Origin: Ostreococcus lucimarinus
Taxonomy: Eukaryota
Reading direction: 5' to 3' (one strand)
Assembly: GCA_000092065.1 (NCBI GenBank)
Contig: CP000581.1
DNA: 64,000 bases
In this document: one piece after another, positions 1 through 64,000 of the stretch
Position numbering within the stretch: position 1 is the first letter of the stretch
How the letters are laid out: the number at the start of each line of letters is the position of its first letter
Program-made: the position numbers and the translations under genes
Notes under the pieces: model-generated
Database searches by the model: none
What the model was told of the DNA's origin: nothing
Seen by the model: the letters and a program-made list of their open reading frames with translations, nothing else

Positions 1-1
1 T

Positions 2-1354
2 ATTCGACAGGGCCAGCTCTTCGGGCGCCAGACTGATGAAAACCTCACAGAGGTGAAGAACAAACTCGCCGAAGTCCAGAGAAAGCTCGTCGCTGTGAAC
101 GAAAAAGTGAGCGAACTCCAGAAGTTGCACAACGCCAAACAAGGCCAGCTCACGGAGTTACAAAGAGAGAAGAATAATTTGAATAGACTACAGCAACAAC
201 CAGAAACGAGGAAGAGGATGATTCAGACGCAGATTGCGCAACACACCGATTTGATGGCTCAAGACAAAGCGGCGGCAGACATTGCGAACATCGAGCGCAA
301 GACTGCGGCTGAAAAGGCAAGCATATCGAAAGAGCGAGTGATGTGCGCGAGTGAGTTGTGCGACGTCGTCCTCTCCAGTCACGAGGCGTCGATCTCGCTC
401 ACGTTGAAGGTTTTGCAGTCGGTCGAAAAGCAAGTGCAGATGACGAAACTGCAAGAGGCGCTGCAGGGTATTGAAGACAGAGTTATCAACACAAAAGCCA
501 AGCGTGACGATCTCAAAGCGCGCTTTCAAGCCGAAACTGAGCGCGCCGCGGCGTTGAAACGAGACGCCCTCGCCGTCACGGGCGACCTCACCGAGGAAAT
601 CAACAAGAAGTTCGAACAATGGCCGATTACTATCGAAGAGCTGGAATTCGACATCTCGCGACTTCAAGAGCAAGCGGATGCGATCTTGTGTCACAATCCA
701 GCGGTTTTGGATGAGTTTAATAAGCGTAAAGCCGAAATGGCGACGCTCACCAAGACGCTCGCGAGCGAAAAAGCCGAGCTTGCGGTGGAACACGCGGCAA
801 TCACCTCGGTGAAGAATGAATGGTTGCCCAAGCTTCGAAAGATTGTGGCGAAAATCAGTGACGACTTCTCGCGGAATTTCGCCAACATCGGGTGTGCCGG
901 ACAGATTTCTCTCGCTGGTGACGGTTCCCGCGAGCACGACGGCTTTGGCGACGATTTTGCGAGCTATGCGCTGGAAATCCGAGTCAAGTTTCGCCCGAAC
1001 GAGGACATGCACTTGCTCGACGCACACCGTCAATCAGGCGGTGAACGTTCGGTGACGACGATGCTGTACATGATCGCGTTGCAAGCGTCCACGAGCGCCC
1101 CTTTCCGAGTCGTTGACGAGATCAATCAAGGTATGGATGCGCGAAACGAGCGCAAAGTGTTCAAGCGCATGGTCGAGGCGGCGAGCGCGCCCGGAACACC
1201 CCAATGTTTCGTCATCACACCCAAACTGCTCACGCAACTGGAGTACAGCGAAGATTGCACTGTGATGTGCATTTTCAACGGTCCGCACGTGCACGAGATG
1301 GCGAAGAAGTGGCGCGAGATGCAAGCCGCCTTTGACTGCGTTCGAGCGCGATAG
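2..1354 (+). CDS. SMC5: SMC5 (structural maintenance of chromosomes 5), C-terminal part; 5' end lies outside the window
   Basis: The frame is open from the window edge. A long coiled-coil is followed by the SMC C-terminal signature/Walker B region 'LDAHRQSGGERSVTTMLYMIALQ...FRVVDEINQGMD', matching the SMC5 tail (human '...PFRVVDEINQGMD'). Confidence 0.8.
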   Translation: MRQGQLFGRQTDENLTEVKNKLAEVQRKLVAVNEKVSELQKLHNAKQGQLTELQREKNNLNRLQQQPETRKRMIQTQIAQHTDLMAQDKAAADIANIERKTAAEKASISKERVMCASELCDVVLSSHEASISLTLKVLQSVEKQVQMTKLQEALQGIEDRVINTKAKRDDLKARFQAETERAAALKRDALAVTGDLTEEINKKFEQWPITIEELEFDISRLQEQADAILCHNPAVLDEFNKRKAEMATLTKTLASEKAELAVEHAAITSVKNEWLPKLRKIVAKISDDFSRNFANIGCAGQISLAGDGSREHDGFGDDFASYALEIRVKFRPNEDMHLLDAHRQSGGERSVTTMLYMIALQASTSAPFRVVDEINQGMDARNERKVFKRMVEAASAPGTPQCFVITPKLLTQLEYSEDCTVMCIFNGPHVHEMAKKWREMQAAFDCVRAR

Positions 1355-1471
1355 CGATAGCAAAGAAACGCGAATTGTGAATTTATACAACCGACAGACA
1401 CTCGCAAGCGCCTCATTCACGCACGACGGTCGTGACGGGCGCCGGTGAATCACGCGCGCACACTCGGCGCC

Positions 1472-2338
1472 ATGAGTCGCGAAGGCGATCCGAACGGCGC
1501 CTCGCGCGCGCCCCTGCGCGCGGTTTTCTTCGACTTTGACGACACACTCGCGGAAACCACCCTGGCCGATCGCGTCGCGTATCGCGAATGCGCGATTCGC
1601 ATGGAGACCGTATACGGGCTGTCGAAAAAGCGACAAGATGAAGTGATCGCTGCGTACAAGCGGCGGCTCGCGGAGCGTCCCTGGAACGACGAGTTTGCGC
1701 ACGTGTGGACGCACCGCGAGCGGCTGTGGGCGGAAGCGTTCGGCGACGACGACAGAGGGCTCGCAATGCGGCACGACGTGAACAGCACATTTAGGGACTG
1801 TCGCTTGGAACAGCTACGTTTAAACAGTTCTGTGTGCGGTGGCATCGAGAAGTTGCGCGCGAAGAATGTGCACGTCGTCATCATCACGAATGGCCACCAC
1901 GTCGTGCAGCGAGAGAAGCTCGCCGCGTGCGGGATATACGAAGTAGTGAAGTTGGAAAACATCCTCGTCGGTGGCGAAGAAGTTCTCGCCGGTCGCGACG
2001 AGAAACCAGAGGCGTCCATCTTTCACGAGGCGTGCAAACGCGTCGACGTGGTACCAGACGAAGTTATGCACGTAGGCGACTCGTGGACCGCCGACATGGT
2101 CGGCGCCGAAAACGCTGGTCTGCGTTGGAGAGTGTGGGTGTCCCAACGTCCCGACGACGAGAAGTGCGAGAGCGAACAGGAACTGTCATCGTCGAAGCGA
2201 GCGAAAAAGGTCGACGCCGTTCCGCGCGTAGAAAACATCAAAGAATTTTTCGAGCTCCTGGACGAGTGGTTGGACGAAGACGGCACGCTGCCCGCATCCA
2301 ACATTCTCTTGAAGACGCGGAGCCGTAGCGAGCGTTAG
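1472..2338 (+). CDS. HAD-superfamily hydrolase (DxDxT motif 'FFDFDDTLAET')
   Basis: HAD motif I (DFDDT) lies near the N-terminus; the first ATG is at 1472 (the track start at 1445 is GTG). The C-terminus is acidic. Confidence 0.6.
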   Translation: MSREGDPNGASRAPLRAVFFDFDDTLAETTLADRVAYRECAIRMETVYGLSKKRQDEVIAAYKRRLAERPWNDEFAHVWTHRERLWAEAFGDDDRGLAMRHDVNSTFRDCRLEQLRLNSSVCGGIEKLRAKNVHVVIITNGHHVVQREKLAACGIYEVVKLENILVGGEEVLAGRDEKPEASIFHEACKRVDVVPDEVMHVGDSWTADMVGAENAGLRWRVWVSQRPDDEKCESEQELSSSKRAKKVDAVPRVENIKEFFELLDEWLDEDGTLPASNILLKTRSRSER

Positions 2339-2485
2339 CGAACGTGTTGAATAGAAGTGTAGAGGTAAATTAGAGCGAAGTGTGTTGTGTCGTTCTTTCG
2401 ATTCGATCTGATTCGATTACTACAGCGCTAAAGATTAAGTTTATAGTGTACAGAGCGTATCCTACGTCGGCGACTCAACCGTCGC

Positions 2486-2803
<318 letters not shown>

Positions 2804-2932
2804 TTATGAAATACGACGAGTCGATTTGTGACGACGCGCGCGCGCGTCGAGGCGCACAAACGCGAGTTCGCGTGAGTCGTTTTTCAGATCGCGGTCGGTC
2901 GGATTTCACACTGTTTACGCATATGGAAGTGA

Positions 2933-3044
<112 letters not shown>

Positions 3045-3367
3045 CGTTTTTCAAACGCTCCGCGGAATCAAACTCAAAATCAAAAAACCAAAAACAACAA
3101 ACAATTGGTGTTCATTTCAACACCACCACTCCAAGAAAGATTCTCAACACTAAATCCAAACACTCCACTCGCGCGTCGCTTCGACGACGACCTCGTCGTC
3201 GCTCACTTTCGCGCGTGAATCGCCGTTGCAATTCGCTCGTATGCGTAAGCAGTACGACGCCTAATAATTAGGCGAATTAGGCCCTAATTCGGGACGTACG
3301 CTGACGTGGCAACGCGTACTGGCGTAATCGTTACACGGTGACGGCGACGACGGCGACGACGGCGACG

Positions 3368-4459
3368 ATGCCGTGCGGAACGAACGCGAATGATTTAACT
3401 CGAGATAAATTCTCGAGCGTGCGAAAGAACCAAGAGACGGCGACCAGGTTCGGTGTGTTTTTGTCCACGATCGTCGTGCCGATTCTGCTCTTGTTGTACT
3501 CGGCGCTTTGGTTCACGCAATTTTACGTCGGACTCGGCCCGGATTCGCCGCCGCTGAATAAGGTGATCACCACGGAGCAGTTGCAGTACGGCCAAAAGAT
3601 CTTCCCGCTGGCGCTGACGTGTAATCACCGGGATGGATGTTACTTTCGGTTGACGGGGGCGGACGCGTGCGCGTCGGGCACGGTGGCGGGCGGCGCCGGG
3701 CCGAACAATGGATTCTGCTCTGATCCGACCTTACTACCCGTCGCCAGTGGTGGAGCATCTACGCCTGCGTCGTGCGGCGTGGGTAGCCAGTGTAACACCG
3801 CCGCAGCGGCGAACGCGTGCGGCACGGCCAACGGGCCGTGCTGTCGAAAGGCCACCTGCGACACCGAACTCTCCTCCGCGCAAGGCGTGTGCGCGTTCTC
3901 GCCGCCGGGCGCCGATCCCACCGACGCGCTCACCGTAGCGTGGGCGTATAAGTCTGGATGCTCTGGTGCGTGTAATTTCGGCGTCACACTCGTCACCGAT
4001 TACATCGATTCCAACGGCGATGTTGCGCAAAAGGAAGTCAAGGTGCATCGAGGCATCGCGTTGATGAATCTCATCGAGCACGACGATCCGAAAATGTCCT
4101 GGTCCAAGAGTCATCCCAATTATGCCGCCAATAAGAAAAAAACCACCATGTACGAGTGGTCGATCACAATGGTGGACGTCGAAGGTACCGTCGACGCCGT
4201 CTCAAACCTCTGCATGAACCAGATGCGCGCCGACAATCTCGTGACGTCGGGGGGAACAGTCTACGCTCGACGCGTAAAGCTCGTTCCGGCTGCAACGTAC
4301 ACGAAAATGTCAACGGCGTATCCGAGTCCGGGATTGGCGTACTTATCAGCCATCGGGGGTATCTCCAGCACCATCATGGCCGTCCTCGCGTACGTCCACG
4401 CGTTCCATCTCAAGTTTTTAAATCGCGCGGCGTCGTCCGCGCCTCAAGCAGCGCCTTAA
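3368..4459 (+). CDS. Hypothetical Cys-rich membrane protein (N-terminal signal-anchor, Cys/Gly/Ala-rich ectodomain, C-terminal TM helix)
   Basis: Hydrophobic segment 'FGVFLSTIVVPILLLLYSALWF' near the N-terminus, many Cys in the middle region, and a C-terminal hydrophobic helix 'GLAYLSAIGGISSTIMAVLAYVHAF'. No family recognised. ATG at 3368 (the track start is GTG). Confidence 0.4.
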   Translation: MPCGTNANDLTRDKFSSVRKNQETATRFGVFLSTIVVPILLLLYSALWFTQFYVGLGPDSPPLNKVITTEQLQYGQKIFPLALTCNHRDGCYFRLTGADACASGTVAGGAGPNNGFCSDPTLLPVASGGASTPASCGVGSQCNTAAAANACGTANGPCCRKATCDTELSSAQGVCAFSPPGADPTDALTVAWAYKSGCSGACNFGVTLVTDYIDSNGDVAQKEVKVHRGIALMNLIEHDDPKMSWSKSHPNYAANKKKTTMYEWSITMVDVEGTVDAVSNLCMNQMRADNLVTSGGTVYARRVKLVPAATYTKMSTAYPSPGLAYLSAIGGISSTIMAVLAYVHAFHLKFLNRAASSAPQAAP

Positions 4460-4768
4460 AGCAGTCACGCGTTGACGTCGTGCATCATCGCGTTGTTTAT
4501 AATATATCTGGACGATGTGGCCGCTCGGGTCGTCCAGCATTTACTCGTTTCGTCGCCACCCGACGCGAGCGTTGTTAACTTTCGTCGCGCGCGACCCATA
4601 ACATTGCCGCGACGAAACGTTCGAAACGGGGTGCCCGTCCTTAGCCCGACGAAGGACAACGTCATGGTGTTAACGAACCGCGTCAACGAATTTTTTGCCG
4701 CGCGTGCCCGTGCGACCTCGTGACGACGAACTCGCACTCGTTCGTTCGTCGTCGACCGTCGACACACC

Positions 4769-6478
4769 ATGATGACCTCGGTTCGCGACACGGCGGCGAC
4801 GACGCGACGGCTCGCGTCGTCTTTTTCGACCACCGACGTCGCGGACGCGATCAAAACGCTCGTCGCGCGCGAGGACGCGGACGAAGAGGAGGATTTCGGG
4901 TCAATCGCGGATGTCGGTTCATCTCGCTGGCGACGACGACGACTCGCGATACATCGCCTGCGCGCGCGCGCGTTCGAGGATGCGCGCGATGAGGAGGAGC
5001 ATGGAAACGGCGATGACTCGATTCGTCGTCCGTCGACGGCGACGGCGTTGGTGCGGTCGAGCGAGCTCATGGAGACGCTCGTGGTGGAGCTCGCGCGAGC
5101 GGAGACGTGGCGGGACGAGTGCGCGCCGAGGATGCGAGCGATGTCAACGCCGAGTTCGATGACGACGACGTCTTATGCGATTTATCTTGTGCGTTATCAC
5201 GAATCCGTGGTGTGTAATTTGTTCGAGCTCGTGTTGAGTGGGTGCTCGACTTCGGCGTTGGACGAAGTCGAGGACGACGTCGCGGCGGAGCTCGCGGATT
5301 ATTGCTTGAGACGCATCGTTTGGCTATCTGCGCGCGAGGGAGGCGAAAAGAGCGATGATGATGACGATAGTGCCTCGACGACGCCAGATTTTACGCTCTC
5401 CATGTCCGCGTTGGCCATCGCTCGATGTCTCGCGGCGTCGCCACGGCTATTGGGTCAAACGAGGCGGGACGCGCTTGCCGAGGCGCTGGCGCCACTTCTC
5501 GACTCCAAGCCTTGGATTCAGCGAGAGCGGCACAACTCGAGCATTATCAAAGTCTACGTTGACGGTTCGTGGACGGAGGATATCTCCGAGTGGGACGCCA
5601 ACACGCGAGTGCAGAAATGCGAGGCGCAGGTGTGGTTGGCGCTTCGTTCGCTCCTGTGCGACCCCGCGTTTGCGTGGGATGAAACCCGCAAGTCTTTGGC
5701 AGCGCGCGTGCGCAAACACTTGAACGAGTCGACGATTGATCAGATTCCCGTGTTGCGGGATTTAAAGCACGTGCTCGACGAAGTCATGGTGCGAAATTTG
5801 GACGGCGTCCACGTTGCGTCTCGCTTGGCCATCGAAATCGTTCCCAAGTATCGGCGCGCGCTAACGCAAAACGGATCGGCTGAGTACTACGAAAGCGTCG
5901 CGGCCATTATGCTTCGCGAACGATTCGATGCGATTTTCATGGCGTCCATCGCAGAAGACATCTTGTCCACGTGTGAGATGACGACGGACGTTGCGGCGAA
6001 GACGACGTCGGCGGCGCCTTCGTCTTCGAGCGGCGACGAAGCGCCGGTGAAGATTGACATCTTACGCGAACGCAAAACCCTCGACAGCGCTTCGACGTCG
6101 TTCGACACCGTCCACGTATTCGAGTACGACTTCGCCAAAGATCGCGCACCGAACGAAGTACGCGCGAAAACTTCGCACACTCGAGGCTTGCGCCGCGCGC
6201 TCGCCAGCCGCTCGTCAAACGACGGTGCCGAAGTCGAGTTACCGTGCGCATTCGACGGTAAGATCCGCGTCAATTTCGACGCCCGCACGATCACCGCCCC
6301 CCTCACGCTTCGTCGAAGCGCGACGACTGAAGACAAACCGTCGGTATGGATCACCGTCGGCGCGCTCGCCGTCGACGGCTTCGCCGCGCAGCTCCGGCTC
6401 GATCGCTCTCCTCGCGGCGGCGACGCCTACGTCGTTCGCGACGTCCATCTCACCATCGCCGTCACCGCCGCGTCGTGA
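4769..6478 (+). CDS. Hypothetical acidic protein, no family recognised
   Basis: A 569-aa ORF of non-repetitive, well-mixed composition ('LVRYHESVVCNLFELVLSGC...', 'KCEAQVWLALRSLLCDPAFAWDETRK'). It looks like a real protein rather than a GC-rich antisense artefact. Confidence 0.45.
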   Translation: MMTSVRDTAATTRRLASSFSTTDVADAIKTLVAREDADEEEDFGSIADVGSSRWRRRRLAIHRLRARAFEDARDEEEHGNGDDSIRRPSTATALVRSSELMETLVVELARAETWRDECAPRMRAMSTPSSMTTTSYAIYLVRYHESVVCNLFELVLSGCSTSALDEVEDDVAAELADYCLRRIVWLSAREGGEKSDDDDDSASTTPDFTLSMSALAIARCLAASPRLLGQTRRDALAEALAPLLDSKPWIQRERHNSSIIKVYVDGSWTEDISEWDANTRVQKCEAQVWLALRSLLCDPAFAWDETRKSLAARVRKHLNESTIDQIPVLRDLKHVLDEVMVRNLDGVHVASRLAIEIVPKYRRALTQNGSAEYYESVAAIMLRERFDAIFMASIAEDILSTCEMTTDVAAKTTSAAPSSSSGDEAPVKIDILRERKTLDSASTSFDTVHVFEYDFAKDRAPNEVRAKTSHTRGLRRALASRSSNDGAEVELPCAFDGKIRVNFDARTITAPLTLRRSATTEDKPSVWITVGALAVDGFAAQLRLDRSPRGGDAYVVRDVHLTIAVTAAS

Positions 6479-6661
6479 TCACCGCGCATCGCGTCCTCAT
6501 TTATCGATTCTTTTAATCACACGCGCCCCCCGCGCCGCGTCTCGCGTCTTTCCGCGTCATTCGTTCGTCGCGTTCGCGCTCGCGGCTCGCCGCCGACCCG
6601 ACGACCCTCCAGCGCGCGCGTCCCTCACACTCCACCTCGCGTTCGAAGCTTCAGCCTCGCG

Positions 6662-7351
6662 ATGCCGTCCAAGCGCGCGAACGCGCGACGCGCGGTCACC
6701 ACCATCGCCGCGTCCATCGCCATCGCCGGTCTCGTCGCGTGCGCGGACGCCAAGCCGAGCAAACCGATCGCGCGCGCGGTGAAATCTGACGTCAAGTTCA
6801 TCAAGTGTGAAGTGTGCGAACACCTCGCGGACGCCGTGACGCAGGAGTACGCCGCGCTGCGCGAGGAAACGCCGGAGAAGAAACTCACGGAGACGATGGT
6901 GATCGAAAAGATTGAAAAAATGTGCGACCCGAGCGCGAAGGAGGGCGATTGGATCATCACGAAGGACTTGCAAGAGAAGGGCTCGAGGTTGCGCGTGGTG
7001 GACATGGGTAAAGAAAACTACGGAGAGTGCGGAAAGGAGTGTAAGACGATCGTGAAGGCGTGTGAGGACATTCTTGGACCGCGGGATACGGACGTGGGTG
7101 AGTTTTTGTACACGTCGAACGCGGGCGACTTGAGAGGGGCGCTGCGCGAGTGGTTGTGCGAGGAGGAGACAAACTCGTGCGGAGGCAAGATACCGCCGTT
7201 GCCGAGCGATCGGCCGAAGGGAGAGAAGTTCAAGAAGAGAGACAAGAAGGATGTCGAAATGGAGCGATTGATGGCGGGAATGAAGGGTATGCCGGGCATG
7301 GGCGGCGCGCAAATGTTCAGCCGCGATCAGATGATGGGCGGCATGGGCATG

Positions 7352-7382
<31 letters not shown>

Positions 7383-7597
7383 AGTCCCCGTTCGCTGGTG
7401 CGTTCGACAGCGGCGAGTCCAAAGGGGCTGTCGCCAACGTGGCCGAAAAACTGGGCGATTTGAAGGATAAGGCTGCGTCCACGGCGAAGAACGCATGGAA
7501 CAAGGCCAAGGGCTTCTTGTCCCGCTCTTCGCGCGCTGAGGACGAGGATTTCACCGACGATTTCACCGCCGAAGAGCTCGCTCGTGAAGAACTTTGA
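6662..7597 (+). CDS. Secreted protein with N-terminal signal peptide, a saposin-like six-Cys module, a Met/Gly-rich stretch and a poly-Asp run
   Basis: 'MPSKRANARRAVTTIAASIAIAGLVACADA' is a signal peptide. The Cys spacing in 'CEVCEHLADAV...KMCDP...CGKECKTIVKACEDIL' resembles a saposin B-like fold (not confirmable here). A (GAC)9 repeat encodes DDDDDDDDD. Confidence 0.45.
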
Positions 7598-7675
7598 TGA
7601 CACACGCTTAATATTACATCACGAACTATTTTTTATGCTATTTCGTTTCGTCTCGATGCGCTGCATAATGAGAGA

Positions 7676-9682
7676 TTACGCGTCGGAATCGTCATCGGAA
7701 CCACTTTCGTTGTCGGAATCGGCGGCATCCAAATCTTGCTTGTACATGAGCGCTTCGTTCTCTGGGCGCGGCGGTGCCACAGAGAGTTCTTTCACCTCTT
7801 GTGGCTTGGTGCATGAACGCAAGTCACCGTTACCGAGCTGTCCCCAGTCGCCGCGTCCCCACAAGTACAAGCTACTTTCGCCCTTTTCCGCGCTCTCCAC
7901 GACGGCTCCGGTGTGGTTGTGACCGGCGGAGACGGTGGTGACTGTCTTCCCACGCAACGCTTCGACGCGAGTGAAGACGTAGGTTGAGGTTTTGTCGCCG
8001 TGTCCGAGCTGACCGTACGAGTTTTCACCCGTCGTAAAGACGCCGCCGCACGAAGTGAGTACGCACGAGTGCGTCGCGCCCGCGGCGGCGACGGCGACTC
8101 GACATCGTGTACCACACGAGCACTTCTGCACGCGATTTTCCATAATAGAACCATCGGCTCGACGAACAAAGTGGTGAATGTTCACCGCGTCGGGTGATAA
8201 TCGATTCGCGCAGACCTTACGCTCTTTCGGATGAGGCCATCCGCCGGTGTACGTGGATCTACCGACACCCAGCGCGCCGTGCTTTCCGCGACCGCAAACG
8301 TACATGCGGCCGCCAGTGGTGACAAAGATGGAATGCGCGCCGCCGGCGGACATGCTCGCCACGGGTTCATCCATGTCGTTGAGCGATTCAACGAGACATG
8401 GCCACGGTACGCCGTTGTTCCATCCAGCCGCGGCGGCAAACGTGAGATCGCCCAAACCAAGCTGTCCGTATCTGCAATCACCCCACGACCAAACGTTACC
8501 GTCGGAAGTGATGCAAATGCTATGCGCACCACCTGCAACTGCGCTTACCACGCGCATCCCGCGTAAGGCTGCGATGCGAGCGAACGGCGCGCCGTCGCGA
8601 AAAGTTCCGAGACCGAGTTGCCCCGAACGTCCACGGCCGCATGCAAACAAACGACCCGCGCGATCGACGGCGAGCGTGTGGTTGAACCCAGTGGCGATTT
8701 GCGTGATCTTGTCTTCAGCGCTACGCACTGTGACAAAACGCGGCACGTTTACCTCGATCGGAGTCGTTCCAACATGCCCGAGCTCGCCCGAGCTCGCGAG
8801 CCCCCACGTGACGATTGTGCCATCTCTGGACAGCACCACGTTGTGCGAGCCGCCGAGAGAGATGGAGTCGACGCCTTTGAAATCGTTCCTCGAGTCCAAG
8901 AAAAAGCCTTCTACCCGACCGATATCCAAGGCTTTATCGTTCAGATTCAATTGCGTTGGCACCGCGCGCGTTTCGAACGAACCGTCGCCAATTTGCCCGT
9001 GGAAACCGCGCCCGAAGGTTGAAACCACCATCCCGGTGGTGTCGCTCTCGTTCCCGGTCACGCACGCGGTGTGAAACTGCCCCAGCGACACGTTCCCAGC
9101 CGCGCGTTCCGCGCGTTCGCTGAACGTACAGTGATGCCAAGCTTTTAGATACGAATCCCGTTTCGTGAGCATCAACGCCGTCGCGCGCGGCACGAACTCC
9201 ATCCTCGCCCCCGCCACGCGTTCCACGATTCCGCTCGCGTTAAAATACGTGCACGTCGACGCCACGCGCGCCAAGTCCTTCACGTCAAGATTCAACAGCA
9301 CGAGCTCCAACACTTCCGTTGGCAATTTTCCCAAATTCCCAATCTCCCACTCCCCCCCCGTCGCCCGTCGTCGCTTCGCGTTTCGTTCCGTCGAAGCGAC
9401 GCCCTGAAACCCCTCCCGCGCGCTCGTCATCGAGCTCAACCGTCGTTTCTCGTTCGGCGTCGGCGACATCTGGTACCTCACCGCGCTCATCGCCGTTGCC
9501 GTTTGTTCTGCATCGCGAGCGCGCGTCGTCAGTCGTTCATCGCCTCGCATCGATTCTCGTCTCCCGTCGTCGCGTCTTCGCGTCTTCGCGTCTTCGCGCA
9601 CCGTGTCCATCCGTCGCCTTCCGTTCCCCCCCCGCGCCCTGAACGCTCCCTCGGCGACGTCCATCGACGCTCTCGCTTCCAT
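7676..9682 (-). CDS. F-box / RCC1-repeat (regulator of chromosome condensation-like) protein
   Basis: F-box-like 'LPTEVLELVLLNLDVKDLARVASTCTYF' is followed by at least 6 RCC1 blades with 'GxxGQLGHG/GQLGLG' signatures and an acidic Ser/Asp C-terminal tail. ATG verified at 9682. Confidence 0.75.
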   Translation of the reverse strand: MEARASMDVAEGAFRARGGNGRRRMDTVREDAKTRRRDDGRRESMRGDERLTTRARDAEQTATAMSAVRYQMSPTPNEKRRLSSMTSAREGFQGVASTERNAKRRRATGGEWEIGNLGKLPTEVLELVLLNLDVKDLARVASTCTYFNASGIVERVAGARMEFVPRATALMLTKRDSYLKAWHHCTFSERAERAAGNVSLGQFHTACVTGNESDTTGMVVSTFGRGFHGQIGDGSFETRAVPTQLNLNDKALDIGRVEGFFLDSRNDFKGVDSISLGGSHNVVLSRDGTIVTWGLASSGELGHVGTTPIEVNVPRFVTVRSAEDKITQIATGFNHTLAVDRAGRLFACGRGRSGQLGLGTFRDGAPFARIAALRGMRVVSAVAGGAHSICITSDGNVWSWGDCRYGQLGLGDLTFAAAAGWNNGVPWPCLVESLNDMDEPVASMSAGGAHSIFVTTGGRMYVCGRGKHGALGVGRSTYTGGWPHPKERKVCANRLSPDAVNIHHFVRRADGSIMENRVQKCSCGTRCRVAVAAAGATHSCVLTSCGGVFTTGENSYGQLGHGDKTSTYVFTRVEALRGKTVTTVSAGHNHTGAVVESAEKGESSLYLWGRGDWGQLGNGDLRSCTKPQEVKELSVAPPRPENEALMYKQDLDAADSDNESGSDDDSDA

Positions 9683-10122
9683 CGCCTCGATCGATCGCGC
9701 CGTACGCGCACGTCGTCGTCGTCGTCGCGCGCGTTTGTCCCTGCCATCGCGTCGCCGTCGCGCGACGTTCCCCCGCGGCGTCGTCGGGCGCGAGCGACGC
9801 GCGCGCGGAGGACATGCGCGCCGTCGGCGACGGCTACGAACCGCGCGTCGTTCGCTCGACGCGATCGACGCGATCGACGCGCGCGACGCGCGACCGACGA
9901 CGGACGGGCGTCGCGGAATGACGCAACGGTCGCGGGGGGGAACGCGAACGGACCATTTTTAGGGAGAACGAGGAGAAGGAGCGAACGAGGCGCGCGCGAC
10001 GCGGGCGACGCGGGACGACGCGGGAGTGGTGGTGCGATCATGTTGAAGCTAAATATGTCTGGGATCGTTAAAGCATCGATGCGCGCGCTCGGGAAGAGCG
10101 CGCGGGAACGAACGCGCGACGA

Positions 10123-11874
10123 CTAGTGACGGAAGTGTCGATGACCGGTGGTGACGAGGGCGACGCCGTACTTGTTGCACACGTCCACGGCGTCTTGGTC
10201 GCGCATGGAACCGCCGGGATGGGCGATGGCTTTGATGCCGGCCTGACACGCGATCTCCACGGAATCGCCCCAAGCGAAAGGGAAGAAGGCGTCCGAGGCG
10301 AGAACGGCGCCCTGCGCCTCTTCGCCCGCCTTTTCGAGGGCGATGCGAACAGAGTTCACGCGGTTGGGCTGGCCGGAGCCCATGCCGAGAAGTCGACCGG
10401 TGGTGGCGACGGTGATGGCGTTGGACTTGACGTGCTTGACCGCGCGCCAGGCAAACTTCAAGGCTTCGAGTTGCTCTGGCGTGGGTTTGACGTCAGAGAC
10501 GGCTTCAAACGTAATGTCCTCGGGCACGAGAGAGTCCGAGGCTTGCTCGAGCCAGCCACCGCCGACTTGTCGCAAGCTCTTCGTTGATCCCGTGCGCGGC
10601 TTGGTTTCCAAGATGCGCAGCGTCTTGGACTTACCCTTCAACACCTCCAAACCTTCGGGAGTGTAGGACGGAGCGATGACGATTTCATAAAACATGCGCG
10701 TCTCGTCGTCGGTGGGAGAGCGGAACTCGCGAATTTCTCGCGCCATGTCCGCATCGACCGTACAGTTGAAGGCGACGATGCCACCGAACGCGGAGATCGG
10801 ATCGGCGCGAACCGCCATGCGGTAAGCTTCGAGCAAATCGCCATTGGCGCCGCTCGCGCTCGCGATGCCGCACGGGTTGGTGTGCTTGACGATGACGCAC
10901 GTCGGATCGCTCGTCGGGTAATCGCACGCGCACCCGTACGCGGCGTCGGCATCGAGATAGTTGTTGTAACTCATTTCCTTGCCGTGATGCTGGATCGATC
11001 GCGCCACGCCCTCGCCCGTAGACTCGGCGAGCGAACCATCCGCGTATACCGCGGCGGGTTGGTGCGGGTTCTCCCCGTATCGCAGCGCCGCCGTGAGCGT
11101 CATCGGCACCGAAAGCTCGGGCGCTGGGGCACCCTCGCCGATTTGACTCCACAAGTATTCCGAAACCACGGAGTCGTACGAGGCGCAGTGTTGGAACGCC
11201 TTCCACGCCAACTCGCGCTTGAACTTCAAGTCGTCCGCCGCGCTCGGCGAACTCTTCAAATGTTCAATCAACTTTTCGTAATCGTTCGGATCGACGACGA
11301 CGTACACGTGCGGGTGGTTCTTCGCCGCCGCCCGAATCATCGCCGGTCCACCGATATCGATGTTCTCCACGCACTGCGCGAAATCTCCTCCGCCCGCCAC
11401 GGTTTCCCGAAACGGGTACAGGTTCACCGCCACGACGTCGATGGTATCGATCCCATGCTTCGCGATCGCCTCCATGTGCGACGCGTCCTCACGTTTCGCC
11501 AGTATACCTCCGTGCACGCCCGGATGCAGCGTCTTCACGCGTCCATCGAGCATCTCAGGGAATCCCGTCACCGCGTCCACGCTCGTCACCGCCGTCCCGC
11601 TCGCCTCGATCGCCTTCGCGCTCCCGCCCGTGGACACGATTTCGTACCCCAATCCCGCCAGCCCTCTCGCGAGTTCGTTCATCTGGCTCTTATCGCTCAC
11701 GCTCACCAGCGCTCGCTTCGCGCTCGCGCGCGGGGCCACCGCGCGCGCGCGCCGCGTCGCCGTCACCGCCGCCGCGCGCCGTCCCATCGCGCGCGTTCGC
11801 GTCTCGCTCGAGCCCATCGACGCGAACCGCGCGCCGGGCGTCACCGCGAGCGCCACGGTGGTCGTCGTCGCCAT
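10123..11874 (-). CDS. purH: Bifunctional purine biosynthesis protein PurH/ATIC (AICAR transformylase / IMP cyclohydrolase), organelle-targeted
   Basis: Full-length similarity to PurH: 'SVSDKSQMNELARGLAGLGYEIVSTGGSAK', 'KTLHPGVHGGILA', C-terminal 'ASDAFFPFAWGDSVEIACQAGIKAIAHPGGSMRDQD'. Start placed at 'MATTTT...' (ATG at 11874); the longer track ORF to 12078 is Arg-rich and implausible. Confidence 0.9.
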   Translation of the reverse strand: MATTTTVALAVTPGARFASMGSSETRTRAMGRRAAAVTATRRARAVAPRASAKRALVSVSDKSQMNELARGLAGLGYEIVSTGGSAKAIEASGTAVTSVDAVTGFPEMLDGRVKTLHPGVHGGILAKREDASHMEAIAKHGIDTIDVVAVNLYPFRETVAGGGDFAQCVENIDIGGPAMIRAAAKNHPHVYVVVDPNDYEKLIEHLKSSPSAADDLKFKRELAWKAFQHCASYDSVVSEYLWSQIGEGAPAPELSVPMTLTAALRYGENPHQPAAVYADGSLAESTGEGVARSIQHHGKEMSYNNYLDADAAYGCACDYPTSDPTCVIVKHTNPCGIASASGANGDLLEAYRMAVRADPISAFGGIVAFNCTVDADMAREIREFRSPTDDETRMFYEIVIAPSYTPEGLEVLKGKSKTLRILETKPRTGSTKSLRQVGGGWLEQASDSLVPEDITFEAVSDVKPTPEQLEALKFAWRAVKHVKSNAITVATTGRLLGMGSGQPNRVNSVRIALEKAGEEAQGAVLASDAFFPFAWGDSVEIACQAGIKAIAHPGGSMRDQDAVDVCNKYGVALVTTGHRHFRH

Positions 11875-12047
11875 CGTCCTCGTCCTCGTCGCGCCGCGCG
11901 TCCGTCGCGCGCCGTCGTCCGCCGTCGCGCGTCGTCGCCGGCGCGCGCGCCGGCGGTTTTCAAACACAATCGGACATCCGGGTATGCGTAGCAGTGTATA
12001 CCCTAACGACGCGTTTATTCGCGCGCGATGACGCGCGATCACGTACG

Positions 12048-13178
12048 ATGGGACGCTCGAACGCCATCGATGGCGCACCGATCGCGCGTCGCGCGTCGAC
12101 CCGTTCGCGATTCGCGCGCGTCGCGCGACGCGCGCCGCGGAACGACGCGCGCGCGATTCGCGAGGCCGGGATCGGAGACGAACGCGAGACGATCTCGACG
12201 CCGGCGCGCGCGATGACGCGCGCCGATGGACGTCGGCGACGCGCGCGAGGCGGGCGCGCGAGGCGGGCGCGGGCGACGCGCGTCCTGGGAACGTGCGCGG
12301 TCGCCGCCGCGCGTCTCGCGCGCGCGGTGCCGGGTGCAGTGGCGTTTAGCAATTTGACGGCACTGCAGACGCGGGTGGACGATTGCGCGTCGACGGACCC
12401 GACGTTCGCGACGTGCGTGGACAACGGCGTCGCAATCGGTTCTTGGGACGTCAGCCTGGTGACCTCAATGAGACAACTGTTCAAGGATAAGCAGTCGTTC
12501 AACGTCGATATCTCGGCGTGGAACGTGGGTCAGGTGACGGATATGTTTAACATGTTTTCGAACGCGATCTCGTTCAATCAAAACATCGGGGGTTGGGACG
12601 TGTCCTCGGTGACGCAGATGTATCAAATGTTTCACAACGCCACAGTATTCAACCAAGACATCAGCGGTTGGACCGTCGCCCAGGTGCAGGACATGGCATA
12701 CATGTTCTCCGAAGCCAAGGCGTTCGACAAGGACATCACCAGTTGGAGTAATTATACTGGATCCGGTTCCCCCGTTTACGTGCAGATGTTTGTTGGCGCC
12801 ACGGCGTGGAACGCGGCGTGGGGTCGACCCGGCGGCTTGCAGAACTTCGACGGACCAGCGAGCGTGTGGGCGGTCGACGGCACGTACACTCCACCGCCAC
12901 CACCACCGAGCCCACCACCGCCGAGTCCGCCGCCACCACCGAGCCCACCGCCGCCGAGCCCGCCGCCGGCGGACGTGCCCACGTACGGCATAGGCATCAT
13001 GATGGGCGGCGGTCTGCTGTGCGTATTTTTCGGCTACAAGTACTACCGACGACGTCAAAAAGCGCGCGCGCCCGCCGTGAGCATCAAAGATCGCATGGAT
13101 GAGGACGAAGAAGCCATGACTAAGTCGACGGTGGAATTCTTCGACAAGTTGGACAGCGGCCGCATCAAGTCGCCGTAA
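12048..13178 (+). CDS. Cell-surface repeat protein with DUF285/BspA-like 'Mycoplasma-type' repeats, a Pro/Ser-rich (extensin-like) stalk and a C-terminal TM anchor
   Basis: At least 4 tandem ~26-aa repeats of the form 'W(D/N)VSxVTxMxxMFxxAxxFNQ(D/N)I(S/G)xW', then 'PPPPPPSPPPPSPPPPPSPPPPSPPP', then the TM 'GIGIMMGGGLLCVFFGYKYY' and a basic tail. The start is uncertain (first ATG is 12048; the track start 11994 is GTG). Confidence 0.65.
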   Translation: MGRSNAIDGAPIARRASTRSRFARVARRAPRNDARAIREAGIGDERETISTPARAMTRADGRRRRARGGRARRARATRVLGTCAVAAARLARAVPGAVAFSNLTALQTRVDDCASTDPTFATCVDNGVAIGSWDVSLVTSMRQLFKDKQSFNVDISAWNVGQVTDMFNMFSNAISFNQNIGGWDVSSVTQMYQMFHNATVFNQDISGWTVAQVQDMAYMFSEAKAFDKDITSWSNYTGSGSPVYVQMFVGATAWNAAWGRPGGLQNFDGPASVWAVDGTYTPPPPPPSPPPPSPPPPPSPPPPSPPPADVPTYGIGIMMGGGLLCVFFGYKYYRRRQKARAPAVSIKDRMDEDEEAMTKSTVEFFDKLDSGRIKSP

Positions 13179-14187
13179 ACCTCGCCTTCGTCGCCGTCCT
13201 CCGCGACTTGACGTCGCGCGTTCGCTCGTGTAAATTATTGTACCCTTCATTGACACGCGTTCGCACGCGTACCATCGGTGCGCGCGCACAGACCGCGCGG
13301 CTACGCGTCGCCGCGCCTCCGGCGTCGCCGCGAGACCGACCGACCGACCGCGACGGCGTCGAAAAATATCTTCGAAATCGCAACCAATCGAATCGAGCCG
13401 CCGCGCGTGCCGCGTCAGCCGATTTTTACCACACATGGGCGAATCTTCGCTCGAATACGACAAAGGCCCCCCCCGACGCGCGTGCGGATAGGGCGTCGGT
13501 CGCGGCGCGCGCGCGGCACTTCGCGCCGACGCTTCGCGGCGTCCGTCGCGGCGCGCATGCTCCCCGCGGGCGCGCTCGCGCGCTCGATCGAACGCGCGGA
13601 TACGGACACGCGTCGATCGGCGAGCGATGCGCGCGGCGTCGACGCGAACGGCGACGGCGACGGCGACGACGCGCGCGAGGCGGTCGCCCGCGGCGGCGCG
13701 CGCGCGCGCGCGAACGGCGCGACGACGCCGCGCGCGATGGACACCGAGGTGCGTCGAGCGCGCGATCCGATGAGTATAATTACGACGCGCGAATTTACGC
13801 GCCGCACGGGCCGCGACGGCGCGCGAGGCGCGCGAGGCGCGCGCGATTTCGCGTGCGTCTCCGCGACGGACGTTCGGCGGCGCGCCGACGCTTCGATGCG
13901 AGTGGGCGCGCGTCACGCGCGCGGCGATGGAGACGCGCGACGATGGAGGCGCGCGACGATGGAGAAACGTTTCTTCGCGATGCGCGTTCGTGCGGGGACG
14001 CCGCGGCGCGCGAGACGAACGACGGGGGAGGTCGAGCGCGGGTGTGCTTGCCGCGGGTCGTTTCAAGCTTCGGCACTTTCGGGTGTGGGGAGAGGCGAAG
14101 AGGAGAAGAGAAGACGAGGAGACGCGCGAAGGCGCGCGCGAAGGCGACGGCATCGACTGACGTAAAATTATTTAAATCTTCCACGCA

Positions 14188-14845
14188 GGCGCTGAAGAGT
14201 CTGAATCCCGCGCACCTGAAGGCGCTGCTCGGACAAGAAGTGCTCATGACGCTGAGCGACGGGACGACGAGGCAGGGGACGGTGTACTCTCTGGATCCGG
14301 AGTCGTTCACCATCGTGCTCGCCACGGGAACGGACGGTGTGCGCGCGAATGGCTCGTTGCGAGACGATGCGTGCGTGATCGTGCCCGGGCACGCGGTAAA
14401 GGCGGTGGAGGTTGTGGGGGGGAACGCGCTCGCGCTGGACGCGCTGAGTAAGACAAAGACAAACGGGAACGGGTGGATGACGAGCGGCGGTGAACAAGGA
14501 GACGCGATGACGAAGGCCATGAAGTCGATGAGTGCCTCGAGAACGAATTCTTGGGGGGCAAATAGCACGTACGCCGGCATGACGGCACTCCTGAAACCGA
14601 GCGCTGGGACGCAGTTGGAGAGAGTCAAGCGGTGCTTACGCGCCAACATGGTGCCTTTCACGGAACGTCCGGCGCCAGATGGGCCGGGTGACGTCGAATT
14701 GCTCGTTCTTGGCTCGCTCGTCGTGAGTTACCCGTTCACCGCGGATTCCTGCGCGTGCCCGAACGAAATAGTTCTCGCGCGCGTGCGAGAACTCATCACC
14801 GCCGGGTGCCCGGAAGTCGCCAACGGAGCGCAGAGCGTGGCGTAG
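14188..14845 (+). CDS. LSM12-like protein (Sm-like fold plus anticodon-binding 'AD' domain); 3' exon only, 5' exon not located
   Basis: 'LKALLGQEVLMTLSDGTTRQGTVYSLDPESFTIVLATG' is Sm-like. 'YAGMTALLKPSAGTQLERVKRCL...VELLVLGSLVVSYPFTADSC' resembles the LSM12 AD domain. An AT-rich tract 'gtaaaattatttaaatcttccacgcag' immediately upstream (14162..14187) looks like an intron 3' end with a CAG acceptor. Confidence 0.5.
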
Positions 14846-15044
14846 CCGAGACGAGAGGGAGAGACACGCACGCTTAAACACATTCAAACAGTAAGAGAGG
14901 GGAATAGAGCACATACATAGAGGATGGTTGTTTCTAGAGAGGAACAAATTCAACGTTCGATGACGAGTCCTAGCGGCGCGCAAATACATACTGCAATGCA
15001 AAATAGAAAATTTTAGAAACTGCTCTTGTTGATTGAAATAATCC

Positions 15045-16349
15045 CTAGTTGACGCCCGCTGCGACGCTCTCATCTTCGGCTCTCAAAGTATCGACGCCGC
15101 GTGCGAGTGCGGCGCCGAACTCGAGCGTTCGAGGACGTGCAGCCGGCTTTGGCGGCGCCTCTCTGTTCGCCGCGCACGCGAGAGAAAAAGCGCGATACGC
15201 ATCGAGTAATCTTTGCGATGGCTTTGCCTGCGGAATGATCGGACGTTTGATCGCTCGGACGTACGTTTTCGCGAGTACCAACTCTAACTGTGCTTCCATT
15301 CTTTGCTTTCGCGCGACGGTTAACTTTCGAAGCGCGAGATCTTCCCTGGACGGCGTCTTTTCCTCCACCGGCGCGATGGCGCGCTTCTTCGTCGCGGCGG
15401 GGGTCTGGAAAGCCTTCACGACCGTCTTGGTGTCTTTTGCCACCGATTGCGCTGGCGGTGTCTTTCTCTTCTTCGCCGCCGGCGCGACCTCTGTCGGCGT
15501 CGCTTCCTTCTTCGCCGCGGCGCCGTTCGAGTCCCTGAGCACTCCGGCTCCGCTTCGCTTGACGCGTGCACCGATCTCGCGCTGCTCGATCGCTTTCTTT
15601 CTAGCGATGGGTTTGTTTTCCTTTTCAGCGACGTCGACGACCTCGATCGCCGTCGTCTGCACGGAGTTCGATCCGCGCGTCGTCCTCGCGCTCGTCCGCG
15701 TCGGTTTCTTCTCCGTCGGCGTCGCCGCGACGTCGTCCAAAGTCTTGGACAAAACGATCGGCGTCACCGCCGCCGCCTTGGAAGAACGTTCTCGACTTTT
15801 CGTCCCCGTCGTTTTCGTCACCGTCGTCGCGCTCGCTCGTTTCGTCTCCTTCTCCCGCGTCGTCTTCTCCCGCGGCTTCGTTCGCGCGTTCGCCCCCCCC
15901 TCGCCCTCTCTCGCGTCGTCCCCCCGCAGCGCCAGCGTGCGATCGAACGTCTTCATCTCAATTTTTTGCCCGCTCCCGATCGCGTTCGCCACGCGCGCCG
16001 CGACGCCGTCCGCGACGACCTCTGAGAAATCCCGCAGCGCCGACGGCCCCGGCGCGTGTCGCCCCACGAGCGGGTCCCACGCCCACGGCGCCAGACTCGC
16101 CAGTTCCTTCTCCACCCTCGACCGTCGCTTCCCGCGCGTCGTCGACGTCGAGCTCGAATCCATCGTCGCCCGCGTCGTCGTCGTCGCGCGCGGCGCCGGC
16201 GTTCGCGGCTCCGCGTCGCGCGTCCCGCGTCGCGCGTCGCCCGTCGTCGCTCGCCCCTTCGCGTCGCGCGTCGTCGCGAGCGCGGGCGTCATCGCGGAGC
16301 TCTCCGCCATCGCGCGCGCGAGCTGCTGTCGCTCCGTCAGTCTCGACAT
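15045..16349 (-). CDS. Hypothetical Lys/Ala/Thr-rich basic nuclear-type protein containing a KEN box
   Basis: Basic low-complexity body ('AKKRKTPPAQSVAKDTKTVVKAFQTPAATKKR'), the motif 'AEKENKPIARKK', and a better-structured C-terminus 'EDLALRKLTVARKQRMEAQLELVLAKTYVRAIKRPIIPQ'. The track 'M' at 16391 is TTG; the first ATG is at 16349. Confidence 0.4.
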   Translation of the reverse strand: MSRLTERQQLARAMAESSAMTPALATTRDAKGRATTGDARRGTRDAEPRTPAPRATTTTRATMDSSSTSTTRGKRRSRVEKELASLAPWAWDPLVGRHAPGPSALRDFSEVVADGVAARVANAIGSGQKIEMKTFDRTLALRGDDAREGEGGANARTKPREKTTREKETKRASATTVTKTTGTKSRERSSKAAAVTPIVLSKTLDDVAATPTEKKPTRTSARTTRGSNSVQTTAIEVVDVAEKENKPIARKKAIEQREIGARVKRSGAGVLRDSNGAAAKKEATPTEVAPAAKKRKTPPAQSVAKDTKTVVKAFQTPAATKKRAIAPVEEKTPSREDLALRKLTVARKQRMEAQLELVLAKTYVRAIKRPIIPQAKPSQRLLDAYRAFSLACAANREAPPKPAARPRTLEFGAALARGVDTLRAEDESVAAGVN

Positions 16350-16439
16350 TTCACGTTCGTCGTCGTCGTGTGCCGCGTCGTTCGCGCTCAAATGCGCGAA
16401 CGCGTCGTCCGCGTCGTCGCGCGCGTTTGAATTCGAACG

Positions 16440-16560
16440 CGCGCGACGTCAATCGTCGGACGACCACTGAGGGCGGACCCGAGATGGCGCTATGACGGAT
16501 CCAAATACCACTAAAGCGGACCCAAACTACTTAAAGCGGACCCAAACGAGGTTACATATT
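16440..16560. promoter_or_regulatory. Relatively AT-rich divergent promoter region with a thrice-repeated 'GCGGACCC(A/G)A' motif
   Basis: 'gggcggacccgagatgg...actaaagcggacccaaactacttaaagcggacccaaacgagg'. It sits between the 5' ends of the KEN-box gene (-) and the WD40 gene (+). Confidence 0.4.
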
Positions 16561-16580
16561 TAACATTCTTTTTACAGTAG

Positions 16581-18380
16581 ATGGACAAAAAACAGTATTT
16601 TTTCTCAATCGTCCGAACGGCCTCGCGCGCGCGAACGGTCGCGTGCTCGAGTCGCGATCGGTCGCGTGAAACACGCGCGTCGTGCACACGCCACCAGTCG
16701 GGTCGCGACACCACGTCGTGCACACGCCACCAGTCGGGTCGCGACACCACGACCGTCGCGGCGACGCGCGGCGCGCGCGCGCGGCGACGCGCGACGATGG
16801 CGCGCGACGACGACGACGACGACGACGACCGGGCGTCGATCGCGCGCGCGAAGGCGGCGCTCGATGCGCTCGCGCGAGGCGAGCTGCGCGCGCGCGCGAC
16901 GGCGACGGCGCGAGGCGCGCGCGCGGTGGCACACTTTGCGAAGACGCGGACGCGCGGCGGCGCGACGACGAGGACGAGGGACGACGGTGCGCGCGATGGA
17001 GGCGAGGGAATCGCGCCGAGGGCGCTGGTGTGCGTGTTCGAACGACCGCGACGCGCGCGGGACGAACGGGACGGGAGCGAGAGCGAGAGCGAGAGCGAGA
17101 GCGAGACGGCGGAGACGACGGCGGGCGCGGCGTACGGGACGCGAGTGGAAATTCGACGGTGGACGCGCGATTCGAACGTCGGGGGTGACGGTGACGGTGA
17201 TCGCGACGATGACGCGATGGATGGCGATGGGACGATGGATTCAGACTCCGAGGACGCGTACGGGGGGTACTCGAGCAGTTCGAGCGAGGACGTCGTCAAG
17301 CGGATGAAACGTTTGCGAACTCGACCGCTGGGAACGTGCGAGAGGATCGCGTTGACGGATGACGATAAACCACACGTGGGGAGCATCAGAGCGTTTCGCG
17401 CCAGCGCGGATGGGAAGTGGTTCATCACCGCTGGGGACGATAAGTTGGTCAAACTGTGGAGCGTGGACGGTTGGCGATGCGCGCGCACGATTTGTGGCTC
17501 CAAGAAAATTTCGTCCGCGTGCTTCACGCCAGATTCCAAGCATTTCATATTCGCAGACAAGTTCGGCGAGGTACACGCGTGTGAGATAGGTTCAGATAAA
17601 GAGCCCGTGTTGATGTTGGGACATTGTTCGACAATCATCACCGACGTCGAGTGCGTCGAGGGCGGAGACCGCGGGTACTTGCTCACGGCGGATCGAGAAC
17701 ACAAGACGCGCGTCAGCGTGCTTCCAAAGCCTGAAGACCGCACTCGCTTCAGCGGTTCGGCGCCAGAGATTCAATCGTTTTGCTACGGTCACAGTGCATA
17801 CGTGTCTTGCGTTCGACCGATTGTTCAGCCCGCGCGAAAGAAGAAGACTTGGAAGTCGACGAAGGATGTCTTTCTCACCGGCGGCGGCGACGCCTCGGTG
17901 CGCATGTGGGACGCGACGACGGGGAAAGAGACGGACCCACACGGCGCGATCGAGTTCCATCGGGGTGAAATCTGCGATATCGCCACTCGCGCGGAGGGAA
18001 CACACGTCGCGGTGGCGATTGAAAACAAAAAGGCGCTCGCCGTCGTGCATCTCACCGAGTTTCGAGGCGTGCCGAAACTTTTCCTCGTCGGATTCGGACC
18101 GGAGTGGACTGAATCACCGCAATCGATTAAATTTGATAGAAACATGGTTTTGTGGGGTACGGGCGTGCGCGCGAATGAGGATGGCTCTAATACCGCCGTA
18201 ATCATGCGCGAAGGTACCGTCGTCGACGGATTGGAGTTGACGCTGAGCGCGGAGGAGAGCTCGGGGACGACGCGTAACGCGCAGCTACGCAAGAGAGAGA
18301 TCACAGATCAGGAGCGACATGAACGCAAGAAGAATCGGAAAGACATGCAGTTAAAGGCGGCGAACGTAGAAAAGAAGTGA
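16581..18380 (+). CDS. WD40-repeat protein with an Arg/Asp/Glu-rich N-terminal region
   Basis: WD repeats 'WFITAGDDKLVKLWSVDGWRCARTICG' and 'VFLTGGGDASVRMWDATTGKE'. The N-terminus contains poly-Asp and (SE)n tracts. An alternative ATG at 16797 ('[11 protein letters not shown]') may be the true start; the 16581 start includes the 33-bp tandem duplication. Confidence 0.65.
   Translation: MDKKQYFFSIVRTASRARTVACSSRDRSRETRASCTRHQSGRDTTSCTRHQSGRDTTTVAATRGARARRRATMARDDDDDDDDRASIARAKAALDALARGELRARATATARGARAVAHFAKTRTRGGATTRTRDDGARDGGEGIAPRALVCVFERPRRARDERDGSESESESESETAETTAGAAYGTRVEIRRWTRDSNVGGDGDGDRDDDAMDGDGTMDSDSEDAYGGYSSSSSEDVVKRMKRLRTRPLGTCERIALTDDDKPHVGSIRAFRASADGKWFITAGDDKLVKLWSVDGWRCARTICGSKKISSACFTPDSKHFIFADKFGEVHACEIGSDKEPVLMLGHCSTIITDVECVEGGDRGYLLTADREHKTRVSVLPKPEDRTRFSGSAPEIQSFCYGHSAYVSCVRPIVQPARKKKTWKSTKDVFLTGGGDASVRMWDATTGKETDPHGAIEFHRGEICDIATRAEGTHVAVAIENKKALAVVHLTEFRGVPKLFLVGFGPEWTESPQSIKFDRNMVLWGTGVRANEDGSNTAVIMREGTVVDGLELTLSAEESSGTTRNAQLRKREITDQERHERKKNRKDMQLKAANVEKK
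16690..16755. repeat. Perfect tandem duplication (2 x 33 bp: 'tcgtgcacacgccaccagtcgggtcgcgacaccacg')
   Basis: Read directly. It lies in the 5' region of the WD40 gene and encodes 'SCTRHQSGRDTT' twice if translated. Confidence 0.85.
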
Positions 18381-18417
18381 TGAAATAAAATATATAATAA
18401 CATCGTTTCGCGCATCT

Positions 18418-19431
18418 CTACGGAAATCGTTTAAACTTGGAAAAGTCTGGCTTGCGCCCTTCTAAGAACGCTCGTCGACCTTCGTTACCCTCTTCTGATT
18501 GATAAAATAGCAGCGTTGCGCTTCCACCGAGATCTTGAATGCCCGCTTGCCCGTCCTCGGCCGCATTCAATGCATTTTTACACAGTCGAATTGCCGTCGG
18601 CGAATTGCGCAAAATCTCTCGACACCACACCGCCGTCTCCGTCTCGAGTTCGGCTAAAGGTACCACCGTGTTCACCAATCCCATCTTCAACGCATCGCTC
18701 GCGTTGTATAAACGCGCTAAGAACCACATCTCTCTCGCCTTCTTTTGACCTATCAACCGCGCCATGTGCGTACTTCCGTAACCGGCGTCGAACGATCCCA
18801 CCTTTGGCCCCGTCTGGCCGAACACGGCGTTATCCGCGGCGATGGTCAGATCGCACACCATGTGCAGAATGTGTCCTCCTCCGACCGCGTACCCCGCCAC
18901 GCTCGCGATCACGGGTTTCGGCATCCTTCGTATCTGCATCTGTAAGTCCAACACATTCAATCTCGGCGTCTCCTCCGCTCCTCCCGCCTTGGCGTCGACG
19001 TATCCGCCGTCGCCCCTCGCGCTCTGATCGCCGCCGCTACAAAACGCCAGATCTCCCATCCCGCGCATCACCACGACCCCGATCGTCATATCATCTCTCG
19101 CGTCGTCCATGCACCATCGCATCTCCTTCACCGTTCGCGGCGTGAACGCGTTTCTACGTTCGGGTCGATTTATGGTCACCCGCGCGATGCCCTCTGGAGA
19201 CTTTTCATAAATCACGTCGCGCAATTCGTAATGCGACGCCACCGAGCGTTCATCCGCGCCCGGCGCGCACTTCACCCACGAAACGGGATCACGACTGACG
19301 TCACCGTGCACGCGCTCGTACGAGCTCACGCGCGCGGCGTCGGCGCGGGCGTAGGTTTGTCGCGAGAAGCCGTCGTCGGCAGCCGTGACGTGATTCGCAA
19401 TTTGCGCCACGCGACGTCTCGCGTCGTCCAT
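18418..19431 (-). CDS. menB: 1,4-dihydroxy-2-naphthoyl-CoA synthase MenB (crotonase fold), phylloquinone pathway
   Basis: Near end-to-end match to bacterial/plant MenB: '[16 protein letters not shown]', '[62 protein letters not shown]', C-terminus '[13 protein letters not shown]'. A PTS2-like 'RVAQIANHV' lies near the N-terminus. Confidence 0.9.
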
Positions 19432-19565
19432 CGCGGTCGCGCGCGCGGCGTGATTTATTATCCTCTCGCGACGCGCGCGACGACTCAGCGCGCGCGCGGA
19501 GCGACGATGAGTGTGGACGGACGCGAGGCGCGAAAGTGGATAAAGCGAGCGCGCTCGCGCGTGCG

Positions 19566-21103
19566 TTACAACGACGGCTCGGGTTCACGATCCATTCGTG
19601 GTACAGGCACGGGACGATTCGTCGCGGACATCGTTTTCACCGATTGCACCGCGAGCTTGAGCATGGGCTCGACGGCGCGCTTGATCGCGGGCGTGGCGAG
19701 TATGGCGCGAGCGACGTCGCGCGTGGACGACGCGCCGACGGCGGGCGACTCCGCGCCGGGAGTTCCGAGTCCTTGACGGATCGATTCCTTGGCGCGTGCG
19801 TAAGATTTGCACGCCATCGGCGCCTCATCGACGATCTCGGCGTCGTCGTCGATGATTTTCGTCAACAGATCTTGCGCCAAGGCGTCCAGCTTCGTCTGAG
19901 CCTCGTCGATGGATTGTTTGGGAACTTCCTTCGGGAACAACGCGGCGGCGTATTTCCCGACCGCGTCCGTCACGGCCGCGCGCAAGGTAGCGTGGTAAAG
20001 AGCTATTTCCTTTGTCGCCTCTGCGCTCGGCGTCGGGCTCGGTTCTGGTTTCGCCGTGGCGACGGCTGCCGGAGGCAATTTCGGTTTTGGTCGTACCTCC
20101 ACCGTCTCCATCGCCGAGCTCAAATCGCGCGTCGCCGCTTCGCGTCGCGACGCTTTCGACTGCGTCTTGATCGGTTTCCCCACGAACGCGTCCGCAGGCG
20201 GGGTCGTGTCCACGAATACGGACAGTAACATTTTGAGTAATCTGTAACCGTCGATGCGAATCACCGCCTTGGTCGCGTCCGCGCCGTCGACGTCGCTCCG
20301 CGTCGCCCAACTCGCCGTCGCATCTGCGCTGAACGCATCTTCAATCATCGCACACACAGTAGCGTATAAAAACGACGCGTCTCGCCTCTCCCCTTCGCTC
20401 GTGACGCCATAGAAAATCGAACGCACCACCGTCGTCGCTTGTTTGGCGTCCAACGACACGTCGCACGCGTGCACGCCCGCGTCGATGTGATTCGCGCGCC
20501 CTTTCTCCGCTCTCGCGCGTCCTAAATCGTCCGTTCGCATCACCCGCTCCCCTCGTCTCGCCATCAACGCGCACTCGTACTTCAACCACCTTCGACAATA
20601 CAAAAAAAAGAGCAGCGCCTCGTCGTCGTACGCCCGCCGCACGAACGCGCAAAACAACTCCGCGCACTCACTCGTCTTGCTCTTCCTCGCCGCCTCCGCG
20701 TTGCACATCACTTCCCACGCGTGTTTTTCCACGAGCGATTTCACCCCTAACGTCCGCGCCCAGCGTCCGTACGCGAAATCCCCAAACGTCGTCGTCGTCT
20801 CGTCCTCCTCGTTCGCGTTCGCGTTCGCGTCCCTCCTTCCCGCCGCCCCCCCGTCCTCGCGCGTCGTCCCTCGCCGCGCCCGCGCGTCGTTCTCGTATTT
20901 CGCGTCGTACACGCGCTCGCACTCGCGCTCGAGCCACTCGATCGGGCGCTCGCGCGCGTCCCGCGCGTGTCCGTCGTCGAGGCGCTCGACGAACGTCGTC
21001 GCGTACCGCGCGCGCATCGCCGCGCGCAGCGCCAGCGGCGGCGGCGGCGGCGTCACCGCCGCGCGCGGCGACCATTTTTCCGCGCGCGCGCTTCCCGCCA
21101 GCG

Positions 21104-21135
<32 letters not shown>

Positions 21136-21140
21136 CGCAT
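19566..21140 (-). CDS. Hypothetical protein, no family recognised
   Basis: Non-repetitive central region ('[37 protein letters not shown]...[20 protein letters not shown]'). Start placed at ATG 21140 ('[13 protein letters not shown]'); the longer track start at 21323 would overlap the divergent neighbour. Confidence 0.45.
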
Positions 21141-21205
21141 CGTTCGTCGTCGCGCGTTTGAATGTCGCCGCGCGGCACTGCGCGGCGCGCGGAACGCGTC
21201 GAGGG

Positions 21206-21271
21206 ATGCGCGCGACGCGCGCGATGGCGCGCGCGACGAGCGCGCGAGCGGCACCGCGCGGCGCGGGACGG

Positions 21272-21309
<38 letters not shown>

Positions 21310-22138
21310 GACGATAACGACATCGGCGCGGTGGACGGGACGCGCGCGGGCCGTCGCGCGCGCGGTCCCGCGAGACGCGCTCGCGGGACGATCGTTCGAG
21401 AGCGAACTCGCGCCGCTGCGCGCGGCGGGGATCGAGGTCCATCGGCTGGGCGCGCGCGCGCTGTCGCAGGGAGACTGCGCGCCCGAGGTGTGCGCGCTGC
21501 AGGCGATGCTGGCGAGCGAGCGACTGCTGGCGCTGCCGAACGGAGGATTGCCCACGGGATTCTTCGGCCCGAGCACGACGGAGGCGGTGAAGAAGTGGCA
21601 AAAAGTGCGAGGGATCGAACCGACGGGGGTGTTCGGGGACGCCTCGCGCGAGGCGTACCTGGCGCAGAAGAAGACGGCGCTCTTCGCGAGCGTCTTCGGG
21701 CCGCAACCGCCCTCGCGAGCGTGGCTCACCGCGGAAAAGTTTGGGAAACCGATCGCGCGCGCTGCGCGCACTGGAACGTGGACGAAGGAGGCGTATTTAT
21801 CCGCCAACGACGTCTTCGCGGCGTCGTTCCTGTCGGGAGTGCTGTTTACGGTGGCGATTTTGTTTCAACACAAGGCGCGGAATCGATGGAAGGAGCTCGA
21901 GGCGGAGAATCGACGGGCCGGCGTCGCGCGCACGCGCGGCGAGCTCGTCTCGGCGATCGTGCGCGAGTGTTTGGACGACGCGTCTTCGTACTTTCGTGGG
22001 ATTTTCGATCGCGCGCGCGGGAAACTCGCCACCGGCGCGGCGCTCCGAGCGCGCTCGCCGACGCCGGCGCGACGTCGATTCTTCCTCGGTGGGTTCGCGC
22101 TGCGTCTCGGGAATTGGCGCGTCGGTTCTTGGGATTAG
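21206..22138 (+). CDS. Peptidoglycan-binding-domain (PG_binding_1-like) protein with transit-peptide-like N-terminus and one TM helix
   Basis: 'ALSQGDCAPEVCALQAMLASERLLALPNGGLPTGFFGPSTTEAVKKWQKVRGIEPTGVFGDASREAYL' matches the PG-binding-1 fold found in plant thylakoid proteins. TM helix 'VFAASFLSGVLFTVAILF'. The track start 21158 is TTG; the first ATG is 21206. Confidence 0.6.
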
Positions 22139-22342
22139 ACTTTCGCGAGCACGACGTGTAATGTAATTATTTATCGCGACACCGGCGACGCGGTGCGCCG
22201 AACGTTCGACGTTCGACGCCGACTGACTCACTGACTCGGCGCCTCCGCGCCGCGGCGGGACATCACCGCCTCACTCGGCGTCGCGAACGCGCGGCGAACG
22301 CGCGGGCGTCGCGCGATCGCCGCGTCGTTCGCACAACGTCCG

Positions 22343-23995
22343 ATGTCGCTCTCGGCGTCGTGCGCGCGCGCCATGCGCGAGAAAACCGCTGAAGATGCGC
22401 TGGATACCGTTATAAGCTGCGTCGCGTGCGAGTGCGCGTACGACGGGGACGAACGTGCCGTGGCGCGCAGACTCGGAACGTTGGAGCGAGCCATCGTGTT
22501 GCGCGCGCTCGACGCTTCGCGAGCGCCTCTGGCGGTTCTGCGCGATCGAATCTTGAGACGAAGCGCGAGGAGATGGTTCGTCGGCGTCGAGGCGAGCGCA
22601 AAGGGCGCGGCGAATCGAGCGGTGGTTTTGGAAACCTGCGACGCGTATTACTACGCGTTCGGGGGAACGCAGACGACGAGAGATTTGATATCCGATGCGA
22701 ATTATTGGATGAGCTCGGTGGAGGACGAGGCGAAGGCGCATCGAGGATTTCTCGCGCGCGCCGAAACCGTCGCCGCAGACGTGATGTTCGCTCGCGCGCG
22801 AGCGAGAGGAAAACGATTGGTGATGTGCGGACACTCCTTAGGTGGGGCCACCGCGGCGTTGGCGACGGTCATACTGTTGTTGAGGAGACCCGAGGCGGCG
22901 GGGCGCGTGCGATGTGTCACCTTCGCCATGCCGCCCGTGGGCGACGAGAGCTTGAGTCGACTCGTCGTAGATCGGCGATGGACGTCGACGTTTACGCACA
23001 TTTGCGCGCCCGAAGACCGAATATCGAGACTGCTTCTGTCGCGACCGGGATACGTACACTTTGTGCGTCCAAAATATTTGCTCGAAGATGGCCGAATCGT
23101 GATGAAGGAGTTGGACGTGGACGACGACGACGCGCTACAGCGCGTGCATCGAGACTCGGCTGGCTTTATGCGAGCACCGCGCAGCGTGGTGTACGTGCAC
23201 GCAATGAAGACTTATCGCGACCGGTTAATGCTGACGTTGCGTAGTGCGCTGTCATCTTTCGATGCCGATGCCTTCGTCGCCGAAACTCCGCGCGCGGTGC
23301 CGATGCGCTCGCACCTAGGCCCGGAGCCGACTCTCAAGAGCGCCGTTGGCGTCCTCGCGCGAGACGGTGGTGGTATTGTCGTGCTAGTACGCGGGACAAG
23401 CATCGACACGCGGACGTGTTCGCGCACGCGAGCGGAAGCAAAAGGTTGGTTGTGCTCGACGACGGCCACAGTGCTCGGGAGCGATTCTCTAATCGTGGCC
23501 GTGTCGCCGCCCGCGTTGCACGGCGCGCCGTTGCCGAGCGACGCGGTCTGCTCGCCCGGGAATCATGCTTCCTGGATGCCGCTCGTTGTAGGAGTTGGTG
23601 GCGATTTTTCGCTCGCTTTCGTGAATGTTCGCATCATTCCTCGTGTCGTGATTTTCGTTCGAAGCGACGCGAGCGACGCGTCGTGGATTGCGCTTCAAAA
23701 GTCGTCTCTGCAGACGAAGCAAACGGGATGGATCGTAAAAGAAGTGGGACCGTTGAAACGCAAAGCCATCGACGGTTTTGTGGAATCTTCGCCCGGTTGC
23801 GTGTGCGTCATGCGCGCTGTGTCGGATGGACTCGTAGTACGAGAAGGTGGCCGCGACAAGGACGCGATAGGAATGAGCGTTCCCGCAGACGACGTCCGAG
23901 CTGTAGAAAAGTCCATTCGCGCGGCGCTGCAATCGACGGAGATGGATGCGTTAGAACACGCGCCGCACACAGCGCTCGCGAGAGCGAAACTTTAG
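22343..23995 (+). CDS. Alpha/beta-hydrolase, lipase class 3 family (GHSLGG nucleophile elbow)
   Basis: 'RLVMCGHSLGGATAALATVILL' is the lipase_3 Ser motif; it is preceded by 'YYYAFGGTQT...' and followed by a long C-terminal extension of unknown function. ATG at 22343. Confidence 0.75.
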   Translation: MSLSASCARAMREKTAEDALDTVISCVACECAYDGDERAVARRLGTLERAIVLRALDASRAPLAVLRDRILRRSARRWFVGVEASAKGAANRAVVLETCDAYYYAFGGTQTTRDLISDANYWMSSVEDEAKAHRGFLARAETVAADVMFARARARGKRLVMCGHSLGGATAALATVILLLRRPEAAGRVRCVTFAMPPVGDESLSRLVVDRRWTSTFTHICAPEDRISRLLLSRPGYVHFVRPKYLLEDGRIVMKELDVDDDDALQRVHRDSAGFMRAPRSVVYVHAMKTYRDRLMLTLRSALSSFDADAFVAETPRAVPMRSHLGPEPTLKSAVGVLARDGGGIVVLVRGTSIDTRTCSRTRAEAKGWLCSTTATVLGSDSLIVAVSPPALHGAPLPSDAVCSPGNHASWMPLVVGVGGDFSLAFVNVRIIPRVVIFVRSDASDASWIALQKSSLQTKQTGWIVKEVGPLKRKAIDGFVESSPGCVCVMRAVSDGLVVREGGRDKDAIGMSVPADDVRAVEKSIRAALQSTEMDALEHAPHTALARAKL

Positions 23996-24064
23996 CGCTA
24001 TAGTGACTTAGATGAATATTTGATAGAAGAATCATAGATATGCCTCGCTCGCTCGCTTGATCGA

Positions 24065-24853
24065 TCACATCCCAAGCGCCTCCAACAACACCGGCGAGGC
24101 GAAATCGTCGACGCACATGCAGCATCCGACGCGCGCCAACGTCTCCTCGCTTTGGGACGATAGGATCCCGACCGTCGGAATATTCGCCGCTACCGCCGCC
24201 CGCGCGCCCGCCGGAGAGTCTTCAAACGCCACGCACGCCTCGGGCGCGTCGCTCACGCCACACCGCCGTAACCCTTCGAGATACGGATCTGGATTTGGTT
24301 TCGACCGCGCGCACTCCGTCCCGATGACGAGTCGTTCGTCCCCAAAGTACTCCCTCAGCCCCAACTGCGTGAGCATCGCCTCCGCGTTCGCCCTCGGCGC
24401 ATTCGTCACGACTACAGTCTTCACGCCGCGCGCATCGCACGCGTCCAACAGCGCTCGCAACCCTTTCGCCGGCTGCAACGCTTCTCGCGCCAACGCTTCG
24501 CGAAAGCTCGCCTCTTTCGCCTCCGCCATCGCTTCGTGCTCCTCGGCGCTTTTATCCGGATACAGCCTCGCGAATATATCCGCGTTCGACCCTCCCGCGA
24601 TGTTTTCTTTGAAGTATTCGTGCGTCAGCGGCGCCCGCAGCACGCCCGTGCGTCGCAAGAGTTCATCAAACACGACAAAGTGCATCGGGTCGCTGTCCGC
24701 CATCGTACCGTCTAAATCGAACAGCGCCGCGCGCAATCGCGGCGCGGGGCGTATCACCGGCGCGCTCCGCGTCGTCGGCGCCGCGCGCGCGTCGTCCGCC
24801 TCGCGCATCGCCGTCGTCCGAATCGAAACGCGCGCCGTCAGAAGGCGTCGCAT
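24065..24853 (-). CDS. HAD-superfamily hydrolase (beta-phosphoglucomutase-like subfamily IA), organelle-targeted
   Basis: 'RAALFDLDGTMADSD' (motif I), 'VVVTNAPRANAEAML', 'CVAFEDSPAGARAAVAANIPTVGI' (motif III). Start at ATG 24853 ('MRRLLTARVSIRTTA', transit-peptide-like); the longer Ser/Pro/Arg-rich track ORF is implausible. Confidence 0.7.
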   Translation of the reverse strand: MRRLLTARVSIRTTAMREADDARAAPTTRSAPVIRPAPRLRAALFDLDGTMADSDPMHFVVFDELLRRTGVLRAPLTHEYFKENIAGGSNADIFARLYPDKSAEEHEAMAEAKEASFREALAREALQPAKGLRALLDACDARGVKTVVVTNAPRANAEAMLTQLGLREYFGDERLVIGTECARSKPNPDPYLEGLRRCGVSDAPEACVAFEDSPAGARAAVAANIPTVGILSSQSEETLARVGCCMCVDDFASPVLLEALGM

Positions 24854-24854
24854 A

Positions 24855-25718
24855 ATGCCGCCGCCGCGAAACGTTCGCCGGAAGAGAGCGTGCGATTCGG
24901 ACGGCGACGACGCGCGCGACGACGACGCGCGCGACGACGACGACGACGACGCGCGCGACGACGACGGCGGCGCCCTGCGCGCGCTGCGCGAGGCGCGCGA
25001 GCGACAGCAGCGCCGGAATCGAGCGAAAGGTTTGGACGTCGGGACGCTCATCACGGGACGACGCGAGCGCGCGGTGGGAAAACGCGCGGACGACGGCGGT
25101 GACGGTGCCGCAGACGCGCGCGCGCGCGATGGAGGTCTCGGCGTCGCGCACGGAGAGACGCGGATGCTGGGGACGAATTCGGCGTTCGCGAGCGCGGGGG
25201 TGGTGCTCGCGGGACGGGAATTGGTTCGGGACGGGGACGACGGCGATCGAGGATACGGCTTGCGAACGGCGGAAGAGGCGCGAGCGAGGGCGTACGTAGA
25301 GGAAGAGCTGAAACGACGGCGCGGGGAGGTGGTCGAGGACGACGCCGAGGCGAGCGGGGCGGCGGCCGCGGGGGGCGACGATAATCGAGGCGCAGAGTCT
25401 TGGCTCACGGCGATCGAAGAGGTCGACGTCTCGGTCGAACGAAGGATGCAAAACATAGAGGAGACGGAGCGGGCGAAGCGGGCGATGTTAGACGGCGCGC
25501 GTCCGGGCGAACTCGGTGCGTTCGATGCGCTAAAACCGAGTCACATGGAATTGAAGGAGGCGAAGAAGCGACCGCCGCCGAGCGAAACCGCCCTCGCGCG
25601 GCGTCAATTCGTCACTGGATTCGGCGCTAAGCGTGAGCGTCAAGAGGCGAGCGAGGAGTCGAGGCGCGAGAAGGAGCGCAGGAAGAATTTCTTCAAGAAG
25701 AAGCGAAATAAGAGATGA
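24855..25718 (+). CDS. Hypothetical charged coiled-coil protein (Asp/Arg-rich N-terminus; basic C-terminal 'KERRKNFFKKKRNKR')
   Basis: Reads 'MPPPRNVRRKRACDSDGDD...' through 'AIEEVDVSVERRMQNIEETERAKRAMLDGARPGELGAFDALKPSHMELKEAKKRPPPSETALARRQFVTGFGAKRERQEASEESRREKERRKNFFKKKRNKR'. It resembles small conserved nuclear/spliceosome-associated coiled-coil proteins but no family is assigned. Its ATG is 2 bp from the divergent HAD gene's ATG. Confidence 0.45.
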   Translation: MPPPRNVRRKRACDSDGDDARDDDARDDDDDDARDDDGGALRALREARERQQRRNRAKGLDVGTLITGRRERAVGKRADDGGDGAADARARDGGLGVAHGETRMLGTNSAFASAGVVLAGRELVRDGDDGDRGYGLRTAEEARARAYVEEELKRRRGEVVEDDAEASGAAAAGGDDNRGAESWLTAIEEVDVSVERRMQNIEETERAKRAMLDGARPGELGAFDALKPSHMELKEAKKRPPPSETALARRQFVTGFGAKRERQEASEESRREKERRKNFFKKKRNKR

Positions 25719-26024
25719 GTTGTAGTAAATAGAAGAGCGCCGTCTTCGCCTCTCCTGCCTCACACAGCGACGTTCGAGCCGCGCCACGCCCGCTCCTCGA
25801 CGAACGCGAACGTCCGCGCGCCCGCAACCATTCGTCACGCATTCGCCCTTCGCGGCGTCGCACGCGCCGCGTTCGCCAAGCCGCCGTCGACGGATTACTT
25901 TCGACAGTCGACGTCGACACTTTTCGCGACTTCGTCGTCGATTTGCCACGGCGCACGCGCGTTCGGAGACTTGACGAGCGCGCGAGTCGTGCGAACGCTT
26001 TCGACGACGAGCGAAAGCGACGCG

Positions 26025-27680
26025 ATGGCGACTTCATCGCCTCGTACGCGGGTGATTGTTTGGTTTCGGAACGACTTGAGGTTGTTGGACAACGCCGTCG
26101 TCGCTCGAGCGGCGGCTCTGCGCGGACAATCGGACGCCGCTGAGGTCGTCCCGGTGTACGTGTTCGATGAGACGTTTTTTAAGACATCCAAGCGCGGTCT
26201 CGCGCGCTTCGGTGCAGGGCGTGGGAAGTTTACGATTGAGTGCGTGGACGACTTGAAGCGCGCGCTTCGCGGCGTCGGCAGCGACTTGTTGGTGCGTTGC
26301 GGCAAGACGGAGGATGTCATCACCGAGCTCACGCTCACGGGTGCGAACGACAAAACGATCGTGCTCACGCAAACAGAGGTGACGAGCGAGGAGACTGATA
26401 TGGATAGGGCGGTAGAGAGGGCGTCGAAGGAGCGAGCTCGAAGCGGCGGCGCGTCGGCGTCGATGGAGCGTCTGTGGGGGTCGACACTTTACCACGCCGA
26501 CGACCTCCCGTACGACTTCGCCGGAGGTCTACACGATTTACCAGATGTGTTCACGCCATTTCGGAACAAGGTAGAGTCAAAGTGCTCAGTGCGAGCGGTA
26601 GTGCCCGCGCCGACGGCGAACGCTCTGGGAAGCGTACCGGCGTCCGTGGCGGGGTTGGATTGGATGCCTGAACCGAAGGATTTGCCTTTCGCGTCGGCCG
26701 AAATCGCCCCGGCGTGCGAAAAATGGCTCAAAGATGGCGCAGACGAGCGCTCTGTGCTCGAATTCAAGGGTGGCGAATCCCAAGCCTTGGCTCGCGTCAA
26801 GTATTATTTGTGGGATAGCGATTTGCTCGCGACGTACTTTGAAACTCGCAACGGGATGCTGGGCGGCGACTACAGCACCAAGCTCGCACCGTGGCTCGCC
26901 TTAGGATGTGTGTCGCCGCGCTACGTCGTGAGCGAGATTCGACGCTACGAGAGCGCGCGCGTTGAGAACAAGAGCACGTATTGGGTAATATTTGAGTTGA
27001 TATGGAGAGACTTCTTCAAGTTCTTCGCGCTGAAACACGGGAACAAAATCTTCCATCTCGACGGTACGGCTAACAGGACGGCATCTTGGAAGAGTGATGA
27101 GAAGATCTTGAAGGCATGGAAGACAGGCACGACCGGATACCCACTCATCGACGCCAACATGCGCGAACTCGCGGCGACTGGTTTCATGTCGAATCGAGGG
27201 CGACAAAACGTCGCCTCGTGGCTCGCCCTCGACGCCGGCGTCGACTGGAGACACGGTGCCGATTGGTTCGAGCACCACTTATTGGATTACGACACCGCTT
27301 CTAACTGGGGGAACTGGTGCGCCGCCGCCGGTATGACGGGCGGTCGCATCAACCGCTTCAACATCGCCAAGCAAACCAAGGACTACGATCCCTCTGGCGA
27401 CTACGTCAAGCGTTGGATCCCGGAACTCCGCGAGATCCCCGCGGCGTACATCACCGAGCCCAACCAAGCCCCTCGCGAGCTTCGCGATCGAATCAGTCTC
27501 GATTACCCGAACAAGCTCAATCTCCCGAGGCGTGACTTCACGGAAATGGGGTCTCCGCCCGGGCCGAAGCGCGGCGGCGGTCGCGCCGCCGGCGGCGGTC
27601 GAGGCGGTCGAGGCGGGCGTTCGAAATCTCGCGGCCCCAAGGCCCACGCCGTGAGCGTGTACGACCACGTGTACGGTTAA
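26025..27680 (+). CDS. CRYD: Cryptochrome DASH (photolyase/cryptochrome family) with a C-terminal RGG/Gly-Arg-rich tail
   Basis: Photolyase N-domain 'VIVWFRNDLRLLDNAVV'; FAD-binding region 'MRELAATGFMSNRGRQNVASWLALDAGVDWRHGADWFEHHLLDYDTASNWGNWCAAAGM' is typical of CRY-DASH; tail 'GPKRGGGRAAGGGRGGRGGRSKSRG'. The first ATG is 26025 (the track start 25971 is TTG). Confidence 0.9.
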   Translation: MATSSPRTRVIVWFRNDLRLLDNAVVARAAALRGQSDAAEVVPVYVFDETFFKTSKRGLARFGAGRGKFTIECVDDLKRALRGVGSDLLVRCGKTEDVITELTLTGANDKTIVLTQTEVTSEETDMDRAVERASKERARSGGASASMERLWGSTLYHADDLPYDFAGGLHDLPDVFTPFRNKVESKCSVRAVVPAPTANALGSVPASVAGLDWMPEPKDLPFASAEIAPACEKWLKDGADERSVLEFKGGESQALARVKYYLWDSDLLATYFETRNGMLGGDYSTKLAPWLALGCVSPRYVVSEIRRYESARVENKSTYWVIFELIWRDFFKFFALKHGNKIFHLDGTANRTASWKSDEKILKAWKTGTTGYPLIDANMRELAATGFMSNRGRQNVASWLALDAGVDWRHGADWFEHHLLDYDTASNWGNWCAAAGMTGGRINRFNIAKQTKDYDPSGDYVKRWIPELREIPAAYITEPNQAPRELRDRISLDYPNKLNLPRRDFTEMGSPPGPKRGGGRAAGGGRGGRGGRSKSRGPKAHAVSVYDHVYG

Positions 27681-28566
27681 TGTCGCGTTCGAGTCGAGTC
27701 TCGCGATCGCGTTAGTCTGTTATTCGTTCCACTCCATTCAACCTCCACCCCGAGCTCCAGCCTGTTGCCTCGTTCGACCGGGATAGACCCAGCGCCCAGA
27801 GGTTTGCGACGATCGATCTGTGATCGATCGCGACCGTTCGTGACCCGTCTGCGACCCCCCCCGTCGTTTGGACGTCTCGGGTGTGCGCGCGCCGTCCCGC
27901 ACACGCCGCCGCGATCGCATCGCGCGCGAGCTCGAGATCCGTTTGCTTGATACACTCGCGGTGCGTCCTCGTCGCGGTCTCCTCGTCGTCCGCGCGCGCG
28001 CGCCGCGCGGCGTCGCGCCAGGGCCGTCGGTCGGCGGTCGGCGGAATCGTGCGCGGAATCTTTCTCTCGCGCGCGTGACGGGCGTCGAAGACGGTCTTAG
28101 ACGCGTTAAAGTCGCGCGTGTTGACGGTTACTTCCCTCGCGCGGGCTTCGACGCGCACGAACGAGCGTCGAGCGCGCGCGAGGGAAGGAATTCTCTCGAG
28201 CGGGGACGCCTCGCGCGGGAACGAGGGTCGACGCGCCCGAGCGAGCGTTCGTTCGTCGTGGTGGCGGTTTGAGACGCGCGTAAACGCGCACTGACGACGG
28301 ACGTTTTGATACTTTCGCTTTCACAGGTTTCGATAGTCGTCGACGGAGTTTTCGTCGCTCGATAACGAACCGTTCGTTTAACACGAACGTTGCTCGCGCC
28401 TGTGCGAGCGCGTTCACTCCGACTTTGAACGGCGTTTACCGTTCTTATTCCGGGACAGAGGCGGCCGCCTGTCCCGATTTCGAGGTGTTGTGCGCGTGAC
28501 CAATCAGTGGTGCGCGACAAGTTTTATAAATAACGGTGTTGAAGTGATCTCACGCCGCCAAAGAAT

Positions 28567-30786
28567 ATGTTTGCCAACTCGTTGGCGCTTCGGGCGTCGA
28601 GCGCGCCTCGCGCACTCCGACAACCACAGCATGGTGCGTCGAGAAATTCTCCTCGCCATAACAGAGTTGTTCGTGTCGTTCGCGCGCAAGCCAGCGATGC
28701 ATCCCGCGCCAATGTGAACGCGACGGGTACGATGCGAAGAGAAAGCCTTCGTGTGACGCGACTTCGCGATTTGGTTGAAATTTCCCCGCACGTGTGGGAA
28801 GAATATTCCGATCATTCCCCAGGTTCGGTCTCCGAACTCGGCTCCAAGCAAGGTCAAGTTTTCAAGGAGCTATTGCTCGAGTCCCCGCACTTCCGCGTGT
28901 ACTCTTACAACGTCTTACCGTCGGGAGAACATTCCGTCAAGTTTTTGATGGGTTCGCCTCGCATGGACAGCCTCGACGACGTGTCACGAGTCACCACCGT
29001 GGTCGCGAACGCTGACGAAGGATTAATCAACCTTGTCCCTGAGACGAACGGCAGCGGCTTCGTCGCCGAGATTCGATTCCCTCTGCCAGAGTTGGAGACA
29101 CGAACGAAGAAGAATGAGGGCATGTCATCCACGCAAATTCGCGAGAGGCGCCTCAACGGCCTCGTTCGCGCCTTGGAGGAACAAATCATCGACGAAAGTC
29201 TCATCTGTCTCATGGAAAAGGGCAGTGACGATCGATCAGTCTTCACCGGTGAGGCACGCTTGAACAAGTACTTCACCGGCATGCGCGCTCGCCCCAGCGA
29301 ATTGCTTCATCGAGGCACGTGCACGTCGTCTTCTCCCACCGCCGGCGCGCTCCAAGCGTCTCGGGACATGCTTCTCAGACTTTGGGATCTCGAAGAAAAC
29401 GCCGACGAGGCACTCTGCGAAGAAGTTCGCGAACGCGTCGAGGCGTTATTCTGCGACGGCAACGGTCGAATGGTTATCCATCCGTCTGGCACCGACGCGG
29501 AGATGGTTCCGCTCCTTCAAGCAATCCTCGCCTCTCGCGCTCTCAAGCGCCAAGCTGGTTTGACAGACATCAAAGGTGACGTAGTCAACATCGTGTGCTG
29601 CGCCGGTGAAGTCGGAAGCGGCACCACTCAAGCAGCAGAAGGGAAATTCTTCTCGAGCACTGTCCCGTTGGGCGGTTACGGCGTCGTCAACGGCGAGGAG
29701 TTGCCAGCAATTCACAAGCTGTGCAACATGAAATCCATCGAGCTAGTTGCACGATCGTCCGTCAACGGGGATCTACTCGATGAATACGACGATATGGTTG
29801 AAAGTACGACGCGCAAAGCTCTCGTGGAGAATCCGCACAGAGTCGTCGTCGTGCACTCAGTTGCCGGAAGTAAGACGGGTCTATGCGTCCCGTCACCAGT
29901 CGTCGCCGAGAAACTCAAATCAGAGTTTGGTGACCGCATCATCTCTGTTCTCGATGCGTGTCAAATGCGCAGTGGTCCGTCGCTGATTCCTCGCTGGCTC
30001 AATGAAATGGGTCCTGTTCTCATGACGAGCTCCAAGTTCTACGGCGGTCCGTCCTTTGGAAGTGGCGTCTTTGTGCCCCACGCGTGCTTGGCGAAGATGA
30101 ACGAAGAATTGGAAGCGGAACCCGCGAGTGCGGTCGTTGACATCGCCGAGGCGTGCGCATCCTATCTCACGTCTTATGATATCGGTCCTCTCATGCCGCG
30201 CCTTCACGACGCCATGCCGCCTGGTTTCTGTAACACGGGCTTGCTCCTTCGTTGGGCCGCCGGCTTGTACGAGATGGAATCGCTCAACGACGCCACCACC
30301 AACGCCGGTGGCACGGCAGTCGCTGAAGAAAAACTCCGTTCGTGGGTCTTTGCGATGCGCGAAGAGGCACAACGGCATGCTCCCGAGATCGAATTCGTTC
30401 AACCGATTGACTACGAGAACGAGTGGCAGTACGGTGGCGTGAACACGATTATCTCTGTTCGCTTGCGCAATCCTGCTGGAGAATATTACTCGACGCCCGA
30501 GTTGAAGAAAATATATGGTTTGATGCACTCTGATATCTCGGAGCATCTCGCCGACGGTAGCACCGACGAAGAACGTCGCGTTGCTTCGAAGAGATGTCTC
30601 ACTGGGCAACCGGTGGACATTCCCGAAGGTCCCGTGTTGCGTGTTGTTCTGGGCGCCGCACAGCTCACCGATTTGGTTAGCGGTGCCCAAACCTTGGAAG
30701 AGATGATGAAAGAAGATCGTGATCTCTTCAAGAAACTCGTTTTGATCAGCCGACAGTTTTTGCACCTGACGAGCTATGAGTTGTAG
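28567..30786 (+). CDS. Chloroplast-targeted two-domain protein: N-terminal domain of unknown function plus C-terminal class-V aminotransferase-fold (cysteine desulfurase/MOCOS-like) PLP domain
   Basis: Transit-peptide-like N-terminus 'MFANSLALRASSAPRALRQ'. The C-terminal half has class-V fold markers 'VISVLDACQMRSG' (Asp-x-x-Gln, cf. IscS 'HVDATQ') and 'LMTSSKFYGGPSFGSGVFVP' (PLP Lys, cf. 'SGHKxYGPxGxGxL'). The N-terminal ~250 aa match nothing I recognise. Confidence 0.55.
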   Translation: MFANSLALRASSAPRALRQPQHGASRNSPRHNRVVRVVRAQASDASRANVNATGTMRRESLRVTRLRDLVEISPHVWEEYSDHSPGSVSELGSKQGQVFKELLLESPHFRVYSYNVLPSGEHSVKFLMGSPRMDSLDDVSRVTTVVANADEGLINLVPETNGSGFVAEIRFPLPELETRTKKNEGMSSTQIRERRLNGLVRALEEQIIDESLICLMEKGSDDRSVFTGEARLNKYFTGMRARPSELLHRGTCTSSSPTAGALQASRDMLLRLWDLEENADEALCEEVRERVEALFCDGNGRMVIHPSGTDAEMVPLLQAILASRALKRQAGLTDIKGDVVNIVCCAGEVGSGTTQAAEGKFFSSTVPLGGYGVVNGEELPAIHKLCNMKSIELVARSSVNGDLLDEYDDMVESTTRKALVENPHRVVVVHSVAGSKTGLCVPSPVVAEKLKSEFGDRIISVLDACQMRSGPSLIPRWLNEMGPVLMTSSKFYGGPSFGSGVFVPHACLAKMNEELEAEPASAVVDIAEACASYLTSYDIGPLMPRLHDAMPPGFCNTGLLLRWAAGLYEMESLNDATTNAGGTAVAEEKLRSWVFAMREEAQRHAPEIEFVQPIDYENEWQYGGVNTIISVRLRNPAGEYYSTPELKKIYGLMHSDISEHLADGSTDEERRVASKRCLTGQPVDIPEGPVLRVVLGAAQLTDLVSGAQTLEEMMKEDRDLFKKLVLISRQFLHLTSYEL

Positions 30787-31005
30787 CGTCGCTTCCAGCG
30801 AGAAGCCGCTCCTCCCAAAGTAGTTCGCGACTGTCCCTGGGTTGTCGTATTTTTCGAATTGCAACGTTAAAAATGAACGATTGAGCATCTCTCGAGATGA
30901 CTTTATGACTTGTGTGAATTAATGGTGAATTAGTTAGAGTGTTGTAGAATTATGACCACGAATGTTCTAGTTGCCTCTGCCGTCAAATTACAAACTCGAA
31001 GTACT

Positions 31006-32076
31006 TCAAGCGATCCCGTCCTTGCTGATCAAATTTTCCTTTTCGCCGCTCTTGGCGTCATCGCTAACTATGGTGATTTCCTTCTTACTCCCCTTCCGCG
31101 CCGCCTTCAAGAACGCGTTGTAATAAAGTGCCCCGAAAACCATGCAAGTTCCGCCCCACTGAGGCAGCGTGAGTGGATGCATGAAGATGATGCAGCTCAA
31201 CAGAATACTAATGAACTGACGCGTCGTCATGATGGTGGCGAAAAGAAGCGCACCAAACTCTCGAATGGTGTACAAAATGCAAAGCTGCCCGAGCATGGCC
31301 GCGGTGGAGAGGATGATGACGTCGCCCATGACCCCGGGATGTCGTCCGATGAAGTTGAACGCCTCGGTGAGAGAACTATCACTCAGGAGCCAGAACAACG
31401 AAATCGCCGCGCTGCACAAGTTGACCCAAACCATTTGATTGTATGTTTCCATATGGTATCCCTTGAAGAGCTTGTCTTGAAAAGTCGACGTGAATCCATC
31501 GAATCCGAGATATCCCAACATCAACACGCCGCCGTACCAAGACGTATCGCCACCAGATGACACGTGTTTGTTCGTGACGTCGCCGTAAAGCGCGAAAATC
31601 GTACAACCGGCGGTGATGAACGCGGCGACAAGCATGTCTGCCGCGTCGTATCGCCTTTGGTTGATGGCGAACCCCCAAATCATCACCGGTATCATCTTCG
31701 CGCACTTCCCAAGCGTCTGCACTGGAAACGAGACGTACTTTAACGCCTCGTACTGACACGTCGTCGCCACCACGTTCGACGCGCTCACCGTGGCATACGA
31801 GTAAATCGGAGCCACCGGTCTCACCGCACCCTTGATCGCGACCAATATGCACGCGGCCGCGCACACAGCTAACAATCTATTGTTCAACACCAAGAAGACG
31901 CTAAACTTGAAGAATTCTTCCTCCCCGTCGTCGCCATACGGTCTCGTCATGATGCGTTCTTGGAGAATCCCGTACACAACGAGCGATCCGACGACACCGA
32001 CGACGCACCCGATGATTTTCAGCGCTTTGGGCGTGCACAAAACGCCCAAAACGCCGTTTTCGCCTCGCGAAGTCAT
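31006..32076 (-). CDS. Nucleotide-sugar (UDP-galactose/UAA family, SLC35B-like) transporter
   Basis: About 10 TM segments. 'GCVVGVVGSLVVYGILQERIM', 'FPVQTLGKCAKMIPVMIWG' and 'FATIMTTRQFISILLSCIIFMHPLT' are typical of SLC35B/UAA transporters. C-terminal KK-type tail. ATG at 32076. Confidence 0.8.
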   Translation of the reverse strand: MTSRGENGVLGVLCTPKALKIIGCVVGVVGSLVVYGILQERIMTRPYGDDGEEEFFKFSVFLVLNNRLLAVCAAACILVAIKGAVRPVAPIYSYATVSASNVVATTCQYEALKYVSFPVQTLGKCAKMIPVMIWGFAINQRRYDAADMLVAAFITAGCTIFALYGDVTNKHVSSGGDTSWYGGVLMLGYLGFDGFTSTFQDKLFKGYHMETYNQMVWVNLCSAAISLFWLLSDSSLTEAFNFIGRHPGVMGDVIILSTAAMLGQLCILYTIREFGALLFATIMTTRQFISILLSCIIFMHPLTLPQWGGTCMVFGALYYNAFLKAARKGSKKEITIVSDDAKSGEKENLISKDGIA

Positions 32077-32362
32077 CTTTCGCGCTCAACACCCTGACGG
32101 ACGTCAGGGACGGGACGGAGCGTCGACGTAACGTGCGCGCGCGCGCGCGTTCTATAGACGCGTTTACGTGAGGCTGATCGAACGATCGCCGGCTCGAGCG
32201 ACGACGCGCGATGGAGTGGCGTGCGATCTGGTCTTGGCTTGGATTTGAGGCGCGAGCGCGTCGTTTGCGAGCTCGGCAGTTTCGCTTCGCTTTAGAAATT
32301 AAAACGCTCTCTCGCGCGCATTACGATTCGGTCGACGCTAATGCTATCTCCCTACTGTTTGA

Positions 32363-33247
32363 CTACGCTTTCTTGGCCTTCTTCGCCGGCTTTGCGTCTC
32401 CGGCTTTGACGGCGCCTCGCGCGAAGACGAAATTGAACTCGGACGACGCGGCGGCGTCAAACTTCCAGCACCCGTCCGTGCCCCGAAAGGTTTTCAGATC
32501 TTCGGGCGAAGCCACTCGAGCGTCGACGCAGTGTCGAACCATGGCTCCTCGAGCTTGTTTGGCGTACACTGCGGGTCCGGGAAACGTCATCGTGTACACG
32601 TCTACGCCTCGCTTTGTCAACGCCTCTCGCTTGACCGATTTCCAGTACTCTTGCGACGCGCAGTTCACGACGAACGGCCTCGCGCTCGATTCACCACTCG
32701 TCGCCGCTTGTTCGTCCAAATCGTCCGCGATGGCGAGCGCGATGTCTTCCCCCCAATACGCGTATAAATCCTTGCCGGACGGCGCCCACTTCGTTCCCAT
32801 CTCGAGTCGGTACGGCGCGATGGCGTCGTACGGCCGCAGGCAACCGTACAACCCGCTTAAAATCCTCAAATGTTTCTGTAAATACGCCTTCTCCTCTTCC
32901 GTCTTCAACGTCGACGCCTTCAAGTGCCTGAATGCCGGCCCATCGAACGCCAAAGCGCACGCCTTCGTCGCCGCTTTCTCAAAGTTTCCGAATCGCTCGA
33001 CGTTGAGCTTCGCGATGGCGTCCGACACCCCCATGAGCGTCTTCAGGTCGCCCGCCTTGAGTTCGCGCGCCTCGCGCGCGATCGCGTTCGCTCGTTCCGC
33101 GAATCTCGGTCGCGTCGCGCGCGTCGCATCGCTCGCGTTCATCGCCGCCTCGTCCAACGCCTTGGCCGGGCTCAGGACGACGACGAACGGCGTCGCGCTC
33201 GCGCTCGCGCTCGCGCTCGCGTCTTCGCGCGTCGTCGTCGCCTTCAT
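32363..33247 (-). CDS. yaaA: YaaA/UPF0246 (DUF328) peroxide-stress-family protein
   Basis: 'VVVLSPAKALD', 'LMGVSDAIAKLNVERF', 'HLRILSGLYGCLRPYDAIAPYRLEMGTKWAPSGKDLYAYWGEDI' and 'VNCASQEYWKSV' align along the E. coli YaaA length. Start at ATG 33247 ('MKATTTRED'); an upstream Thr/Ser-rich extension to 33367 is possible. Confidence 0.8.
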   Translation of the reverse strand: MKATTTREDASASASASATPFVVVLSPAKALDEAAMNASDATRATRPRFAERANAIAREARELKAGDLKTLMGVSDAIAKLNVERFGNFEKAATKACALAFDGPAFRHLKASTLKTEEEKAYLQKHLRILSGLYGCLRPYDAIAPYRLEMGTKWAPSGKDLYAYWGEDIALAIADDLDEQAATSGESSARPFVVNCASQEYWKSVKREALTKRGVDVYTMTFPGPAVYAKQARGAMVRHCVDARVASPEDLKTFRGTDGCWKFDAAASSEFNFVFARGAVKAGDAKPAKKAKKA

Positions 33248-33493
33248 CGTCAGGCTGCGTCGCGCGCGTCGCGTCGACGTCGTCGTCGAGGTCGTCGTCG
33301 TCGAGGTCGTCGTCGAGGTCGTCCCCGTCCTCGTCCTCGTCGCGCACAGACGCGCACACGCGCGCATGACTGACGATCGAACCGTCGAATCGCGCCGACG
33401 TCGGCGCGGCGCCGCGTCTTCGCGCGTGCGTTACTCGGATGGCGTTACCGATGACTGGTGACTGATGACCCGGCGTCAGTGTGAGACACGACG

Positions 33494-34492
33494 ATGGACG
33501 CGCGAACGCTCAGGGTGATTGAATTAATCGACGCGCTGGAGGAACAGTACCCGGACGCCCCGTCGGCGCCGCGCGAGGCGTTCGTGCACTGGTCGGAGGA
33601 CGACGTGCGCGCGTGGTACCACACGCGAGGCGAGGCGAAGCCGCGACGGGACGAGGAGGGCGATGACAAGACGTGGTTCCCAGGACTCGAGCGAAGCGGA
33701 ACGAGATGTGTCTTGGGCAAGACGCCCAAGTTGAGAATTTTGTGCTTCCCGAACGCGGGGAACATGGAAGACATGTATACGCACGAAGGCACGGGGGCGA
33801 GACGCGCGACGTCGCCGTTGCTGGAGTTCGCCAAGACGCATGAGGCAGAGGTATTGGCGGTGCAGTACCCGGGGCGAGGAAATCGTTCGAAAGAGTCGTG
33901 TGCATTTGAGATCGATGAAATCATCCATCCTCTGTTGCCCGTGGTAGCGGGGAAGTTGTCAGAGTGCCCATACGTCGTTGTCGGGCATTCCGTCGGCTCG
34001 TGGATCGCTTACGAGTTCTTGCAACTGCTACGCGCTCGGGGCGTTCGCATGCCCGAGCACGTCTTCCTTTCGGCATTTCCGTACCCAGATATTCCTCACG
34101 ACGTCCGGCCGTGGCGCATAAACGTGCTGTTGGACGAAGAGGGATTCAAAGATGAGTGTCGCCGATGGGACGTCAACGAGCTTGTTTTTGGCGATATTTG
34201 GAAAATTTACCAACCGCTGATGCGCGCAGATTTTCACTTGTTTGACAAATACGATCACGTACACGATGGGAAGGAGAACTTTACATGGCCTCTGACCGTG
34301 TTTCACGGCGAGAGCGATCGGATGATCACGCGCGAGATGTGTCAAGGCTGGGAAACGCACACGACGGGCGAGTTCGAGCTGCTCGCGATCCCCGGTCATC
34401 ACTTGTTCCCGCTTCAAAAAGATCAAAAGGCGATGTGGCTTCGAAAAATCGCCGAAAGACTTCAGAACGTCGTCGCGCGCACCGCGGCGTAA
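33494..34492 (+). CDS. Type II thioesterase (PF00975-like alpha/beta hydrolase; OLAH/SAST-like)
   Basis: 'LRILCFPNAGNMEDMY', nucleophile elbow 'VVVGHSVGSWIAYEFLQ', 'TVFHGESDRMIT', 'LAIPGHHLFPL'. Matches TE-II enzymes that release or edit acyl chains from carrier proteins. Confidence 0.75.
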   Translation: MDARTLRVIELIDALEEQYPDAPSAPREAFVHWSEDDVRAWYHTRGEAKPRRDEEGDDKTWFPGLERSGTRCVLGKTPKLRILCFPNAGNMEDMYTHEGTGARRATSPLLEFAKTHEAEVLAVQYPGRGNRSKESCAFEIDEIIHPLLPVVAGKLSECPYVVVGHSVGSWIAYEFLQLLRARGVRMPEHVFLSAFPYPDIPHDVRPWRINVLLDEEGFKDECRRWDVNELVFGDIWKIYQPLMRADFHLFDKYDHVHDGKENFTWPLTVFHGESDRMITREMCQGWETHTTGEFELLAIPGHHLFPLQKDQKAMWLRKIAERLQNVVARTAA

Positions 34493-34575
34493 TCACTCGG
34501 GTGCATTCGAGTCGCGAACGGTTGTCATTGATGATGTTTTGTGTTCACATCGCTATTCTCTATCGATTCTACCGA

Positions 34576-35577
34576 CTACGCGCCTCCCGCAGCTTTGCGT
34601 TTCCGCTCGAGATACCTCGCTCGCGCGTCGCTCACGTCGGCTTCTGTGTTCCTCCTCGCATTCGAGTCAACTTTTACCGGTGGCGGCGTCTCGACGGCGA
34701 TGGCTCCCGCTGCTTTCGTTGGCCTCTCCACCAGCGTCACGTCGGACGGGATCGGAGGTATCGCCGGCGTCTCCGCCGCCCGCGCGATGAGTTCACGATC
34801 GCGATCGGCCGCGCTCGTGAGCTTAGGCGCCGTCGTCGCGTTTGATGGCTTCGTTGCATCGGGTTCGGGCGCGGCTCGCCGCGTGTCTCTCGCTGCATCG
34901 CCGCCCATGGCTGAATTCCTATGCATGAGGTTGGAGTAAAACGAAGTCATCGCACCGGCGCCACGCTTTGTGACATCTTCCTCTTCCTCCACTGCATCGC
35001 GCGCCTTGTCTTCCGCCAACCACTTCGCGTCTTCCTGTAGCTTGGCTCTATACGCCGCCGTCACAAACTTGTCCTTATCCGCATACAAGTGATCCTCCTT
35101 CAATCTTTCCTTCAACAGTCGTCTCTCGTACGACGCGTCGTCCTCCTTCTTCCTCGCCTCCGCCTTGGCTATCAAATCTCCTATATACCTCGACTGTCGC
35201 TCCACGCGTTCGCTCGCCAGCTCCTTCGCCTTCGCACCTCGTGACTTTGCGATATCATCGAACACCGCGTCGTACTCAAACGCGTTCGCGTCTTCCTTCA
35301 ACGCCTCGCTCGTCGTCGTCGCCGCTCTCGCCGCGTCTCGTCTCGCCTTGAGCGCCATCGCCTCTTGTTGTCGCTTCACCTCCGCGTTCGCCCGCTCCCG
35401 CGCCTTGACGGGATCGTCATCATCACCTTCATCGCTGTCGGAATCGCACGCGAACGCCGCCAACGCCGGTCTCGGCGCGGGTTTCCCGCCCGACGTCCCT
35501 CGCGGTTTCTTCTTTGGAAGATTTAACCCGTACGCCAGCGTCGCGTGCGACGACGCGTCGTCGCGCGCGTTCGACAT
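34576..35577 (-). CDS. NSRP1: NSRP1/CCDC55-like nuclear speckle splicing regulatory protein (DUF2040)
   Basis: N-terminal 'YGLNLPKKK' (human NSRP1 'YGLILPKKT') and DUF2040 core 'YERRLLKERLKEDHLYADKDKFVTAAYRAKLQE'. The first ATG is at 35577 (the track start 35598 is GTG). Confidence 0.75.
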   Translation of the reverse strand: MSNARDDASSHATLAYGLNLPKKKPRGTSGGKPAPRPALAAFACDSDSDEGDDDDPVKARERANAEVKRQQEAMALKARRDAARAATTTSEALKEDANAFEYDAVFDDIAKSRGAKAKELASERVERQSRYIGDLIAKAEARKKEDDASYERRLLKERLKEDHLYADKDKFVTAAYRAKLQEDAKWLAEDKARDAVEEEEDVTKRGAGAMTSFYSNLMHRNSAMGGDAARDTRRAAPEPDATKPSNATTAPKLTSAADRDRELIARAAETPAIPPIPSDVTLVERPTKAAGAIAVETPPPVKVDSNARRNTEADVSDARARYLERKRKAAGGA

Positions 35578-35878
35578 CGAGATCTTCCTTCCTTCCACCT
35601 TCCGCGTCGTCGTCGCCGTCGCCTCGCGATCGTCGCCGTCGCCGTCGTCGCCTCGCGGTCGTCTATGTCGCCGCCGTCGTGGTGTGCGGGACGTCGGACC
35701 CGGGTCGGCGATGGCGTCGTCGCGCGAGGACGACGACGGACGAGCGACGCGATGGGAGACGCGACGGGAGACGATTTTCTTCGGACTTCGGGCTTCGGAC
35801 TTCGCCGTCGGCGTCGACTGCGCGCGCGCGCGTCGCGCGTCTCGCGAACGACGATCGCGTCTTCAACGACTCGAAACG

Positions 35879-35914
35879 TCATTCGTTCGTTCGTTCGTTC
35901 GTTCGTTCGTTCGT
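35879..35914. repeat. (TTCG)9 microsatellite in the NSRP1 / EF-hand divergent intergenic region
   Basis: 'cattcgttcgttcgttcgttcgttcgttcgttcgttcgcgcgcg'. Confidence 0.85.
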
Positions 35915-36347
35915 TCGTTCGCGCGCGCGTTTCCGCGACGTCGCGGACGCGCGCGATCGGCGACGTCGCGGACGCGCGCCATCGTCGTCGATCGCGGTCG
36001 GTCGCGGATGCGCGTCGACGTCGTCGCCCGTCGACGACGGACGGATGGATGGACGAGGTGCAGCACCTAGGGTTGTGCGCCCGGTACCGGGCGCGACGCC
36101 CCGCGGCGCCCCGCGGCGTTTCGCGTGGAGGTCGGGAGGTCAGTCGACGACGCGCGGTGGCGGCGCGACGGTGGACTCGAGACGAATCGAACGTCGAACG
36201 AACGACGCGCATCGAATCGACCCGACGCGACGTCGCGCGCGACGAGGCGAGACGCGGCCGACGCCGCCGACGCCGCCGACGACGAATCGCATTCGCGGAG
36301 ATTGTGAATCGCGGAGATTGTGAATCGCGTGGCGCGAGACGAACGAT

Positions 36348-37715
36348 ATGGGTGCGTGTGCGTCGATGCTGAGCGGTGCACCGGCGGAGGGAGGAGAAGT
36401 GTCGCGATTGGCGGATACACTCGTGCGTCTGGGGGCGGAGCGGAGGACGGTGAACGATGCGCTGCGGTTATTCTGGCGCGCTGATAAAGACGGGAGCGGG
36501 ACGCTCGGGTTGAAGGAATTCGCGGAGACGTTTGCGTTGCGCACGCGGAACGCGTTTTTACCGCGTATGATGTCGCTTTTCGACGTCGGAGGCGACGGGG
36601 ACATCGGGGCGTTGGAGTTTGTCATGTGCATGGCGCAGTTTCACGAAAGAAGCGCGTCGGCGCACATATATTTCGCTTGGCGACTGTTCGACCAAGACGA
36701 CTCGGGTTCGATGACGATGGAGGAGTTTGAAACCATCATAAACAACTCGATGAGCTACACGGGATCGAATAAAGGTTTCAGCGGTGGATCACATGATCAA
36801 ATGGGGGACCGCGTCGTTAGAGCTGGCCGCAACGGGGCACGAGTGCGGGTGAAAGGCATGAGACAAATCATCAAACAAGCCGACTTGGACGACAACGGCG
36901 TGATCACAATCGACGAGTTTAAGGTTCTTTGCGCGAATAGCTCGCATATCGCCGCGCCGGCTTTCGAGCTGTGGAGTGCAGTCGGGGCACAATCGAAACC
37001 TTGTTGGAAACTGAAGGAAGAGCTCAAGGCGAAAGGCAAGCTTGAAGCAGTACTAGAGATGCTCAGCCCAGCGGCGAGAAAAGCGTTGGGAGTGAAACGC
37101 AAAACGGACGTGGATCGCAAAGATAGGCGTCACGGTGCAGCACGCCGGACGATGGGGAACAACAGAAGAAAGCCAGAACGAAAGATACCCGGTGACCTCG
37201 CGTTCATGGACTCCGTGAAAATAAAAAATGAAGACGACGCTGCGCGCGGTGAGCGGCAGTCGGGCGAGCGGCGCGCGGGCGCGCGAGAACATCGAGATCA
37301 CCGCGAACGCAGTCATCGACATCACCATAGGCATAGAGACGATCGCGAGCACCGTGGGCCTCGCGATGATCGCGCTCGCGATAATCCTCGTGGTCACCGC
37401 GATCATCACTCGGAGCGTCGCAAACATCGACCGGATGATGGATATTACGGACAACCGCCGCCGAACGCGTTCGCGCCGAACCAAGGTCTCGGCGGTGGTT
37501 ACGGCGGTAACGACGTGCGGTACGGGGGAAACCAAATGTCACCGTCGCATCAATACGAACAGCAGCGACCACCGATGAGTAATGGTGGTGGCGGCGGTTA
37601 CGGCCAACCGCGCGGCGGTCAGCCTCCTCGCCCGGGCGCTCGCGCCCCGTTCGCGGGCGACGGCGACCAAGACGAGCTATTGGCTCAGCTCGAGCGCGAT
37701 TTGTACGGCAGGTGA
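36348..37715 (+). CDS. EF-hand Ca2+-binding protein with N-myristoylation consensus (MGxxxS) and a long His/Arg/Asp-rich plus Gly/Pro/Tyr-rich C-terminal low-complexity extension
   Basis: 'MGACASML'. EF loops 'DKDGSGTLGLKEF', 'DVGGDGDIGALEF', 'DQDDSGSMTMEEF', 'DLDDNGVITIDEF'. Tails 'HRDHRERSHRHHHRHRDDREHRGPRDDRARD' and 'GGGYGGNDVRYGG...GGGGGYGQPRGGQPPRPG'. Confidence 0.7.
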   Translation: MGACASMLSGAPAEGGEVSRLADTLVRLGAERRTVNDALRLFWRADKDGSGTLGLKEFAETFALRTRNAFLPRMMSLFDVGGDGDIGALEFVMCMAQFHERSASAHIYFAWRLFDQDDSGSMTMEEFETIINNSMSYTGSNKGFSGGSHDQMGDRVVRAGRNGARVRVKGMRQIIKQADLDDNGVITIDEFKVLCANSSHIAAPAFELWSAVGAQSKPCWKLKEELKAKGKLEAVLEMLSPAARKALGVKRKTDVDRKDRRHGAARRTMGNNRRKPERKIPGDLAFMDSVKIKNEDDAARGERQSGERRAGAREHRDHRERSHRHHHRHRDDREHRGPRDDRARDNPRGHRDHHSERRKHRPDDGYYGQPPPNAFAPNQGLGGGYGGNDVRYGGNQMSPSHQYEQQRPPMSNGGGGGYGQPRGGQPPRPGARAPFAGDGDQDELLAQLERDLYGR

Positions 37716-38856
37716 CGCACGGTATATATAATTTTCCTCGGTCGCGCATCTTTTGTATCATCAGTGTCACAAATATTCACCACATCGCTCCTCTCGCTCT
37801 TCGCGGTCGCCAGAGAAAAGTCGTTTGAAATCAAATTTCCCGCTCAAAATGCTTGAAACACGATGGCGCGCGCGCGAACTCCGCACTCGTCGTCGCGCCC
37901 GTCGATGCTCACCGCGCTGCGCATTGACGCGCGCGCGACAGACATTCATTCGAGCGCGATGACCATTCACACTTACGCCTCACCGTCGGCGAAACCGCGC
38001 GAAGGGGACGACGGCGGCGACGACAGCGGCGCTCGACGTCAATGCGCCAAGTTTACGATTTGGAATGACTTTGGCGATAAGGAAAACGTCGACCCGGTGA
38101 CGGCGACGGCGGCGACGACGCGGCGACGATCGAAAGATTGCACGCCTTCGCGACCGCCGTTGGCAGATATCACGCGTCGCTTCACTCCACCGGTAAGGCG
38201 CGCGAGAAGACCGACACGATGACGCGCGGGAAGTTTAAACACTCGATTTACGCGCCAAATTTTTGAAAAAAATTTCAGATTTGAGCACGAGAAGAGGAAG
38301 GCAAATTTGACATACTGACGACGACCGTGCGATGGAAACAGAACAATAAACTCACGCCTGGAAGGTACACGTTGAAACACGGAGCGAAGGGGATGGGGAT
38401 TCAAAAGGTGCGAGAACGCCGCCGCCACCGCCGTGCGAAACGCGCTCGCGAGGCGGATATCGTGAGCAAAGACACTAACCGGCGTTTCGCGTGACAGAGT
38501 TCTGTGCGTGCTAGTAGATTATTTCACGCGGAAAACGTGAGTGGCAATGAACGACAAGTGGGTGAAGTGGCGAAGAAGGCGGATTCCCGCGCGGGGACGC
38601 GCCCGTCGATTAAGCGCGTTCGGTGAGCGCGTTAGATTTCTCGCGTCGCGTGTTCTCGCGAGACGCCAACATTTGGTGCACGCACATTATCACGAAACGG
38701 CGGTAAAACGTTTGAAACACTCGCTCCATCGCAACATAGCAATGCGGAGCGAACGATCGGCATATTGCACATTAGCAATCAGATTTAGAACAGCTGCAAA
38801 TACTATTACACAAACGCTAGACGTAAAATCAATCCGCCGTCCCGTCGTCCCGCCTT

Positions 38857-39459
38857 TTAATTACAGTAATATCCGAAGATCAGCGACTGGATGCAGAAGT
38901 CACCCAAAGTGTCGTCCGTGCCGTATAGTATCGGAAGCAAGATGGCGGCGCCGATGTTTCCGAGCGAAAAGAATGAAAGCAAAAACGCGCAGAATACGAC
39001 GACGCCTTTGATTTGTGCTGGGTCGGTGAAGAAGTTGGAATACGTCCCAATGTACAAATCAGGATCTTCGCGATCGCCCACGCGATCGCCCTCTTGCGGC
39101 ATGCGCCCTTTCACTCGCATATTTTCATCGTCATCGCCGTACGCGCGCGCGACGACGACGGACGTGCGCGAGTAGACATTCTTCTTGACTGCCACCGTCG
39201 CGCGCGATCGCGCCGTCGTCCTGGTCGATGTCGACGATGATGAGCGCGCACGCATCGCACACACCGACCGCTCGATCGTCATCGCCGATGTCGTCGCCAT
39301 CGCGATCGCCAACGCGCGCGCGTCGTGATGTCGGGTGGTGGAGACTTTTTGCACCGCACGGAGAGTCGACGAGTCAGCGCAAGGTGGATCGCTAGAGAGA
39401 ACTAAGATGATATACAATGATATACAACGACAAGCGAACTCGGCGGCGTCCAAACTCAA
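38857..39459 (-). CDS. Possible small membrane protein (two C-terminal TM helices); weak call
   Basis: Only the C-terminal ~90 aa look protein-like ('DPDLYIGTYSNFFTDPAQIKGVVVFCAFLLSFFSLGNIGAAILLPILYGTDDTLGDFCIQSLIFGYYCN'). Start and exon structure are unknown. Confidence 0.25.
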   Translation of the reverse strand: MSLDAAEFACRCISLYIILVLSSDPPCADSSTLRAVQKVSTTRHHDARALAIAMATTSAMTIERSVCAMRARSSSSTSTRTTARSRATVAVKKNVYSRTSVVVARAYGDDDENMRVKGRMPQEGDRVGDREDPDLYIGTYSNFFTDPAQIKGVVVFCAFLLSFFSLGNIGAAILLPILYGTDDTLGDFCIQSLIFGYYCN

Positions 39460-39461
39460 AG

Positions 39462-40208
39462 CTACGGCGCGCCACCGAACGTAGGTGCGGTGGCCGCGGG
39501 AGCGGACGGCGCGGCTCCATCCACTCCTAGCGGCGCCGCGGCGACGCGCGCGCGCTCAGCGCTCTGTTCGCGAATCTGCGACTCGAGCGTATTGATTTCG
39601 CGAGCTAGCGCTGCACCTCGGGCGAATACCATATCCCGCTCGATCGCCGCCGCCCGAGCATTCTGCTGCGCGCGATGTAAGAGTAAGGATTCCACGAACG
39701 CGCGTTCGTTTGCGTCCAGCGGCGCCCCGTCGGCCGAAGCCGCAAGTCGTTCTTCGACTTTCGGCAGCATCGCGCGCACGTCGCCAACGAATGTGGACGC
39801 TTCCTCGGCGAACACTTCCAAGTCTCGCGTCCACGCCTCTTCTCGAGCGAGTTTCAACACGCCCTCTATTTCGTTGCCTCCGTTTGCGGGCTTCGGATTC
39901 CACCTCGGGTCCCACCCAACGTCTTCCGGTCCCGCGTACGCGTGAAACGCGAGCAATCTATCGCGGGCGTCTTCCACGGATGTAAACGCATCTTTCCCGC
40001 CCTGTCGAGTCAAGCACGCGATGGCCTCCGCGCCGTCTTCTCTCGCGCGCACGCTCGCAGTCTGCGTCAAGCGCGAGACCTCACCGGGGGCGGGGACGCG
40101 CACGTCTACGTCTGAGGACGCCGCGTTCGTCGTCGCGTTCGTCGTCGCGTGCGTCGCCGCGTTCGTCGTCGCGTCTTCGTCGTCGTCTCCCGACCGCGAC
40201 GCCGCCAT
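39462..40208 (-). CDS. Hypothetical protein, no family recognised
   Basis: 248 aa with ATG at 40208. Structured-looking middle ('FHAYAGPEDVGWDPRWNPKPANGGNEIEGVLKLAREEAWTRDLEVFAEEAS'), Ala-rich ends. Confidence 0.35.
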   Translation of the reverse strand: MAASRSGDDDEDATTNAATHATTNATTNAASSDVDVRVPAPGEVSRLTQTASVRAREDGAEAIACLTRQGGKDAFTSVEDARDRLLAFHAYAGPEDVGWDPRWNPKPANGGNEIEGVLKLAREEAWTRDLEVFAEEASTFVGDVRAMLPKVEERLAASADGAPLDANERAFVESLLLHRAQQNARAAAIERDMVFARGAALAREINTLESQIREQSAERARVAAAPLGVDGAAPSAPAATAPTFGGAP

Positions 40209-40276
40209 CTCGACGTCGAAGCGGACGCAAAGTGCGGACGCGGCGCGCGGACGGACGCCACTGGACGGCGCCTTTC

Positions 40277-41284
40277 ATGACAAAGTTTGAGTCGTGCGCG
40301 AAGGGCGCCGACCGCAGGGGCGCGGTCGTGGCCGAGGACGTGCTCCTCGGCGACGCGTACGACGTTCCCGACGATGGCGTCGAAGTGGACGCGAAAACCG
40401 GGGAATTGCGCGCGCACCGCGACGACGACGAAACGACGGATGCCGAGCGTGTTGCGTTGGCTAAAGCGCGCGCGACGACGACGGGGGCGGCGTCGGCGCA
40501 CAGGGTGTTCGTAGACGTCGTAAAAACCGATGCCTCCGACGCTTGCGAACCGACGGCGACGGTCGTGATGGAGTTTCACGCCCACGACGAAGACTCGACG
40601 ACAAACGCGGCGCGCGCGTTGGAGTGGTTTGACAACGCGTTCGAGACGCGAACGAGTGGGCAATCGTACGTGGGAGCGGGCGTGCGCGTGATTGAGAACG
40701 GGAAGATACTACAGATAGAAGCACCCATCGCGTACGAGGCGACGAAGAAGACGAAGAGGGCGACGACGATCCGCGAGGTGACGCCGAGGGACGCGTGGTT
40801 GGACGAAGGCGAGGTGCGCGTTTTCCTTGGCGCGAGCGCGGCGAGTTCGGCGGCGCTTAAGATTCCGGAGAGGGCGACGTACTTGGGTAAAGCGAGTGAG
40901 AGCTCATTCATCAACTTGGTCGACGCTATTTCGCGCTCGATGGATATCTTCATACGCGATGGTGCCGCGCGCGTCGGCGTGTGCGGGGCGCTTTTGGACG
41001 AACGCGGCGGCACGCGGGAAAACACGCTCGTGGACTTGAACCGTAAAAGAGTGGAACTCGAAACTGCGAAGCTCCATGAGCGAAACGAAACCGTGGACGC
41101 CACGAAGAAACGGCTCGCGCAAGAATCTGAGGCTTTGAGCGATCGCGTACGCGATGCTGTCCTGTACGCCTCTCGAGCGAAAAAGGCGAAGGAGCGCGTC
41201 GGCGGCGGCAAGCCGACCTGGGACATCCTCGCGGACGAAAGCGATAGCGATAGCGATAACGATAGGGACGTTGAGCATGGATAG
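40277..41284 (+). CDS. Hypothetical protein: globular head, then coiled-coil, then acidic Ser/Asp tail (XRCC4-like architecture, unconfirmed)
   Basis: 'MTKFESCAKG...' through 'LVDLNRKRVELETAKLHERNETVDATKKRLAQESEALSDRVRD', ending 'WDILADESDSDSDNDRDVEHG'. Homology not established. Confidence 0.4.
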   Translation: MTKFESCAKGADRRGAVVAEDVLLGDAYDVPDDGVEVDAKTGELRAHRDDDETTDAERVALAKARATTTGAASAHRVFVDVVKTDASDACEPTATVVMEFHAHDEDSTTNAARALEWFDNAFETRTSGQSYVGAGVRVIENGKILQIEAPIAYEATKKTKRATTIREVTPRDAWLDEGEVRVFLGASAASSAALKIPERATYLGKASESSFINLVDAISRSMDIFIRDGAARVGVCGALLDERGGTRENTLVDLNRKRVELETAKLHERNETVDATKKRLAQESEALSDRVRDAVLYASRAKKAKERVGGGKPTWDILADESDSDSDNDRDVEHG

Positions 41285-41443
41285 CGCGGTAGCGATTGTT
41301 TTAATTGGGAATCATGTCAAATTCAAAGTTCTAATGTGGAAACGCGAACGTTTCGCTAAAAAGCGTGCTCTTGGAAGGATTGACGTCGCTCGTCGTCGAA
41401 GACGACGAAGTTGTAAATAAACCTCCCTTATCCCGCGTTTTTT

Positions 41444-41852
41444 TTACTTCCACCATGGAGGATTCTGGCCGGTCCGGAAGTCAGCTTCAGTCCACGGCGT
41501 AAACGTCACCACGTCGGAGTCCGTCACGACGACGTGGGCGAGGGCCAAGGAAAGTGGAGCCGGACCGCGAATCACCTTCCCGTCGGCGTTGTACTGGGAG
41601 CCGTGGCACGGGCACTTGAACTTGTTCTCGGCCTTGTTCCACGGGACGACGCAGCCCAAGTGCGTGCACACAGCGTTCAACCCGAAGTCCGTGAGGGAAC
41701 CATCTTGCTTGACGATCAAGTACGTGGCGTCACCCTTCAAGCCTTGCGTGAGCGAGTAGTCGCCCGGCAAGTGCGTCTTGAGCCATTCTCCCTTCTTGAT
41801 GTCGTTACCATTCGCGTCCTTAGCCGGTTGACCGGCGCCGCCGCCGCCGGCG
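41444..41852 (-). CDS. petC: Cytochrome b6-f complex Rieske iron-sulfur subunit PetC, exon 2 (2Fe-2S domain)
   Basis: '[135 protein letters not shown]' aligns almost residue-for-residue with plant/algal PetC (the CTHLGC and CPCHGS cluster boxes). Confidence 0.92.
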
Positions 41853-42228
41853 CTGTGCGTTCAAAACAGTTTTATCCGTCAGTCTCCTCGCGTTGCGCGC
41901 ACTATTGTTCAATCCAATCCCAAGAACGGCGTCGCGACCGTTTCGAATCGCTCCCTCAGCCCGATCGCCCGCCGCGAGGCGTCGTGGTAGAGTTTGAACT
42001 CTACGCCTGCGTCGACCGTGGCGAGATCGAGTGCCGTAGTATCGCGTGTGCTTCCCCTCCGCGCCACCGCTCTCTCGCGGTGGCGACGGCGCGGTCAGCG
42101 CAATCCATGGCGCCGCGTCCGGGTGTGGATAGATATCCCTGACCCTAGCCTAACGTTGTGCCGTCTCGCGCGATCGGATAGCGATCGCGCTCGTGGCGAT
42201 CGCGACGCGCGCGCGTCGCTGTGCGCAC
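41853..42228 (-). other. Spliceosomal intron (376 bp, GT...AG, phase 2) in petC
   Basis: On the coding strand the donor is 'ag|gtgcgc' (after 42229) and the acceptor is 'ttttgaacgcacag|cgcc' (before 41852). Joining restores '[13 protein letters not shown]', the conserved Gly-rich hinge of PetC. An in-frame TGA lies in the intron just before exon 2. Confidence 0.88.
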
Positions 42229-42470
42229 CTCGGGGGCACGAAGAAGTAGGCATAGCCGCCGATCAACGACGTCGCCGGCAAACCGATCGCACCGACGAGC
42301 AGAAGGTTCATAACGCTTCGCTTCGTCATATCCGGCACGTCCGCGGATGCGCTCGCCGCGCGGGGCACGACCGTGCGCGCGCTGCGCGCGGCGTTGCGCT
42401 TGACGGGCGCGCGCTGCGCGCGCACGCGGGTGCACCCGAGTTTTTGGGTCGTCGAGAGAGAGAACGCCAT
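42229..42470 (-). CDS. petC: PetC exon 1 (chloroplast transit peptide plus membrane anchor helix)
   Basis: '[12 protein letters not shown]...[38 protein letters not shown]' matches the PetC 'DMxKRxxMNLLLxGAxxLP...FFVPP' region. ATG at 42470. The exon ends in phase 2 with 'ccg ag|GTGCGC'. Confidence 0.9.
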
Positions 42471-42983
42471 GGTGTGTGCGACGATCACGCGCGCGAGTGA
42501 CGCGCGCGACGTCGACGGACGTCCGCGGATGCACGCGGATGGCCCCGTCGCGGACGTCGATCGTCGATCGTCGATCGTTTTTGACCCGTGTGCGAAATCA
42601 ATCACGTACATCACGGCATTCGAACGCCATGACGCTCGCGATCACGCGCGCGCGATAAAATCAATCCCGCCGCGACGCGCGTCCGACAGTCCGAGCGCCC
42701 GGTCGTCGCGCGCGGGGACGGACGTCGCTCGACGTCGCCCGGCAGACGACGGACGTCCGCGCGGACATGGCGGGGCGATGGACGATCGAGGCGCGAACGT
42801 GACGAGGAGAGCGAAACAAAGCCGAAGCCGGGCGACGACCCGGTGCGGCGCGGTCCGAGGGGCTGCCAATCGCGGCGACGGCTCGGGCGACCGAGCGCCC
42901 GCCATTGCGGGAGCGGATTGAAACAAACAATCCCGACGCGTCTTGACGCGTCTTGACGCGTCTTGACGCGCGCGAACGCCCGA

Positions 42984-43586
42984 ATGGAAGCGGTGTATGA
43001 GATGATGGGCTATCCCAAGCCCAAACGCGTGGTCGTGCTCGGAATTCAGGGCGCCGGGAAGACGAGCGCGCTCGAACGCGTCAAGGACGCGTACGACGCA
43101 AACGCCAGAGGTTTGCGCCCCGATCAAATCATATCCACTGTAGGGATGAACATAGCCAAGATCTCCAATGCCGAACTCAACGTGGAGCTCACGTTCTGGG
43201 ATCTCGGCGGCGCGTTCGGGCTGCGTGGGATTTGGGAGAGCTATTTCCAGGACGCCGACGCGTGCTTGTACGTCGTCGACGGCGCCGAAGAGCGAGCGCT
43301 GGAGGAGTCCATGGTCGAGCTTGAGCGCGCCATGCGCAACAAACGATTCTCAAAATCGATGCCAATCCTCATCATCAGCGCGAAGAGCGATTTGAGCGGT
43401 CCCGAAGGGTTGGAAATGGTTCGCGCGTCGTGCGAAGACGTCTTCGCGCGCGTCGACGGCGGCGGCTCTCGGCGTCAGACCCGCGTGTTCCCGGTCGATT
43501 GTCGCACGGGACTAGGGGTAAAACCCGCGATCGAATGGCTCGCTCGCGCCCTCGCGCCGTCTTCGTCGCTGTTTAGTTTGTCATAG
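42984..43586 (+). CDS. ARFRP1: ARF-family small GTPase, ARFRP1-like
   Basis: P-loop 'VLGIQGAGKTSALE', switch region 'IISTVGMNIAKI', G3 'WDLGGAFGL' (Ala where Arf-family has the catalytic Gln), G4 'ISAKSDL'. No N-terminal Gly-2 (as in ARFRP1). The first ATG is 42984 (the track start 42963 is TTG). Confidence 0.75.
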   Translation: MEAVYEMMGYPKPKRVVVLGIQGAGKTSALERVKDAYDANARGLRPDQIISTVGMNIAKISNAELNVELTFWDLGGAFGLRGIWESYFQDADACLYVVDGAEERALEESMVELERAMRNKRFSKSMPILIISAKSDLSGPEGLEMVRASCEDVFARVDGGGSRRQTRVFPVDCRTGLGVKPAIEWLARALAPSSSLFSLS

Positions 43587-43816
43587 CGCGTCCCTGGCGC
43601 GGTGTAAAATTTCTCGTCTCAGTCTCTCGGTCGCTTCGACGTCCGTGTTTAGCTCCCTGATGTGGATAGCGTTCCGTTGGATTTTCGCGGTTCAGGAACG
43701 GCGAGACGGACCGCGACTCGTGTTGACGCCATTTGTTCGCGCGCGCGGCGCCGCGTCGCTCGCGTCGTCGTCGTGAATTGCGACCTTGATCGTTTGATCG
43801 AGTGCGCCGCGTAGCC

Positions 43817-44974
43817 ATGGTGTCTGTCGCCGTCGCTCGTCCGCGCGTCGCGCACGCGTCAACACACGCGCGCGAGCGGCGTCAACGCGCGAGCGGCGCG
43901 AGACGCTCGAACGCGCCGCGCGCGTTTTTGGCGTCGTCGACGGCGGTGCACGCGAACGATGCGTCGTCGTGCGCGATGCTGAAACGCGCGAGTTGGAGAG
44001 GTAAATATGCGCTGAATGTGCGCGCGTCGTCGACGTCGAGCGCGTCCGAAGTGGCCGATCGCAACGGCGCCGACGGTGGCGGTGAAGCCAACGGGTCGGC
44101 GACCACCGGCGCGGGAACCTCCTTCACCGCGCTTGACGATTCGTTTCGCGGATTAGAGGGCACAGAATGGTTTTCGCGTGATTTCTCCGAGAGTGGCAGA
44201 CGATTCAGTGAGGTTTTTCCCGTGAGATTCGCCGAAGTGGGTTCCAACGGCGAGGCGACCATGGTGACGATAGCCGACTTGATTCAAGAGTGCGCCTGCA
44301 ATCACGCGCAAGGTATCTGGGGTGTCGGTCAATCTATGCCGGCGGAGATGGCGCGAGCAAACTTGGCGTGGGTGTGTACCAGACTTCACTTGCGCGTGCG
44401 CAAGTACCCGAAATGGGGGGAGAAGGTTGCGGTGAGCACTTGGTTCGAACCTCAAGGGAAGATAGCGGCTAGGCGCGACTACGCCATCACGGACGCGCAA
44501 ACTGGAGAATGCATGGGCGAAGCGACGTCGCAATGGGTTGTGTTTAATCTCGGGAGTCGAAGAATGGCGCGCATCCCGAACTCGGTGTTGGAAGATTTCA
44601 AATTCCAATCCTTGCAGCAACAGGTGATGGAGGAAGGATACGCCGCGGATAAGCTCCCAGACGTGTCTGAAGTCGGGGGAGCGTGCGCGGCTCCCATCAC
44701 GCATAACGTGCGCCGTAACGACATGGATATGAACGGACACGTAAACAATGTCGTGTACGTTCAATGGCTACTCGAGAGCGTGCCCCCGGAAACGTGGGAA
44801 AAGCACGTGTTGAGTGAAATTATCTTGGAGTATCGATCCGAGTGCAACTTTGGCGACAGCGTCACGGCGACGTGCTGCGAGATTGAAGAGGCAAACGATA
44901 CCTACGTGCTCCTACATAAATTAGCGCGAGGCGAGGGTGAAATAGTTCGAGCAAAGACGGTCTGGAGGAAGTAA
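43817..44974 (+). CDS. FAT: Plastidial acyl-ACP thioesterase (FatA/FatB family, PF01643)
   Basis: Transit-peptide-like N-terminus, then tandem hotdog folds with 'ADLIQECACNHAQ', 'WVVFNLGSRRMARIP' and the catalytic region 'RRNDMDMNGHVNNVVYVQWLLESVP' characteristic of FatA/B. Confidence 0.85.
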   Translation: MVSVAVARPRVAHASTHARERRQRASGARRSNAPRAFLASSTAVHANDASSCAMLKRASWRGKYALNVRASSTSSASEVADRNGADGGGEANGSATTGAGTSFTALDDSFRGLEGTEWFSRDFSESGRRFSEVFPVRFAEVGSNGEATMVTIADLIQECACNHAQGIWGVGQSMPAEMARANLAWVCTRLHLRVRKYPKWGEKVAVSTWFEPQGKIAARRDYAITDAQTGECMGEATSQWVVFNLGSRRMARIPNSVLEDFKFQSLQQQVMEEGYAADKLPDVSEVGGACAAPITHNVRRNDMDMNGHVNNVVYVQWLLESVPPETWEKHVLSEIILEYRSECNFGDSVTATCCEIEEANDTYVLLHKLARGEGEIVRAKTVWRK

Positions 44975-45103
44975 AGACAAAGTAGCGCGAGCGATAATAT
45001 CTCGGCGGTGGCGAAGCATCGAACGACGTGTAAATGAAAATAGCAAACGACGCGACTGCGCATTCCTTCGCCACACATCACCACTTCGCTACGCGCGGCG
45101 ACC

Positions 45104-46936
45104 ATGTACCCACGCGTGGATGCCTCAATAGCCCTGTCGTGCGTCTGCGTGTTCTCATTGTCGGTACTCGCGCTCGCTGTCGAGTGTGTTGGAGACTTTG
45201 TGAACGACGTCGAACGACTCGCACAGTGTGAGTCCGTTGCTGGTGGCAACCTAACTTTCTCCAGTGTCGACGAAGTCATCGGACCTCGATTGCGTTACAT
45301 CACCAATGGATCGATCATCATCACAAACGTGTCTAATTCATCCATTCTATTTCCACGCCTGTTGAGCGTTCACGGTGGCTCCGTGCGTGTTCACGACTAC
45401 GGCGGTCGGTTGAAGCGTCTCGAAGGATTTCATGCGCTTGAATTGATTGAGGGAGATCTTGAGATTTCTGAGGCCCCAAACTTGACTGGCTGGGATGCGT
45501 TCACGTCGCTGTCGCGGGTCACTGGAAGTGTGACGCTGAAAACGCTCGCAATTGCGACGGTGGGGCTTCCATCTCTCATGGATGTGGGCATATTCACAGC
45601 TCGCGGTTTGCCTGCGCTCAACTCGCTCAAAGGACTCGAAAATCTTCGTTCGGTGAGAAAACTAGAACTGGACTCCGAATACGAATCATGGTCGTTCGGT
45701 GAGTGTGGATCGATAAACGTTACCGCCACGCCGCCAGTGCGAAACGTGTGCAACGACTCGCACATGACGTGCGTGGATAATCGATGCGTTGAAACGCTCT
45801 TGTCGACGCTCGCAAACGCGATAGAAGTTCGAACATTTACGTCGCTCGTTCTTCACGATGAACTCTATAGTCGGCGATTTCAGACTATATCGGGACACGC
45901 GATGACGACCGTGTTCGCGCCGAAAGACATAGCCTGGTACCATCGAAACTTGACGACTCCCGCTCGCGCGACCGCAGCAGAGCGCTCCGATATCATCGCG
46001 GCGCACGTGGTAATGAGCTCTTCCAATCATGCGCTTCGACATGGTCAGCGCCTAATCACCGATTTGGGCGTCAAAGAGGTAATGGTGAGTGCGTCTTCTG
46101 ACACTGTTGCACACTCGCTTGTCGCAATCGAAACGGGACGTCGTCGGATCGTGCTCGGCGGATTTCCGGTGAAAGAGACGCGTTGTAGAGTGTACGGTAC
46201 CGCAACGTTTTTTTGGAAAGAGTGTCTACCATCCATGTACACGGAAATAATCGTAAAATCGTCGGATGCCCGACTAGGCGTGGAGAGCAAATTTTCGCGC
46301 GCTGAGCAATCGATAGGACCTATATTTGCCTCACTCGAGAGCCGCGCTGATGGAGACGACGCGTTCTCGGAGGAAGACTTGGATTTCGAAGAAGAGTACG
46401 TGCGCGCGCTACTGTTTGACGAAATCATAGCGCCGTCGTCGTCATCGTCGTCATCGTCGTCCGCATTCGCGTCGAACTCGAACGTGCACGGCGCTATCGT
46501 GGATTCTGCTAGAAGATCATCCAACGGAATCGTACTCATCGTGGATGGAACCTTGTTTCCGAGAAGACTTGACAGAGTGCCTGCGCCGCAGGCAAACGGT
46601 TCGAGCTCGCCGATTCCATCGCGTCCACCGCCGACGCCGACGCCACAATTTTTGTCTCCACCGTCACCACCAGCTCAAAGACCACCGCCACCAATCCTTG
46701 GTTCATTCAATCCAATATATTGGCAAACACGCCCGCCGCCTCCGTCCGCAACTGCTGGAAGTGCGCGCGAGCCGCCGCCGTCACCACCTCCTTCAAAAGG
46801 CTCGTGCCTCGCGGTGCTTCCAAATATTTGCGGGCTGTGTGATTTCACGGACGACGCCGCACCGTGCTGCTGTGACAGTGAGTGCGCGCAAACTGGAGAT
46901 TGTTGTTCGGACTATGCCGTGGTCTGCCTGTCGTAG
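45104..46936 (+). CDS. Secreted glycoprotein-like protein: signal peptide, N-glycosylation-sequon-rich beta-solenoid/receptor-L-like region, Pro-rich linker, C-terminal Cys knot
   Basis: Signal peptide 'MYPRVDASIALSCVCVFSLSVLALA'; many NxS/T sequons ('NGSIIITNVSNSS'); 'PPPTPTPQFLSPPSPPAQRPPPPIL'; C-terminus 'CGLCDFTDDAAPCCCDSECAQTGDCCSDYAVVCLS'. Confidence 0.5.
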   Translation: MYPRVDASIALSCVCVFSLSVLALAVECVGDFVNDVERLAQCESVAGGNLTFSSVDEVIGPRLRYITNGSIIITNVSNSSILFPRLLSVHGGSVRVHDYGGRLKRLEGFHALELIEGDLEISEAPNLTGWDAFTSLSRVTGSVTLKTLAIATVGLPSLMDVGIFTARGLPALNSLKGLENLRSVRKLELDSEYESWSFGECGSINVTATPPVRNVCNDSHMTCVDNRCVETLLSTLANAIEVRTFTSLVLHDELYSRRFQTISGHAMTTVFAPKDIAWYHRNLTTPARATAAERSDIIAAHVVMSSSNHALRHGQRLITDLGVKEVMVSASSDTVAHSLVAIETGRRRIVLGGFPVKETRCRVYGTATFFWKECLPSMYTEIIVKSSDARLGVESKFSRAEQSIGPIFASLESRADGDDAFSEEDLDFEEEYVRALLFDEIIAPSSSSSSSSSAFASNSNVHGAIVDSARRSSNGIVLIVDGTLFPRRLDRVPAPQANGSSSPIPSRPPPTPTPQFLSPPSPPAQRPPPPILGSFNPIYWQTRPPPPSATAGSAREPPPSPPPSKGSCLAVLPNICGLCDFTDDAAPCCCDSECAQTGDCCSDYAVVCLS

Positions 46937-47200
46937 TACAGTAGAAGAGATCTGAATTAGAGCAAAGTCAGTCGCGTGCGGTTGAGCGGATCGCTTGCTT
47001 TCGGAAAATGCGTTTTGTCGTCTCATGCGTCCTTTCGAGGACGGAATATGCTGATTTCATCGATCGCACAGCCTAATTACCAGCGCACAACCGTCATCTA
47101 GCGATACTGATCATCAGTGGGTCATCATTAACGTCGCGTTTGCTCGAGTTGTCGTCCCCTCGCTTCCCGCACCTTGGATTTAAAATATTTGAACCGACCG

Positions 47201-49237
47201 CTACTTTTTATACTCGTATTCGATGCGCAAACGCCGCTCCGTTCCCTCACCGACGGCGCTATGACTTAGCATGTACGTGTCCACCAACGCCTGTTGCATT
47301 TCGATGATGCGTCCCGATCGAGGCAATAGCTCGACAGGCTCGCGATGGGGAATGACGAGCTGCTCGACGGCCATGCGCACCTCTTCCAGGGCATCCGTTT
47401 CATCCGCGCTCGACGTAGTCGCTCGCTGTCTATTTTCTTGAGCACCACTTCCTCCGTTAAATCCATCACTTGCACCCGTTATGCCTAACATGGCTTGCAA
47501 AGCGCGAACGAGCTGCGCCGAGTTATCTGCCCGCACGGCGTAAATCGGCATACCTCGCGCTCTAGCCGCGTGTCGTAGCCACGTGGACGTCTTCACTTGC
47601 GATTTTGGCGCAATGACCACGCTCGCGTCTTCAAGAAGGTCAACCAAGCACACTCGATCACCCAAGTCCATGCTCTCCATGACGCGCTCCAGAGCGTCGC
47701 GACTAACTTTGAACGGAAACACTCGAAGAGCGTGCGGAGGGCACGTGTTGTCGTCTTCGTCGTCTTCGACGTCGTTCACGATGACGTCTTCGCCGCCGAG
47801 TTCGAAACGCGTGTTATCCACAAACTGTTGCGTCGTCGACGATGATCGACGTCGCGATGCGCTTGCGATTTCTAAAGCCGCGAGCTCAGAGCTCGATCGA
47901 GGCTGGACTTTTTGCGCCGTCGGTCGAGGCGCCGTCGCGTCGTACGCTAGGATTTCTCCAAGAACGCTCGCCTTTCGGCGACTTGTGTACTCTGCCTCCG
48001 TCGTCACCGTTCCATCTTCGTTCAGAACGCGTAGTTCGGTCATCGGCGACTGCCCCGCGAGTAAAGCGTCGACAGAAGCCGCGACGTCGGTGTGAACTCT
48101 CCAAGTGCCGATGTCGAGCATTTCCACGGCGATGGTAAACGTTGGTGGACCCGCCCTTTCGAGCACACTCTTCTGGACCCCTCGTCTACGTGCTTCGTCG
48201 TCGCCAAGAGTGACGCTCACAACACCACCTATCAAATCACATAACGCCGGGTTCTTCAAAACGTTCTCCAGCGTGTGTCCGTGCGCCGTACCAATCATCT
48301 GCACGCCTCGCTCGCTGATGGTTTGCGCTGCGTCCGCCTCTTGCTGCGTGCCGATTTCATCAACCACCACCGTCTGGGGCGTGTGATTTTCCACGGCTTC
48401 GATGAGCACGAGATGCTGTTCGCTCGCGTTCGGGACTTGCATTCGACGGGCACCACCTATACCGCGATGGGGAACGTCGCCGTCGCCCCCGATTTCATTT
48501 GACGTATCAACGATGACGACACGGCGAGAATGCTCATCCGACAGAATGCGAGAAATCTCTCGAATAGCCGTCGTTTTTCCTACACCAGGCCGTCCGAGAA
48601 GTAGTATCGAATTATTAAACGTCGTCACCGACGTTTCGGCGTCCAAAACGTCCCTGATAAGTTCGGCAGAACCCGAGATCGCGCGTCCGACTCGACACGT
48701 CGCGCCGATGACTTTGCCGTAACGATTCTTAATCGCGCTTATTCTGTGCAAAGTCCCGTTGATACCCGCGCGATTATCTCGTCCGACGTCTCCAACCTTT
48801 GTCATCATTCTATTCAAATCTTCGTACGTCACGAGCTCGTCCCCGATTGTGGCATCGCCGTCCGGAAACCGCGCCTTTGGTAGTCTTCCCAAGTCGAGCA
48901 CGACTTCGGTGAGCTCGAGCCTTCGCGCGTCTTCCGCCAACGCCCGTCGCACGCGCTCGGGCGCCGCGTCGAGCAATAGCGCAATTTCTTTTTCGCTCGT
49001 CACCGCCGCCAGCGTCGCTCGCTTTCGAGCGGCGAGCACGTCCTCCTTCGTCAACGCCAACGCGCCCGCGCTCGAGGACGTCGACGTCGCGTCGTCGGCG
49101 TCGTCGACGGCGTCGCGCCGCGTCGCGCGCCGAGGGCTGGCGCGGCGCCATCGCGCGCTTCGTCGTCCCTTAGTCCACCCGTCGCACCGCGCGGACGCGG
49201 ACGCGGACGTCGACGTCGTCGTCGGCGCCCCCCGCAT
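47201..49237 (-). CDS. ycf45: P-loop ATPase of the SpoIIIAA / Ycf45 (SPD1-like) family, organelle-targeted
   Basis: Walker A 'LLLGRPGVGKTTAIREISRIL', Walker B 'TVVVDEIGTQQEA', 'GVQMIGTAHGHTLENVLKNPALCDLIGGV'. The start is uncertain (ATG 49237 chosen; the track start 49522 would overlap the divergent transporter gene). Confidence 0.6.
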   Translation of the reverse strand: MRGAPTTTSTSASASARCDGWTKGRRSARWRRASPRRATRRDAVDDADDATSTSSSAGALALTKEDVLAARKRATLAAVTSEKEIALLLDAAPERVRRALAEDARRLELTEVVLDLGRLPKARFPDGDATIGDELVTYEDLNRMMTKVGDVGRDNRAGINGTLHRISAIKNRYGKVIGATCRVGRAISGSAELIRDVLDAETSVTTFNNSILLLGRPGVGKTTAIREISRILSDEHSRRVVIVDTSNEIGGDGDVPHRGIGGARRMQVPNASEQHLVLIEAVENHTPQTVVVDEIGTQQEADAAQTISERGVQMIGTAHGHTLENVLKNPALCDLIGGVVSVTLGDDEARRRGVQKSVLERAGPPTFTIAVEMLDIGTWRVHTDVAASVDALLAGQSPMTELRVLNEDGTVTTEAEYTSRRKASVLGEILAYDATAPRPTAQKVQPRSSSELAALEIASASRRRSSSTTQQFVDNTRFELGGEDVIVNDVEDDEDDNTCPPHALRVFPFKVSRDALERVMESMDLGDRVCLVDLLEDASVVIAPKSQVKTSTWLRHAARARGMPIYAVRADNSAQLVRALQAMLGITGASDGFNGGSGAQENRQRATTSSADETDALEEVRMAVEQLVIPHREPVELLPRSGRIIEMQQALVDTYMLSHSAVGEGTERRLRIEYEYKK

Positions 49238-49400
49238 CGCGCGTCGCCGTGTGTCGCGGCGTCCCGCGCGCGCTCGGACCGCCGGACCGCGGGCACGAGG
49301 CACGACTGACTCGCGCGCGTCACAACGCGCGCGCGCGACGAAGGCGACGCACCGACGCCTCGATCGCGTCGTCGGCGTCGTCGTCGAAGTCGCCGTCGCC

Positions 49401-50399
49401 ATGGGCTCGCCCGGCGGACGCAGCGCCGTCGTCATCGCGTGCTGGTACACCGCCAACGTCGGCGTGCTGCTGCTGAACAAGTACATCTTATCCGTGTATG
49501 GGTTCCGATTCCCGGTGTTCATGACGCTGTGTCACATGTGCATGTGTTCGGTGTTATCCGCGGCGGCGAGAGAGTTTAAGATCGTGCCGAAACAGTTCAT
49601 ACGGACGAGGCGACACTACGCCAAGGTGGCGGTGCTGGCGGTGACGTTTGCGCTGTCGGTGCTGGGAGGAAACGTGTCTCTGAGGTACATTCCAGTGAGC
49701 TTCAATCAAGCGTTGGGAGCGACGACACCATTCTTTACGGCTATTTTTGCGTATCTCATGCTGCGTAAGAAGGAAACGACGGCGACGTACATGACGCTCA
49801 TCCCCGTCGTCGGGGGCATAGCCGTGGCGACGTGGGGCGAGCCGAGTTTCAATTTTATTGGGTTCTGCGCGTGCCTCGTCGGGGTGTGCTGTCGAGCGTT
49901 AAAATCGGTGTTACAAGGATGGCTACTGACTCCAGCGGGGGAAAAGGAGGCGGAGAAAATGTCCAACTCGAACGAGAACAAGCTCGACAGTATGTCGCTT
50001 CTGTACTACATGTCGCCGGTGGCCATCGTGACGCTCGGAATTTGCACTTTCATCATGGAACCAGACGCAATATCGGCATTTTATGACGCGGCTGAGATGA
50101 ATCCGCCATTCATTGCCATTCTCTTAGGAAACTGTTTCGTGGCGTATCTCGTCAACCTGACGAATTTTCTCGTCACGGCGCACGTCGGCGCGCTTTCGCT
50201 TCAAGTTCTCGGCAACGCGAAGGGCGTCGTGTGCACTATCGTTAGCATCATGCTCTTCCGTAACCCGGTGACGTTTCGCAGCGTAGCTGGATACACGATT
50301 ACTATGGTCGGTGTTTGGCTTTACTCGTCGAGCAAGCGGCGTAGCGCCCGTTTGCAGGTCATCGAGAACGCCAACAAAAACTTAGCCTCAAAGGTGTAG
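49401..50399 (+). CDS. TPT/NST-family (drug-metabolite-transporter superfamily) sugar-phosphate or nucleotide-sugar transporter
   Basis: About 10 TM helices. 'CWYTANVGVLLLNKYIL', 'SFNQALGATTPFFTAIFAYLMLRKKET', 'ALSLQVLGNAKGVVCTIVSIMLFRNPVT' are hallmark TPT motifs. ATG at 49401. The last 33 codons lie inside the 398-bp inverted repeat. Confidence 0.8.
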   Translation: MGSPGGRSAVVIACWYTANVGVLLLNKYILSVYGFRFPVFMTLCHMCMCSVLSAAAREFKIVPKQFIRTRRHYAKVAVLAVTFALSVLGGNVSLRYIPVSFNQALGATTPFFTAIFAYLMLRKKETTATYMTLIPVVGGIAVATWGEPSFNFIGFCACLVGVCCRALKSVLQGWLLTPAGEKEAEKMSNSNENKLDSMSLLYYMSPVAIVTLGICTFIMEPDAISAFYDAAEMNPPFIAILLGNCFVAYLVNLTNFLVTAHVGALSLQVLGNAKGVVCTIVSIMLFRNPVTFRSVAGYTITMVGVWLYSSSKRRSARLQVIENANKNLASKV

Positions 50400-50696
50400 C
50401 GCGATGATTCTCTTCCTGTTACTCGTTCTTTGCGTGTCGTTTCACTTGTATTTCGGTCTTCTAAAGGCGCGAGTCTAAATACTCGATTCTAAAGGCGCGA
50501 GTAATCTAAGCTTTCGTCGTCTGAAGACGCTTCGAACTCGCGTTCGTACGCGCGTGAGCCGTTTCCGTAAGCGCGCGGCGCTTCGTCGGACTCCTCATCG
50601 CTCGAGCCATGCCGCGACGATCCAGCCGATGTCGCCATCTTCATACGCGCTGTAGCGCTTTCCACTCGCGACCGCTGACTATGCACTCGCGCAACA
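50299..50696. repeat. Inverted-repeat copy A (398 bp), reverse complement of 63293..63690
   Basis: Every segment I compared by eye is identical between the copies, including the reverse complement of 'tagattactcgcgcctttagaatcgagtatttagactcgcgcctttag'. Copy A contains the transporter 3' end on + and the channel's last 69 codons on - (track ORF 50489..50686). Confidence 0.85.
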
Positions 50697-50773
50697 CACG
50701 ACCTCGCGTCGGCGTCGGCGTCGAGCTCGTCGCGCGAATCATCTCGAGGGTGCCATCATCGTCTTCTACACGC

Positions 50774-52528
50774 TTACACGCTTCTACCTTCTAGACGTTC
50801 TAGACGTGCGAGAACGCGCGCGGTGGACGAACGATTGAATGAGCTGTGTCGAAACTCGACTTCGTGTACGGCATGGTCGGTGAGCTCGCCTTCGTCGCCT
50901 GAGAAATCGAAATGCCCAATGACGAGCGATTCGTCGACACCGTCGTGTTTCGAAAAGCGTCCCAACACGATGGGATACCATATCGCGTCGTCCTCAGGCA
51001 TATCTGCATACGGTATTTCTTGTTGTTGAAACCACGTCGGAATGATGTCAGCTGACGCGCGCGCGTGAGTTGGAAACAACTTCGCGACGCTCGTGCCGTC
51101 GCGAAACGCGCACACAAATTCGTGCTCGACGGCGAGACCACCATCTGGCATCCAACCGCGAAATACGAAGCGCGCGGCTTCAAAAAGATCTTTCGGATCG
51201 TTCAAAGCATCGCACGCCAAGGGGTTGAGACCTGCTTCCTCTAGTGCGACGGACCGAGCGACGTCCAGTGGGACTAAATCCTTCTCGCTGTCGACTTCGG
51301 CGATGAAGCCGGTGTAGCGGCCGGCGAATTCGCCGCGCGTGTGCTTCCCCAGCAGGATGCGACCGTTGGCGACGTCCAAAACGAGAAGCTGAGCAAAACG
51401 CTTTGGCGGTCTCGTAAGCTCTGATTTCGGGTACACCTGCTTGTCGATCATATCGGCGAGGTTGTCGCTGGCGCGAGTGACGTTTTGTCCGACGTGATCG
51501 CCTTGTGTCCGCGGTTCGTACGCTGCATTCAACGGACGATGCGGAGTGACAAACTGTGGAAGTGGCGCAATGACGGCGTCGTCGTTGAGACCGTTGAATC
51601 TCACGAGCGATAATCGATCTCGTCCATCGCGAGATGGTCGAACGCGATGCGGCGTCGCGCGTACGACTCCGTTTGTAAAAATCTCGAAAGCGTCCGACAG
51701 AATGCACGTAAAAATGGCCTCATTCTCGTACGCCGGCGCCGAGCGCCACGCACCATCTCGCCCTTGGAGCTCTAATCCTTCGCACGTCTGATGAAGAAGT
51801 GTGAAGAATTCAAAGTCTGTGTGCTCCGAGATACCAACTATTTCCACTTTCGACGCGGCGATTCGTTCGCTGCGTCGCGTAGTCGAGTCCTCCTCGTTCG
51901 CTTCGTCATCCACTTTCATCGATGGATATCGCATTGCGCGCATGCTGCAGTGTGACGTATTGCCAAATTTCTTTACCCAGACGTCTTCGTCGTCGACGTG
52001 AAGCGCCTTCGCAAAGCATCGATACAGCGTCCTCGCCGCGCCATCGCACGCGCTGTAAAAACTGCAAAACGCACTTTGCATCGCGGGCACCTCCACCGGC
52101 CAATCCATAGGTCCAAGTCCTCGTGCCGCGTCGTCACCTCGTTCGTCTCGCACTTGCTCAATCTCACATGAGCTCAACTCTCGAACGACATCAAACGACT
52201 CGACGAGCGCGGCTGTTTTCTTTTGGTAAGAGTACTCTTCCAGCAGGGGCACGAAACCACCGCTCTCGTTCGCGTATTGCGAGTGTACGTACAGCGCCTT
52301 CACGTCTTCTGGCAGCGAGAAGAACGTTCGGGCGATGTCGTACGTGCGCGCGACGTCGAACGGCGCGACGCGCGACGTTGACGCCTCGCCGACGTCTCGA
52401 GCGTCGAGCTCGAAGTAACCGACACGCTCGCTCGACGTCAGCGCTTCACCCAGACGCGCGATTTCGACGTCGTCGCCGTCCGCGAGCTTGATGAGAGATA
52501 CTCGCGGCACGCTGTCGCTCGCGTGCAT
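50774..52528 (-). CDS. Fusion protein: 2-oxoglutarate/Fe(II)-dependent oxygenase (DIOX_N plus 2OG-FeII_Oxy) with a C-terminal Nudix hydrolase domain
   Basis: Oxygenase 'HTDFEFFTLLHQ...ATPHRV' (HxD...H facial triad plus basic 2OG-binding residue) with an N-terminal 'VSLIKLADGDDVEIARLGEALTSSERVGYFEL' DIOX_N-like region. The C-terminal ~150 aa carry a Nudix-box-like 'GRYTGFIAEVDSEKDLVPLDVARSVALEEAGL'. Start at ATG 52528; the track ORF extends to 52918 with a possible TM segment. Confidence 0.6.
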   Translation of the reverse strand: MHASDSVPRVSLIKLADGDDVEIARLGEALTSSERVGYFELDARDVGEASTSRVAPFDVARTYDIARTFFSLPEDVKALYVHSQYANESGGFVPLLEEYSYQKKTAALVESFDVVRELSSCEIEQVRDERGDDAARGLGPMDWPVEVPAMQSAFCSFYSACDGAARTLYRCFAKALHVDDEDVWVKKFGNTSHCSMRAMRYPSMKVDDEANEEDSTTRRSERIAASKVEIVGISEHTDFEFFTLLHQTCEGLELQGRDGAWRSAPAYENEAIFTCILSDAFEIFTNGVVRATPHRVRPSRDGRDRLSLVRFNGLNDDAVIAPLPQFVTPHRPLNAAYEPRTQGDHVGQNVTRASDNLADMIDKQVYPKSELTRPPKRFAQLLVLDVANGRILLGKHTRGEFAGRYTGFIAEVDSEKDLVPLDVARSVALEEAGLNPLACDALNDPKDLFEAARFVFRGWMPDGGLAVEHEFVCAFRDGTSVAKLFPTHARASADIIPTWFQQQEIPYADMPEDDAIWYPIVLGRFSKHDGVDESLVIGHFDFSGDEGELTDHAVHEVEFRHSSFNRSSTARVLARLERLEGRSV

Positions 52529-52916
52529 GACGCGACGAGCGATCGAACGAGGAGAGTCGTCGCTCACGTCGTCGTGTGACGCGCCGATGCACGAAAAACT
52601 CCTCACACGACGACGTGGGCGACGACGAATCGAACGACGACGAATCGCGAGCAAGATGACGAACGCGACGAGCGAGCGAGTTATTGGCGTCGCCCACGAC
52701 GTGCTGCCACAACGAGCGAAGAAGAAACCGCGACGAGACACAGCGATGACGGAGAGGACGGCTTCGACTTCTTCGGCGGCTGAGGCCGACCCGACGCCGC
52801 TGACGACGGACGATGAGGACGTTCGACGGGGATTCGAAAGCACGGACGCGCGCGTCGTGCGATACGCGCCAGAACACGATGACTTTCGAGCGCGCGAGGA
52901 CGAAGACGAAGACGAC

Positions 52917-53396
52917 ATGCGAGCGCGAAGAGGAGTGCAATACGCTTATAAAGACCACACGGCTGACATTCAGATACACGCCTGGGGATGCGATCTCGCT
53001 GAAGCCTACGCCTGGGCCGCGCTGGCGATGTTTGATTACATGACCCCGCTGGAGGACTGCGCTCGAGTGCGGACGACGCGATTCAAGGAAATACGCGCGA
53101 GCGGGCATGATTTAGACACCTTGCTCTTCGCATTTCTCGACGAGCTTTTGTTCACGTTTCACACAGAGATGCTCATATGCACGGCGGTGCAAGTTTGCGA
53201 GTTCAATCGAGACGAATGGAGTATTCGAGCAGTTGTGGGCGGGACGACGTTCGTCGACGGTGAGACGCGTCAAGGCACGGAGATTAAAGCCATCACATAC
53301 AGCGCGATGAAAATCATAGAACGAGGCGAGATTAGCAAAGACGATGAAAGCACCGGAGTACATCGCGCAGAGTTGTTCGTCATCGTTGACATTTAG
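52917..53396 (+). CDS. ZBTB8OS: Archease (tRNA-splicing ligase RtcB activator)
   Basis: 'YAYKDHTADIQIHAWGCDLAEAYAWAALAMFDYM', 'GHDLDTLLFAFLDELLF' and 'IKAITYSAMKI' match the archease family over full length. ATG at 52917 sits inside a CATG shared with the divergent ORF's track start. Confidence 0.85.
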   Translation: MRARRGVQYAYKDHTADIQIHAWGCDLAEAYAWAALAMFDYMTPLEDCARVRTTRFKEIRASGHDLDTLLFAFLDELLFTFHTEMLICTAVQVCEFNRDEWSIRAVVGGTTFVDGETRQGTEIKAITYSAMKIIERGEISKDDESTGVHRAELFVIVDI

Positions 53397-53439
53397 AACG
53401 CACACACGTCGTAGTTTAGCAGCATCTATAATACAATTC

Positions 53440-54834
53440 TCAACCGAGCCACTCTTCGATGGTCGCCTTCGGTTCGCTGAAGACTAAATCATCTTTAGTC
53501 AGCGGTAAAGACTCTTCCACGAGCTGCACAAGCTGTCTTCGCAGAGCCATCGTTAGCGCTGGCTGCCGAATCGAAGCGTTGAGCTCGACAAACTGCCCGA
53601 GCGAACGTTGCTTCAAGTTGCAGCTCCCCAACATCCCGAAATCCGCCACGGATTCGTCCTCGCTCTCCGCGTACAACACCTTGGCGTGCAGCATGTCGTC
53701 TATGAGAAATATTTTCAAGTTGTTCGAGTCACCGCTTCGCCGCGACGCGTTCACGTCGACCAGTCGTTTGAGCGCCTTGCGATTTGCGTCGTGATACACG
53801 TTCGGCGTTCGAGGGACGATGAGCGTGAGTGACGCGTCGCGTCGCCTCAACATTTCGGCGAGCATATCCGCTCCCATGGAATCAATGTAGGCCATCGCGA
53901 CGGAATATTTCGAGTACCTGGTGTCTCGAAGTAACTGCTTCATCGCTTGCTTCACCTCGAAACGCCCGGGAAAGGTCATATATCTAGGGAAAGTCCAGGC
54001 GATTGGAGACCAGCCCGTCGGTAGATTACTCGCAAAAACGATATCTGCGTCGTCGTTCGACGTAATTGTGCGCTCGAAGCTTCCCAATGCATACCGCATG
54101 GCGTCCACAGCCGCTCGACCATCCGCTCTAATGGCGAAATCGCGCCAATTTGTAAATCTATCGCCGACGTTGACGCCGCCGAATATAACCGACGGCAATC
54201 CGGTGCCGTGTTTTCGCTCGACAATCATGAACTTTGCGTGCGTCGCTTGCGAAACCGGTGTGAACGAAAAATGCTCCGCCCCGAGTTCTTCTTGTAGCGC
54301 TTCTAACTCTGCCGTTAACGTCGTCGTCCCTTCGCACCATCGCGTGAACTTGCTCACAACGGAACCGTCCACAGAGCACTTCACGCGCACGCCTCGCTTG
54401 ACCGCTCTCTTCATCGCCGCGACGACTTTGTCGCTCGATTTCCCGCGCTCGAACACGTACACGCTGAACTCTACGCTATCGCCCTTACTCGTCGTTCCAA
54501 GTTCACGACACAACGCCTCGACGACGTCGACATACGACGTGAGTAACCGCAGCGGTCTCGCCTTGACCACGCGGGCGCCTTCGTCGAACGACCCCGACGA
54601 CGAGACGTCGTCGTCGAACGAGCGCGATGCCGATCGCGAGCCTGCAAACGAACGACTTCCGACGCGATGGTTTTCTACCGTCGGCGGCGCGCGGCCGCGC
54701 TGCGACGTCTCCGCCGCGTGCGCTCGCACACGATGCCGCGTTGCCGCGTCGCCCCGTCTTCGCGACGCGCGCGTCGACGCGCGCGACCTCGGACGTGCGC
54801 GAGGCACGATACTCGCGGCGATGCGCGCCGACAT
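53440..54834 (-). CDS. cls: PLD-superfamily (two HKD motifs) bacterial-type cardiolipin synthase / phospholipase D-like protein, organelle-targeted
   Basis: HKD-1 'ATHAKFMIVERKHG...GGVNVGDRF'; HKD-2 'MLHAKVLYAESEDESVADFGMLGSCNLKQRS'. Length and spacing are like ClsA. Arg/Ser-rich presequence; ATG at 54834 (the track start 54918 is TTG). Confidence 0.8.
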   Translation of the reverse strand: MSARIAASIVPRARPRSRASTRASRRRGDAATRHRVRAHAAETSQRGRAPPTVENHRVGSRSFAGSRSASRSFDDDVSSSGSFDEGARVVKARPLRLLTSYVDVVEALCRELGTTSKGDSVEFSVYVFERGKSSDKVVAAMKRAVKRGVRVKCSVDGSVVSKFTRWCEGTTTLTAELEALQEELGAEHFSFTPVSQATHAKFMIVERKHGTGLPSVIFGGVNVGDRFTNWRDFAIRADGRAAVDAMRYALGSFERTITSNDDADIVFASNLPTGWSPIAWTFPRYMTFPGRFEVKQAMKQLLRDTRYSKYSVAMAYIDSMGADMLAEMLRRRDASLTLIVPRTPNVYHDANRKALKRLVDVNASRRSGDSNNLKIFLIDDMLHAKVLYAESEDESVADFGMLGSCNLKQRSLGQFVELNASIRQPALTMALRRQLVQLVEESLPLTKDDLVFSEPKATIEEWLG

Positions 54835-55089
54835 CGACGACGCGCACCGCTCGCGCCTCGCGCCTCGCTCTCGGCGGCACGAACGACGCGACGCGTTTTG
54901 GCGTAACCAACCAACCAAAGATACGCTCGCGCGCGCGGGAATTTCAGCGCTTTATTTTGTTGCAGAGGTGAGGTTGGGCGGTGCGGATATCATATCGTAC
55001 GGCGGTGACGATATCGTGCGATAAGAAATGCGAGATGACATCTACGTCTCATAGAATACAAAGAAAGAATCATGCGCTGCTAAAATCGA

Positions 55090-55722
55090 CTACGCCGCCG
55101 TGCCGTCGGCCAAACTCTGGCGGAGGTTTCGTAAGATCCTCCGCGACGCTCCGGCGAGCTCGCCCGGGATTTCGTTTTCGGCGTCCTCTTTCGCAACGCC
55201 CGCGTTCGCGAGTGCATTCCTTCCCTTTAACTGTAAAACTCCACCCTCCCTATCGTTTTCACCGAGACTTAGGCTCGTGAGATTGTACGCCTCGTCGAAC
55301 GCCTTGGCCTCGGCGGCGCCTCCTTCGTGTTTCGTCAGCGCGGTCCGGAGACCGATCACGGACGCGCGCAAAAGGCGGTTCTCCACCTCGAGCGCGGCGT
55401 TGGATTCGCTCAAATCTATGATCACCTTATCCCGCACCTCCTCCGTCCTCGTCGCACCGCGCGCACCGATTTCACCTTTTATTCCCTGTCCATCGCGGCC
55501 ACCGTTCGCGCGCTGATTCCTTCGCGTCTTGGCGGGCGTGAAGTCGTTCGCGGTGAGCAAGAGAAAGAAAAACACGAAGAACATGATGTACCCACGCTGC
55601 GCGTTCGCCGCACGCGGGTCCGTCATCACCGTCATAGCGACGGAACGCGAGCAGCTCCACTCAATGTCGATCGACTGGCACTCTTCGCCCCTTCTCACTC
55701 GCCCACGCGGGCGACGACGCAT
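55090..55722 (-). CDS. Hypothetical small protein with N-terminal signal-anchor ('IMFFVFFFLLLTANDF')
   Basis: ATG at 55722. One hydrophobic segment, then a soluble Ala/Glu-rich region. No family recognised. Confidence 0.35.
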   Translation of the reverse strand: MRRRPRGRVRRGEECQSIDIEWSCSRSVAMTVMTDPRAANAQRGYIMFFVFFFLLLTANDFTPAKTRRNQRANGGRDGQGIKGEIGARGATRTEEVRDKVIIDLSESNAALEVENRLLRASVIGLRTALTKHEGGAAEAKAFDEAYNLTSLSLGENDREGGVLQLKGRNALANAGVAKEDAENEIPGELAGASRRILRNLRQSLADGTAA

Positions 55723-55802
55723 TCGCGCTTTCTGACTCAGTAAGCCACACGCTGCATGTTGTCGTTGCGTGCGTTTAATAATACTACAGGACTAAGGTAT
55801 AT

Positions 55803-57866
55803 CTATGGCGCCGCGTCTCGTTTCGTCGCTCTCGCCTGTATGTTTTTCGTCAACTCGGCTTGAATCTCGATCAATTCGGCGTTCATGCGCGCAATGTGCT
55901 GTCTTCGCAGTTCTTCCGTTTCAAACGACCCCTTCATAGCCTTGCGGACGCTTTCAGGAGTGTTGTCTCGCACCAAAGGTACGATTGAATCTCCAATGGC
56001 GTCCTCTAAAGCTTCGTACGTCGGCTTCCAAGGCGCCGGCACGGCGTCGTCGAGGCGACTCTTGAACCGTCGGAGCTTGGGCATGAGCGGCGGCGCCGCC
56101 TCCTCGATATTCATCTTGATGGTCTCGAGTCGCTTTTTGAGTTGTTTCATTCGCTCCACTTCGTCAAGCGTCGCTTCAACGCGCATAATTTCCTGCTGAA
56201 TCTTAGAGAGTCGGCTCGCTTTGTCCTCCTCGGTAGTCAAGAGCGCGACGTCGTCGGGCTTGCGTCGCACGAGAAGGCGCACGATGCGCTCTCGAACGCT
56301 CTTTCTCCCAGACTTGAGGTCGTTCTGCCTCGCCACATACCTGCGAACCGCACGTCGACGTTTCTGAGTACCTCCGCGCGCGCTCTGTAGCGCTCTCGTC
56401 AGTTCTTCCTCCTCCTGGCGCTTCTTCGCTAACGTTTGGATGTCCATCGGTCCGTCTGTGAGAATGGTGAATCGCCCCTTTGGAATCTCCTTGAAGTTCT
56501 TGTTTACCACGCGCTTTTCACGGTCCAACGCAGCGTACGCAGCGGCATCCAAAGTGCCTGAGTTGGAGATGGACGCACTCGCTCGCGCTGACGCCCATTT
56601 CCGCTTCTCGTACGATACAACTCGCGTCGTCGGACCGGGCAAGCCGCTCTGTCGGCGGAGCGTGTTGCGCACTTGGCGACTCAGATTCCCCACGGCCGGT
56701 CCGCCGCAAAAGTAAACCCATGGAATCCACGTGGGGATTCCAAGGATATCTGGATGAGAGTACGAATACAGATGACCGTAGTTGATCAACACGATTTCCG
56801 CCACGGGCCCGCACACCGCGGTTAAACTAGCCATGAACAGTCCCTGCGCGCTGTTGTCGAAGAAATACCACGTCGTCACCGCCCATACGCACAAAAATAT
56901 ATCAATCAAATGGTACGGCAGGAAACCATCCACGAAGGGCGATTGCGGCGACGCCAAAATTCCAGAGACGAGGTATTGAAACGCAAAGACGCTGATGCAC
57001 AGATTGACGCTCACCCAGCTCGGCTGCCAACCCAAAGCGGGCTTGCCTTTTGCATTTTCAATCAACTCTGACGTCCTACTCACGATTTGTTCGGTGCCTT
57101 GGAGACCTTTTCGTATCTCAATCTCTCTCGCGCGCTTCACCGACGAGCGAATGCGAAATTCATCGAGACTTGTGTGCCCGAGACCGATGACGATTGCCGC
57201 GGCGCCAAACAGCGGTGGCACCCACCACCCAGTCTCTAAAACACCATTTTCGTTCACAAACATGATTCGAAACAGGTCCTTCACCGGTTCGGGGGCTATG
57301 AAATTCATGATTGGACCGAACGGCGAGTTCCACAACGGTGCGAATAGGGCATCAAAATGAATTTGCAACGGCGTCGCGTAGTGCAACACGTCGAATCGCG
57401 AGTGTTGGTGGTCGAGTAAAGGCCCCAATATTGCCCCCGCCACGAACATCAACGCCACTTCGTTCGCGAACGCGACGCGCTCGCGCTCGACTTCTTCTTC
57501 CACGATCTCTGGCGTCATCGCCGGAGCGCGTCCCGTGACACCGGCCAACGCATTTCTCTTTCCGTCGTCGCCGTCGCCGCCGTTCGTCGACGTCGCCGTC
57601 CCGCTCGCCGGAGCACCTCCCGTCTTCACGACGCGCGACACCACGCGCGCGGCGTCTTGTCGACGCGATAACGCTTCCATCTCTTCCTCTCGCTTCGCGC
57701 GTTCTCTCGCGCGTCGCTCGCTCTTCGCATTCGTCGTCGACGACGCCGGCGTCGGCTCGGATGTCGCGCGCGCGACGACGCGCGCGCGGGCGTCGTCGCG
57801 CGCGCGACGTCGCGCGCGCGCGTCGGCCGGCGCCGAGACCGCGCGCGCGACGACGCCCGCGCGCAT
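55803..57866 (-). CDS. Hypothetical polytopic membrane protein with C-terminal coiled-coil, transit-peptide-like N-terminus
   Basis: Several hydrophobic helices ('LMFVAGAILGPLL', 'WVPPLFGAAAIVIGLGH', 'VSVNLCISVFAFQYLVSGIL', 'LIDIFLCVWAVTTWYFF'), then ~250 aa of charged heptad-like sequence. The track start 58010 is GTG; the first ATG is 57866. Confidence 0.45.
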   Translation of the reverse strand: MRAGVVARAVSAPADARARRRARDDARARVVARATSEPTPASSTTNAKSERRARERAKREEEMEALSRRQDAARVVSRVVKTGGAPASGTATSTNGGDGDDGKRNALAGVTGRAPAMTPEIVEEEVERERVAFANEVALMFVAGAILGPLLDHQHSRFDVLHYATPLQIHFDALFAPLWNSPFGPIMNFIAPEPVKDLFRIMFVNENGVLETGWWVPPLFGAAAIVIGLGHTSLDEFRIRSSVKRAREIEIRKGLQGTEQIVSRTSELIENAKGKPALGWQPSWVSVNLCISVFAFQYLVSGILASPQSPFVDGFLPYHLIDIFLCVWAVTTWYFFDNSAQGLFMASLTAVCGPVAEIVLINYGHLYSYSHPDILGIPTWIPWVYFCGGPAVGNLSRQVRNTLRRQSGLPGPTTRVVSYEKRKWASARASASISNSGTLDAAAYAALDREKRVVNKNFKEIPKGRFTILTDGPMDIQTLAKKRQEEEELTRALQSARGGTQKRRRAVRRYVARQNDLKSGRKSVRERIVRLLVRRKPDDVALLTTEEDKASRLSKIQQEIMRVEATLDEVERMKQLKKRLETIKMNIEEAAPPLMPKLRRFKSRLDDAVPAPWKPTYEALEDAIGDSIVPLVRDNTPESVRKAMKGSFETEELRRQHIARMNAELIEIQAELTKNIQARATKRDAAP

Positions 57867-58082
57867 ATTCGCTCGAACCCTCGCTCGCGGCGCGTCGCGT
57901 CGCGCACTCGCGTCGCGCGGCGCGCGCGCACCGACCAACGGCTGCGGACGCCCGCTCGGGGCGCGGAACGTTCGTCTCCGAAAGGGCGCATTGACGATGG
58001 CGAACGCCACGTCACGTCGCGCGCAACTTCACTCGCGCAGGTCAGGTGACACCGTCCGCGGCGCGTCCGCGGCGCGCGATCG

Positions 58083-58086
58083 ATGG

Positions 58087-58124
<38 letters not shown>

Positions 58125-61100
58125 TCGCCGCACGCGTTCTCCCCGCACGCCGCGGGCGGGGGGCTTTCGGAGGGCGATGGCGACGGCGCGAGGAAAAGTG
58201 GCGCGGCGTCGCGCGGGACCGCGCGAAAAGCGTACGAAGGCGCGAAACAGAGCGTGAAGAAGGCGTACGCGCGCGTGTACGACGACGAGCGGAGCTTGTT
58301 GTGCTTTAGCGACGCGTCCAGGGTGCGACAAATGTGCGCGAAAATCGCGCGAGCCACGAGCTTTCAGGTGTTCGTTTTCGCCGTAGTGGCGCTTAACGCC
58401 GCTGTGTTGGCGATGGAACTTCCCGAGCGCGCCTACGTCGCTCGAGGAGGCTCCGTACCGCTGACCGCGGACGGGTCGTGGGCGTTGCAAGTGGTTTTTG
58501 TCGTCGTCTTCGCGTTCGAAGCACTGGTGAAAGTTATAGCGAGTGGCTTCGCCATCGGATCGAAGGCGTACTTGACGGAGCGAAGCAATATTTTCGATTT
58601 CGTCGTGGTTGTGGTTGGGATCGTAGACTTGAGTAGCTCAGGCTCGAGCGGAGTCGGGACGCTGCGACTGTTGCGCACGATTCAGCCCCTTCGAGCGCTG
58701 AACAAATTCAAATCTGGAAGAATGGTTCTAGAGACGATTCGGAAATCGATTCCGCTCTTGCTCGACGTCGTGGTATTCATGTCGTGGTTCGTGATCGTTT
58801 GCACCGTAGTCGGTATGATGTCGTTCGGTGGTCGCTTGAACTCGCGAGAGTATTCGGGCGCCGGGTCGTCAAACGTCGCGGCGACGGCGATTTGTAGCAC
58901 CCTCGTCGCCGACTACCCGACGTCGGCCGCGGCGAGCGCGGAAAGCCCAAATTATCCTTCAGATGAGCTGCTATGCCTGAATCGTAGAAAGAATACGCTC
59001 GTCTCGAACGATACGTATTGCTGCGATTCCGGCGTGTCACCCGTCGACGGCTTCGTCAACTTTGACGATTTTGCCAAGGGTGCGTTTGTCGTTTTACAAA
59101 TTATGACGGTCGATGGATGGAATGAGATCGCATGGCCTACCGCGCGGGCCGCTGGGACGGCGCCTGCGTTGATATTTTACTTCGTTGTCGTTCTCATCGG
59201 AGGTTTCTTTGTGCTTCAACTGTTCACGTCGGTCATTTGCGCGACGTTGAGTGACATCGAAGATGAAAGCGCCTCGATGGATTGCGAGACGCTCGGTGAT
59301 GGCGCGACGGGCCTTTCACAAATGTTCGAATCAACGCGACCCTCGGTTTACTCGAAGTCATTCTTGAGCGGCGTTGGATCAACACTCTCGTCGTTCAGGT
59401 TGCCAGGTCAGGATGAAATTGATGGTTCCGAGGGCATGCAGAAGTGGCGACTCAAGGCACTCGCTCTCGTCGCTGACGTTCGATTCGAGTCTTTCGTGAA
59501 CATCACCATTATACTGAACACATTTACGATGATGTCAGTGACTGCAGAACCGAATCCGTCGCTGGAGCTATTTAGAGAAAACGCCGAGTACTTCTTTTTC
59601 GCGGTGTTTTGCTCCGAGTTTGCGCTGAAACATTTTGCTGTCGGACCCGTAGCGTACTGGAAGACGACGTGGAATCGACTGGATGGCTTGGTCGTTCTCT
59701 CCGGTATAATTGATATGACACTATCAGCTATAAGCTCTGGATCTGGCGTGAACCTGTCCTTCCTTCGCATACTGCGCGTGTTGAGAGTTTTGCGCATTGC
59801 GCGCGTCTTTCGTAGGAGTACGAGCTTTCAGAAAATATTGCGTGCGGTCGTACTAGGAGCGCAGCGTATTTGGGTGTTTTTATTGGTATGGGCAATCTTC
59901 ATGATTATGTTTGCGATCCTCGGTACGCAGCTCTTTTCTGCGAAAGGTGATTTGGACGATGAGAGATTGAATTTCAGAGACTTTTTTTCGTCCATCGTGA
60001 CGCTCTTTGTGGTGAGCACGGGCGAGAACACGTTTGAAGTCGCTTGGGGCACTATGAAAGCTGACGGTGACGCGGCGGGACTTTACATGGTCGTTTGGTG
60101 CTTGATCACGACATCGATTTTGGCGCTCGTACTTGGAATTCTTATCGATTGTGTCACCGAAGAAGGTAAAGTTGCATCGATTATCACCATGAAAGTTCCG
60201 CGACGAGAGCGCTTTGCGCGGGAAATGGCTAAATCCATGGGGTTTGACGAAGACGACTTCCCTGAATGGGTTCATCTCAAAGCAAACGAGGCGTGGACAA
60301 AGCGCAATCAAGAGCGCTCGAGGGCGAAGAGCGCAACGGAAGCAGGTTTAGGTCTCGATGAAGACGAAGAGAAGACAGACAGCGACAGCGACAGCGACGA
60401 CGACGAAGTCGAAGGTGATGAAGTAGCGCTACATGTGTTTGGCGATCCGTTCGAGGCGAGGCGCTTGCGCAAAGAACGAATCGCTCAAATGCGACGCGTC
60501 CACGAAGTTGCGGTCGTGCGACATTGGCTCGTGACGCTAGGTTATGAGCATCACTCTGCGAAATCGCTCGAAGTCGCGAAGACGATGCGGCGGCGATCCG
60601 TGATAAAGGCTCGCGAGCGACTGGCCAAGTCGCACAAGGCGAACGAGTTGAAGCGTCGAGCAATTGTTGACAGCATCAGCGCCAAACTTTTGGATCGTGA
60701 TGACGTCGATGCGAGTCGCTTAGTTCCACTCAGCGTCCGCTGCATCATGAAAAAGGACGAGGACTTACACGCAGACCTCAACTTGATCGACATCAACGGC
60801 GACTTTATTCCGCATCATGCCCTCTTTCCCGACAACGACCCCGTAGCTGAGGCGGAATCGTTGGTGCATTACGTGCGAAATGATAACTTTCGTATAGCGA
60901 TGTCATTTTACGGCATTGATGAATCCGACGAAAGAGACCAACTAAGACTCAAGGCGCTTCGCTTCGTGAAGCATCCTTGGTTTGACGTTGTCGTATTGCT
61001 CTTGATTGGTGCGAGTTCAGTATTGCTCGCCACGGAAACGAACTCGTTTCCAGCGGCTGACTCGAATATGGAACGGGTATACTTGATTCTCGATATTTGT

Positions 61101-63500
61101 TTCAACACATGCTTCACCATCGAAATGTGTTTGAAACTGTTTGGGCTTGGGGCGTGGAGGTTTCACGGGTCGTACTTCAAGTCGAAGTTCAACATCATGG
61201 ATGCCGTTGTGGTCGTCACTTCGTGGTTGATTGTCTTGCTTGGCGACGCTCTGCCAATACGATCGTTACGCGTTGTGAGGGTTCTACGTCCTTTACGATC
61301 GGTTAAACGAATTAAGGGGTTGCGAGTCGTAGTCGAAGCCATCATGTCTTCACTGCCGGCGATTTCATCCGTGTGCGTGGTCGGCCTCGCGATGCTCACG
61401 ATGTTGTCAGTGCTGGGTATGGAGTTGTTTCTGGGCAAGATGCATCGTTGCACGAACACCGCGGTGACTGTTGCGAATAAAACGCAGTGCTTAGCGGCGG
61501 GGGGAGTTTGGCGAAAGGCAAAGTTTAACTTTGATTCCTTTCCGGAGGCTTTCCTCAGCGTGTTCATCATCGCTACCGGCGACAATTGGCAAGACCTCAT
61601 GTACGAAGCGATGGATGTCGTCGGCGTAGATCAAGAACCTATCCGAGATAACGCCAAGTGGGCGTGCGTTTACTTTTTCGTATCGATTCTCTTTGGCTTC
61701 TTGCTCTGGGCAAATCTCTTTGTGTCGGCGCTCATCGACAATTTCAATCGTATCGCACACGACGAGAACGACGGCAAGCTGCTTGTCACCGATGAGCAAC
61801 GCGTGTGGCAGCAAGCAATGTTACTCGCCACGGTGCACGCTGACAACTCTTGGCGTAGATCATCACCGGAAACGCCCTGGAAAGCCGTCGTGCATGGCGT
61901 AGTGTCTAAGTATACCTTTGACGCGTTTTCCGTCTTTATGATCGTACTCAACATGGTCACGATGATGGCAATACGCGCGAACCCGTCGAAATCTGAGGAC
62001 GACTATCAAGTTTGGATGGGAAACACGTTAGCGATCTGGTACATGCTTGAGGCTTATCTTTTGATCGTCGCCATGAAGTGGAAAAATTACTGGCAGAGCG
62101 GTTGGAATAAGATCGATTTCATCGTGGCAGTTAGCGGTGTCGTCGGTCTACTCATCCCGGATGTTTACGAGAGTGGCGTTGGTGGAGCTTTCCGTATGCT
62201 GAGATTTTTGCGATTGTTTAAAATTGTTCAGGTGAGCAAAGGTCTGCGAACACTTTTCGCGACATTCTTGTCGGCGATTCCTGGAGTCGTCAATGTCGCG
62301 CTTTTATCTCTGCTGTTCATGTACATCTATGCTTGCCTCGGTGTCGCACTCTTTGGCGACATGTCTTCAGATTACCTCGGCGCTGCACTTTCGGAGTACT
62401 CAAACTTTGTGACGTTCCCAAAAGCGATGGTGAGTCTTTTTGTGAGTTACACTGGAAATTGGCAAGGATACTTCACCGACATTTACGTCGACGATCGCTG
62501 TTACGAAAACACATCGCTACCGGCTAATGTGACGTGCTCTCCCCGCTACGTGAGCATATTTTATTTCGTCACGTACGTCATCACGAGCGTCTTTTTCCTT
62601 GGGAACTTGTTCATCGCCATTATCCTTGAGCGATTTAGCTTTTGTGCCTCAGAAGAAGAAGGTGTGGGTGGCAGTGGCGAGAGCAACTTTCTTTACGCCA
62701 CGATGACGTTGAAGCGTGTGGCGCGTCAAATTTCTCGTAGCGTACGCGAGGCGACCAAGCTCGCGCCGAGCGAACGGCAAGATGCATATGTTGAGAAGCG
62801 TCGGGCGCGTTCGAAGGCAGGCAGCGGCACTGCGACGCCGAGCACGCCGCATTTGAGCAAGAACAATAGCATTCAGCGCGCGAGCACGGCGAGCACTACG
62901 CCGGCGTCTGCATCGCCGCATGGCGATTTCGATCCGTTCGATGATCCAACCGATGAAGTCATCGATACTGTGCGATCCAACCTTGAAGAAATTCGCGCTA
63001 AAACGCAGTCTCCGATCGCAGTCGAAGACGATCTCGACTTTGAAGACGTCAAGTCTGCGCTGAGAGACGCGTTGCCAACCCAAGACGCGGCGTCTCTTTT
63101 GGCGGCGGCGAACGCCGTTGATCGACTCGTGCGTTCGCGCAGTCGCTCTCGAAGCGTTAGTCGGGGACGCACAAGGGTATCATCTGCAGGTGATATGGCT
63201 TTTGAAGATGTGAACCGAAGCGACGACGATGATGGCACCCTCGAGATGATTCGCGCGACGAGCTCGACGCCGACGCCGACGCGAGGTCGTAGTGTTGCGC
63301 GAGTGCATAGTCAGCGGTCGCGAGTGGAAAGCGCTACAGCGCGTATGAAGATGGCGACATCGGCTGGATCGTCGCGGCATGGCTCGAGCGATGAGGAGTC
63401 CGACGAAGCGCCGCGCGCTTACGGAAACGGCTCACGCGCGTACGAACGCGAGTTCGAAGCGTCTTCAGACGACGAAAGCTTAGATTACTCGCGCCTTTAG
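58083..63500 (+). CDS. Four-domain voltage-gated cation channel (Cav/Nav/NALCN superfamily), 1805 aa, single exon
   Basis: Four S1-S6 repeats. S4 voltage sensors: 'LRLLRTIQPLRALNKFK' (I), 'LRILRVLRVLRIARVFRRS' (II), 'IRSLRVVRVLRPLRSVKRIKGLR' (III), 'FRMLRFLRLFKIVQVSKGLR' (IV). Pore loops: 'QIMTVDGWNE', 'VSTGENTFE', 'IATGDNWQD', 'SYTGNWQG'. ATG verified at 58083. The last 69 codons lie inside repeat copy B. Confidence 0.9.
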
Positions 63501-63690
63501 AATCGAGTATTTAGACTCGCGCCTTTAGAAGACCGAAATACAAGTGAAACGACACGCAAAGAACGAGTAACAGGAAGAGAATCATCGCGCTACACCTTTG
63601 AGGCTAAGTTTTTGTTGGCGTTCTCGATGACCTGCAAACGGGCGCTACGCCGCTTGCTCGACGAGTAAAGCCAAACACCGACCATAGTAA
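63293..63690. repeat. Inverted-repeat copy B (398 bp), reverse complement of 50299..50696, abutting the subtelomere
   Basis: Contains the channel's last 69 codons on + and, on -, the exact 3' end of the TPT transporter gene (the 'TITMVGVWLYSSSKRRSARLQVIENANKNLASKV*' coding sequence). Confidence 0.85.
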
Positions 63691-63828
63691 GGGTTCCGGG
63701 AAGGATGCGAATGCTAGTGACTTTTTTAGGGTTTAGTACGACGCAGAGAGACTAGGGTTAGGTGTAATAAGTATTAGCTAGTCGGTCGGTTACGGCACTT
63801 CTCCCGAAGCGCCTCCCTCCCTCATGCG

Positions 63829-64000
63829 TAGGGTTTAGGGTTTAGGGTTTAGGGTTTAGGGTTTAGGGTTTAGGGTTTAGGGTTTAGGGTTTAGGGTTTA
63901 GGGTTTAGGGTTTAGGGTTTAGGGTTTAGGGTTTAGGGTTTAGGGTTTAGGGTTTAGGGTTTAGGGTTTAGGGTTTAGGGTTTAGGGTTTAGGGTTTAGG
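63829..64000 (+). repeat. Telomere, (TTTAGGG)n, about 24 units, running to the window edge
   Basis: Perfect 'gggttta' heptamer array. The G-rich strand runs 5'->3' toward the window end, the orientation of a right chromosome terminus. Plant/green-algal repeat type. Degenerate telomere-like units lie at 63735..63775. Confidence 0.95.

Follow-up and report, generated by a model that had tools for sequence, protein, structure and literature searches.

A predicted fold-type-I PLP enzyme from an uncharacterised family in Ostreococcus lucimarinus, whose relatives are often coupled with a DAP-decarboxylase-like partner

The open reading frame at positions 28567..30786 of the window, the 64,000-nucleotide stretch of O. 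lucimarinus DNA analysed here, was initially annotated as a chloroplast-targeted protein with an N-terminal domain of unclear origin and a class-V aminotransferase-fold PLP domain, perhaps a sulfur- or selenium-mobilising enzyme. This raises the question of what kind of PLP enzyme the locus encodes, and in what pathway it takes part. Our analysis found the frame uninterrupted from ATG to TAG, with in-frame stops a few codons 5' of the ATG (ORF list and translation check). The strings originally read from it were all present, namely LDACQ (D463-Q466, nt 29953-29964), SSKFYGGPSFGSG (starting at S488), HFRVYSYNVLPSGEHSVKFLMGSP and GFVAEIRFPLPE. A search with the query protein returned 75 homologues, including an environmental protein 100 % identical to it and O. 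tauri XP_003074699/Q01FE5 (80 % identical), and Mantoniella and Pycnococcus have complete full-length transcripts of homologues of the gene. These homologues and transcripts show that the ORF is a genuine gene, no mere product of chance. The genes flanking it in the window are unrelated nuclear genes. The gene and its N-terminal features are as follows:

28567..30786, + strand: complete single-exon gene, 739 aa and TAG stop (ORF list, translation check, full-length homologues)
28567..28731, + strand: putative organelle-targeting presequence, aa 1-55 (composition: 9 K/R, 1 D/E, 11 Ala)
28732..28734, + strand: Met56, alternative start, where the deposited O. tauri model (683 aa) and several 684-aa gene calls begin (alignment)
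28813..29220, + strand: N-terminal extra module, aa 83-218 (helix, two strands, helix, two strands, long helix)
29221..29325, + strand: family-specific N-terminal core segment, aa 219-253, G219-x-D221-x-R223 ... Y235 ... C252-T253 (alignment, conservation)

It is scarcely credible that two unrelated genes, or a gene with an intron or frameshift, were merged in this ORF, or that the product is a non-catalytic pseudoenzyme. The deposited O. tauri model is indeed shorter, and cluster members measure either 683/684 or 733/739 aa; the decarboxylase domain of an Aphanomyces fusion, described below, has lost its PLP lysine, and domains in this enzyme system can therefore decay. However, the ORF is continuous, the homologues, complete transcripts included, are collinear with the query protein end to end, and residues 83-739 are covered by one confident AlphaFold model (pLDDT 85.8, pTM 0.84) that holds the N-terminal module and the core together. 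Thus no frameshift or intron splits the gene, and all PLP-binding residues are intact in the query (conservation and translation check).

The region ahead of the PLP half, initially taken for a single unplaced domain of ~250 aa, was not one domain but a succession of presequence, extra module and core segment. Residues 1-55 are basic and Ala/Ser-rich and lie within a stretch (aa 1-82) predicted to be disordered (pLDDT <50), features that would fit import into the plastid or the mitochondrion. The ‘VRVVRAQA’ stretch is kept in the Ostreococcus-type homologues P0002 and P0004 (alignment). The module at aa 83-218 was modelled with the fold that fold-type-I PLP enzymes have in their C-terminal small domain, and among homologues only those of green algae (prasinophytes) carry its sequence. 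Sequence comparison gave no signal for it as a second copy of the C-terminal domain of this protein, as a relic of the sphingosine-1-phosphate (S1P) lyase domain of fusion P0194 or as a homologue of the ~200-aa N-extensions of bacterial members. This small-domain-fold module may be structural or regulatory.

Structure prediction confirmed that a fold-type-I PLP domain is present, with its fold complete and the whole complement of PLP-binding residues invariant. Foldseek with the AlphaFold model returned 834 PDB matches at E<=1e-3, with fold-type-I PLP enzymes throughout the matches listed, and the model contains the large seven-stranded alpha/beta domain and C-terminal small domain of this fold. 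Fold-type-I enzymes have an Asp holding the pyridine N and, about 25-30 residues further on, a Schiff-base Lys; here D463 and K490 lie 27 residues apart, and S307-G308-T309 stands at the phosphate loop. The features of the core are given below, with conservation counted among 251 family members:

29326..30231, + strand: large PLP-binding domain, aa 254-555
29482..29502, + strand: P306-S-G-T-D-A-E312, phosphate-binding loop at a helix N-terminus (S307 249/251, G308 248/251)
29605..29625, + strand: G347-E348-V-G350-S-G-T353, family-specific second glycine-rich loop (E348 250/251, G350 249/251)
29854..29880, + strand: H430-S-V-A-G-S435-K436-T-G438 (K436 251/251, H430 241/251, S435 226/251)
29953..29970, + strand: D463-A-C-Q466-M-R468, class-V-like D-x-x-Q with family-specific R468 (D 250/251, Q 250/251, R 251/251)
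30025..30057, + strand: T487-S-S489-K490-F-Y-G-G-P495-S-F497, with the predicted Schiff-base lysine K490 (S489 and K490 251/251)
30232..30783, + strand: linker helices and the protein's own C-terminal small domain, aa 556-739 (AlphaFold model)

Residue roles were assigned by motif position. From fold position and the spacing to K490, D463 is predicted to contact the pyridine N and Q466 O3'. In the segment at aa 219-253, which may contribute to the active site, the G, D, R, Y and T are kept in 235-246 of the 251 members and C252 in just 186. The P306-E312 loop is the equivalent of the class-V ‘TSGxTES’ and gives weak alignments to IscS (hhalign) and to the SGTE loop in a NifS-like protein. The G347-T353 loop sits where class-V enzymes have their ring-stacking ‘E-H’ and may bind an anion or the substrate, and H430-G438 is the counterpart of the class-V ‘H-x-S-N-x-x-G’, carrying in K436 a second invariant lysine. 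The T487-F497 peptide, used as a search pattern, retrieved 124 bacterial relatives. The C-terminal part contains N556-x-G558-x3-R562-W563, G-Q681-P-V683 and R692 (R562 251/251, W563 248/251, Q681 242/251, R692 243/251); R692 is the putative alpha-carboxylate-binding Arg, as its ‘xLRxxxG’ strand position resembles that of class-V enzymes.

Of the original class-V assignment, the fold type and the D-A-C-Q motif, which is invariant, were upheld, whereas the evidence on membership of class V itself was mixed. The PF00266 Aminotran_5 HMM gave no match even at E<=10 to the query or to ten bacterial and eukaryotic relatives, and the lysine motif is T-S-S-K, with Ser in place of the His/Gln of the class-V S-x-[HQ]-K. 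In the PDB the family profile matched nothing better than a single NifS-like chain, at E 0.027, and hhalign of the profile against E. coli IscS aligned the SGT loop only, at 0.5 % probability.

The proposed role in plastid sulfur or selenium mobilisation, by an enzyme of the NifS/IscS/SufS, MOCOS or selenocysteine-lyase type that forms an enzyme persulfide from cysteine, fared worse and is now highly unlikely. No Cys is invariant among the 251 members, the sole C-terminal Cys, C677, being 49 % conserved and C252 74 %. Sulfur acceptors (SufE/IscU/TusA etc.) were absent from the recurring neighbour families checked at 80 bacterial loci, and the MOSC and MOSC_N domains of MOCOS were not found: no Pfam domain was detected, and the chain, 739 residues long, closes with a small domain of its own.

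The query instead belongs to a large family with no name, no characterised member, no Pfam or NCBIfam model and no solved structure. Searches of Pfam, NCBIfam and PDB sequences with algal and bacterial members, as single sequences and as profile HMMs, returned nothing significant, and the family was not described in literature on the operon, on DAPDC-like paralogues or on algal cysteate/taurine synthesis. When relatives are clustered at 50 % identity, 2,734 representatives pass E<=1e-3 and 1,372 of them E<=1e-30, and the family spans many bacterial phyla and several eukaryotic supergroups. Their core signature is GxDxR-Y-...-PSGTDAE-...-GEVGSGT-...-SKTG-...-DxxQxR-...-TxSKFxGGPxF-...-NxGxxxRW-...-GQPV-...-R; the query carries every family-invariant residue and matches the A1 family profile, which includes it, over its full length with 795 bits.

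A clue to the family's function comes from a decarboxylase, which lies immediately 3' of the family gene in 47 of 72 testable bacterial loci. The paired genes share a strand in 48 of 49 cases and have a 4-nt stop/start overlap in 14. Furthermore, 13 representatives are fused to the decarboxylase, in both domain orders, in oomycetes, Chromera and other eukaryotes, Aphanomyces among them. The query's green-algal clade falls inside a mostly eukaryotic clade of 74 leaves that holds all 13 fusions (NJ tree without support values), and the fusion proteins score a median of 178 bits against the query, bacterial members 125. The coupling is not universal, as about one third of bacterial loci, a separate clade, have no adjacent decarboxylase.

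This partner is a dedicated DAP-decarboxylase-like enzyme and, by its sequence, not LysA, which was ruled out by a lysA model score of 249 bits (cutoff 298) and by E343->F in 53 of 54 sequences; K54, H191, R271, R307, C342 and D346 are kept (numbering from an E. coli LysA reference). Its active-site motif is thus C-F-x-x-D, compared with C-E-S-x-D in LysA, and the C-F form is shared by 117 of its 120 closest stand-alone relatives (the best 120 of 514 matches). The closest solved relatives are DAPDC, BtrK and DokD (D-ornithine/D-lysine decarboxylase). The recurring neighbour families checked at the 80 loci were the decarboxylase, ATP-grasp, an SDF transporter, AMP-ligase and LysR. The pair frequently has ATP-grasp ligases beside it (ATPgrasp_ST at 14 of the 80 genome loci, plus L001 and L087). 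FGE-sulfatase neighbours in Pirellulaceae were set aside as uninformative, being found at three loci only and on the opposite strand.

A profile search detected no partner decarboxylase within the 64-kb window, which is expected for a eukaryotic nuclear gene, and none from Mamiellophyceae was identifiable among the best 120 of 514 matches to the eukaryotic decarboxylase domains. The abundant P0341 and P0350 were rejected as candidates, as they lie on gene-sparse, probably intron-rich contigs unlike those of Ostreococcus. The two-step route in the alga is therefore extrapolated from relatives 25-35 % identical.

Given a D-specific partner, the family enzyme might be a PLP-dependent racemase or epimerase that feeds it a D-amino acid, a reading we consider quite improbable. 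Characterised members of the DAPDC / D-Orn-Lys decarboxylase branch, where the partner's closest solved relatives lie, mostly act on D-stereocentres; class-V and other fold-type-I racemases and epimerases exist, and TM1270 and Ile 2-epimerase appear in the comparison list. The invariant K436 and Y235 could serve as an opposite-face base. However, the L-specific BtrK stands just as close to the partner, the re-face placement of K436/Y235 lacks structural support and the metabolic rationale is not obvious.

Three family members were each seen fused to an unrelated enzyme: plant-type APS reductase (P0064, a single cluster from one 3.2-kb assembly), a genuine S1P lyase (P0194, a single case) and Alba (P0062, a single case). 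Such single fusions indicate no one substrate. The first bears on the view that the enzyme is a C-S (or C-O/C-P) beta-lyase or beta-replacement enzyme without a catalytic cysteine, in the manner of C-DES or Egt2/EgtE, which would make or cleave a sulfur-containing or other anionic amino acid, for example by using sulfite to give a cysteate-type product that is then decarboxylated to a taurine-like amine. This is unlikely, if less so than racemisation: the APS-reductase fusion is one cluster, the structural ranking is flat, the partner has Phe where a polar group would be expected near a sulfonate, and sulfur-metabolism genes do not recur in the bacterial loci.

Our preferred reading, held with moderate confidence, is that the gene encodes a predicted active fold-type-I (aspartate-aminotransferase superfamily) PLP enzyme of this large family, whose recurrent partner is the decarboxylase; its setting is probably a two-step amine pathway and not cysteine desulfuration. 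K490 would form the internal aldimine, with D463 holding the pyridine nitrogen, Q466 and S435 O3', S307/T309 and T487/S489 the phosphate, and R692 the carboxylate. The extra invariant arginines R223, R396, R468 and R562, together with the GSGT loop, suggest an anionic substrate. The enzyme would perform one step of the route, either supplying the partner with its amino-acid substrate or turning the partner's amine product into a carbonyl compound. Transamination is a possible but tentative reaction type, beta/gamma-elimination or replacement, C-S chemistry included, is more doubtful, and racemisation is improbable. The algal protein would act as a stand-alone form with a basic presequence for organelle import.

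More speculatively, this organellar form may belong to an unrecognised two- or three-enzyme pathway, comprising the family, the C-F-type decarboxylase and often ATP-grasp ligases, that converts an anionic amino acid to an amine-derived metabolite from bacteria to oomycetes, chromerids and green algae, with the N-terminal small-domain copy a lineage-specific remnant or regulatory add-on. Candidate products are a sulfonate or phospho-amine (taurine-like, phosphoethanolamine-like), suggested by the single APS-reductase and S1P-lyase fusions, or a new diamine. Few enzyme classes are catalogued as well as the PLP enzymes, and even so this family lacks a Pfam or NCBIfam model. Its tight translational coupling and repeated fusion with one decarboxylase subfamily, whose members in diatoms, brown algae and others now carry the wrong annotation ‘diaminopimelate decarboxylase’, offer a testable way into a small-molecule pathway not yet known. 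Picoalgae of the Ostreococcus type abound in the ocean; for them, this removes the false lead of an extra plastid cysteine desulfurase and points instead to amine or osmolyte-type metabolism.

Compared with known systems, the family shows no HMM-level similarity to class-V enzymes (PF00266: the cystine C-S lyase C-DES, AGXT, the AEP transaminase PhnW, Egt2/EgtE, NifS/IscS/SufS). S-S-K replaces S-x-H-K and E-V-G-S-G-T replaces the ‘E-H’ with its stacking His; K436, extra invariant Arg residues and ~190 more core residues are added, as is the family-specific N-segment GxDxR...Y, and no Cys is conserved. Group-II PLP decarboxylases (PF00282: aromatic amino-acid, Tyr/Asp MfnA, DABA and Glu decarboxylases, S1P lyase) gave no sequence match and have D-A-A-[YW] where the family has D-x-x-Q; the family and S1P lyase are distinct units, since in P0194 the genuine S1P lyase forms a domain of its own, fused to the family domain. 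Two-gene routes of an aminotransferase and a decarboxylase are known: in dat-ddc, DABA aminotransferase and DABA decarboxylase yield 1,3-diaminopropane, and the two are also fused in Vibrio; PDB 2qma was named as a fusion of this type in the structural match list. The likeness is one of logic: by operon or fusion, and in many phyla, a decarboxylase of amino acids is joined with a PLP enzyme of fold type I. However, dat-ddc joins a class III aminotransferase to a group II decarboxylase, neither homologous at family level to the present pair of an orphan family and a fold-type-III DAPDC-like enzyme. BtrK, with the ATP-grasp BtrJ, and SbnH/FslC, with NIS synthetases, are DAPDC-like decarboxylases that act on non-DAP substrates beside ligases, and the present partner resembles them in being closest to DAPDC, BtrK and DokD and often standing with ATP-grasp ligases. 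Those systems have no fold-type-I PLP enzyme like the present one, and the present partner is defined by C-F-x-x-D.

The gene was recovered at exactly the coordinates first proposed for it, and all peptide strings cited in the initial annotation were found in its translation:

28567-30786, + strand: query ORF of 739 aa, ATG to TAG, with in-frame stops shortly 5' of the ATG

Its surroundings in the GC-rich window (52-67 %) are tightly packed eukaryotic nuclear genes unrelated to it, including a CRY-DASH-type photolyase, a UAA nucleotide-sugar transporter, YaaA, a thioesterase and an EF-hand protein. An environmental cluster matches the query at 100 % identity, and its homologues include O. tauri XP_003074699/Q01FE5 (80 % identity; labelled 'unnamed product' and, in UniRef, 'Pyridoxal phosphate-dependent transferase') and transcripts from Mantoniella and Pycnococcus. 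These complete MMETSP transcripts and other homologues are collinear with the query from end to end, and neither an intron nor a frameshift interrupts the gene. The matches to the environmental cluster and to O. tauri place it as nuclear, in a Mamiellophyceae alga of Ostreococcus type. A 322-aa antisense ORF overlapping the gene (29920-30888, - strand) is most likely no gene but a chance product of GC-rich sequence. The upstream photolyase/cryptochrome (25971-27680, + strand; DNA_photolyase and FAD_binding_7) carries a Gly/Arg-rich, RGG-like C-terminal tail, and the downstream YaaA-family gene (32363-33367, - strand) has a Thr/Ser-rich, low-complexity N-terminus.

Searches of Pfam-A, NCBIfam and PDB chains with the query gave no significant match, even at E<=10, and family profiles of 35 and 66 members were no more successful, the sole non-random hint being a Rickettsia NifS-like protein (E 0.027) across the S-G-T loop. 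No Pfam domain was found on the core of ten further family members. At the sequence level, the query therefore lies outside Aminotran_5 and every other described PLP family. An AlphaFold model built from a 35-sequence alignment was confident (pLDDT 85.8, pTM 0.84), with residues 1-82 disordered, and Foldseek comparison with the PDB returned 834 matches at E<=1e-3, of which those listed were all fold-type-I PLP enzymes. The fold originally claimed is borne out; the query is predicted to be a complete enzyme of this type, and the residues of its cofactor site are intact.

The N-terminal ~250 aa, which had been taken as one unplaced domain, split into three parts. Residues 1-55 (9 basic, 1 acidic, 11 Ala), in which Ostreococcus-type homologues preserve a 'VRVVRAQA' stretch, look like an organelle presequence, plastid or mitochondrial. 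The deposited O. tauri model XP_003074699 (683 aa) begins at the counterpart of Met56 and leaves out the upstream in-frame presequence (window 28567-28734); this is probably an error in annotating the N-terminus, which conceals the putative targeting peptide. Residues 219-253 are part of the conserved core.

Of 1.84 billion cluster representatives, all scanned by HMM, 2,734 belong to the family at E<=1e-3 and 1,372 still do at E<=1e-30, and the family was shown to be an orphan. It is also strongly and repeatedly coupled to a specific decarboxylase. Across 80 bacterial loci (Actinomycetota, Myxococcota, Planctomycetota, Acidobacteriota, Rhodothermales, Gemmatimonadota, Proteobacteria and Babeliales), the next gene encoded an Orn/DAP/Arg-decarboxylase-fold protein in 47 of the 72 with sufficient downstream sequence; 48 of 49 pairs were on the same strand, with a median gap of -4 nt and an exact 4-nt overlap in 14. 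In thirteen representatives, Aphanomyces euteiches/cochlioides and Chromera velia included, the decarboxylase is fused to the family protein itself, at its N- or C-terminal side.

This partner scored 249 bits against the LysA model TIGR01048 (cutoff 298) and resembles DAPDC, BtrK and D-Orn/Lys decarboxylase in the PDB. Its catalytic residues are kept, E343 is replaced by Phe in 53/54 sequences and Y311 is variable (numbering after E. coli LysA). These features point to an active decarboxylase with a substrate other than DAP. The C-F motif is common to 117 of the closest stand-alone relatives (best 120 of 514), from diatoms, brown algae, chlorarachniophytes, Amoebophrya, Aplanochytrium and bacteria, many labelled 'diaminopimelate decarboxylase'. 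A large set of the proteins so annotated (within P0278-P0397; Skeletonema, Ectocarpus, Laminaria, Lotharella and Amoebophrya are examples) has G-P-L-C-F-x-G-D where LysA has C-E-S-G-D, and these are probably not DAP decarboxylases. The decarboxylase domain of the Aphanomyces fusion (P0130, aa 754-1125) has lost the PLP lysine (FAVSACP vs FAVKSCP in relatives) and the HVGSQG motif, and is probably inactive, though retained in oomycetes.

A neighbour-joining tree, built without support values, resolved three groups. Two are bacterial clades, of which one has the decarboxylase next to the family gene and the other lacks it; the third, mostly eukaryotic and 74 leaves in size, includes all 13 fusions as well as the green-algal group of the query. 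Scores against the query were also higher for the fusion proteins, with a median of 178 bits compared with 125 bits for bacterial members, and the algal gene is therefore best regarded as the equivalent of the eukaryotic fusion in unfused form. No decarboxylase was found within the 64-kb window, as expected for a eukaryote, and no Mamiellophyceae partner was identifiable among the relatives listed (best 120 of 514).

ATPgrasp_ST ligases stood beside the family gene-decarboxylase pair in 14/80 loci, in up to four tandem copies, and were also found in loci L001 and L087. In two Acidobacteriota MAGs (L065:92-5873 and L080:977-5915), 3-4 tandem, partly overlapping hits lie 5' of the family gene, suggesting that the pathway product undergoes repeated rounds of amide-bond formation. 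Sodium:dicarboxylate symporters, AMP-ligases and LysR regulators each recurred a few times. Other fusions to the core were rare: an Alba domain (P0062); a plant-type APS reductase (PAPS_reduct and glutaredoxin-like domain) placed N-terminal to the core in a single ORF on a 3.2-kb Logan contig (P0064), a possible link to sulfite chemistry based on one cluster; and, in a bacterial metagenome (P0194, L087:4018-7581), the catalytic domain of a true sphingosine-1-phosphate lyase (E 1e-105 to StSPL, 1e-101 to human SPL), with an ATPgrasp_ST gene directly 3'. The P0194 linker is homologous to ~200-aa N-terminal extensions of 47 other representatives, mostly 630-765 aa and apparently bacterial.

Alignment of 251 members to the family profile revealed (near-)invariant S307-G308-T309 (phosphate loop), E348 and G350 (G-E-V-G-S-G-T loop), R396, H430, S435-K436-T-G438, D463, Q466, R468, T487, S489-K490, F497, N556, G558, R562-W563, Q681-P-V683 and R692, alongside a conserved family-specific N-terminal segment (G219-x-D221-x-R223 ... 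Y235 ... T253). The D-x-x-Q motif and the 27-residue D463-K490 spacing agree with class-V enzymes, so the Asp-x-x-Gln and PLP-lysine motifs had been correctly identified; by position, D463 would be the pyridine-N Asp, Q466 the O3' Gln and K490 the Schiff-base Lys. The enzyme subgroup first proposed proved incorrect or at least lacked support. No cysteine is conserved among the 251 members (C252 74 %, C677 49 %), which excludes a NifS/IscS/SufS-type persulfide mechanism and makes cysteine desulfurase a very improbable activity. MOCOS is likewise ruled out, as the query lacks its MOSC domain.

To judge by its five invariant arginines and its second glycine-rich loop, the enzyme may act on an anionic substrate, and it may either supply the decarboxylase's amino-acid substrate or handle its amine product. 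Transamination is our leading, if tentative, candidate reaction; beta/gamma lyase or replacement chemistry, C-S chemistry included, is a slightly less likely one, and racemisation is unlikely, ranking above only desulfuration.

In summary, the family is a tractable orphan and no surprise in kind. A PLP-superfamily label for a homologue already exists in UniProt; the family-level delineation is new, as are the coupling to decarboxylase/ATP-grasp, the extra small-domain module in the N-terminal region and the exclusion of desulfurase chemistry. Given the flat, low Foldseek ranking of its PDB matches, we take the modelled protein to represent a deep branch of its own within the superfamily, marginally closest to class V and group II.

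Follow-up and report, generated by a model that had tools for sequence, protein, structure and literature searches.

An inverted copy of a convergent transporter–channel gene junction at the right end of Ostreococcus lucimarinus chromosome 1

The chromosome end and its inverted repeat

The DNA analysed here (the window, 64,000 nucleotides) is the right end of chromosome 1 of O. lucimarinus CCE9901. Near its terminus, a sugar-phosphate/phosphate translocator gene of the TPT family and a gene for a voltage-gated-type cation channel lie on either side of a group of five further genes and open reading frames (Table 1). The TPT protein matches XP_001415705.1 of the same strain exactly, on a contig of 1,152,508 bp, and the PF03151 (TPT) profile aligns with residues 9–309 over positions 4–291 of 291, including the C-terminal helix. 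The channel polypeptide matches PF00520 in four separate stretches, as befits a four-domain protein of 6-TM repeats; an exact-sequence look-up of this protein returned no record. An Rfam search of positions 49000–64000 found no RNA family.

Table 1. Features at the right end of the window (positions count from the first nucleotide of the window).
Feature	Position	Strand	Remarks
TPT-family sugar-phosphate/phosphate translocator gene	49401–50399	+	332 aa; Pfam TPT 1.2e-46
Inverted-repeat arm A	50299–50763	none	TPT tail 50299–50399, 89-bp intergenic stretch 50400–50488, silent channel-tail copy
Silent channel-tail copy in arm A	50489–50763	-	last 91 codons and stop; 1-bp deletion near 50697
Single-copy spacer between arms	50764–63224	none	12,461 bp; 2OG, archease, PLD-like, 210-aa ORF, INSIG-like and most of the channel gene
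2OG-Fe(II) oxygenase gene (2OG)	50774–52918	-	Nudix-like C-terminal part; Pfam 2OG-FeII_Oxy
Archease gene	52917–53396	+	
PLD-like gene	53440–54834	-	
210-aa ORF	55090–55722	-	
INSIG-like gene	55803–58010	-	
Four-domain voltage-gated-type cation channel gene	58083–63500	+	1805 aa; four Ion_trans (PF00520) stretches, 1.6e-177
Inverted-repeat arm B	63225–63690	none	channel tail and stop 63225–63500 (+), intergenic stretch, orphan TPT-tail copy
Orphan TPT-tail copy in arm B	63590–63690	-	from repeat comparison
Subtelomeric stretch	63691–63828	+	138 bp, unique, starts GGGTTCC; telomere-like words abundant
Telomere array	63829–64000	+	perfect (TTTAGGG)n up to the window end

A preliminary description of this DNA, made from the sequence alone, had reported a perfect 398-bp inverted pair at 50299–50696 and 63293–63690. 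These segments are indeed exact reverse complements (398/398), but the repeat reaches further inward. The full arms measure 465 bp (A, 50299–50763) and 466 bp (B, 63690–63225) and agree at 465 of 466 positions, with a 1-bp indel as the sole difference; BLAST lengthens them by another three bases with one mismatch, to 50766/63222. A scan of the whole window detected no other repeat of comparable size, and one further perfect inverted repeat of 94 bp is located at 2483–2576 and 2953–3046. The 12,461-bp spacer contains no internal copy of the arm. Inverted, near-identical arms around such a segment are the arrangement of an invertible segment, and a single-copy spacer is likewise a mark of fold-back duplications.

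The repeated unit is one convergent gene junction, consisting of the last 33 codons of TPT (the first of them partial) with their stop codon, 89 bp of intergenic sequence, and the last 91 codons of the channel with theirs. Each arm carries the tail and stop codon of both genes together with the common 3′ flank. The length of the transporter tail in arm A agrees with the preliminary description. The channel does run into arm B as had been described, while its share of the repeat comes to 91 codons plus stop instead of 69, because the arm is longer than noted.

The indel is a 1-bp deletion in arm A near 50697, where arm A reads CAACAC-ACGACC and arm B reads CAACACTACGACC. The deletion is missing from all 22 environmental copies of the unit, and in 21 of these 22 contigs the unit is identical to arm B over 466/466 positions. 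Since the extra T is present even in the environmental copy adjoining 2OG (contig L004), the deletion is private to the reference, in which it could also be a sequencing error. If the spacer of the reference were to flip back, the channel would be shortened by the arm A deletion to 1754 aa and end in an aberrant tail.

At the inner edge of arm A, the stop codon of 2OG is only 10 nt away from the repeat, so the 3′ UTR of this gene must lie within it. The C-terminus of 2OG is full length compared with its orthologue in the related lineage L015, and an intact gene that stops so close to the arm is consistent with a break immediately distal to 2OG. At the outer edge of arm B, the repeat adjoins a unique stretch with an AGGGTT-like start that is strongly enriched in telomere words (its G strand has nine telomere-type 6-mers, where 0.04 would be expected) and that holds the window's only interstitial TTTAGGGTTTAG, at 63725; the telomere array follows directly. 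Apart from telomere-like words, this subtelomere resembles neither the subtelomere of contig L038 nor the 243-bp linker of contig L002. Two independently healed ends of this species, at 63689–63696 of the window and in L038, both begin with AGGGTTCC; this shared start hints at a specific end-healing mechanism, a reading that we consider quite unlikely.

Both gene tails are native to their genes

The transporter's C-terminus had been regarded as ancestral to the transporter, and our comparison bears this out: the residues encoded within the arm are conserved in ten relatives, seven from the Ostreococcus clade and three more distant. For the channel, a homologue search with the last 599 aa yielded only four distant matches, as the low-complexity tail swamped the word filter. 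The orthologues were therefore reached via the neighbours of the TPT orthologues. In this way, the in-arm channel tail was found to be conserved in the orthologues of four other Ostreococcus lineages (L015, L028, L029 and L031), which share the motifs NRSD[DE][DE], TRGR, HSQR.R, ARM, SSR[HY].SS and a terminal S[RQ]L. Conserved residues lie before as well as after the indel position, in the reading frame of arm B. In all four lineages, the 3′ neighbour of the channel is something other than the 3′ end of TPT.

The preliminary description had proposed that the last residues and stop codon of the channel are reverse-read flank captured from the transporter, and had named orthologues with the same tail at a locus lacking a transporter-flank copy as the observation that would make arm A the derived copy. 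Such orthologues exist, and the captured-tail proposal fails on them. The corollary is not upheld, however: because both coding ends are native, the unit is a duplicated convergent junction and arm A is not simply derived. For the same reason, a TPT-> <-channel junction is the only possible source of the unit, which must have formed where TPT faced the channel.

TPT and the channel are neighbours in three outgroup clades. The gene order is TPT-> <-INSIG channel-> in L015 and <-channel TPT-> <-Arf in L028, L029 and L031. From the L015 arrangement, the order TPT-> <-channel is one inversion away (of the INSIG–channel pair), whereas the order of the window needs two. The 210-aa ORF has no detectable homology to the 220-aa ORF of L015, which makes the synteny argument slightly weaker. 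No outgroup contig is colinear with this chromosome end beyond 2OG, and in L015 both 2OG and archease are found elsewhere. Neither the TPT-> <-channel junction nor the repeat occurs in any of the sister lineages examined, which places the duplication after the species split.

Orientation of the spacer in environmental assemblies

Among 20 environmental contigs that cross the repeat, 19 have TPT-> <-channel, the orientation opposite to that of the window, at 99.4–99.9% identity. The window's own junction is represented by one contig, L004, and by a hairpin contig (L001/L021). Contigs of both orientations are colinear with the window up to the arm edges, and the breakpoints fall inside the arms. 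Inversion of the spacer had been predicted as the outcome of recombination between the copies; contigs of the opposite orientation are indeed in the majority, and wild genomes may themselves be polymorphic. Assembler heuristics, rather than biology, could account for the 19:1 tally: no k-mer below 466 nt separates the two orientations, and short-read assemblers are thus unable to tell them apart. A scan of JGI contigs for the 2OG/arm junction gave a single match, Ga0206682_10000344, whose hairpin structure (TPT-arm-channel...2OG-arm-TPT′) indicates that assemblers walk through the arm arbitrarily.

The ends of the contigs are also informative. On the 2OG side, SPAdes-type (k=55) and Logan (k=31) contigs extend into the arm by exactly k or k-1 nt before they end. 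Two of the Logan contigs match the window at 100.000% identity and end exactly 30 nt (k-1) inside arm A, so an independent data set forks at the arm boundary too. Contig L026 was considered as long-read evidence and set aside, as its differences from the window cluster in one 6-kb block, unlike spread read noise. A 556-kb contig carrying the TPT variant P0126 was sought and is absent among the loci listed.

Other arrangements were seen alongside these. In one wild variant, TPT is apparently joined to the end of another chromosome; in another, a PPR gene is capped by telomere 83 bp past its divergence from that join; a third has an inverted 2OG–PLD block. Contigs L002 and L038 share a PPR-FSH1-NIF block, and L002 could be a translocation, an end fusion or a chimera. 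Together with the repeat, these variants suggest structural polymorphism at the ends of standard chromosomes in wild O. lucimarinus.

Origin of the duplication

We consider it reasonably probable that a fold-back-type inverted duplication arose at a broken chromosome end and that recombination between the arms later inverted the spacer. In the ancestral state of O. lucimarinus, TPT and the channel would have been convergent, their stop codons 89 bp apart. The chromosome may then have broken, or lost its telomere, just distal to 2OG, exposing a 3′ end that reached the channel tail, 12.5 kb proximal, by folding back or by switching template. From there, synthesis would have proceeded towards TPT for 466 nt before the product broke or came free, whereupon the telomere-like subtelomere and a telomere would have capped the new end. 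The net result would be an inverted 466-bp copy of the junction at the chromosome end, placed 10 nt past the stop codon of the terminal 2OG gene. The near-identical arms could subsequently serve as substrates for homologous recombination, which would flip the 12,461-bp spacer. The sequenced strain would represent the flipped state, in which TPT is completed by arm A and the channel by arm B on the telomere side, and the unused channel half of arm A would have picked up its 1-bp deletion. Because each arm holds both tails, both stop codons and the 3′ flank, either orientation keeps TPT, the channel and 2OG intact. The window accordingly presents an inverted proximal copy at the chromosome end, with arm B followed by the 138-bp stretch and then (TTTAGGG)n. 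The inner, fold-back junction shows no more than 2 nt of microhomology (GA, then a mismatch, between the 2OG flank and the channel sequence upstream of the arm), which is uninformative.

Other histories were weighed against this one. That arm B is an inverted capture of the 3′ flank of TPT, supplying the channel with its tail and stop codon, agrees with the native status of the TPT tail and with the position of arm B beside the subtelomere, yet it is scarcely credible when the in-arm channel tail aligns with four orthologous tails down to S[RQ]L, the conserved motifs flank the indel on both sides in the frame of arm B, and the orthologues' channel 3′ end does not lie beside that of TPT. A two-step origin, in which the orientation of the window is ancestral and the flipped contigs are a later inversion or assembler artefacts, is less easily dismissed, although we regard it as unlikely. 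Here, the chromosome end would have broken about 55 bp past the channel stop codon and captured an inverted 135-bp piece of TPT tail plus flank (50299–50433), and the 331-bp channel tail would have been inserted later, by gene conversion from arm B to arm A, at the point where the TPT flank met 2OG. The finished reference has the required orientation, and contig L002 matches the TPT flank only to 50433 before diverging, which makes 50433/50434 a real seam between TPT-native and channel-native sequence. This seam can equally well be the old junction of the convergent pair, however, and the conversion must insert 331 bp of heterology that ends 10 nt from the 2OG stop codon, so that a single 466-bp copy is more parsimonious; moreover, the adjacency of TPT and the channel in the outgroup clades fits an ancestral junction of these two genes.

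An assembly artefact, in which the reference acquired arm B, or the connection of arm B to the subtelomere, through a mis-join or a duplicated collapse, had also been raised and is very improbable. Terminal repeats are error-prone in assemblies, and neither a scan of JGI metagenome contigs for the arm B/subtelomere junction nor a scan of viral contigs for the 138-bp subtelomere gave a match; since this junction was found in no other data set, its placement is taken from the window. The subtelomere and telomere are nevertheless the type of dead-end tip that short-read assemblers discard, which explains this absence. Against an artefact, the arms differ by 1 bp and are thus not copies of one consensus, independent assemblies attach the inner flanks of both the channel and 2OG to the same 466 bp, and contigs terminate after exactly k or k-1 nt of arm sequence, among them the two that are 100% identical to the reference. 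The CCE9901 genome was presumably finished from Sanger reads longer than the arm, which also counts against this explanation. It seems doubtful, too, that the arms are old and owe their identity to ongoing gene conversion rather than to a recent origin. The flanks of the unit differ by 0.1–0.5% among environmental copies, whereas the unit itself is nearly always invariant, as conversion would have it; but low diversity is expected anyway where assemblers collapse repeats to a consensus, the duplication postdates the species split, and the reference retains its unconverted 1-bp difference. Gene conversion is, in any case, compatible with the fold-back model and no true alternative to it.

Inverted duplications with terminal deletion, a single-copy spacer and a telomere-healed end, which arise through fold-back inversions or breakage–fusion–bridge cycles, are known from human constitutional rearrangements, yeast and maize. 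The O. lucimarinus locus resembles them in its inverted proximal copy at the new end, its 12.46-kb single-copy spacer and the telomere-like sequence at its outer junction. It departs from them in that the arm is only 466 bp, the distal loss is putative, the junction microhomology is at most 2 nt, and the spacer would since have been inverted in the sequenced strain. NAHR between inverted low-copy repeats produces inversion polymorphisms at human Xq28 (FLNA/EMD) and, with telomeric copies, at F8 int22h; the plastid inverted-repeat flip-flop and the yeast 2-micron plasmid are further examples of inverted-repeat flips. As in the NAHR cases, near-identical inverted arms flank a segment seen both ways and the breakpoints lie inside the arms, although the orientation difference described here comes from assembled contigs rather than read-level data. 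Unlike in those cases, the arms are very short and located at a nuclear chromosome end, with no recombinase implied; they are also convergent 3′ gene ends, so that an inversion swaps the arm completing each gene and leaves the genes intact.

A literature search on this repeat or on subtelomeric inversions in Ostreococcus returned nothing specific. In the same genus, O. mediterraneus lines undergo large terminal deletions, translocations and telomere-to-telomere reassembly, with 4-nt microhomology at one fusion site (PMC13390643). Broken ends are thus readily healed and rearranged there, but those changes concern the small outlier chromosome at the 100-kb scale and are linked to virus resistance, whereas a short inverted gene-junction duplication on a standard chromosome is not described in that work (PMC13390643).

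We think it quite unlikely that the arms act as a standing flip-flop switch, with recurrent inversion of the 12.5-kb segment and heritable expression differences through a telomere position effect. If they did, the flip would exchange the gene on the telomere side (four-domain channel or 2OG oxygenase) along with the arm forming each gene's 3′ end, lineages of the sequenced strain could differ in their channel tail via the frameshifted arm, and a free-living picoeukaryote would possess a device resembling phase variation. For metagenome assemblies of this abundant alga, the practical consequence is that contigs at this locus can be hairpin artefacts. The channel has not gained a new C-terminus from junk DNA, as its tail is conserved throughout Ostreococcus down to the terminal S[RQ]L. 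The rearrangement is a real but ordinary kind of chromosome-end event. It offers a compact example of broken-end repair in a very gene-dense genome, in which a ready-made module of 3′ end and terminator would have been copied, creating an inversion substrate at no cost to the genes.

The inverted repeat and the genes around it

Two stretches of 398 bp had been described as exact reverse complements in the preliminary description, and all 398 of 398 positions were confirmed. Repeat finding and self-BLAST showed that the repeat is longer than first reported, with arms of 465 bp (arm A) and 466 bp (arm B). The sole difference between the arms is a 1-bp indel near 50697, where arm A reads CAACAC-ACGACC and arm B reads CAACACTACGACC. 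For the sugar-phosphate translocator (TPT), the protein sequence agrees exactly with XP_001415705.1 / ABO93997.1 from Ostreococcus lucimarinus CCE9901; the window is one end of chromosome 1.

Features of the locus, with gene identities taken from Pfam
Feature	Position	Strand	Basis or content
TPT	49401-50399	+	Pfam
Arm A	50299-50763		last 33 codons of TPT (first partial) and stop, 89 bp, minus-strand copy of the last 91 codons and stop of the channel
Spacer	between arm A and arm B		12,461 bp of single-copy DNA
2OG-Fe(II) oxygenase (2OG)	50774-52918	-	Pfam
Archease	52917-53396	+	Pfam
PLD-like protein	53440-54834	-	Pfam
210-aa ORF, no family given	55090-55722	-	
INSIG-like protein	55803-58010	-	Pfam
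Channel, four Ion_trans repeats	58083-63500	+	Pfam
Arm B	63225-63690 (read from 63690 to 63225)		same unit as in arm A, in the opposite direction

Just outside arm B comes GGGTT, with AGGGTT straddling the junction, and the window closes with a perfect (TTTAGGG)n array that begins at 63829. The 138-bp stretch beyond arm B is unmatched in the rest of the window and in the other loci compared; it includes nine G-strand telomere 6-mers, compared with 0.04 expected, and the only interstitial TTTAGGGTTTAG of the window. On the other side of the spacer, 10 nt separate the inner edge of arm A from the 2OG stop codon. Since comparison with the orthologue in another Ostreococcus lineage (L015) shows 2OG to be a full-length protein, the second copy of the unit starts just beyond an intact terminal gene.

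Only one further perfect inverted repeat was found in the 64 kb, a 94-bp pair of 100% identity (2483-2576 and 2953-3046). One arm is the end of a histone H4 gene (2486-2797, minus strand), its final 30 codons plus stop codon, while the other is an orphan inverted copy of this 3′ end, 376 bp off and upstream of the H4 start; the pair thus resembles the main repeat as a perfect inverted copy of a gene 3′ end. The divergent INSIG-channel intergenic region contains a GC-rich, self-complementary (CGCGCG/GACGAC) low-complexity block (57733-57866), at which four environmental contigs (L009, L010, L035 and L036) terminate.

Native gene ends within the repeat

The in-arm residues of TPT (TMVGVWLYSSSKRRSARL...) are conserved in seven relatives of the Ostreococcus clade and recognisable in three more distant ones, confirming that this tail is native to TPT. 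Channel orthologues were located through the neighbourhoods of TPT orthologues in four other Ostreococcus lineages (L015, L028, L029 and L031). All four have a tail homologous to the channel residues that the arm encodes; they share the motifs NRSD[DE][DE], TRGR, HSQR.R, ARM and SSR[HY].SS, together with an acidic, Ser-rich region and S[RQ]L at the very end. At the C-terminus itself (63489-63500), S-R-L or S-Q-L follows the acidic Ser-rich stretch in 5/5 Ostreococcus lineages compared. The TPT 3′ end does not adjoin the channel 3′ end in any of the four: the order is TPT-> <-INSIG channel-> ORF-> PLD-> in L015 and <-channel TPT-> <-Arf in the others.

The preliminary description had proposed that the channel C-terminus was supplied by captured transporter flank, and had named orthologous tails lacking a transporter-flank neighbour as evidence against this. 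Four orthologues carry the same tail without an adjoining TPT 3′ end, which refutes the proposal; the observation of the repeat stands and is extended, while its headline interpretation does not. Because both tails are native, the unit cannot be classed as TPT flank or as channel flank. What it represents is a TPT-> <-channel junction in which the two genes converge, their stops separated by 89 bp; in such a junction the spacer has the orientation opposite to that of the window.

Environmental copies and spacer orientation

Hundreds of metagenome contigs, with 99.4-99.9% DNA identity to the window, encode TPT either unchanged or with a difference at one residue. Among full-length environmental copies of the unit, 21 of 22 are identical to arm B over 466/466 positions. 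The extra T is present in all 22, including the 2OG-adjoining copy in L004, so the 1-bp deletion is private to the reference arm A. Were the reference spacer to flip back, the channel would comprise 1754 aa, ending ...TRGRVLRECIVSGREWKALQRV.

Crossing the arm from the TPT side leads to the channel gene in 19 contigs (L001, L003, L005-L012, L022-L027 and L034-L036), and to 2OG, as in the window, in one (L004). Several contigs stop at the arm: L037 terminates precisely at the inner arm edge, L011 and L013 55 nt into the arm when approached from the 2OG side, and the Logan contigs L040 and L041 30 nt into it. The latter two match the window with 100.000% identity across 7.0-7.4 kb and yet end at the arm; therefore, independent data from an identical genome also fork at the arm boundary, which speaks against an assembly artefact in which a copy was collapsed or invented. 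Any k-mer below 466 nt is common to both spacer isomers. A hairpin, TPT-arm-channel...2OG-arm-TPT′, is present as the JGI contig Ga0206682_10000344 (L001 plus L021, 50,858 bp). Since assemblers thus cross the arm without real linkage, public metagenome contigs of this locus can be palindromic artefacts, and the 19:1 tally is suggestive rather than proof.

Two contigs vary further. In L022, window position 54978 is joined to 50796 (contig position 19542), so that the intergenic DNA separating the 210-aa ORF from PLD meets a point 7 codons within the 2OG 3′ end, and the 2OG-archease-PLD block lies in the reverse of its usual orientation in environmental contigs. L027 and L034 break 75-153 nt beyond this join point (at 19695 and 19617), suggesting a polymorphic junction. 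In L026 (ERZ10646527 contig_13474), positions 14-6000 (window 39365-45400) are 5-8% diverged over ~6 kb with many indels, whereas the remainder through TPT, arm and spacer is ~99.5% identical to the window; this is either a divergent haplotype block or a mixed assembly.

Origin and meaning of the duplication

The TPT-> <-channel order can be derived from that of L015 by inverting the divergent INSIG-channel pair once, and the window order requires one further inversion. The small ORF between channel or INSIG and PLD has no detectable homology between these two species. A plausible origin, inferred from this arrangement, is a broken chromosome end repaired by fold-back or template switch. The 3′ end distal to 2OG would prime at the same-strand channel tail 12.5 kb to the proximal side, and synthesis would proceed toward TPT; the product would be cut or released and then capped, and later recombination between the arms would yield the reference orientation. 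Incidentally, the hairpin drawn by the assembler would be the uncut intermediate. With at most 2 nt of microhomology at the inner junction, and a loss of distal DNA that is presumed, this mechanism is plausible but not demonstrated. Among the readings in the preliminary description, the evidence favours two secondary alternatives, namely a footprint of break repair and an inversion through recombination.

A two-step origin, in which the window orientation is ancestral, a 135-bp piece of TPT tail and flank was captured first and the channel tail was inserted later by gene conversion, is less parsimonious. It is kept alive by a seam within the unit at 50433/50434, the boundary between TPT-native and channel-native sequence whichever way contig L002 is read. 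This 93.8-kb MEGAHIT contig agrees with the window along TPT and as far as 50433, which lies 34 bp beyond the stop codon and inside arm A, and continues (10899-11360) with 243 bp of unrelated sequence containing TTTTTTAGGGG and then a convergent PPR gene; its PPR-FSH1-NIF-NIF block is absent from the window. As TPT and channel are adjacent in three outgroup clades, the TPT/PPR join is derived: either some wild lineage has undergone a translocation or end fusion, or the contig is chimeric.

In L038 and L039 this PPR gene is found at the contig end, where it adjoins a chromosome end. Within L038 5754-5983, divergence from L002 sets in 83 bp beyond the PPR stop; 86 bp of unique sequence, with GGTTCC at its start, then lead into (TTTAGGG)n. 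AGGGTTCC occurs at this junction and at the arm B/subtelomere junction (63689-63696), the two subtelomeres being otherwise unrelated; the shared sequence may mark end healing or be coincidental, the 6-mer having a chance of about 1 in 4096.

Literature searches found no work on this locus; work on O. mediterraneus (PMC13390643) shows both end healing and translocation to be common in the genus. Inverted duplications with a spacer at healed chromosome ends and inverted low-copy repeats as inversion substrates are both well known, and the locus combines the two. Distinctive here is the arm itself, which forms a two-gene 3′ module; TPT, channel and 2OG are therefore complete in either orientation.

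Follow-up and report, generated by a model that had tools for sequence, protein, structure and literature searches.

A conserved fusion of an Fe(II)/2-oxoglutarate oxygenase with an MTH1-derived domain lacking the Nudix box in Ostreococcus lucimarinus

The C-terminal domain of MutY/MUTYH has a MutT-type fold without a Nudix box, is fused to a catalytic domain and recognises 8-oxoG without hydrolysing it. Thymine-7-hydroxylase (T7H), an oxygenase with the IPNS-type fold, oxidises a free nucleobase, showing that this class of oxygenases can act on nucleobases. Gating of human TRPM2 requires its NUDT9-H domain as the module that binds ADPR (PMC6914804), a domain whose Nudix box carries mutations and which is no longer hydrolytic (PMC6461439, PMC4974056). 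The hydrolase MTH1/NUDT1 recognises the base with the residue pair Asp119/Asp120 (PMC12305053, PMC4801406), and its pocket is made up of 11 residues, Val83 among them (PMC5054044). The oxygenases PaIPNS and Anc357, an ancestral ethylene-forming enzyme (EFE), have no known primary substrate (PMC12329707). In our literature searches no published account of a 2OG-oxygenase/Nudix fusion or of a box-less MTH1 family was found; a review on guanidine mentions Nudix enzymes and dioxygenases separately only (PMC12623156).

We analysed a stretch of 64,000 nucleotides of Ostreococcus lucimarinus (contig CP000581.1, assembly GCA_000092065.1; referred to as the window), in which one gene on the minus strand encodes an oxygenase joined to a Nudix-fold domain. 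The gene and its surroundings are:

50774..52528, minus strand, CDS for the fusion protein (584 aa, followed by a stop codon at 50774-50776; from the ORF listing)
52529..52916, strand not assigned, putative divergent promoter and 5'-UTR separating the archease gene from the fusion gene, open in the frame of the latter
52917..53396, plus strand, minimal extent of the divergent neighbouring archease gene (PF01951, E 1.2e-35)

The ORF ending at 50774 is uninterrupted and contains ATG codons at 52528 and 52918. The latter opens a maximal ORF of 714 aa, in which the ATG at 52528 encodes Met131, and it shares a CATG with the in-frame ATG of the archease gene, as the first-pass annotation had noticed. 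A longer N-terminus with a possible transmembrane helix, also proposed there, was not upheld. Met131 was chosen as the start for three reasons: homologues begin, like the Met131 form, just before a conserved 'P-R-I/V-S-L' motif; the GC content by codon position of the N-terminal extension is non-coding-like (0.55/0.68/0.65 versus 0.65/0.43/0.63 in the core); and a close relative (locus L091) lacks the ATG of 52918 and carries a 7-nt indel upstream of Met131. The hydrophobic run of the extension, 'LVAFVILLAI', spans only some 10 residues, which argues against a transmembrane helix. Proteins of the cluster with a length of precisely 584 aa are encoded on hundreds of contigs. The segment from 52529 to 52916 is probably a divergent promoter/5'-UTR region that is untranslated although it is open in the fusion-gene frame. 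A tRNA-Ser called by ARAGORN inside the coding sequence was rejected as a false positive because no Rfam tRNA match was obtained even at E<=10.

Both domains are encoded in a single ORF not only here but in at least 30 homologues (about 40 of 500-770 aa span both halves, with 32-89% identity), including the O. tauri protein XP_003074709.1/Q01FD5. The homologues are located on contigs with 45-68% GC, and independent assemblies that represent several lineages of genus level contain the fusion. The junction is conserved as well: a helix (aa 344-362) is followed by 'PPKRFAQLL', in which P375 and Q380 are invariant. That two adjacent genes were read as one ORF through a missed intron or stop is therefore extremely improbable, since the 1752 nt of the coding sequence contain no stop codon, the junction is conserved and the same fusion is found repeatedly in separate lineages. 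The combination of domains described in the first-pass annotation is thus confirmed, and the continuous homologous ORFs contradict a pair of separate genes or an intervening stop. The full-length AlphaFold2 model (pTM 0.85) suggests a defined two-domain unit. In comparison to the relative L091, dN/dS is 0.18 for the oxygenase half and 0.22 for the C-terminal half, so that both halves are under purifying selection (about 0.2 each). Taken together, this is a real and conserved fusion of an oxygenase with an MTH1-derived domain.

The following features were assigned to the oxygenase half:

51443..52528, minus strand, Fe(II)/2-oxoglutarate oxygenase domain of the IPNS/EFE type (aa 1-362; Pfam, phmmer, Foldseek)
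52172..52423, minus strand, DIOX_N-like N-terminal segment (aa 36-119; PF14226)
51596..51841, minus strand, 2OG-FeII_Oxy core (aa 230-311; PF03171, E 1.6e-10)
51821-51823, 51815-51817 and 51647-51649, minus strand, facial triad His236, Asp238 and His294 (invariant, n=32 sequences)
51614-51616, minus strand, 2OG-binding Arg305 (invariant, n=32 sequences)

Two Pfam signatures had been proposed for this half. The 2OG-FeII_Oxy profile matched clearly (41.6 bits, cut-off 23), whereas DIOX_N reached only 21.1 bits in the query, below its cut-off of 27.3; it was recorded or above threshold in several to many homologues. The motifs 'HTDFEFFTLL' and 'HRV' named by the first-pass annotation were both found, at aa 236 and aa 294. 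The HxD...H triad aligns with the triad region of 9ovh, and in the RxS motif R305 is invariant while position 307 is mostly Ser and Ala in a high-GC clade. Searches with phmmer against the PDB retrieved 9ovh (4e-16), 6jyv (4e-13) and, weakly, T7H (4e-4), and Foldseek with the full-length model detected 6jyv, 9ovh, 3oox, T7H, IPNS and GA oxidases (E 5e-20 to 1e-15, target TM 0.62-0.83), with 5e-20 and 2e-18 for the first two. According to the secondary structure of the model, the terminal helix of the oxygenase domain (aa 344-362) leads into the second domain. A scan of the whole protein against NCBIfam matched no family. The N-terminal domain is most likely a catalytically competent Fe(II)/2OG oxygenase of the IPNS/EFE/DOXC type, as predicted from these data.

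The best matches of the oxygenase half are PaIPNS (6JYV), Anc357 (9OVH), the ethylene-forming enzyme and plant Din11/homoarginine-6-hydroxylase (2-ODD-C23). They have the His-Asp-His triad and the 2OG-binding Arg in common with it but are single-domain proteins with only 21-25% identity. T7H of N. crassa (PDB 5C3P-5C3S) matches through the IPNS-type fold (E ~1e-16); it has no accessory base-binding domain and low sequence similarity, and the resemblance shows a possibility only, not membership.

For the C-terminal half the following features were obtained:

50819..51409, minus strand, MTH1/NUDT1-type Nudix-fold domain without Nudix box (aa 374-570; phmmer, profile, AlphaFold2, Foldseek)
51227..51310, minus strand, Nudix-box helix remnant, 'GFIAEVDSEKDLVPLDVARSVALEEAGL' (aa 407-434; regular expressions, MTH1 alignment, orthologue comparison)
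51116..51127, minus strand, invariant 'EHEF' strand (aa 468-471), aligned with MTH1 Val83-His84-Val85-Phe86
50972..51001, minus strand, 'MPEDDAIWYP' (aa 510-519), corresponding to MTH1 Met116-Trp117-Pro118-Asp119-Asp120...Trp123

In phmmer searches against the PDB, the C-terminal part matched MTH1/NUDT1 chains only (6e-10 to 3e-8), and a family profile detected MTH1 at 7e-13, its sole non-MTH1 match having an E value of 0.57. The domain was modelled by AlphaFold2 with a pLDDT of 89.9, and the top 50 Foldseek matches of this model are all MTH1 (E 2e-14, target-normalised TM 0.85, range 0.78-0.88, 26-27% identity). The assignment of this part to the Nudix fold in the first-pass annotation is borne out by these matches. 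The Pfam Nudix profile PF00293, in contrast, gave no match at E<=10, neither with the whole protein nor with its C-terminal 223 aa by themselves; a weak match to PF00293 is obtained for stand-alone relatives of the domain (14.7-34.1 bits). Formally the region fails the Nudix HMM, which the first-pass annotation had named as an outcome that would speak against its assignment. This failure refutes an active canonical Nudix hydrolase but not Nudix ancestry, and the domain is clearly homologous to MTH1/NUDT1 and descended from a Nudix hydrolase of this type. It shares with human MTH1 (PDB 3ZR0, 5GHI, 6QVO) the fold and the motif 'W-F-x3-IP-x2-M-x-DD-x2-W-x-P', and differs from it in several loop insertions, an added C-terminal helix and the position behind an oxygenase. 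It is not filed as an MTH1 enzyme because the Nudix box, the defining feature, was searched for and is absent.

The Nudix box GX5EX7REUXEEXGU could not be detected in the query with the expressions G.{5}E.{7}R, G.{5}[ED].{7}R or RE..EE; the sole piece that matches is the tail 'EE.G[LIVM]' ('EEAGL'). From the element 'G-x5-E-x7-RSVALEEAGL' reported earlier, 'RSVALEEAGL' is present (aa 425), while 'G-x5-E-x7-R' is not literally there. The helix remnant 'GFIAEVDSEKDLVPLDVARSVALEEAGL' is five residues longer than the canonical box and carries the changes Gly37 to Ala, Arg51 to Ser and Glu52 to Val with respect to MTH1. At the other catalytic and phosphate-binding positions of MTH1, the query has His for Lys23, Ile for Gly36, Glu at both Glu55 and Glu56, and Asp for Glu100; Asn33 and Trp117 are replaced by Thr and Pro. 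The comparison of 18 fusion sequences showed that Lys23 is His and Gly36 is Ile in all of them, that Glu52 is never Glu, and that Glu100 is retained in one and replaced by Asp in seven. Lys23, Gly36-Gly37 and the pair Arg51-Glu52 are replaced in every fusion orthologue. The positions of Glu55/Glu56 are variable (TN, SN, EN, LG, RR, EM, AL, SS, GR and AN in orthologues), and the 'EE' of the query is a lineage-specific coincidence and not a conserved feature. Canonical MTH1-like representatives (n=37), in contrast, have kept Lys23 (35/35), Asn33 (35/35), Glu100 (37/37) and RE.xEE (36/37), the last of which is found in only 1 of 94 box-less representatives. The residues lost in the fusion are the catalytic base, the metal ligands and the phosphate ligands of MTH1 (PMC12305053, PMC4801406), and judged from these alignments the metal- and phosphate-binding catalytic apparatus of the domain appears to be lost.

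The base-binding pocket has had a different fate. In 'MPEDDAIWYP' the Asp-Asp base anchor is retained and Trp117 is replaced by Pro, and M510, P511, D513, D514, W517 and Y518 are invariant across homologues. All 18 fusion sequences keep Asp119, Asp120 and Trp123 of MTH1; Leu9, Phe72 and Phe139 are likewise retained in the alignment of the query with MTH1, and are invariant or at least 90% conserved in homologues. Four residues of the pocket are substituted in comparison to MTH1 (Asn33 to Thr, Phe27 to Glu, Val83 to Glu, Trp117 to Pro), and these changes are fixed or almost fixed: Thr33, Glu83 and Pro117, as well as Glu85, occur in 18/18 fusion sequences and Glu27 in 17/18. In the 'EHEF' strand a Glu thus stands where MTH1 has the pocket residue Val83. 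At the level of sequence, the pocket of MTH1 is conserved and specifically remodelled.

The same pattern extends beyond the fusion. We defined a group signature, [HW]-x9-T-G-x-[IL] ... E-[HY]-E-[FY] ... W-M-P-x-D-D-x2-W-Y-P with the Nudix box absent, into which the query fits with H396, T406, I409, EHEF (468-471) and MPEDDAIWYP (510-519). The signature is present in 94 of the 142 representative clusters (50% identity) of the sample, and the query clusters with these 94, all of which retain P..DD. Most of the box-less representatives are stand-alone proteins; about 84 clusters of less than 300 aa have the same pocket signature. In the stand-alone relatives the position of His84 varies (His in 39, Tyr in 14, others), in contrast to Glu83 and the DD pair, which are retained. 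A second protein search with the stand-alone alignment as query yielded 25 matches, which came without taxonomy or informative names. Where box-less proteins carry labels, these read '8-oxo-dGTP diphosphatase' or 'ADP-ribose pyrophosphatase', and pipelines otherwise miss them; the labels are probably wrong. These data expose a large MTH1-derived group without Nudix box, for which we found no description in the literature.

Since the cutting machinery is lost and the base-binding pocket is kept, the C-terminal domain most likely holds a small molecule without hydrolysing it. The reading that we favour, with a probability of about 0.6, is an active oxygenase equipped with an MTH1-derived module that binds a purine-like ligand and does not hydrolyse it. 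The gene would give rise to a cytosolic two-domain protein, in which the C-terminal module would bind a purine-like heterocycle or a (ribo)nucleoside-type ligand beside an Fe(II)/2OG oxygenase competent for catalysis. The module may capture and position the substrate of the oxygenase, or it may sense a ligand that controls the oxygenase. The data show the fold, the homology to MTH1, the loss of catalytic residues, the conservation of pocket and fusion and the purifying selection; that a ligand is bound, that the two domains are coupled and what kind of compound the ligand would be is inferred. Being strongly acidic, the pocket could also bind a cation, an amine or a guanidinium group and not a nucleobase. 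A more specific version is conceivable but rather doubtful: the dead MTH1 domain might use its Asp-Asp pocket to capture purines that are damaged or modified, as bases, nucleosides or nucleotides, and hand them to the oxygenase for oxidative repair or conversion. Methylated or oxidised purines and N6-substituted adenines would be examples of such ligands, and oxidative demethylation or hydroxylation examples of the chemistry; MTH1, in contrast, would hydrolyse the nucleotide and so destroy it.

The first-pass annotation had suggested that oxidation is coupled to pyrophosphate hydrolysis. In this view the protein would be bifunctional, and a nucleotide-linked substrate would be processed successively by the oxygenase and an active Nudix pyrophosphohydrolase. 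The MTH1-like fold and base pocket, the 'EE.GL' kept at the end of the box helix in the query and a few relatives, and the Asp at the Glu100 position in seven of the 18 fusion sequences would agree with it. We consider it unlikely, as the Nudix catalytic residues are replaced in every fusion orthologue and the base pocket is conserved instead: the Arg51-Glu52 pair is missing throughout, the changes to His23 and Ile36 are invariant, Glu55/Glu56 are not conserved, RE.xEE is almost confined to the canonical representatives and PF00293 is unmatched. Some Nudix-fold proteins with atypical motifs nevertheless remain enzymes, and the superfamily includes non-canonical ones such as IDI and GDP-mannose mannosyl hydrolase. 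Glu468-His469-Glu470 and Asp513-Asp514 might accordingly make up a catalytic or metal site at a new position, such as that of a hydrolase or isomerase acting on the product of the oxygenase; the strict invariance of EHEF and DD and the purifying selection are what would be expected of a catalytic site. We give this new kind of enzyme a small but real chance. Alternate residues of a beta-strand face opposite sides, so that Glu-His-Glu cannot all point into one site, and the persistence of Glu83 and the DD pair in stand-alone relatives in which His84 varies is more in line with ligand contacts than with a metal triad.

Pseudoenzyme domains often serve as scaffolds, and the pTM of the full-length model suggests tight packing against the oxygenase; the domain could thus be a structural, dimerisation or protein-docking module only, without any small-molecule ligand. 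This is improbable, because the best-conserved residues (DD, W123, F72, L9, F139) form the ligand pocket of MTH1 and are not scattered over the surface, and because the pocket signature is kept in the short stand-alone clusters, where there is no oxygenase for docking. It is possible that the oxygenase is an EFE-like hydroxylase of arginine or homoarginine and that the acidic pocket binds the guanidinium group; this reading was set aside. The nearest structural relatives of the oxygenase, PaIPNS and Anc357, do not hydroxylate arginine (PMC12329707).

In the favoured reading of a binding module on an active oxygenase, the protein illustrates how evolution has made a binding module out of a hydrolase and joined it to an unrelated enzyme, with parallels in the TRPM2 NUDT9-H domain and the C-terminal domain of MutY. 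Like the TRPM2 channel, it would end in a Nudix-fold domain that does not hydrolyse; NUDT9-H, however, belongs to the NUDT9 subfamily, has ADP-ribose as ligand and an ion channel as partner, and is related in sequence only at the superfamily level. MutY/MUTYH resembles it in joining a box-less MutT-type domain used for recognition to a catalytic domain, but that domain reads a base in duplex DNA, has a glycosylase as partner and is without the Asp-Asp motif of MTH1. Picophytoplankton that rank among the most abundant in the sea carry the fusion. It offers a handle on two orphan families, as whatever the box-less pocket binds is a strong candidate substrate or effector for the orphan PaIPNS/EFE-like oxygenase. 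A modified purine as substrate would mean that nucleobases or nucleotides are metabolised by a new route. Should the doubtful hand-over of captured purines to the oxygenase hold, it would define a new enzyme class in which a sanitising hydrolase is recycled as a substrate-recognition module, and the stand-alone box-less MTH1-like proteins would be binders of purine derivatives and not '8-oxo-dGTP diphosphatases'.

The genomic context of C-terminal-domain relatives was investigated in prokaryotes, where none of 80 contig loci had an oxygenase of the fusion family within 8-kb flanks; the box-less type was present in 2 of 75 prokaryote loci matching the domain profile, both in marine Myxococcota MAGs. 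Canonical and box-less relatives do not lie beside such oxygenases in prokaryotes, and gene neighbourhood therefore gives the coupling no independent support and says nothing either way. The viral contigs searched contained no relatives of the C-terminal domain. On the other side of the fusion gene, the complete Archease Pfam domain begins nine residues after the ATG at 52917. An archease gene adjoins the fusion gene at two relatives' loci (L001, L092) and lies within about 5 kb of it at two more (L003, L005), so that archease is a conserved neighbour and not part of the fusion protein.

A frame on the minus strand is open from 52918 to 50774 (714 codons) and contains in-frame ATGs at 52918 and 52528. 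Four observations support the second ATG over the upstream one as start; it encodes Met131 of the long frame and the first residue of a 584-aa product (50774-52528). Met131 is preferred because homologues likewise begin a few residues before a conserved 'P-R-(I/V)-S-L' motif, and because codon-position GC is 0.55/0.68/0.65 in the 130-codon extension vs. 0.65/0.43/0.63 in the coding-like core. Furthermore, the close relative L091 (protein identity 87%) has no upstream ATG and shows a 7-nt indel between that site and Met131. The ATG at 52918 also shares a CATG with an ATG at 52917 in the divergent archease gene, as the first-pass annotation had noticed; since a complete Archease Pfam domain follows the latter, use of the long start would leave no promoter space. 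The TM helix suspected in the longer N-terminus came down to a hydrophobic run of about ten residues, and the extension carrying it is probably untranslated. Within the part of the gene that encodes the oxygenase, ARAGORN called a tRNA-Ser (cga) at 52344..52431 (minus strand), where Rfam gave no tRNA match even at E<=10; in such GC-rich coding DNA the call is almost certainly spurious.

The product comprises two parts:

aa 1-362, minus strand: 2OG oxygenase half (Pfam, alignment, structure matches)
aa 374-570, minus strand: domain like human MTH1/NUDT1 (phmmer, profile, AlphaFold2, Foldseek)

In the oxygenase half, 2OG-FeII_Oxy scored above its Pfam threshold (41.6 bits, E 1.6e-10) and DIOX_N fell slightly under its cut-off; these are the two signatures reported in the first pass. 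This half looks catalytically competent, and none of the 32 aligned sequences deviates at His236, Asp238, His294 or Arg305. Among solved structures, its best matches in sequence are the ancestral EFE Anc357 (9ovh, 4e-16) and the Pseudomonas 'IPNS' PaIPNS (6jyv, 4e-13), followed by plant DOXC enzymes, with thymine dioxygenase no better than 4e-4. The primary substrate of PaIPNS and Anc357 is not known (PMC12329707). The AlphaFold2 model of the full-length protein (pLDDT 82.6, pTM 0.85) matched 6jyv, 9ovh, 3oox, thymine-7-hydroxylase (T7H), GA oxidases and IPNS with E-values of 5e-20 to 1e-15; no PDB chain covering both domains was found in this structure search. The oxygenase domain contains an acidic/basic insertion, 'MKVDDEANEEDSTTRRSERIAASK' (aa 205-228; 51845..51916, minus strand), modelled with a pLDDT below 50. 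Its length is highly variable among orthologues, with about 60 additional residues in a high-GC clade, and it probably forms a disordered loop on the surface.

The first-pass annotation had proposed a Nudix domain at the C-terminus, to be given up if the region failed the Nudix HMM. PF00293 indeed gave no match to the protein at E<=10, and the literal pattern G-x5-E-x7-R is absent; what stands of the Nudix-box-like element is its 'EEAGL' tail, matching Glu55, Glu56 and Gly58 of MTH1. A Nudix fold was nevertheless borne out, of the MTH1/NUDT1 branch. A phmmer search with the C-terminal half against all PDB sequences returned MTH1 chains only (6e-10 to 3e-8), and a profile of 20 orthologous domains found the same chains (7e-13 to 2e-9), the sole other match having an E-value of 0.57. 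The domain was modelled confidently by AlphaFold2 (pLDDT 89.9, pTM 0.87), and the best 50 Foldseek matches of this model were all MTH1 (E-values down to 2e-14, target-normalised TM 0.78-0.88, about 26% identity). That aa 374-570 adopt an MTH1-type fold is as good as certain.

In MTH1, Glu52 is the candidate catalytic base and is paired with the conserved Arg51. The metals and triphosphate are bound by Gly36, Glu52 and Glu56, the alpha-phosphate is contacted by Lys23, and Glu100 is also among the listed active-site residues. The base is read by Asp119 and Asp120 with Asn33, and the rest of the pocket consists of Leu9, Phe27, Phe72, Met81, Val83, Trp117, Trp123 and Phe139 (PMC12305053, PMC4801406, PMC5054044). 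In the fusion protein, Lys23 is replaced by His, Gly36 by Ile, Gly37 by Ala, Arg51 by Ser, Glu52 by Val and Glu100 by Asp. Its catalytic matches are limited to the three in 'EEAGL', and even the 'EE' is not conserved in orthologues, where TN, SN, EN, LG, RR, EM, AL, SS, GR and AN occur; Arg-Glu at positions 51/52 is found in none. The domain is thus very probably not a canonical Nudix hydrolase.

The pocket retains 6 of its 11 MTH1 residues. All 18 fusion sequences scored have His23, Thr33, Ile36, 'EHEF' at positions 83-86, Pro117, Asp-Asp 119/120 and Trp123, and Leu9, Phe72 and Phe139, also kept in the phmmer alignment to MTH1, are invariant or at least 90% conserved in orthologues. At four of the five changed positions, all or nearly all orthologues share one new residue; at the fifth, Met81 has become Ala or Val. 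Such a pattern is what would be expected of a remodelled, functional ligand pocket and not of a decaying domain. In MTH1, Val83 adjoins the ribose 2' position, and it has been blamed for disfavouring ribonucleotides (PMC5054044); the Glu invariably found in its place would be compatible with a pocket that recognises ribose hydroxyls.

The first pass had also asked whether orthologues keep the fusion, and they do: some 40 proteins in the database, 500-770 aa long, span both halves. Identity falls in parallel from 90/90% to about 43/39% (oxygenase/MTH1-like), and dN/dS against L091 is 0.18 and 0.22, respectively. These figures place the domain under selection and make the fusion an old one. Since the fusion-bearing contigs have GC contents of 45%, 57-61% and 68%, several genus-level lineages are involved. 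We have very little doubt that the fusion is real. One cluster includes O. tauri XP_003074709.1/Q01FD5, annotated solely as 'Oxoglutarate/iron-dependent dioxygenase'; the fusion carries this plain dioxygenase label in databases, and precomputed annotations of its homologues list a Nudix domain in none.

The results support a real, conserved protein of two domains, in which an active-looking 2OG oxygenase is joined to a non-hydrolytic MTH1-derived module with a conserved base-type pocket. We favour, with a probability of roughly 55-60%, the view that this module binds a ligand and is coupled to the oxygenase. Most economically, the module would bind a purine-like heterocycle or a (ribo)nucleoside-type ligand, which would be the substrate of the attached oxygenase or its effector. 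T7H, a fold match to the oxygenase half, is an example of this oxygenase class acting on free nucleobases. A cationic or guanidino ligand could likewise fit the acidic pocket (Glu27, Glu83, Glu85, Asp119, Asp120). The NUDT9-H domain of TRPM2 is a precedent for such a binding module (PMC6461439, PMC4974056). The MutT-like C-terminal domain of MutY is another. That a dead Nudix domain can serve for binding is already known, as are the superfamilies of both halves; literature searches found no published description of a 2OG-oxygenase/Nudix fusion or of a box-less MTH1-like group.

The domain profile gave 671 matches at E<=1e-3 among 1.84 billion representative proteins, and the best 142 of these lying outside the query alignment were classified. 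The box-less signature (Pro at position 117, Asp-Asp kept) was present in 94 of the 142, with RE.xEE in 1/94, Glu100 in 9/94 and Lys23 in 0/94. Another 37 were canonical (RE.xEE 36/37, Glu100 37/37, Lys23 and Asn33 35/35). Most box-less proteins (84/94) stand alone and have fewer than 300 aa; marine protist transcriptomes (MMETSP) are the source of some. Weak matches of several to PF00293 close the homology chain, and some stand-alone relatives are labelled '8-oxo-dGTP diphosphatase' or 'ADP-ribose pyrophosphatase'. In P0172 (300 aa), a weakly cytidine/dCMP-deaminase-like N-terminus (PF00383, 22.3 bits, sub-threshold at a cut-off of 25) precedes the box-less domain; this may be a second fusion to a nucleobase-handling fold. 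P0260 (460 aa) has two tandem MTH1-like domains, each with an RELLEETNI helix in which Asn replaces the box Gly58.

In prokaryotes, searched with one genome per species, the domain profile found 75 loci; two are box-less, both from marine Myxococcota MAGs (L011, L012), and the others are canonical. An oxygenase of the fusion's family lay within 8 kb in 0 of 80 prokaryotic loci examined, and no relative of the C-terminal domain was found in viral contigs. The bacterial stand-alone box-less protein P0170 (metagenome contigs, loci L006-L009), whose only close relatives among prokaryote species genomes lie in the two Myxococcota MAGs, is flanked by two class-III aminotransferase genes. Aldehyde dehydrogenase, APH-type kinase and acyl-CoA dehydrogenase genes complete a neighbourhood that resembles amine catabolism and may hint at the ligand class.

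In the window, ARAGORN reported a 94-nt tRNA-Ala (cgc) at 27547..27640 (plus strand), with no Rfam report at the gathering threshold; it could be an intron-containing tRNA or a false positive. The genes next to the fusion are:

52917..53396, perhaps starting further upstream (in-frame ATGs 52656, 52746), plus strand: archease (PF01951, E 1.2e-35), divergent from the fusion gene
53440..54918, minus strand: PLD-like protein (PLDc_2 in two stretches, E 1.1e-16)
47201..49522, minus strand: 773-aa ORF, SpoIIIAA-like/AAA (PF19568) with a C-terminal PF25516 'PTPase' domain
48759..50399, plus strand: TPT-family transporter (PF03151, E 1e-46), convergent, downstream of the 773-aa ORF

Gene callers give the archease 244-248 aa in relatives, implying a longer, poorly conserved N-terminus. 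In two Ostreococcus-like relatives the archease gene directly adjoins the fusion gene in divergent orientation, and in two more distant relatives it is no more than about 5 kb away; we interpret this as conserved microsynteny rather than a functional link. The PLD-like and archease genes are side by side in the O. tauri-like contig L001 too, so the local gene order is conserved. The maximal ORFs of the 773-aa protein and the transporter overlap on opposite strands (48759-49522), and at least one start must therefore be over-extended.

Follow-up and report, generated by a model that had tools for sequence, protein, structure and literature searches.

[quoted passage not shown]

Results

The channel gene and its chromosomal setting

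The window analysed here is a 64,000-nucleotide stretch of Ostreococcus lucimarinus DNA that ends in telomere repeat. Close to that end, on the plus strand, an ORF scan, Pfam and comparison with homologues identified a complete, intronless reading frame for a four-domain (4x6TM) voltage-gated cation channel (58083..63500). The frame starts with ATG and runs for 1805 residues with no internal stop. Four Ion_trans stretches (PF00520) occur in the one polypeptide with a combined E-value of 1.6e-177, a score that, in an ORF of 5.4 kb, lies far beyond chance. The protein is collinear with orthologues of 1799-1859 residues, so the gene contains no introns, as the earlier note had it. A Pfam scan of the whole protein returned Ion_trans and PKD_channel and nothing else; neither the Na_trans_assoc, Na_trans_cytopl and IQ domains of the animal matches nor the C-terminal IQ (PF08763) and GPHH (PF16905) domains of Cav1/Cav2 were found in it. 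Among PDB entries the best match was Cav3.2 (7.5e-122), with Nav1.7 at 2.6e-112 and NALCN at just 5e-31. An AlphaFold2 (AF2) model of the three domains DII-DIV was in register with Nav1.5/Nav1.8 (TMq 0.60, rmsd 7.6 Å); a model of DIII-DIV only lacked native packing (TMq 0.41, rmsd 25 Å), and we relied on the larger model instead.

A perfect (TTTAGGG)n repeat occupies the plus strand from 63834 to the end of the window (63834..64000), its first unit lying 333 bp past the channel's stop codon, in agreement with the roughly 330 bp first estimated. The gene's 3' end is caught in a 469-bp inverted repeat whose arms are 99.6% identical. The telomere-side arm (63222..63690) takes in the final 282 bp of the channel's reading frame and the next 187 bp, where a 3' piece of a TPT-family transporter gene lies (63570-63688). 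In the inner arm (50299..50766), the channel's terminal 94 codons recur as a stray minus-strand copy (50486-50766). Between the arms lies a terminal block of ~13 kb, the orientation of which is flipped in the sister species. The description of the channel as the last gene on the chromosome is thus accurate for the present genome and orientation, but the flipped block of the sister species limits it to these.

Voltage sensors and the DIII-DIV linker

Well-formed S4 segments had been reported for all four domains, and each repeat indeed carries one rich in Arg/Lys, with four to seven basic residues at every third position. The DI sensor (58665..58712, plus strand, as are all channel features below) comprises R195, R198, Q201, R204, K208 and K210. 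In DII (59766..59816) every third position is arginine, six in all, within the series R562, R565, R568, R571, R574, R577 and R578. The DIII segment (61260..61316) contributes R1060, R1063, R1066, R1069, R1072, K1075 and K1078, and that of DIV (62193..62240) R1371, R1374, R1377, K1380, Q1383 and K1386.

The turret loops L5-I, L5-II, L5-III and L6-IV contain 4, 0, 2 and 2 cysteines, respectively, and the DIII-DIV linker is ~55 residues long; a 4-0-2-2 turret cysteine framework together with a short linker of ~53-57 residues has been used as a family criterion (PMC6259924). Within the linker, L-L-V-T (residues 1233-1236; 61779..61790) aligns to the Nav IFMT latch, as that motif is defined in the text of PMC5824947, and has the canonical pattern of three hydrophobic residues followed by threonine. 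An inactivation motif is described for NALCN in the same text, so the presence of LLVT does not guarantee fast inactivation.

The selectivity filter

Filter residues were fixed with domain-specific profile HMMs built from an order-checked set of 60 animal channel references, and the P-loops of homologues were assigned to domains by position clustering. All four pore motifs quoted in the earlier note were recovered: TVDGW at residue 342, TGENT at 646, TGDNW at 1165 and (Y)TGNW at 1456. The DI loop T-V-D-G-W (59106..59120) places D344 at the filter, with E348 at filter+4. In DII, the loop T-G-E-N-T-F-E-V-A-W (60018..60047) gives E648 at the filter, the neutral N649 at filter+1, T650 at +2 in place of the conserved tryptophan, E652 at +4 and W655 at +7. 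The DIII loop T-G-D-N-W (61575..61589) places D1167 at the filter. Domains DI-DIII contribute a carboxylate apiece to the filter (D344, E648, D1167) and a further one apiece at filter+4 (E348, E652, D1171).

The DIV loop, Y-T-G-N-W (residues 1456-1460; 62448..62462), is one residue shorter than the canonical length. Every placement of the gap was scored against a 196-sequence DIV profile from which the clade's own members had been left out; the ranking was the same with or without them. The top placement, T-G-[gap]-N-W (18.3 bits), deletes the filter column itself, while asparagine at the filter scores 16.9 bits (1.4 lower) and glycine at the filter 4 bits lower. No scored placement brought an acidic residue to the DIV filter, and filter+4 has none either. 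The surrounding segment, F-V-S-Y-T-G-N-W-Q-G-Y-F, lacks Asp and Glu altogether, the nearest acidic residue lying eight positions past the filter column. Of the D/E/D/N filter first proposed, the Asp, Glu and Asp and the one-residue DIV deletion hold, but asparagine is only one of two near-equal placements for the fourth position. The ring, written D / E / D / none by the slightly preferred placement, is not of the EEEE, EEDD, DEKA or NALCN type and not literally DEEA, which agrees with the earlier note; profile alignment gave neither Asp nor Glu for the DIV filter, and that reading survives.

A P1-turn-P2 arrangement with tryptophan at filter+2 is expected in every repeat. DI and DIII fit this pattern and DII and DIV depart from it, departures that still leave the protein within the four-domain family. 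Tryptophan occupies DII filter+2 in 207 of 208 other channels, the single exception being an alignment artefact, and none of the 208 showed a true loss of the DIV filter column. The DIV deletion and the absent DII tryptophan set this pore apart from those of all channels tested. The earlier note had given TGENT without remarking on the replacement of this tryptophan. Both AF2 models build a canonical P1-turn-P2 in DIII, and DIV P1 and P2 are modelled as a single unbroken helix. If that helix is real, DIV may do without the normal re-entrant filter turn, and an analogy to DEEA channels could fail.

Clade membership, conservation and selection

The DIV deletion and the DII tryptophan loss both mark one clade, supported by 100% bootstrap in a neighbour-joining (NJ) tree of DIII-DIV, in which deep nodes are weak. 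The clade has three deep subfamilies and appears restricted to the Mamiellophyceae (Ostreococcus, Bathycoccus, Micromonas). It separates from the Nav clade at 100% bootstrap, and its nearest neighbours are protist sequences (P0202, P0207, P0208, P0240) and not the Nav2 representatives P0080 and P0085. All four pore motifs are kept in relatives down to 33% identity, and DIV is without an acidic filter in every clade sequence that covers it. The paralogous YTGGW subfamily retains Asp at DII filter+1 (TGEDSF); Asn in one and Asp in the other suggests a divergence in selectivity between these subfamilies.

Members of the family were already catalogued in 2018 by Pozdnyakov et al. (PMC5824947). The S4 strings in Table S2 of that work for 'Ostret4' (O. 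tauri, XP_003074718.1) and 'Bathyp1' (Bathycoccus, XP_007508934.1) are close to those of the present channel in all four domains, and the two are likely its orthologues, judged by these strings. Ostret4 is listed there with the DIII-DIV latch PLMT, where the present channel has LLVT, and the tabulated O. tauri and Bathycoccus strings had an exact copy in none of the family members fetched, the species being different. Related subfamilies in the catalogue are 'Ostrel3' (O. lucimarinus, XP_001422214.1) and 'Microp5/Micros4' (Micromonas). P0020, a YTGGW sequence, contains an exact match to the tabulated DII S4 string for Ostrel3, which identifies the YTGGW subfamily with this O. lucimarinus type. 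The text of PMC5824947, whose filter calls are in its Fig. 3, is silent on the filter of this clade, on the missing DIV residue and on the DII tryptophan loss.

Against the sister-species orthologue, dN/dS was 0.23 over the whole gene and ranged from 0.08 to 0.20 across the four membrane domains, showing purifying selection, and an MMETSP transcript is present in an orthologue's cluster. This combination of a low dN/dS and a transcribed orthologue argues that the channel gene is not a pseudogene, a prospect that the earlier note had itself raised; the gene is intact and selectively maintained.

Discussion

The protein is almost certainly a functional voltage-gated four-domain cation channel. 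We favour, at a probability of roughly 0.55, the reading that it is voltage-gated and probably fast-inactivating, with Nav2-like permeation of Ca2+ and Na+, and that it belongs to an apparently mamiellophycean clade. Membrane depolarisation would open the channel, and the LLVT latch may then bring about Nav-type fast inactivation. The asymmetric three-carboxylate ring would act like those of Nav2/CaV4 channels (DEEA, DEEG, DEES), conducting Ca2+ with substantial monovalent (Na+) permeability, and the neutral asparagine at DII filter+1, with the glutamate at +4, would shift the pore toward the Na+-permeable side. In the cell, the channel would thereby let cations in upon depolarisation, as a signal. 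Non-motile Ostreococcus and flagellate Micromonas both have the family, which is thus not tied to flagellar control. For mixed Ca2+/Na+ permeation with fast inactivation, taken as a specific prediction by analogy, we put the chances at about even.

The permeation part of this reading draws on a comparison with Nav2/CaV4 (DSC1, BSC1, NvNav2 and honeybee CaV4, with rings DEEA, DEEG, DEES or DEET). Both have Asp in DI, Glu in DII, an acidic DIII and an uncharged DIV, as well as the DII +4 glutamate, a hydrophobic latch and a short DIII-DIV linker. The charge pattern is that of D/E/E/(A,G,S,T); the differences are Asp instead of Glu in DIII and, in DIV, a lost residue instead of Ala, Gly, Ser or Thr, although Asn or Gly may sit at that position. 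The present DII also keeps the filter+1 residue (N649) that Nav1 and Nav2 lack, its +2 tryptophan is missing, and in the NJ tree its clade neighbours protist sequences and not Nav2. With three carboxylates and a neutral DIV, as in Nav2, selectivity is less open than the earlier note claimed in calling it unpredictable from the filter, although the ring is not literally DEEA. Rings of the DEEA, DEEG, DEES and DEET types are calcium-selective or non-selective (PMC6259924). The ring is not a reliable guide to selectivity: with the same DEEA, honeybee CaV4 has been described as a Ca2+ channel (PMC10983803), whereas other such channels are non-selective.

Cav3 (T-type, EEDD) supplies the best PDB match, shares Asp in DIII and has in its DIV the motif TGDNW, identical in G-D-N-W to the present DIII; it differs in having Glu in DI, Asp in DIV and Asp at DII +1, and in lacking a Nav-type latch. 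The EEEE ring of Cav1/Cav2 is absent. Nav1 (DEKA), comparable in overall similarity, has in common the DI Asp, DII Glu, uncharged DIV, short linker and hydrophobic-triplet-Thr latch, whereas the present channel has no lysine at DII (E648) or DIII (D1167), lysine being the defining determinant of Na+ selectivity (PMC6259924).

That the pore is Ca2+-selective in practice, its three filter carboxylates and the filter+4 ring (E348, E652, D1171) binding Ca2+ tightly, is possible but doubtful. Six carboxylates across the two levels would suit it, and DEEA-type rings have been classed with calcium-selective pores (PMC6259924, PMC4436565), as the account of honeybee CaV4 in PMC10983803 illustrates. 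However, all animal Cav channels have Asp where DII filter+1 is here Asn, the retention of that Asp in the YTGGW paralogues suggests that selectivity has diverged, and DIV offers no charge at the filter or at filter+4.

A preference for Na+ in a pore without a filter lysine, arising from a DIV that is short and uncharged and, in DII, from the neutral filter+1 residue and the Nav-type glutamate at +4, seems unlikely. The DII +4 Glu and +7 Trp are those of Nav DII (GE-WIETMW), a neutral non-glycine residue at filter+1 counts as sodium-permeable in Spafford's scheme (PMC10120453), and the DI Asp, DII Glu and latch are all Nav-like; against this, high Na+ selectivity in animal four-domain channels needs the lysine that DII and DIII lack (PMC6259924), and three carboxylates normally let Ca2+ in. 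We also think it improbable that the DIV deletion and the DII Trp-to-Thr replacement, kept in three old subfamilies, together mark out a pore class with a structure of its own, its DIV lacking a normal re-entrant filter turn and its ions coordinated by just three repeats.

Very little speaks for a subtelomeric pseudogene, whether decaying or silenced, or for a leak channel of the NALCN/Cch1 kind that does not sense voltage. The telomere is near, and the inverted repeat that takes in the gene's 3' end is recombinogenic, but 1805 codons are open and collinear with orthologues, dN/dS is low in the membrane domains, the motifs persist to 33% identity and an orthologue is transcribed. NALCN/Cch1 channels have EEKE/EKEE or EEEE rings and charge-poor S4 segments, whereas the present ring has no lysine and its four sensors are rich in Arg/Lys, and the NALCN match falls far behind that of Cav3.2. 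A canonical four-acidic filter made to look odd in DIV by misalignment is scarcely credible: posterior probabilities are lower around the DIV turn than elsewhere and three profiles put the gap in three different columns, but all scored placements, like the clade sequences covering DIV, leave an uncharged residue or nothing there, and the acid-free segment around the DIV filter itself refutes it.

Literature searches returned no functional paper on any clade member. The intronless gene could be synthesized directly for expression, and an Ostreococcus P2X channel has been expressed heterologously in earlier work, a paper cited in PMC11085791. The significance of the finding is bounded by the variable filters already documented in protist channels and by the prior listing of the family. 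Four-domain channels underlie fast Na+/Ca2+ signalling, and the part that the asymmetric filter plays in selectivity remains a matter of debate. In this naturally occurring variant the DIV input is removed wholly, with neither a filter residue nor an outer carboxylate, and one of the four inter-repeat tryptophan anchors has also been lost, yet the clade is strongly conserved. If a DIV-less pore class did prove true, novel selectivity or conductance would be possible, for example a preference for Na+ without lysine or a wide pore that does not select, and the clade would offer a natural test of what share of the pseudo-tetrameric ring a channel requires.

Architecture of the channel

The channel is encoded by a single open reading frame of 1805 codons with an ATG start (58083-63500, plus strand). 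The protein comprises four Ion_trans stretches (Pfam, E = 1.6e-177), and every S4 segment has 4-7 basic residues, spaced three apart, bearing out the earlier note's description of a four-domain channel with well-formed S4 sensors in all domains (DI-DIV). By sequence, the closest solved structures are Cav3.2 (7.5e-122), Nav1.7 (2.6e-112) and Cav3.1, with a far weaker match to NALCN (5e-31). The extracellular turret cysteines follow a 4-0-2-2 pattern, and the DIII-DIV linker spans about 55 residues; Fux et al. 2018 (PMC6259924) report both this cysteine pattern and a short DIII-DIV linker throughout the eukaryotic 4x6TM channels. Sequence alignment places a putative inactivation latch, LLVT, at the position of Nav IFMT. 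We put the probability that this protein is a functional voltage-gated four-domain cation channel at about 95%.

The two termini have features of their own. The N-terminus is encoded as (SP)n. The C-terminus reads Y-S-R-L (63486-63497), so that the protein ends in -SRL, and Leu is the last residue in every full-length homologue read (SRL, GQL, EQL, GIL, DVL, DRL and FRL). Such a tail could act as a PDZ-type C-terminal ligand, of a kind that Fux et al. 2018 (PMC6259924) report as common in 4x6TM channels; -SRL also resembles a peroxisomal PTS1 signal, probably by coincidence.

Assignment of the selectivity filter

The four P-loop motifs quoted in the earlier note lie at residues 342, 646, 1165 and 1456. 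For their alignment, one profile HMM per repeat was built from 60 animal Nav/Cav sequences with four P-loops correctly ordered. The first three repeats align with no gaps, placing the filter columns, which hold the ion-selecting residues, on D344, E648 and D1167. In DII, T650 falls on the conserved Trp column two residues after the filter (+2), with E652 at +4 and W655 at +7, as in Nav DII. A carboxylate occurs at both the filter and +4 in each of DI, DII and DIII.

In DIV, the cognate profile gaps the filter column itself, aligning t-s-e-g-W with T-G-(gap)-N-W, and does so in 21 of 21 family sequences, at a lowered posterior probability; other profiles set the gap elsewhere. All single-gap placements were then scored with a profile built from 196 DIV P-loops of channels that do not belong to the clade, the clade being the channel and its relatives with the same filter ring. 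Deletion of the filter column scores highest (18.3 bits), followed by Asn on the filter with +1 deleted (16.9 bits) and Gly on the filter (14.3 bits); a gap further upstream in P1 fares worst (12.6 bits). Under every placement, DIV lacks an Asp or Glu both on the filter and at +4, and the next acidic residue does not come until +8. From these alignments, D/E/D/(deleted) is the preferred notation for the ring, with N in DIV an acceptable alternative. The D/E/D/N ring of the earlier note thus stands in its first three positions, and its N is the second-best placement.

Predicted structure of the pore

An AF2 model of DII-DIV, predicted from a 36-sequence alignment without DI, has a pLDDT of 74.4 and a pTM of 0.67 and lies in register with Nav1.5 and Nav1.8 (TMq 0.60, rmsd ~7.6 Å) despite ~250 disordered linker residues. 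The P1 helix of DII ends at S645, followed by the turn T-G-E-N and the start of P2 at T650; in DIII, the turn G-D-N separates the end of P1 (T1165) from the start of P2 (W1169). DSSP assigns DIV one unbroken helix, residues 1445-1468, running through Y-T-G-N-W (pLDDT 84-90). The model suggests that the shortened DIV forms no normal filter turn, and it does not give the pore-facing atom. A separate DIII-DIV half-channel model (pLDDT 77.5) was set aside for its non-native packing (TMq 0.41, rmsd 25 Å against real channels).

Conservation and phylogeny

Homologues in the protein database comprise one sequence at 87% identity, one partial at 99%, ten at 52-58%, six at 37-48% and two at 33-34%. The four motifs are present in each of them, with the variants TGEDSF in DII, AGDDW in DIII and YTGGW in DIV. 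With DIII-DIV as the query, HMMER searched 1.84 billion cluster representatives exhaustively and returned 14,054 matches. Among the best 150 of these, the D/E/D/gap pattern is confined to the top-scoring group, which includes a third DIV variant, (L/M)-S-G-N-W; the rings of the other matches are mostly EEEE (83), EEDD (11) and EDEE (8). Outside the clade, Trp occupies DII +2 in 207 of 208 channels, and true absence of the DIV filter column was found in none of the 208; the one exception to the former and the single apparent case of the latter are alignment artefacts.

A neighbor-joining tree (83 sequences, 560 columns, 300 bootstraps) recovered the clade with the non-canonical ring at 100%, and within it the subfamilies named by their DIV motifs: YTGNW, which holds the channel (89%), YTGGW (100%) and SGNW (100%). 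The tree unites the whole clade and its subfamilies; the deletion in DIV and the loss of Trp in DII are therefore ancient shared features that the clade has kept.

Further variation was seen around these traits. The YTGGW proteins (P0019, P0020 and P0197) have Asp at DII +1 (TGEDSF), like animal Cav, where the YTGNW subfamily has Asn, and TFAT or TFVT replaces LLVT in their DIII-DIV linker; judged by these motifs, the two sets of paralogues may differ in selectivity and inactivation. The nearest outgroup proteins, P0202, P0207, P0208 and P0240, have the rings Q/N/D/L, Q/S/D/D, Q/A/D/D and E/S/D/D, and filter constraints may be relaxed or altered across this whole region of the tree.

Against the sister-species orthologue in contig L001, dN/dS (Nei-Gojobori) is 0.23 overall, with dS 0.26. 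By repeat it is 0.14 in DI, 0.20 in DII, 0.17 in DIII and 0.08 in DIV, and in the long linkers and termini it is 0.34-0.55, a range exceeded by the 30-codon DIII-DIV linker alone, where substitutions are very few. A complete MMETSP transcript is present in the cluster of one orthologue of the window gene.

Organization of the chromosome end

A perfect (TTTAGGG)n run extends from 63834 to the window end, starting 333 bp after the channel stop codon. Short degenerate telomere-like pieces (tttagggtttag and ctagggttagg; 63725-63765) lie ~70-110 bp inward of it. The channel is the last intact gene before the telomere in the window, as the earlier note held in calling it the last gene on the chromosome; the arrangement, however, is not fixed and is flipped in the sister species.

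The terminal ~13-kb block is bracketed by a 469-bp inverted repeat (99.6% identical; 50299-50766 and 63690-63222). The telomere-side arm takes in the final 282 bp of the channel reading frame and, between its stop codon and the telomere, a 119-bp 3' fragment of a TPT-family transporter gene (63570-63688), 97-98% identical to both L001 repeat copies. Within the inner arm, a stray copy of the final 94 channel codons (50486-50766, minus strand) adjoins the full-length TPT-family gene. The collinear ~13-kb block of the sister species (L001 788-13673) is flanked by an inverted repeat of its own (775 bp). There, contig L002 begins with (CCCTAAA)n at the other side of the block, and the channel 3' end abuts genes that are found inverted at 40618-50419 of the window. 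The terminal block is thus flipped between the two genomes, owing to repeat-mediated recombination or to an assembly ambiguity: either this chromosome end resembles an invertible segment or one of the assemblies leaves its orientation ambiguous.

An INSIG-domain gene (55803-58010, minus strand) lies divergent to the channel; in L001 the two are 263 bp apart. GC reaches 0.71 in 57500-58500, spanning the channel ORF start and the short gap between the genes, which is probably a shared bidirectional promoter region.

Relation to known channels and proposed permeation

The survey of Pozdnyakov et al. 2018 (PMC5824947) covers 277 four-domain channels, among them five from O. tauri, three from O. 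lucimarinus, two from Bathycoccus and 13 from Micromonas. Our channel has S4 strings very similar to those of its entries 'Ostret4' (O. tauri XP_003074718.1) and 'Bathyp1'. The entry 'Ostrel3' (O. lucimarinus XP_001422214.1) has a DII S4 string that recurs exactly in P0020 of the YTGGW subfamily, and 'Microp5/Micros4' resemble the SGNW subfamily. From these likenesses, all three subfamilies appear mamiellophycean and already catalogued; the text of the survey discusses only another prasinophyte clade, with Arg/His filters. According to Fux et al. 2018 (PMC6259924), about half of non-animal channels, prasinophyte included, have filters showing 'experimentation and divergence', and in their figure all domains of all channels contribute the +2 Trp to its ring, with DI of Cch1p the one exception. 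For none of the prasinophyte four-domain channels did our literature search turn up a functional study.

We propose that voltage would gate the channel and that the LLVT latch would confer fast inactivation, a latch motif alone being no guarantee of this according to PMC5824947. Permeation would resemble that of the Nav2/CaV4 rings DEEA, DEEG, DEES and DEET, which PMC6259924 groups as calcium-selective or non-selective, and the neutral Asn at DII +1 corresponds to Spafford's 'sodium-permeable' class (PMC10120453). Mixed Ca2+/Na+ permeation with fast inactivation has, in our estimate, an even chance of being correct. The Cav-type Asp kept at DII +1 in the YTGGW paralogues hints that selectivity has diverged between paralogues.

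By its sequence, the channel is a further member of a catalogued algal channel clade, with its function predicted. The observation in the earlier note is confirmed and its interpretation supported, with refinements. Since the diversity of protist filters is known, the shortened DIV filter and the missing DII Trp come as no large surprise; they merit targeted electrophysiology.
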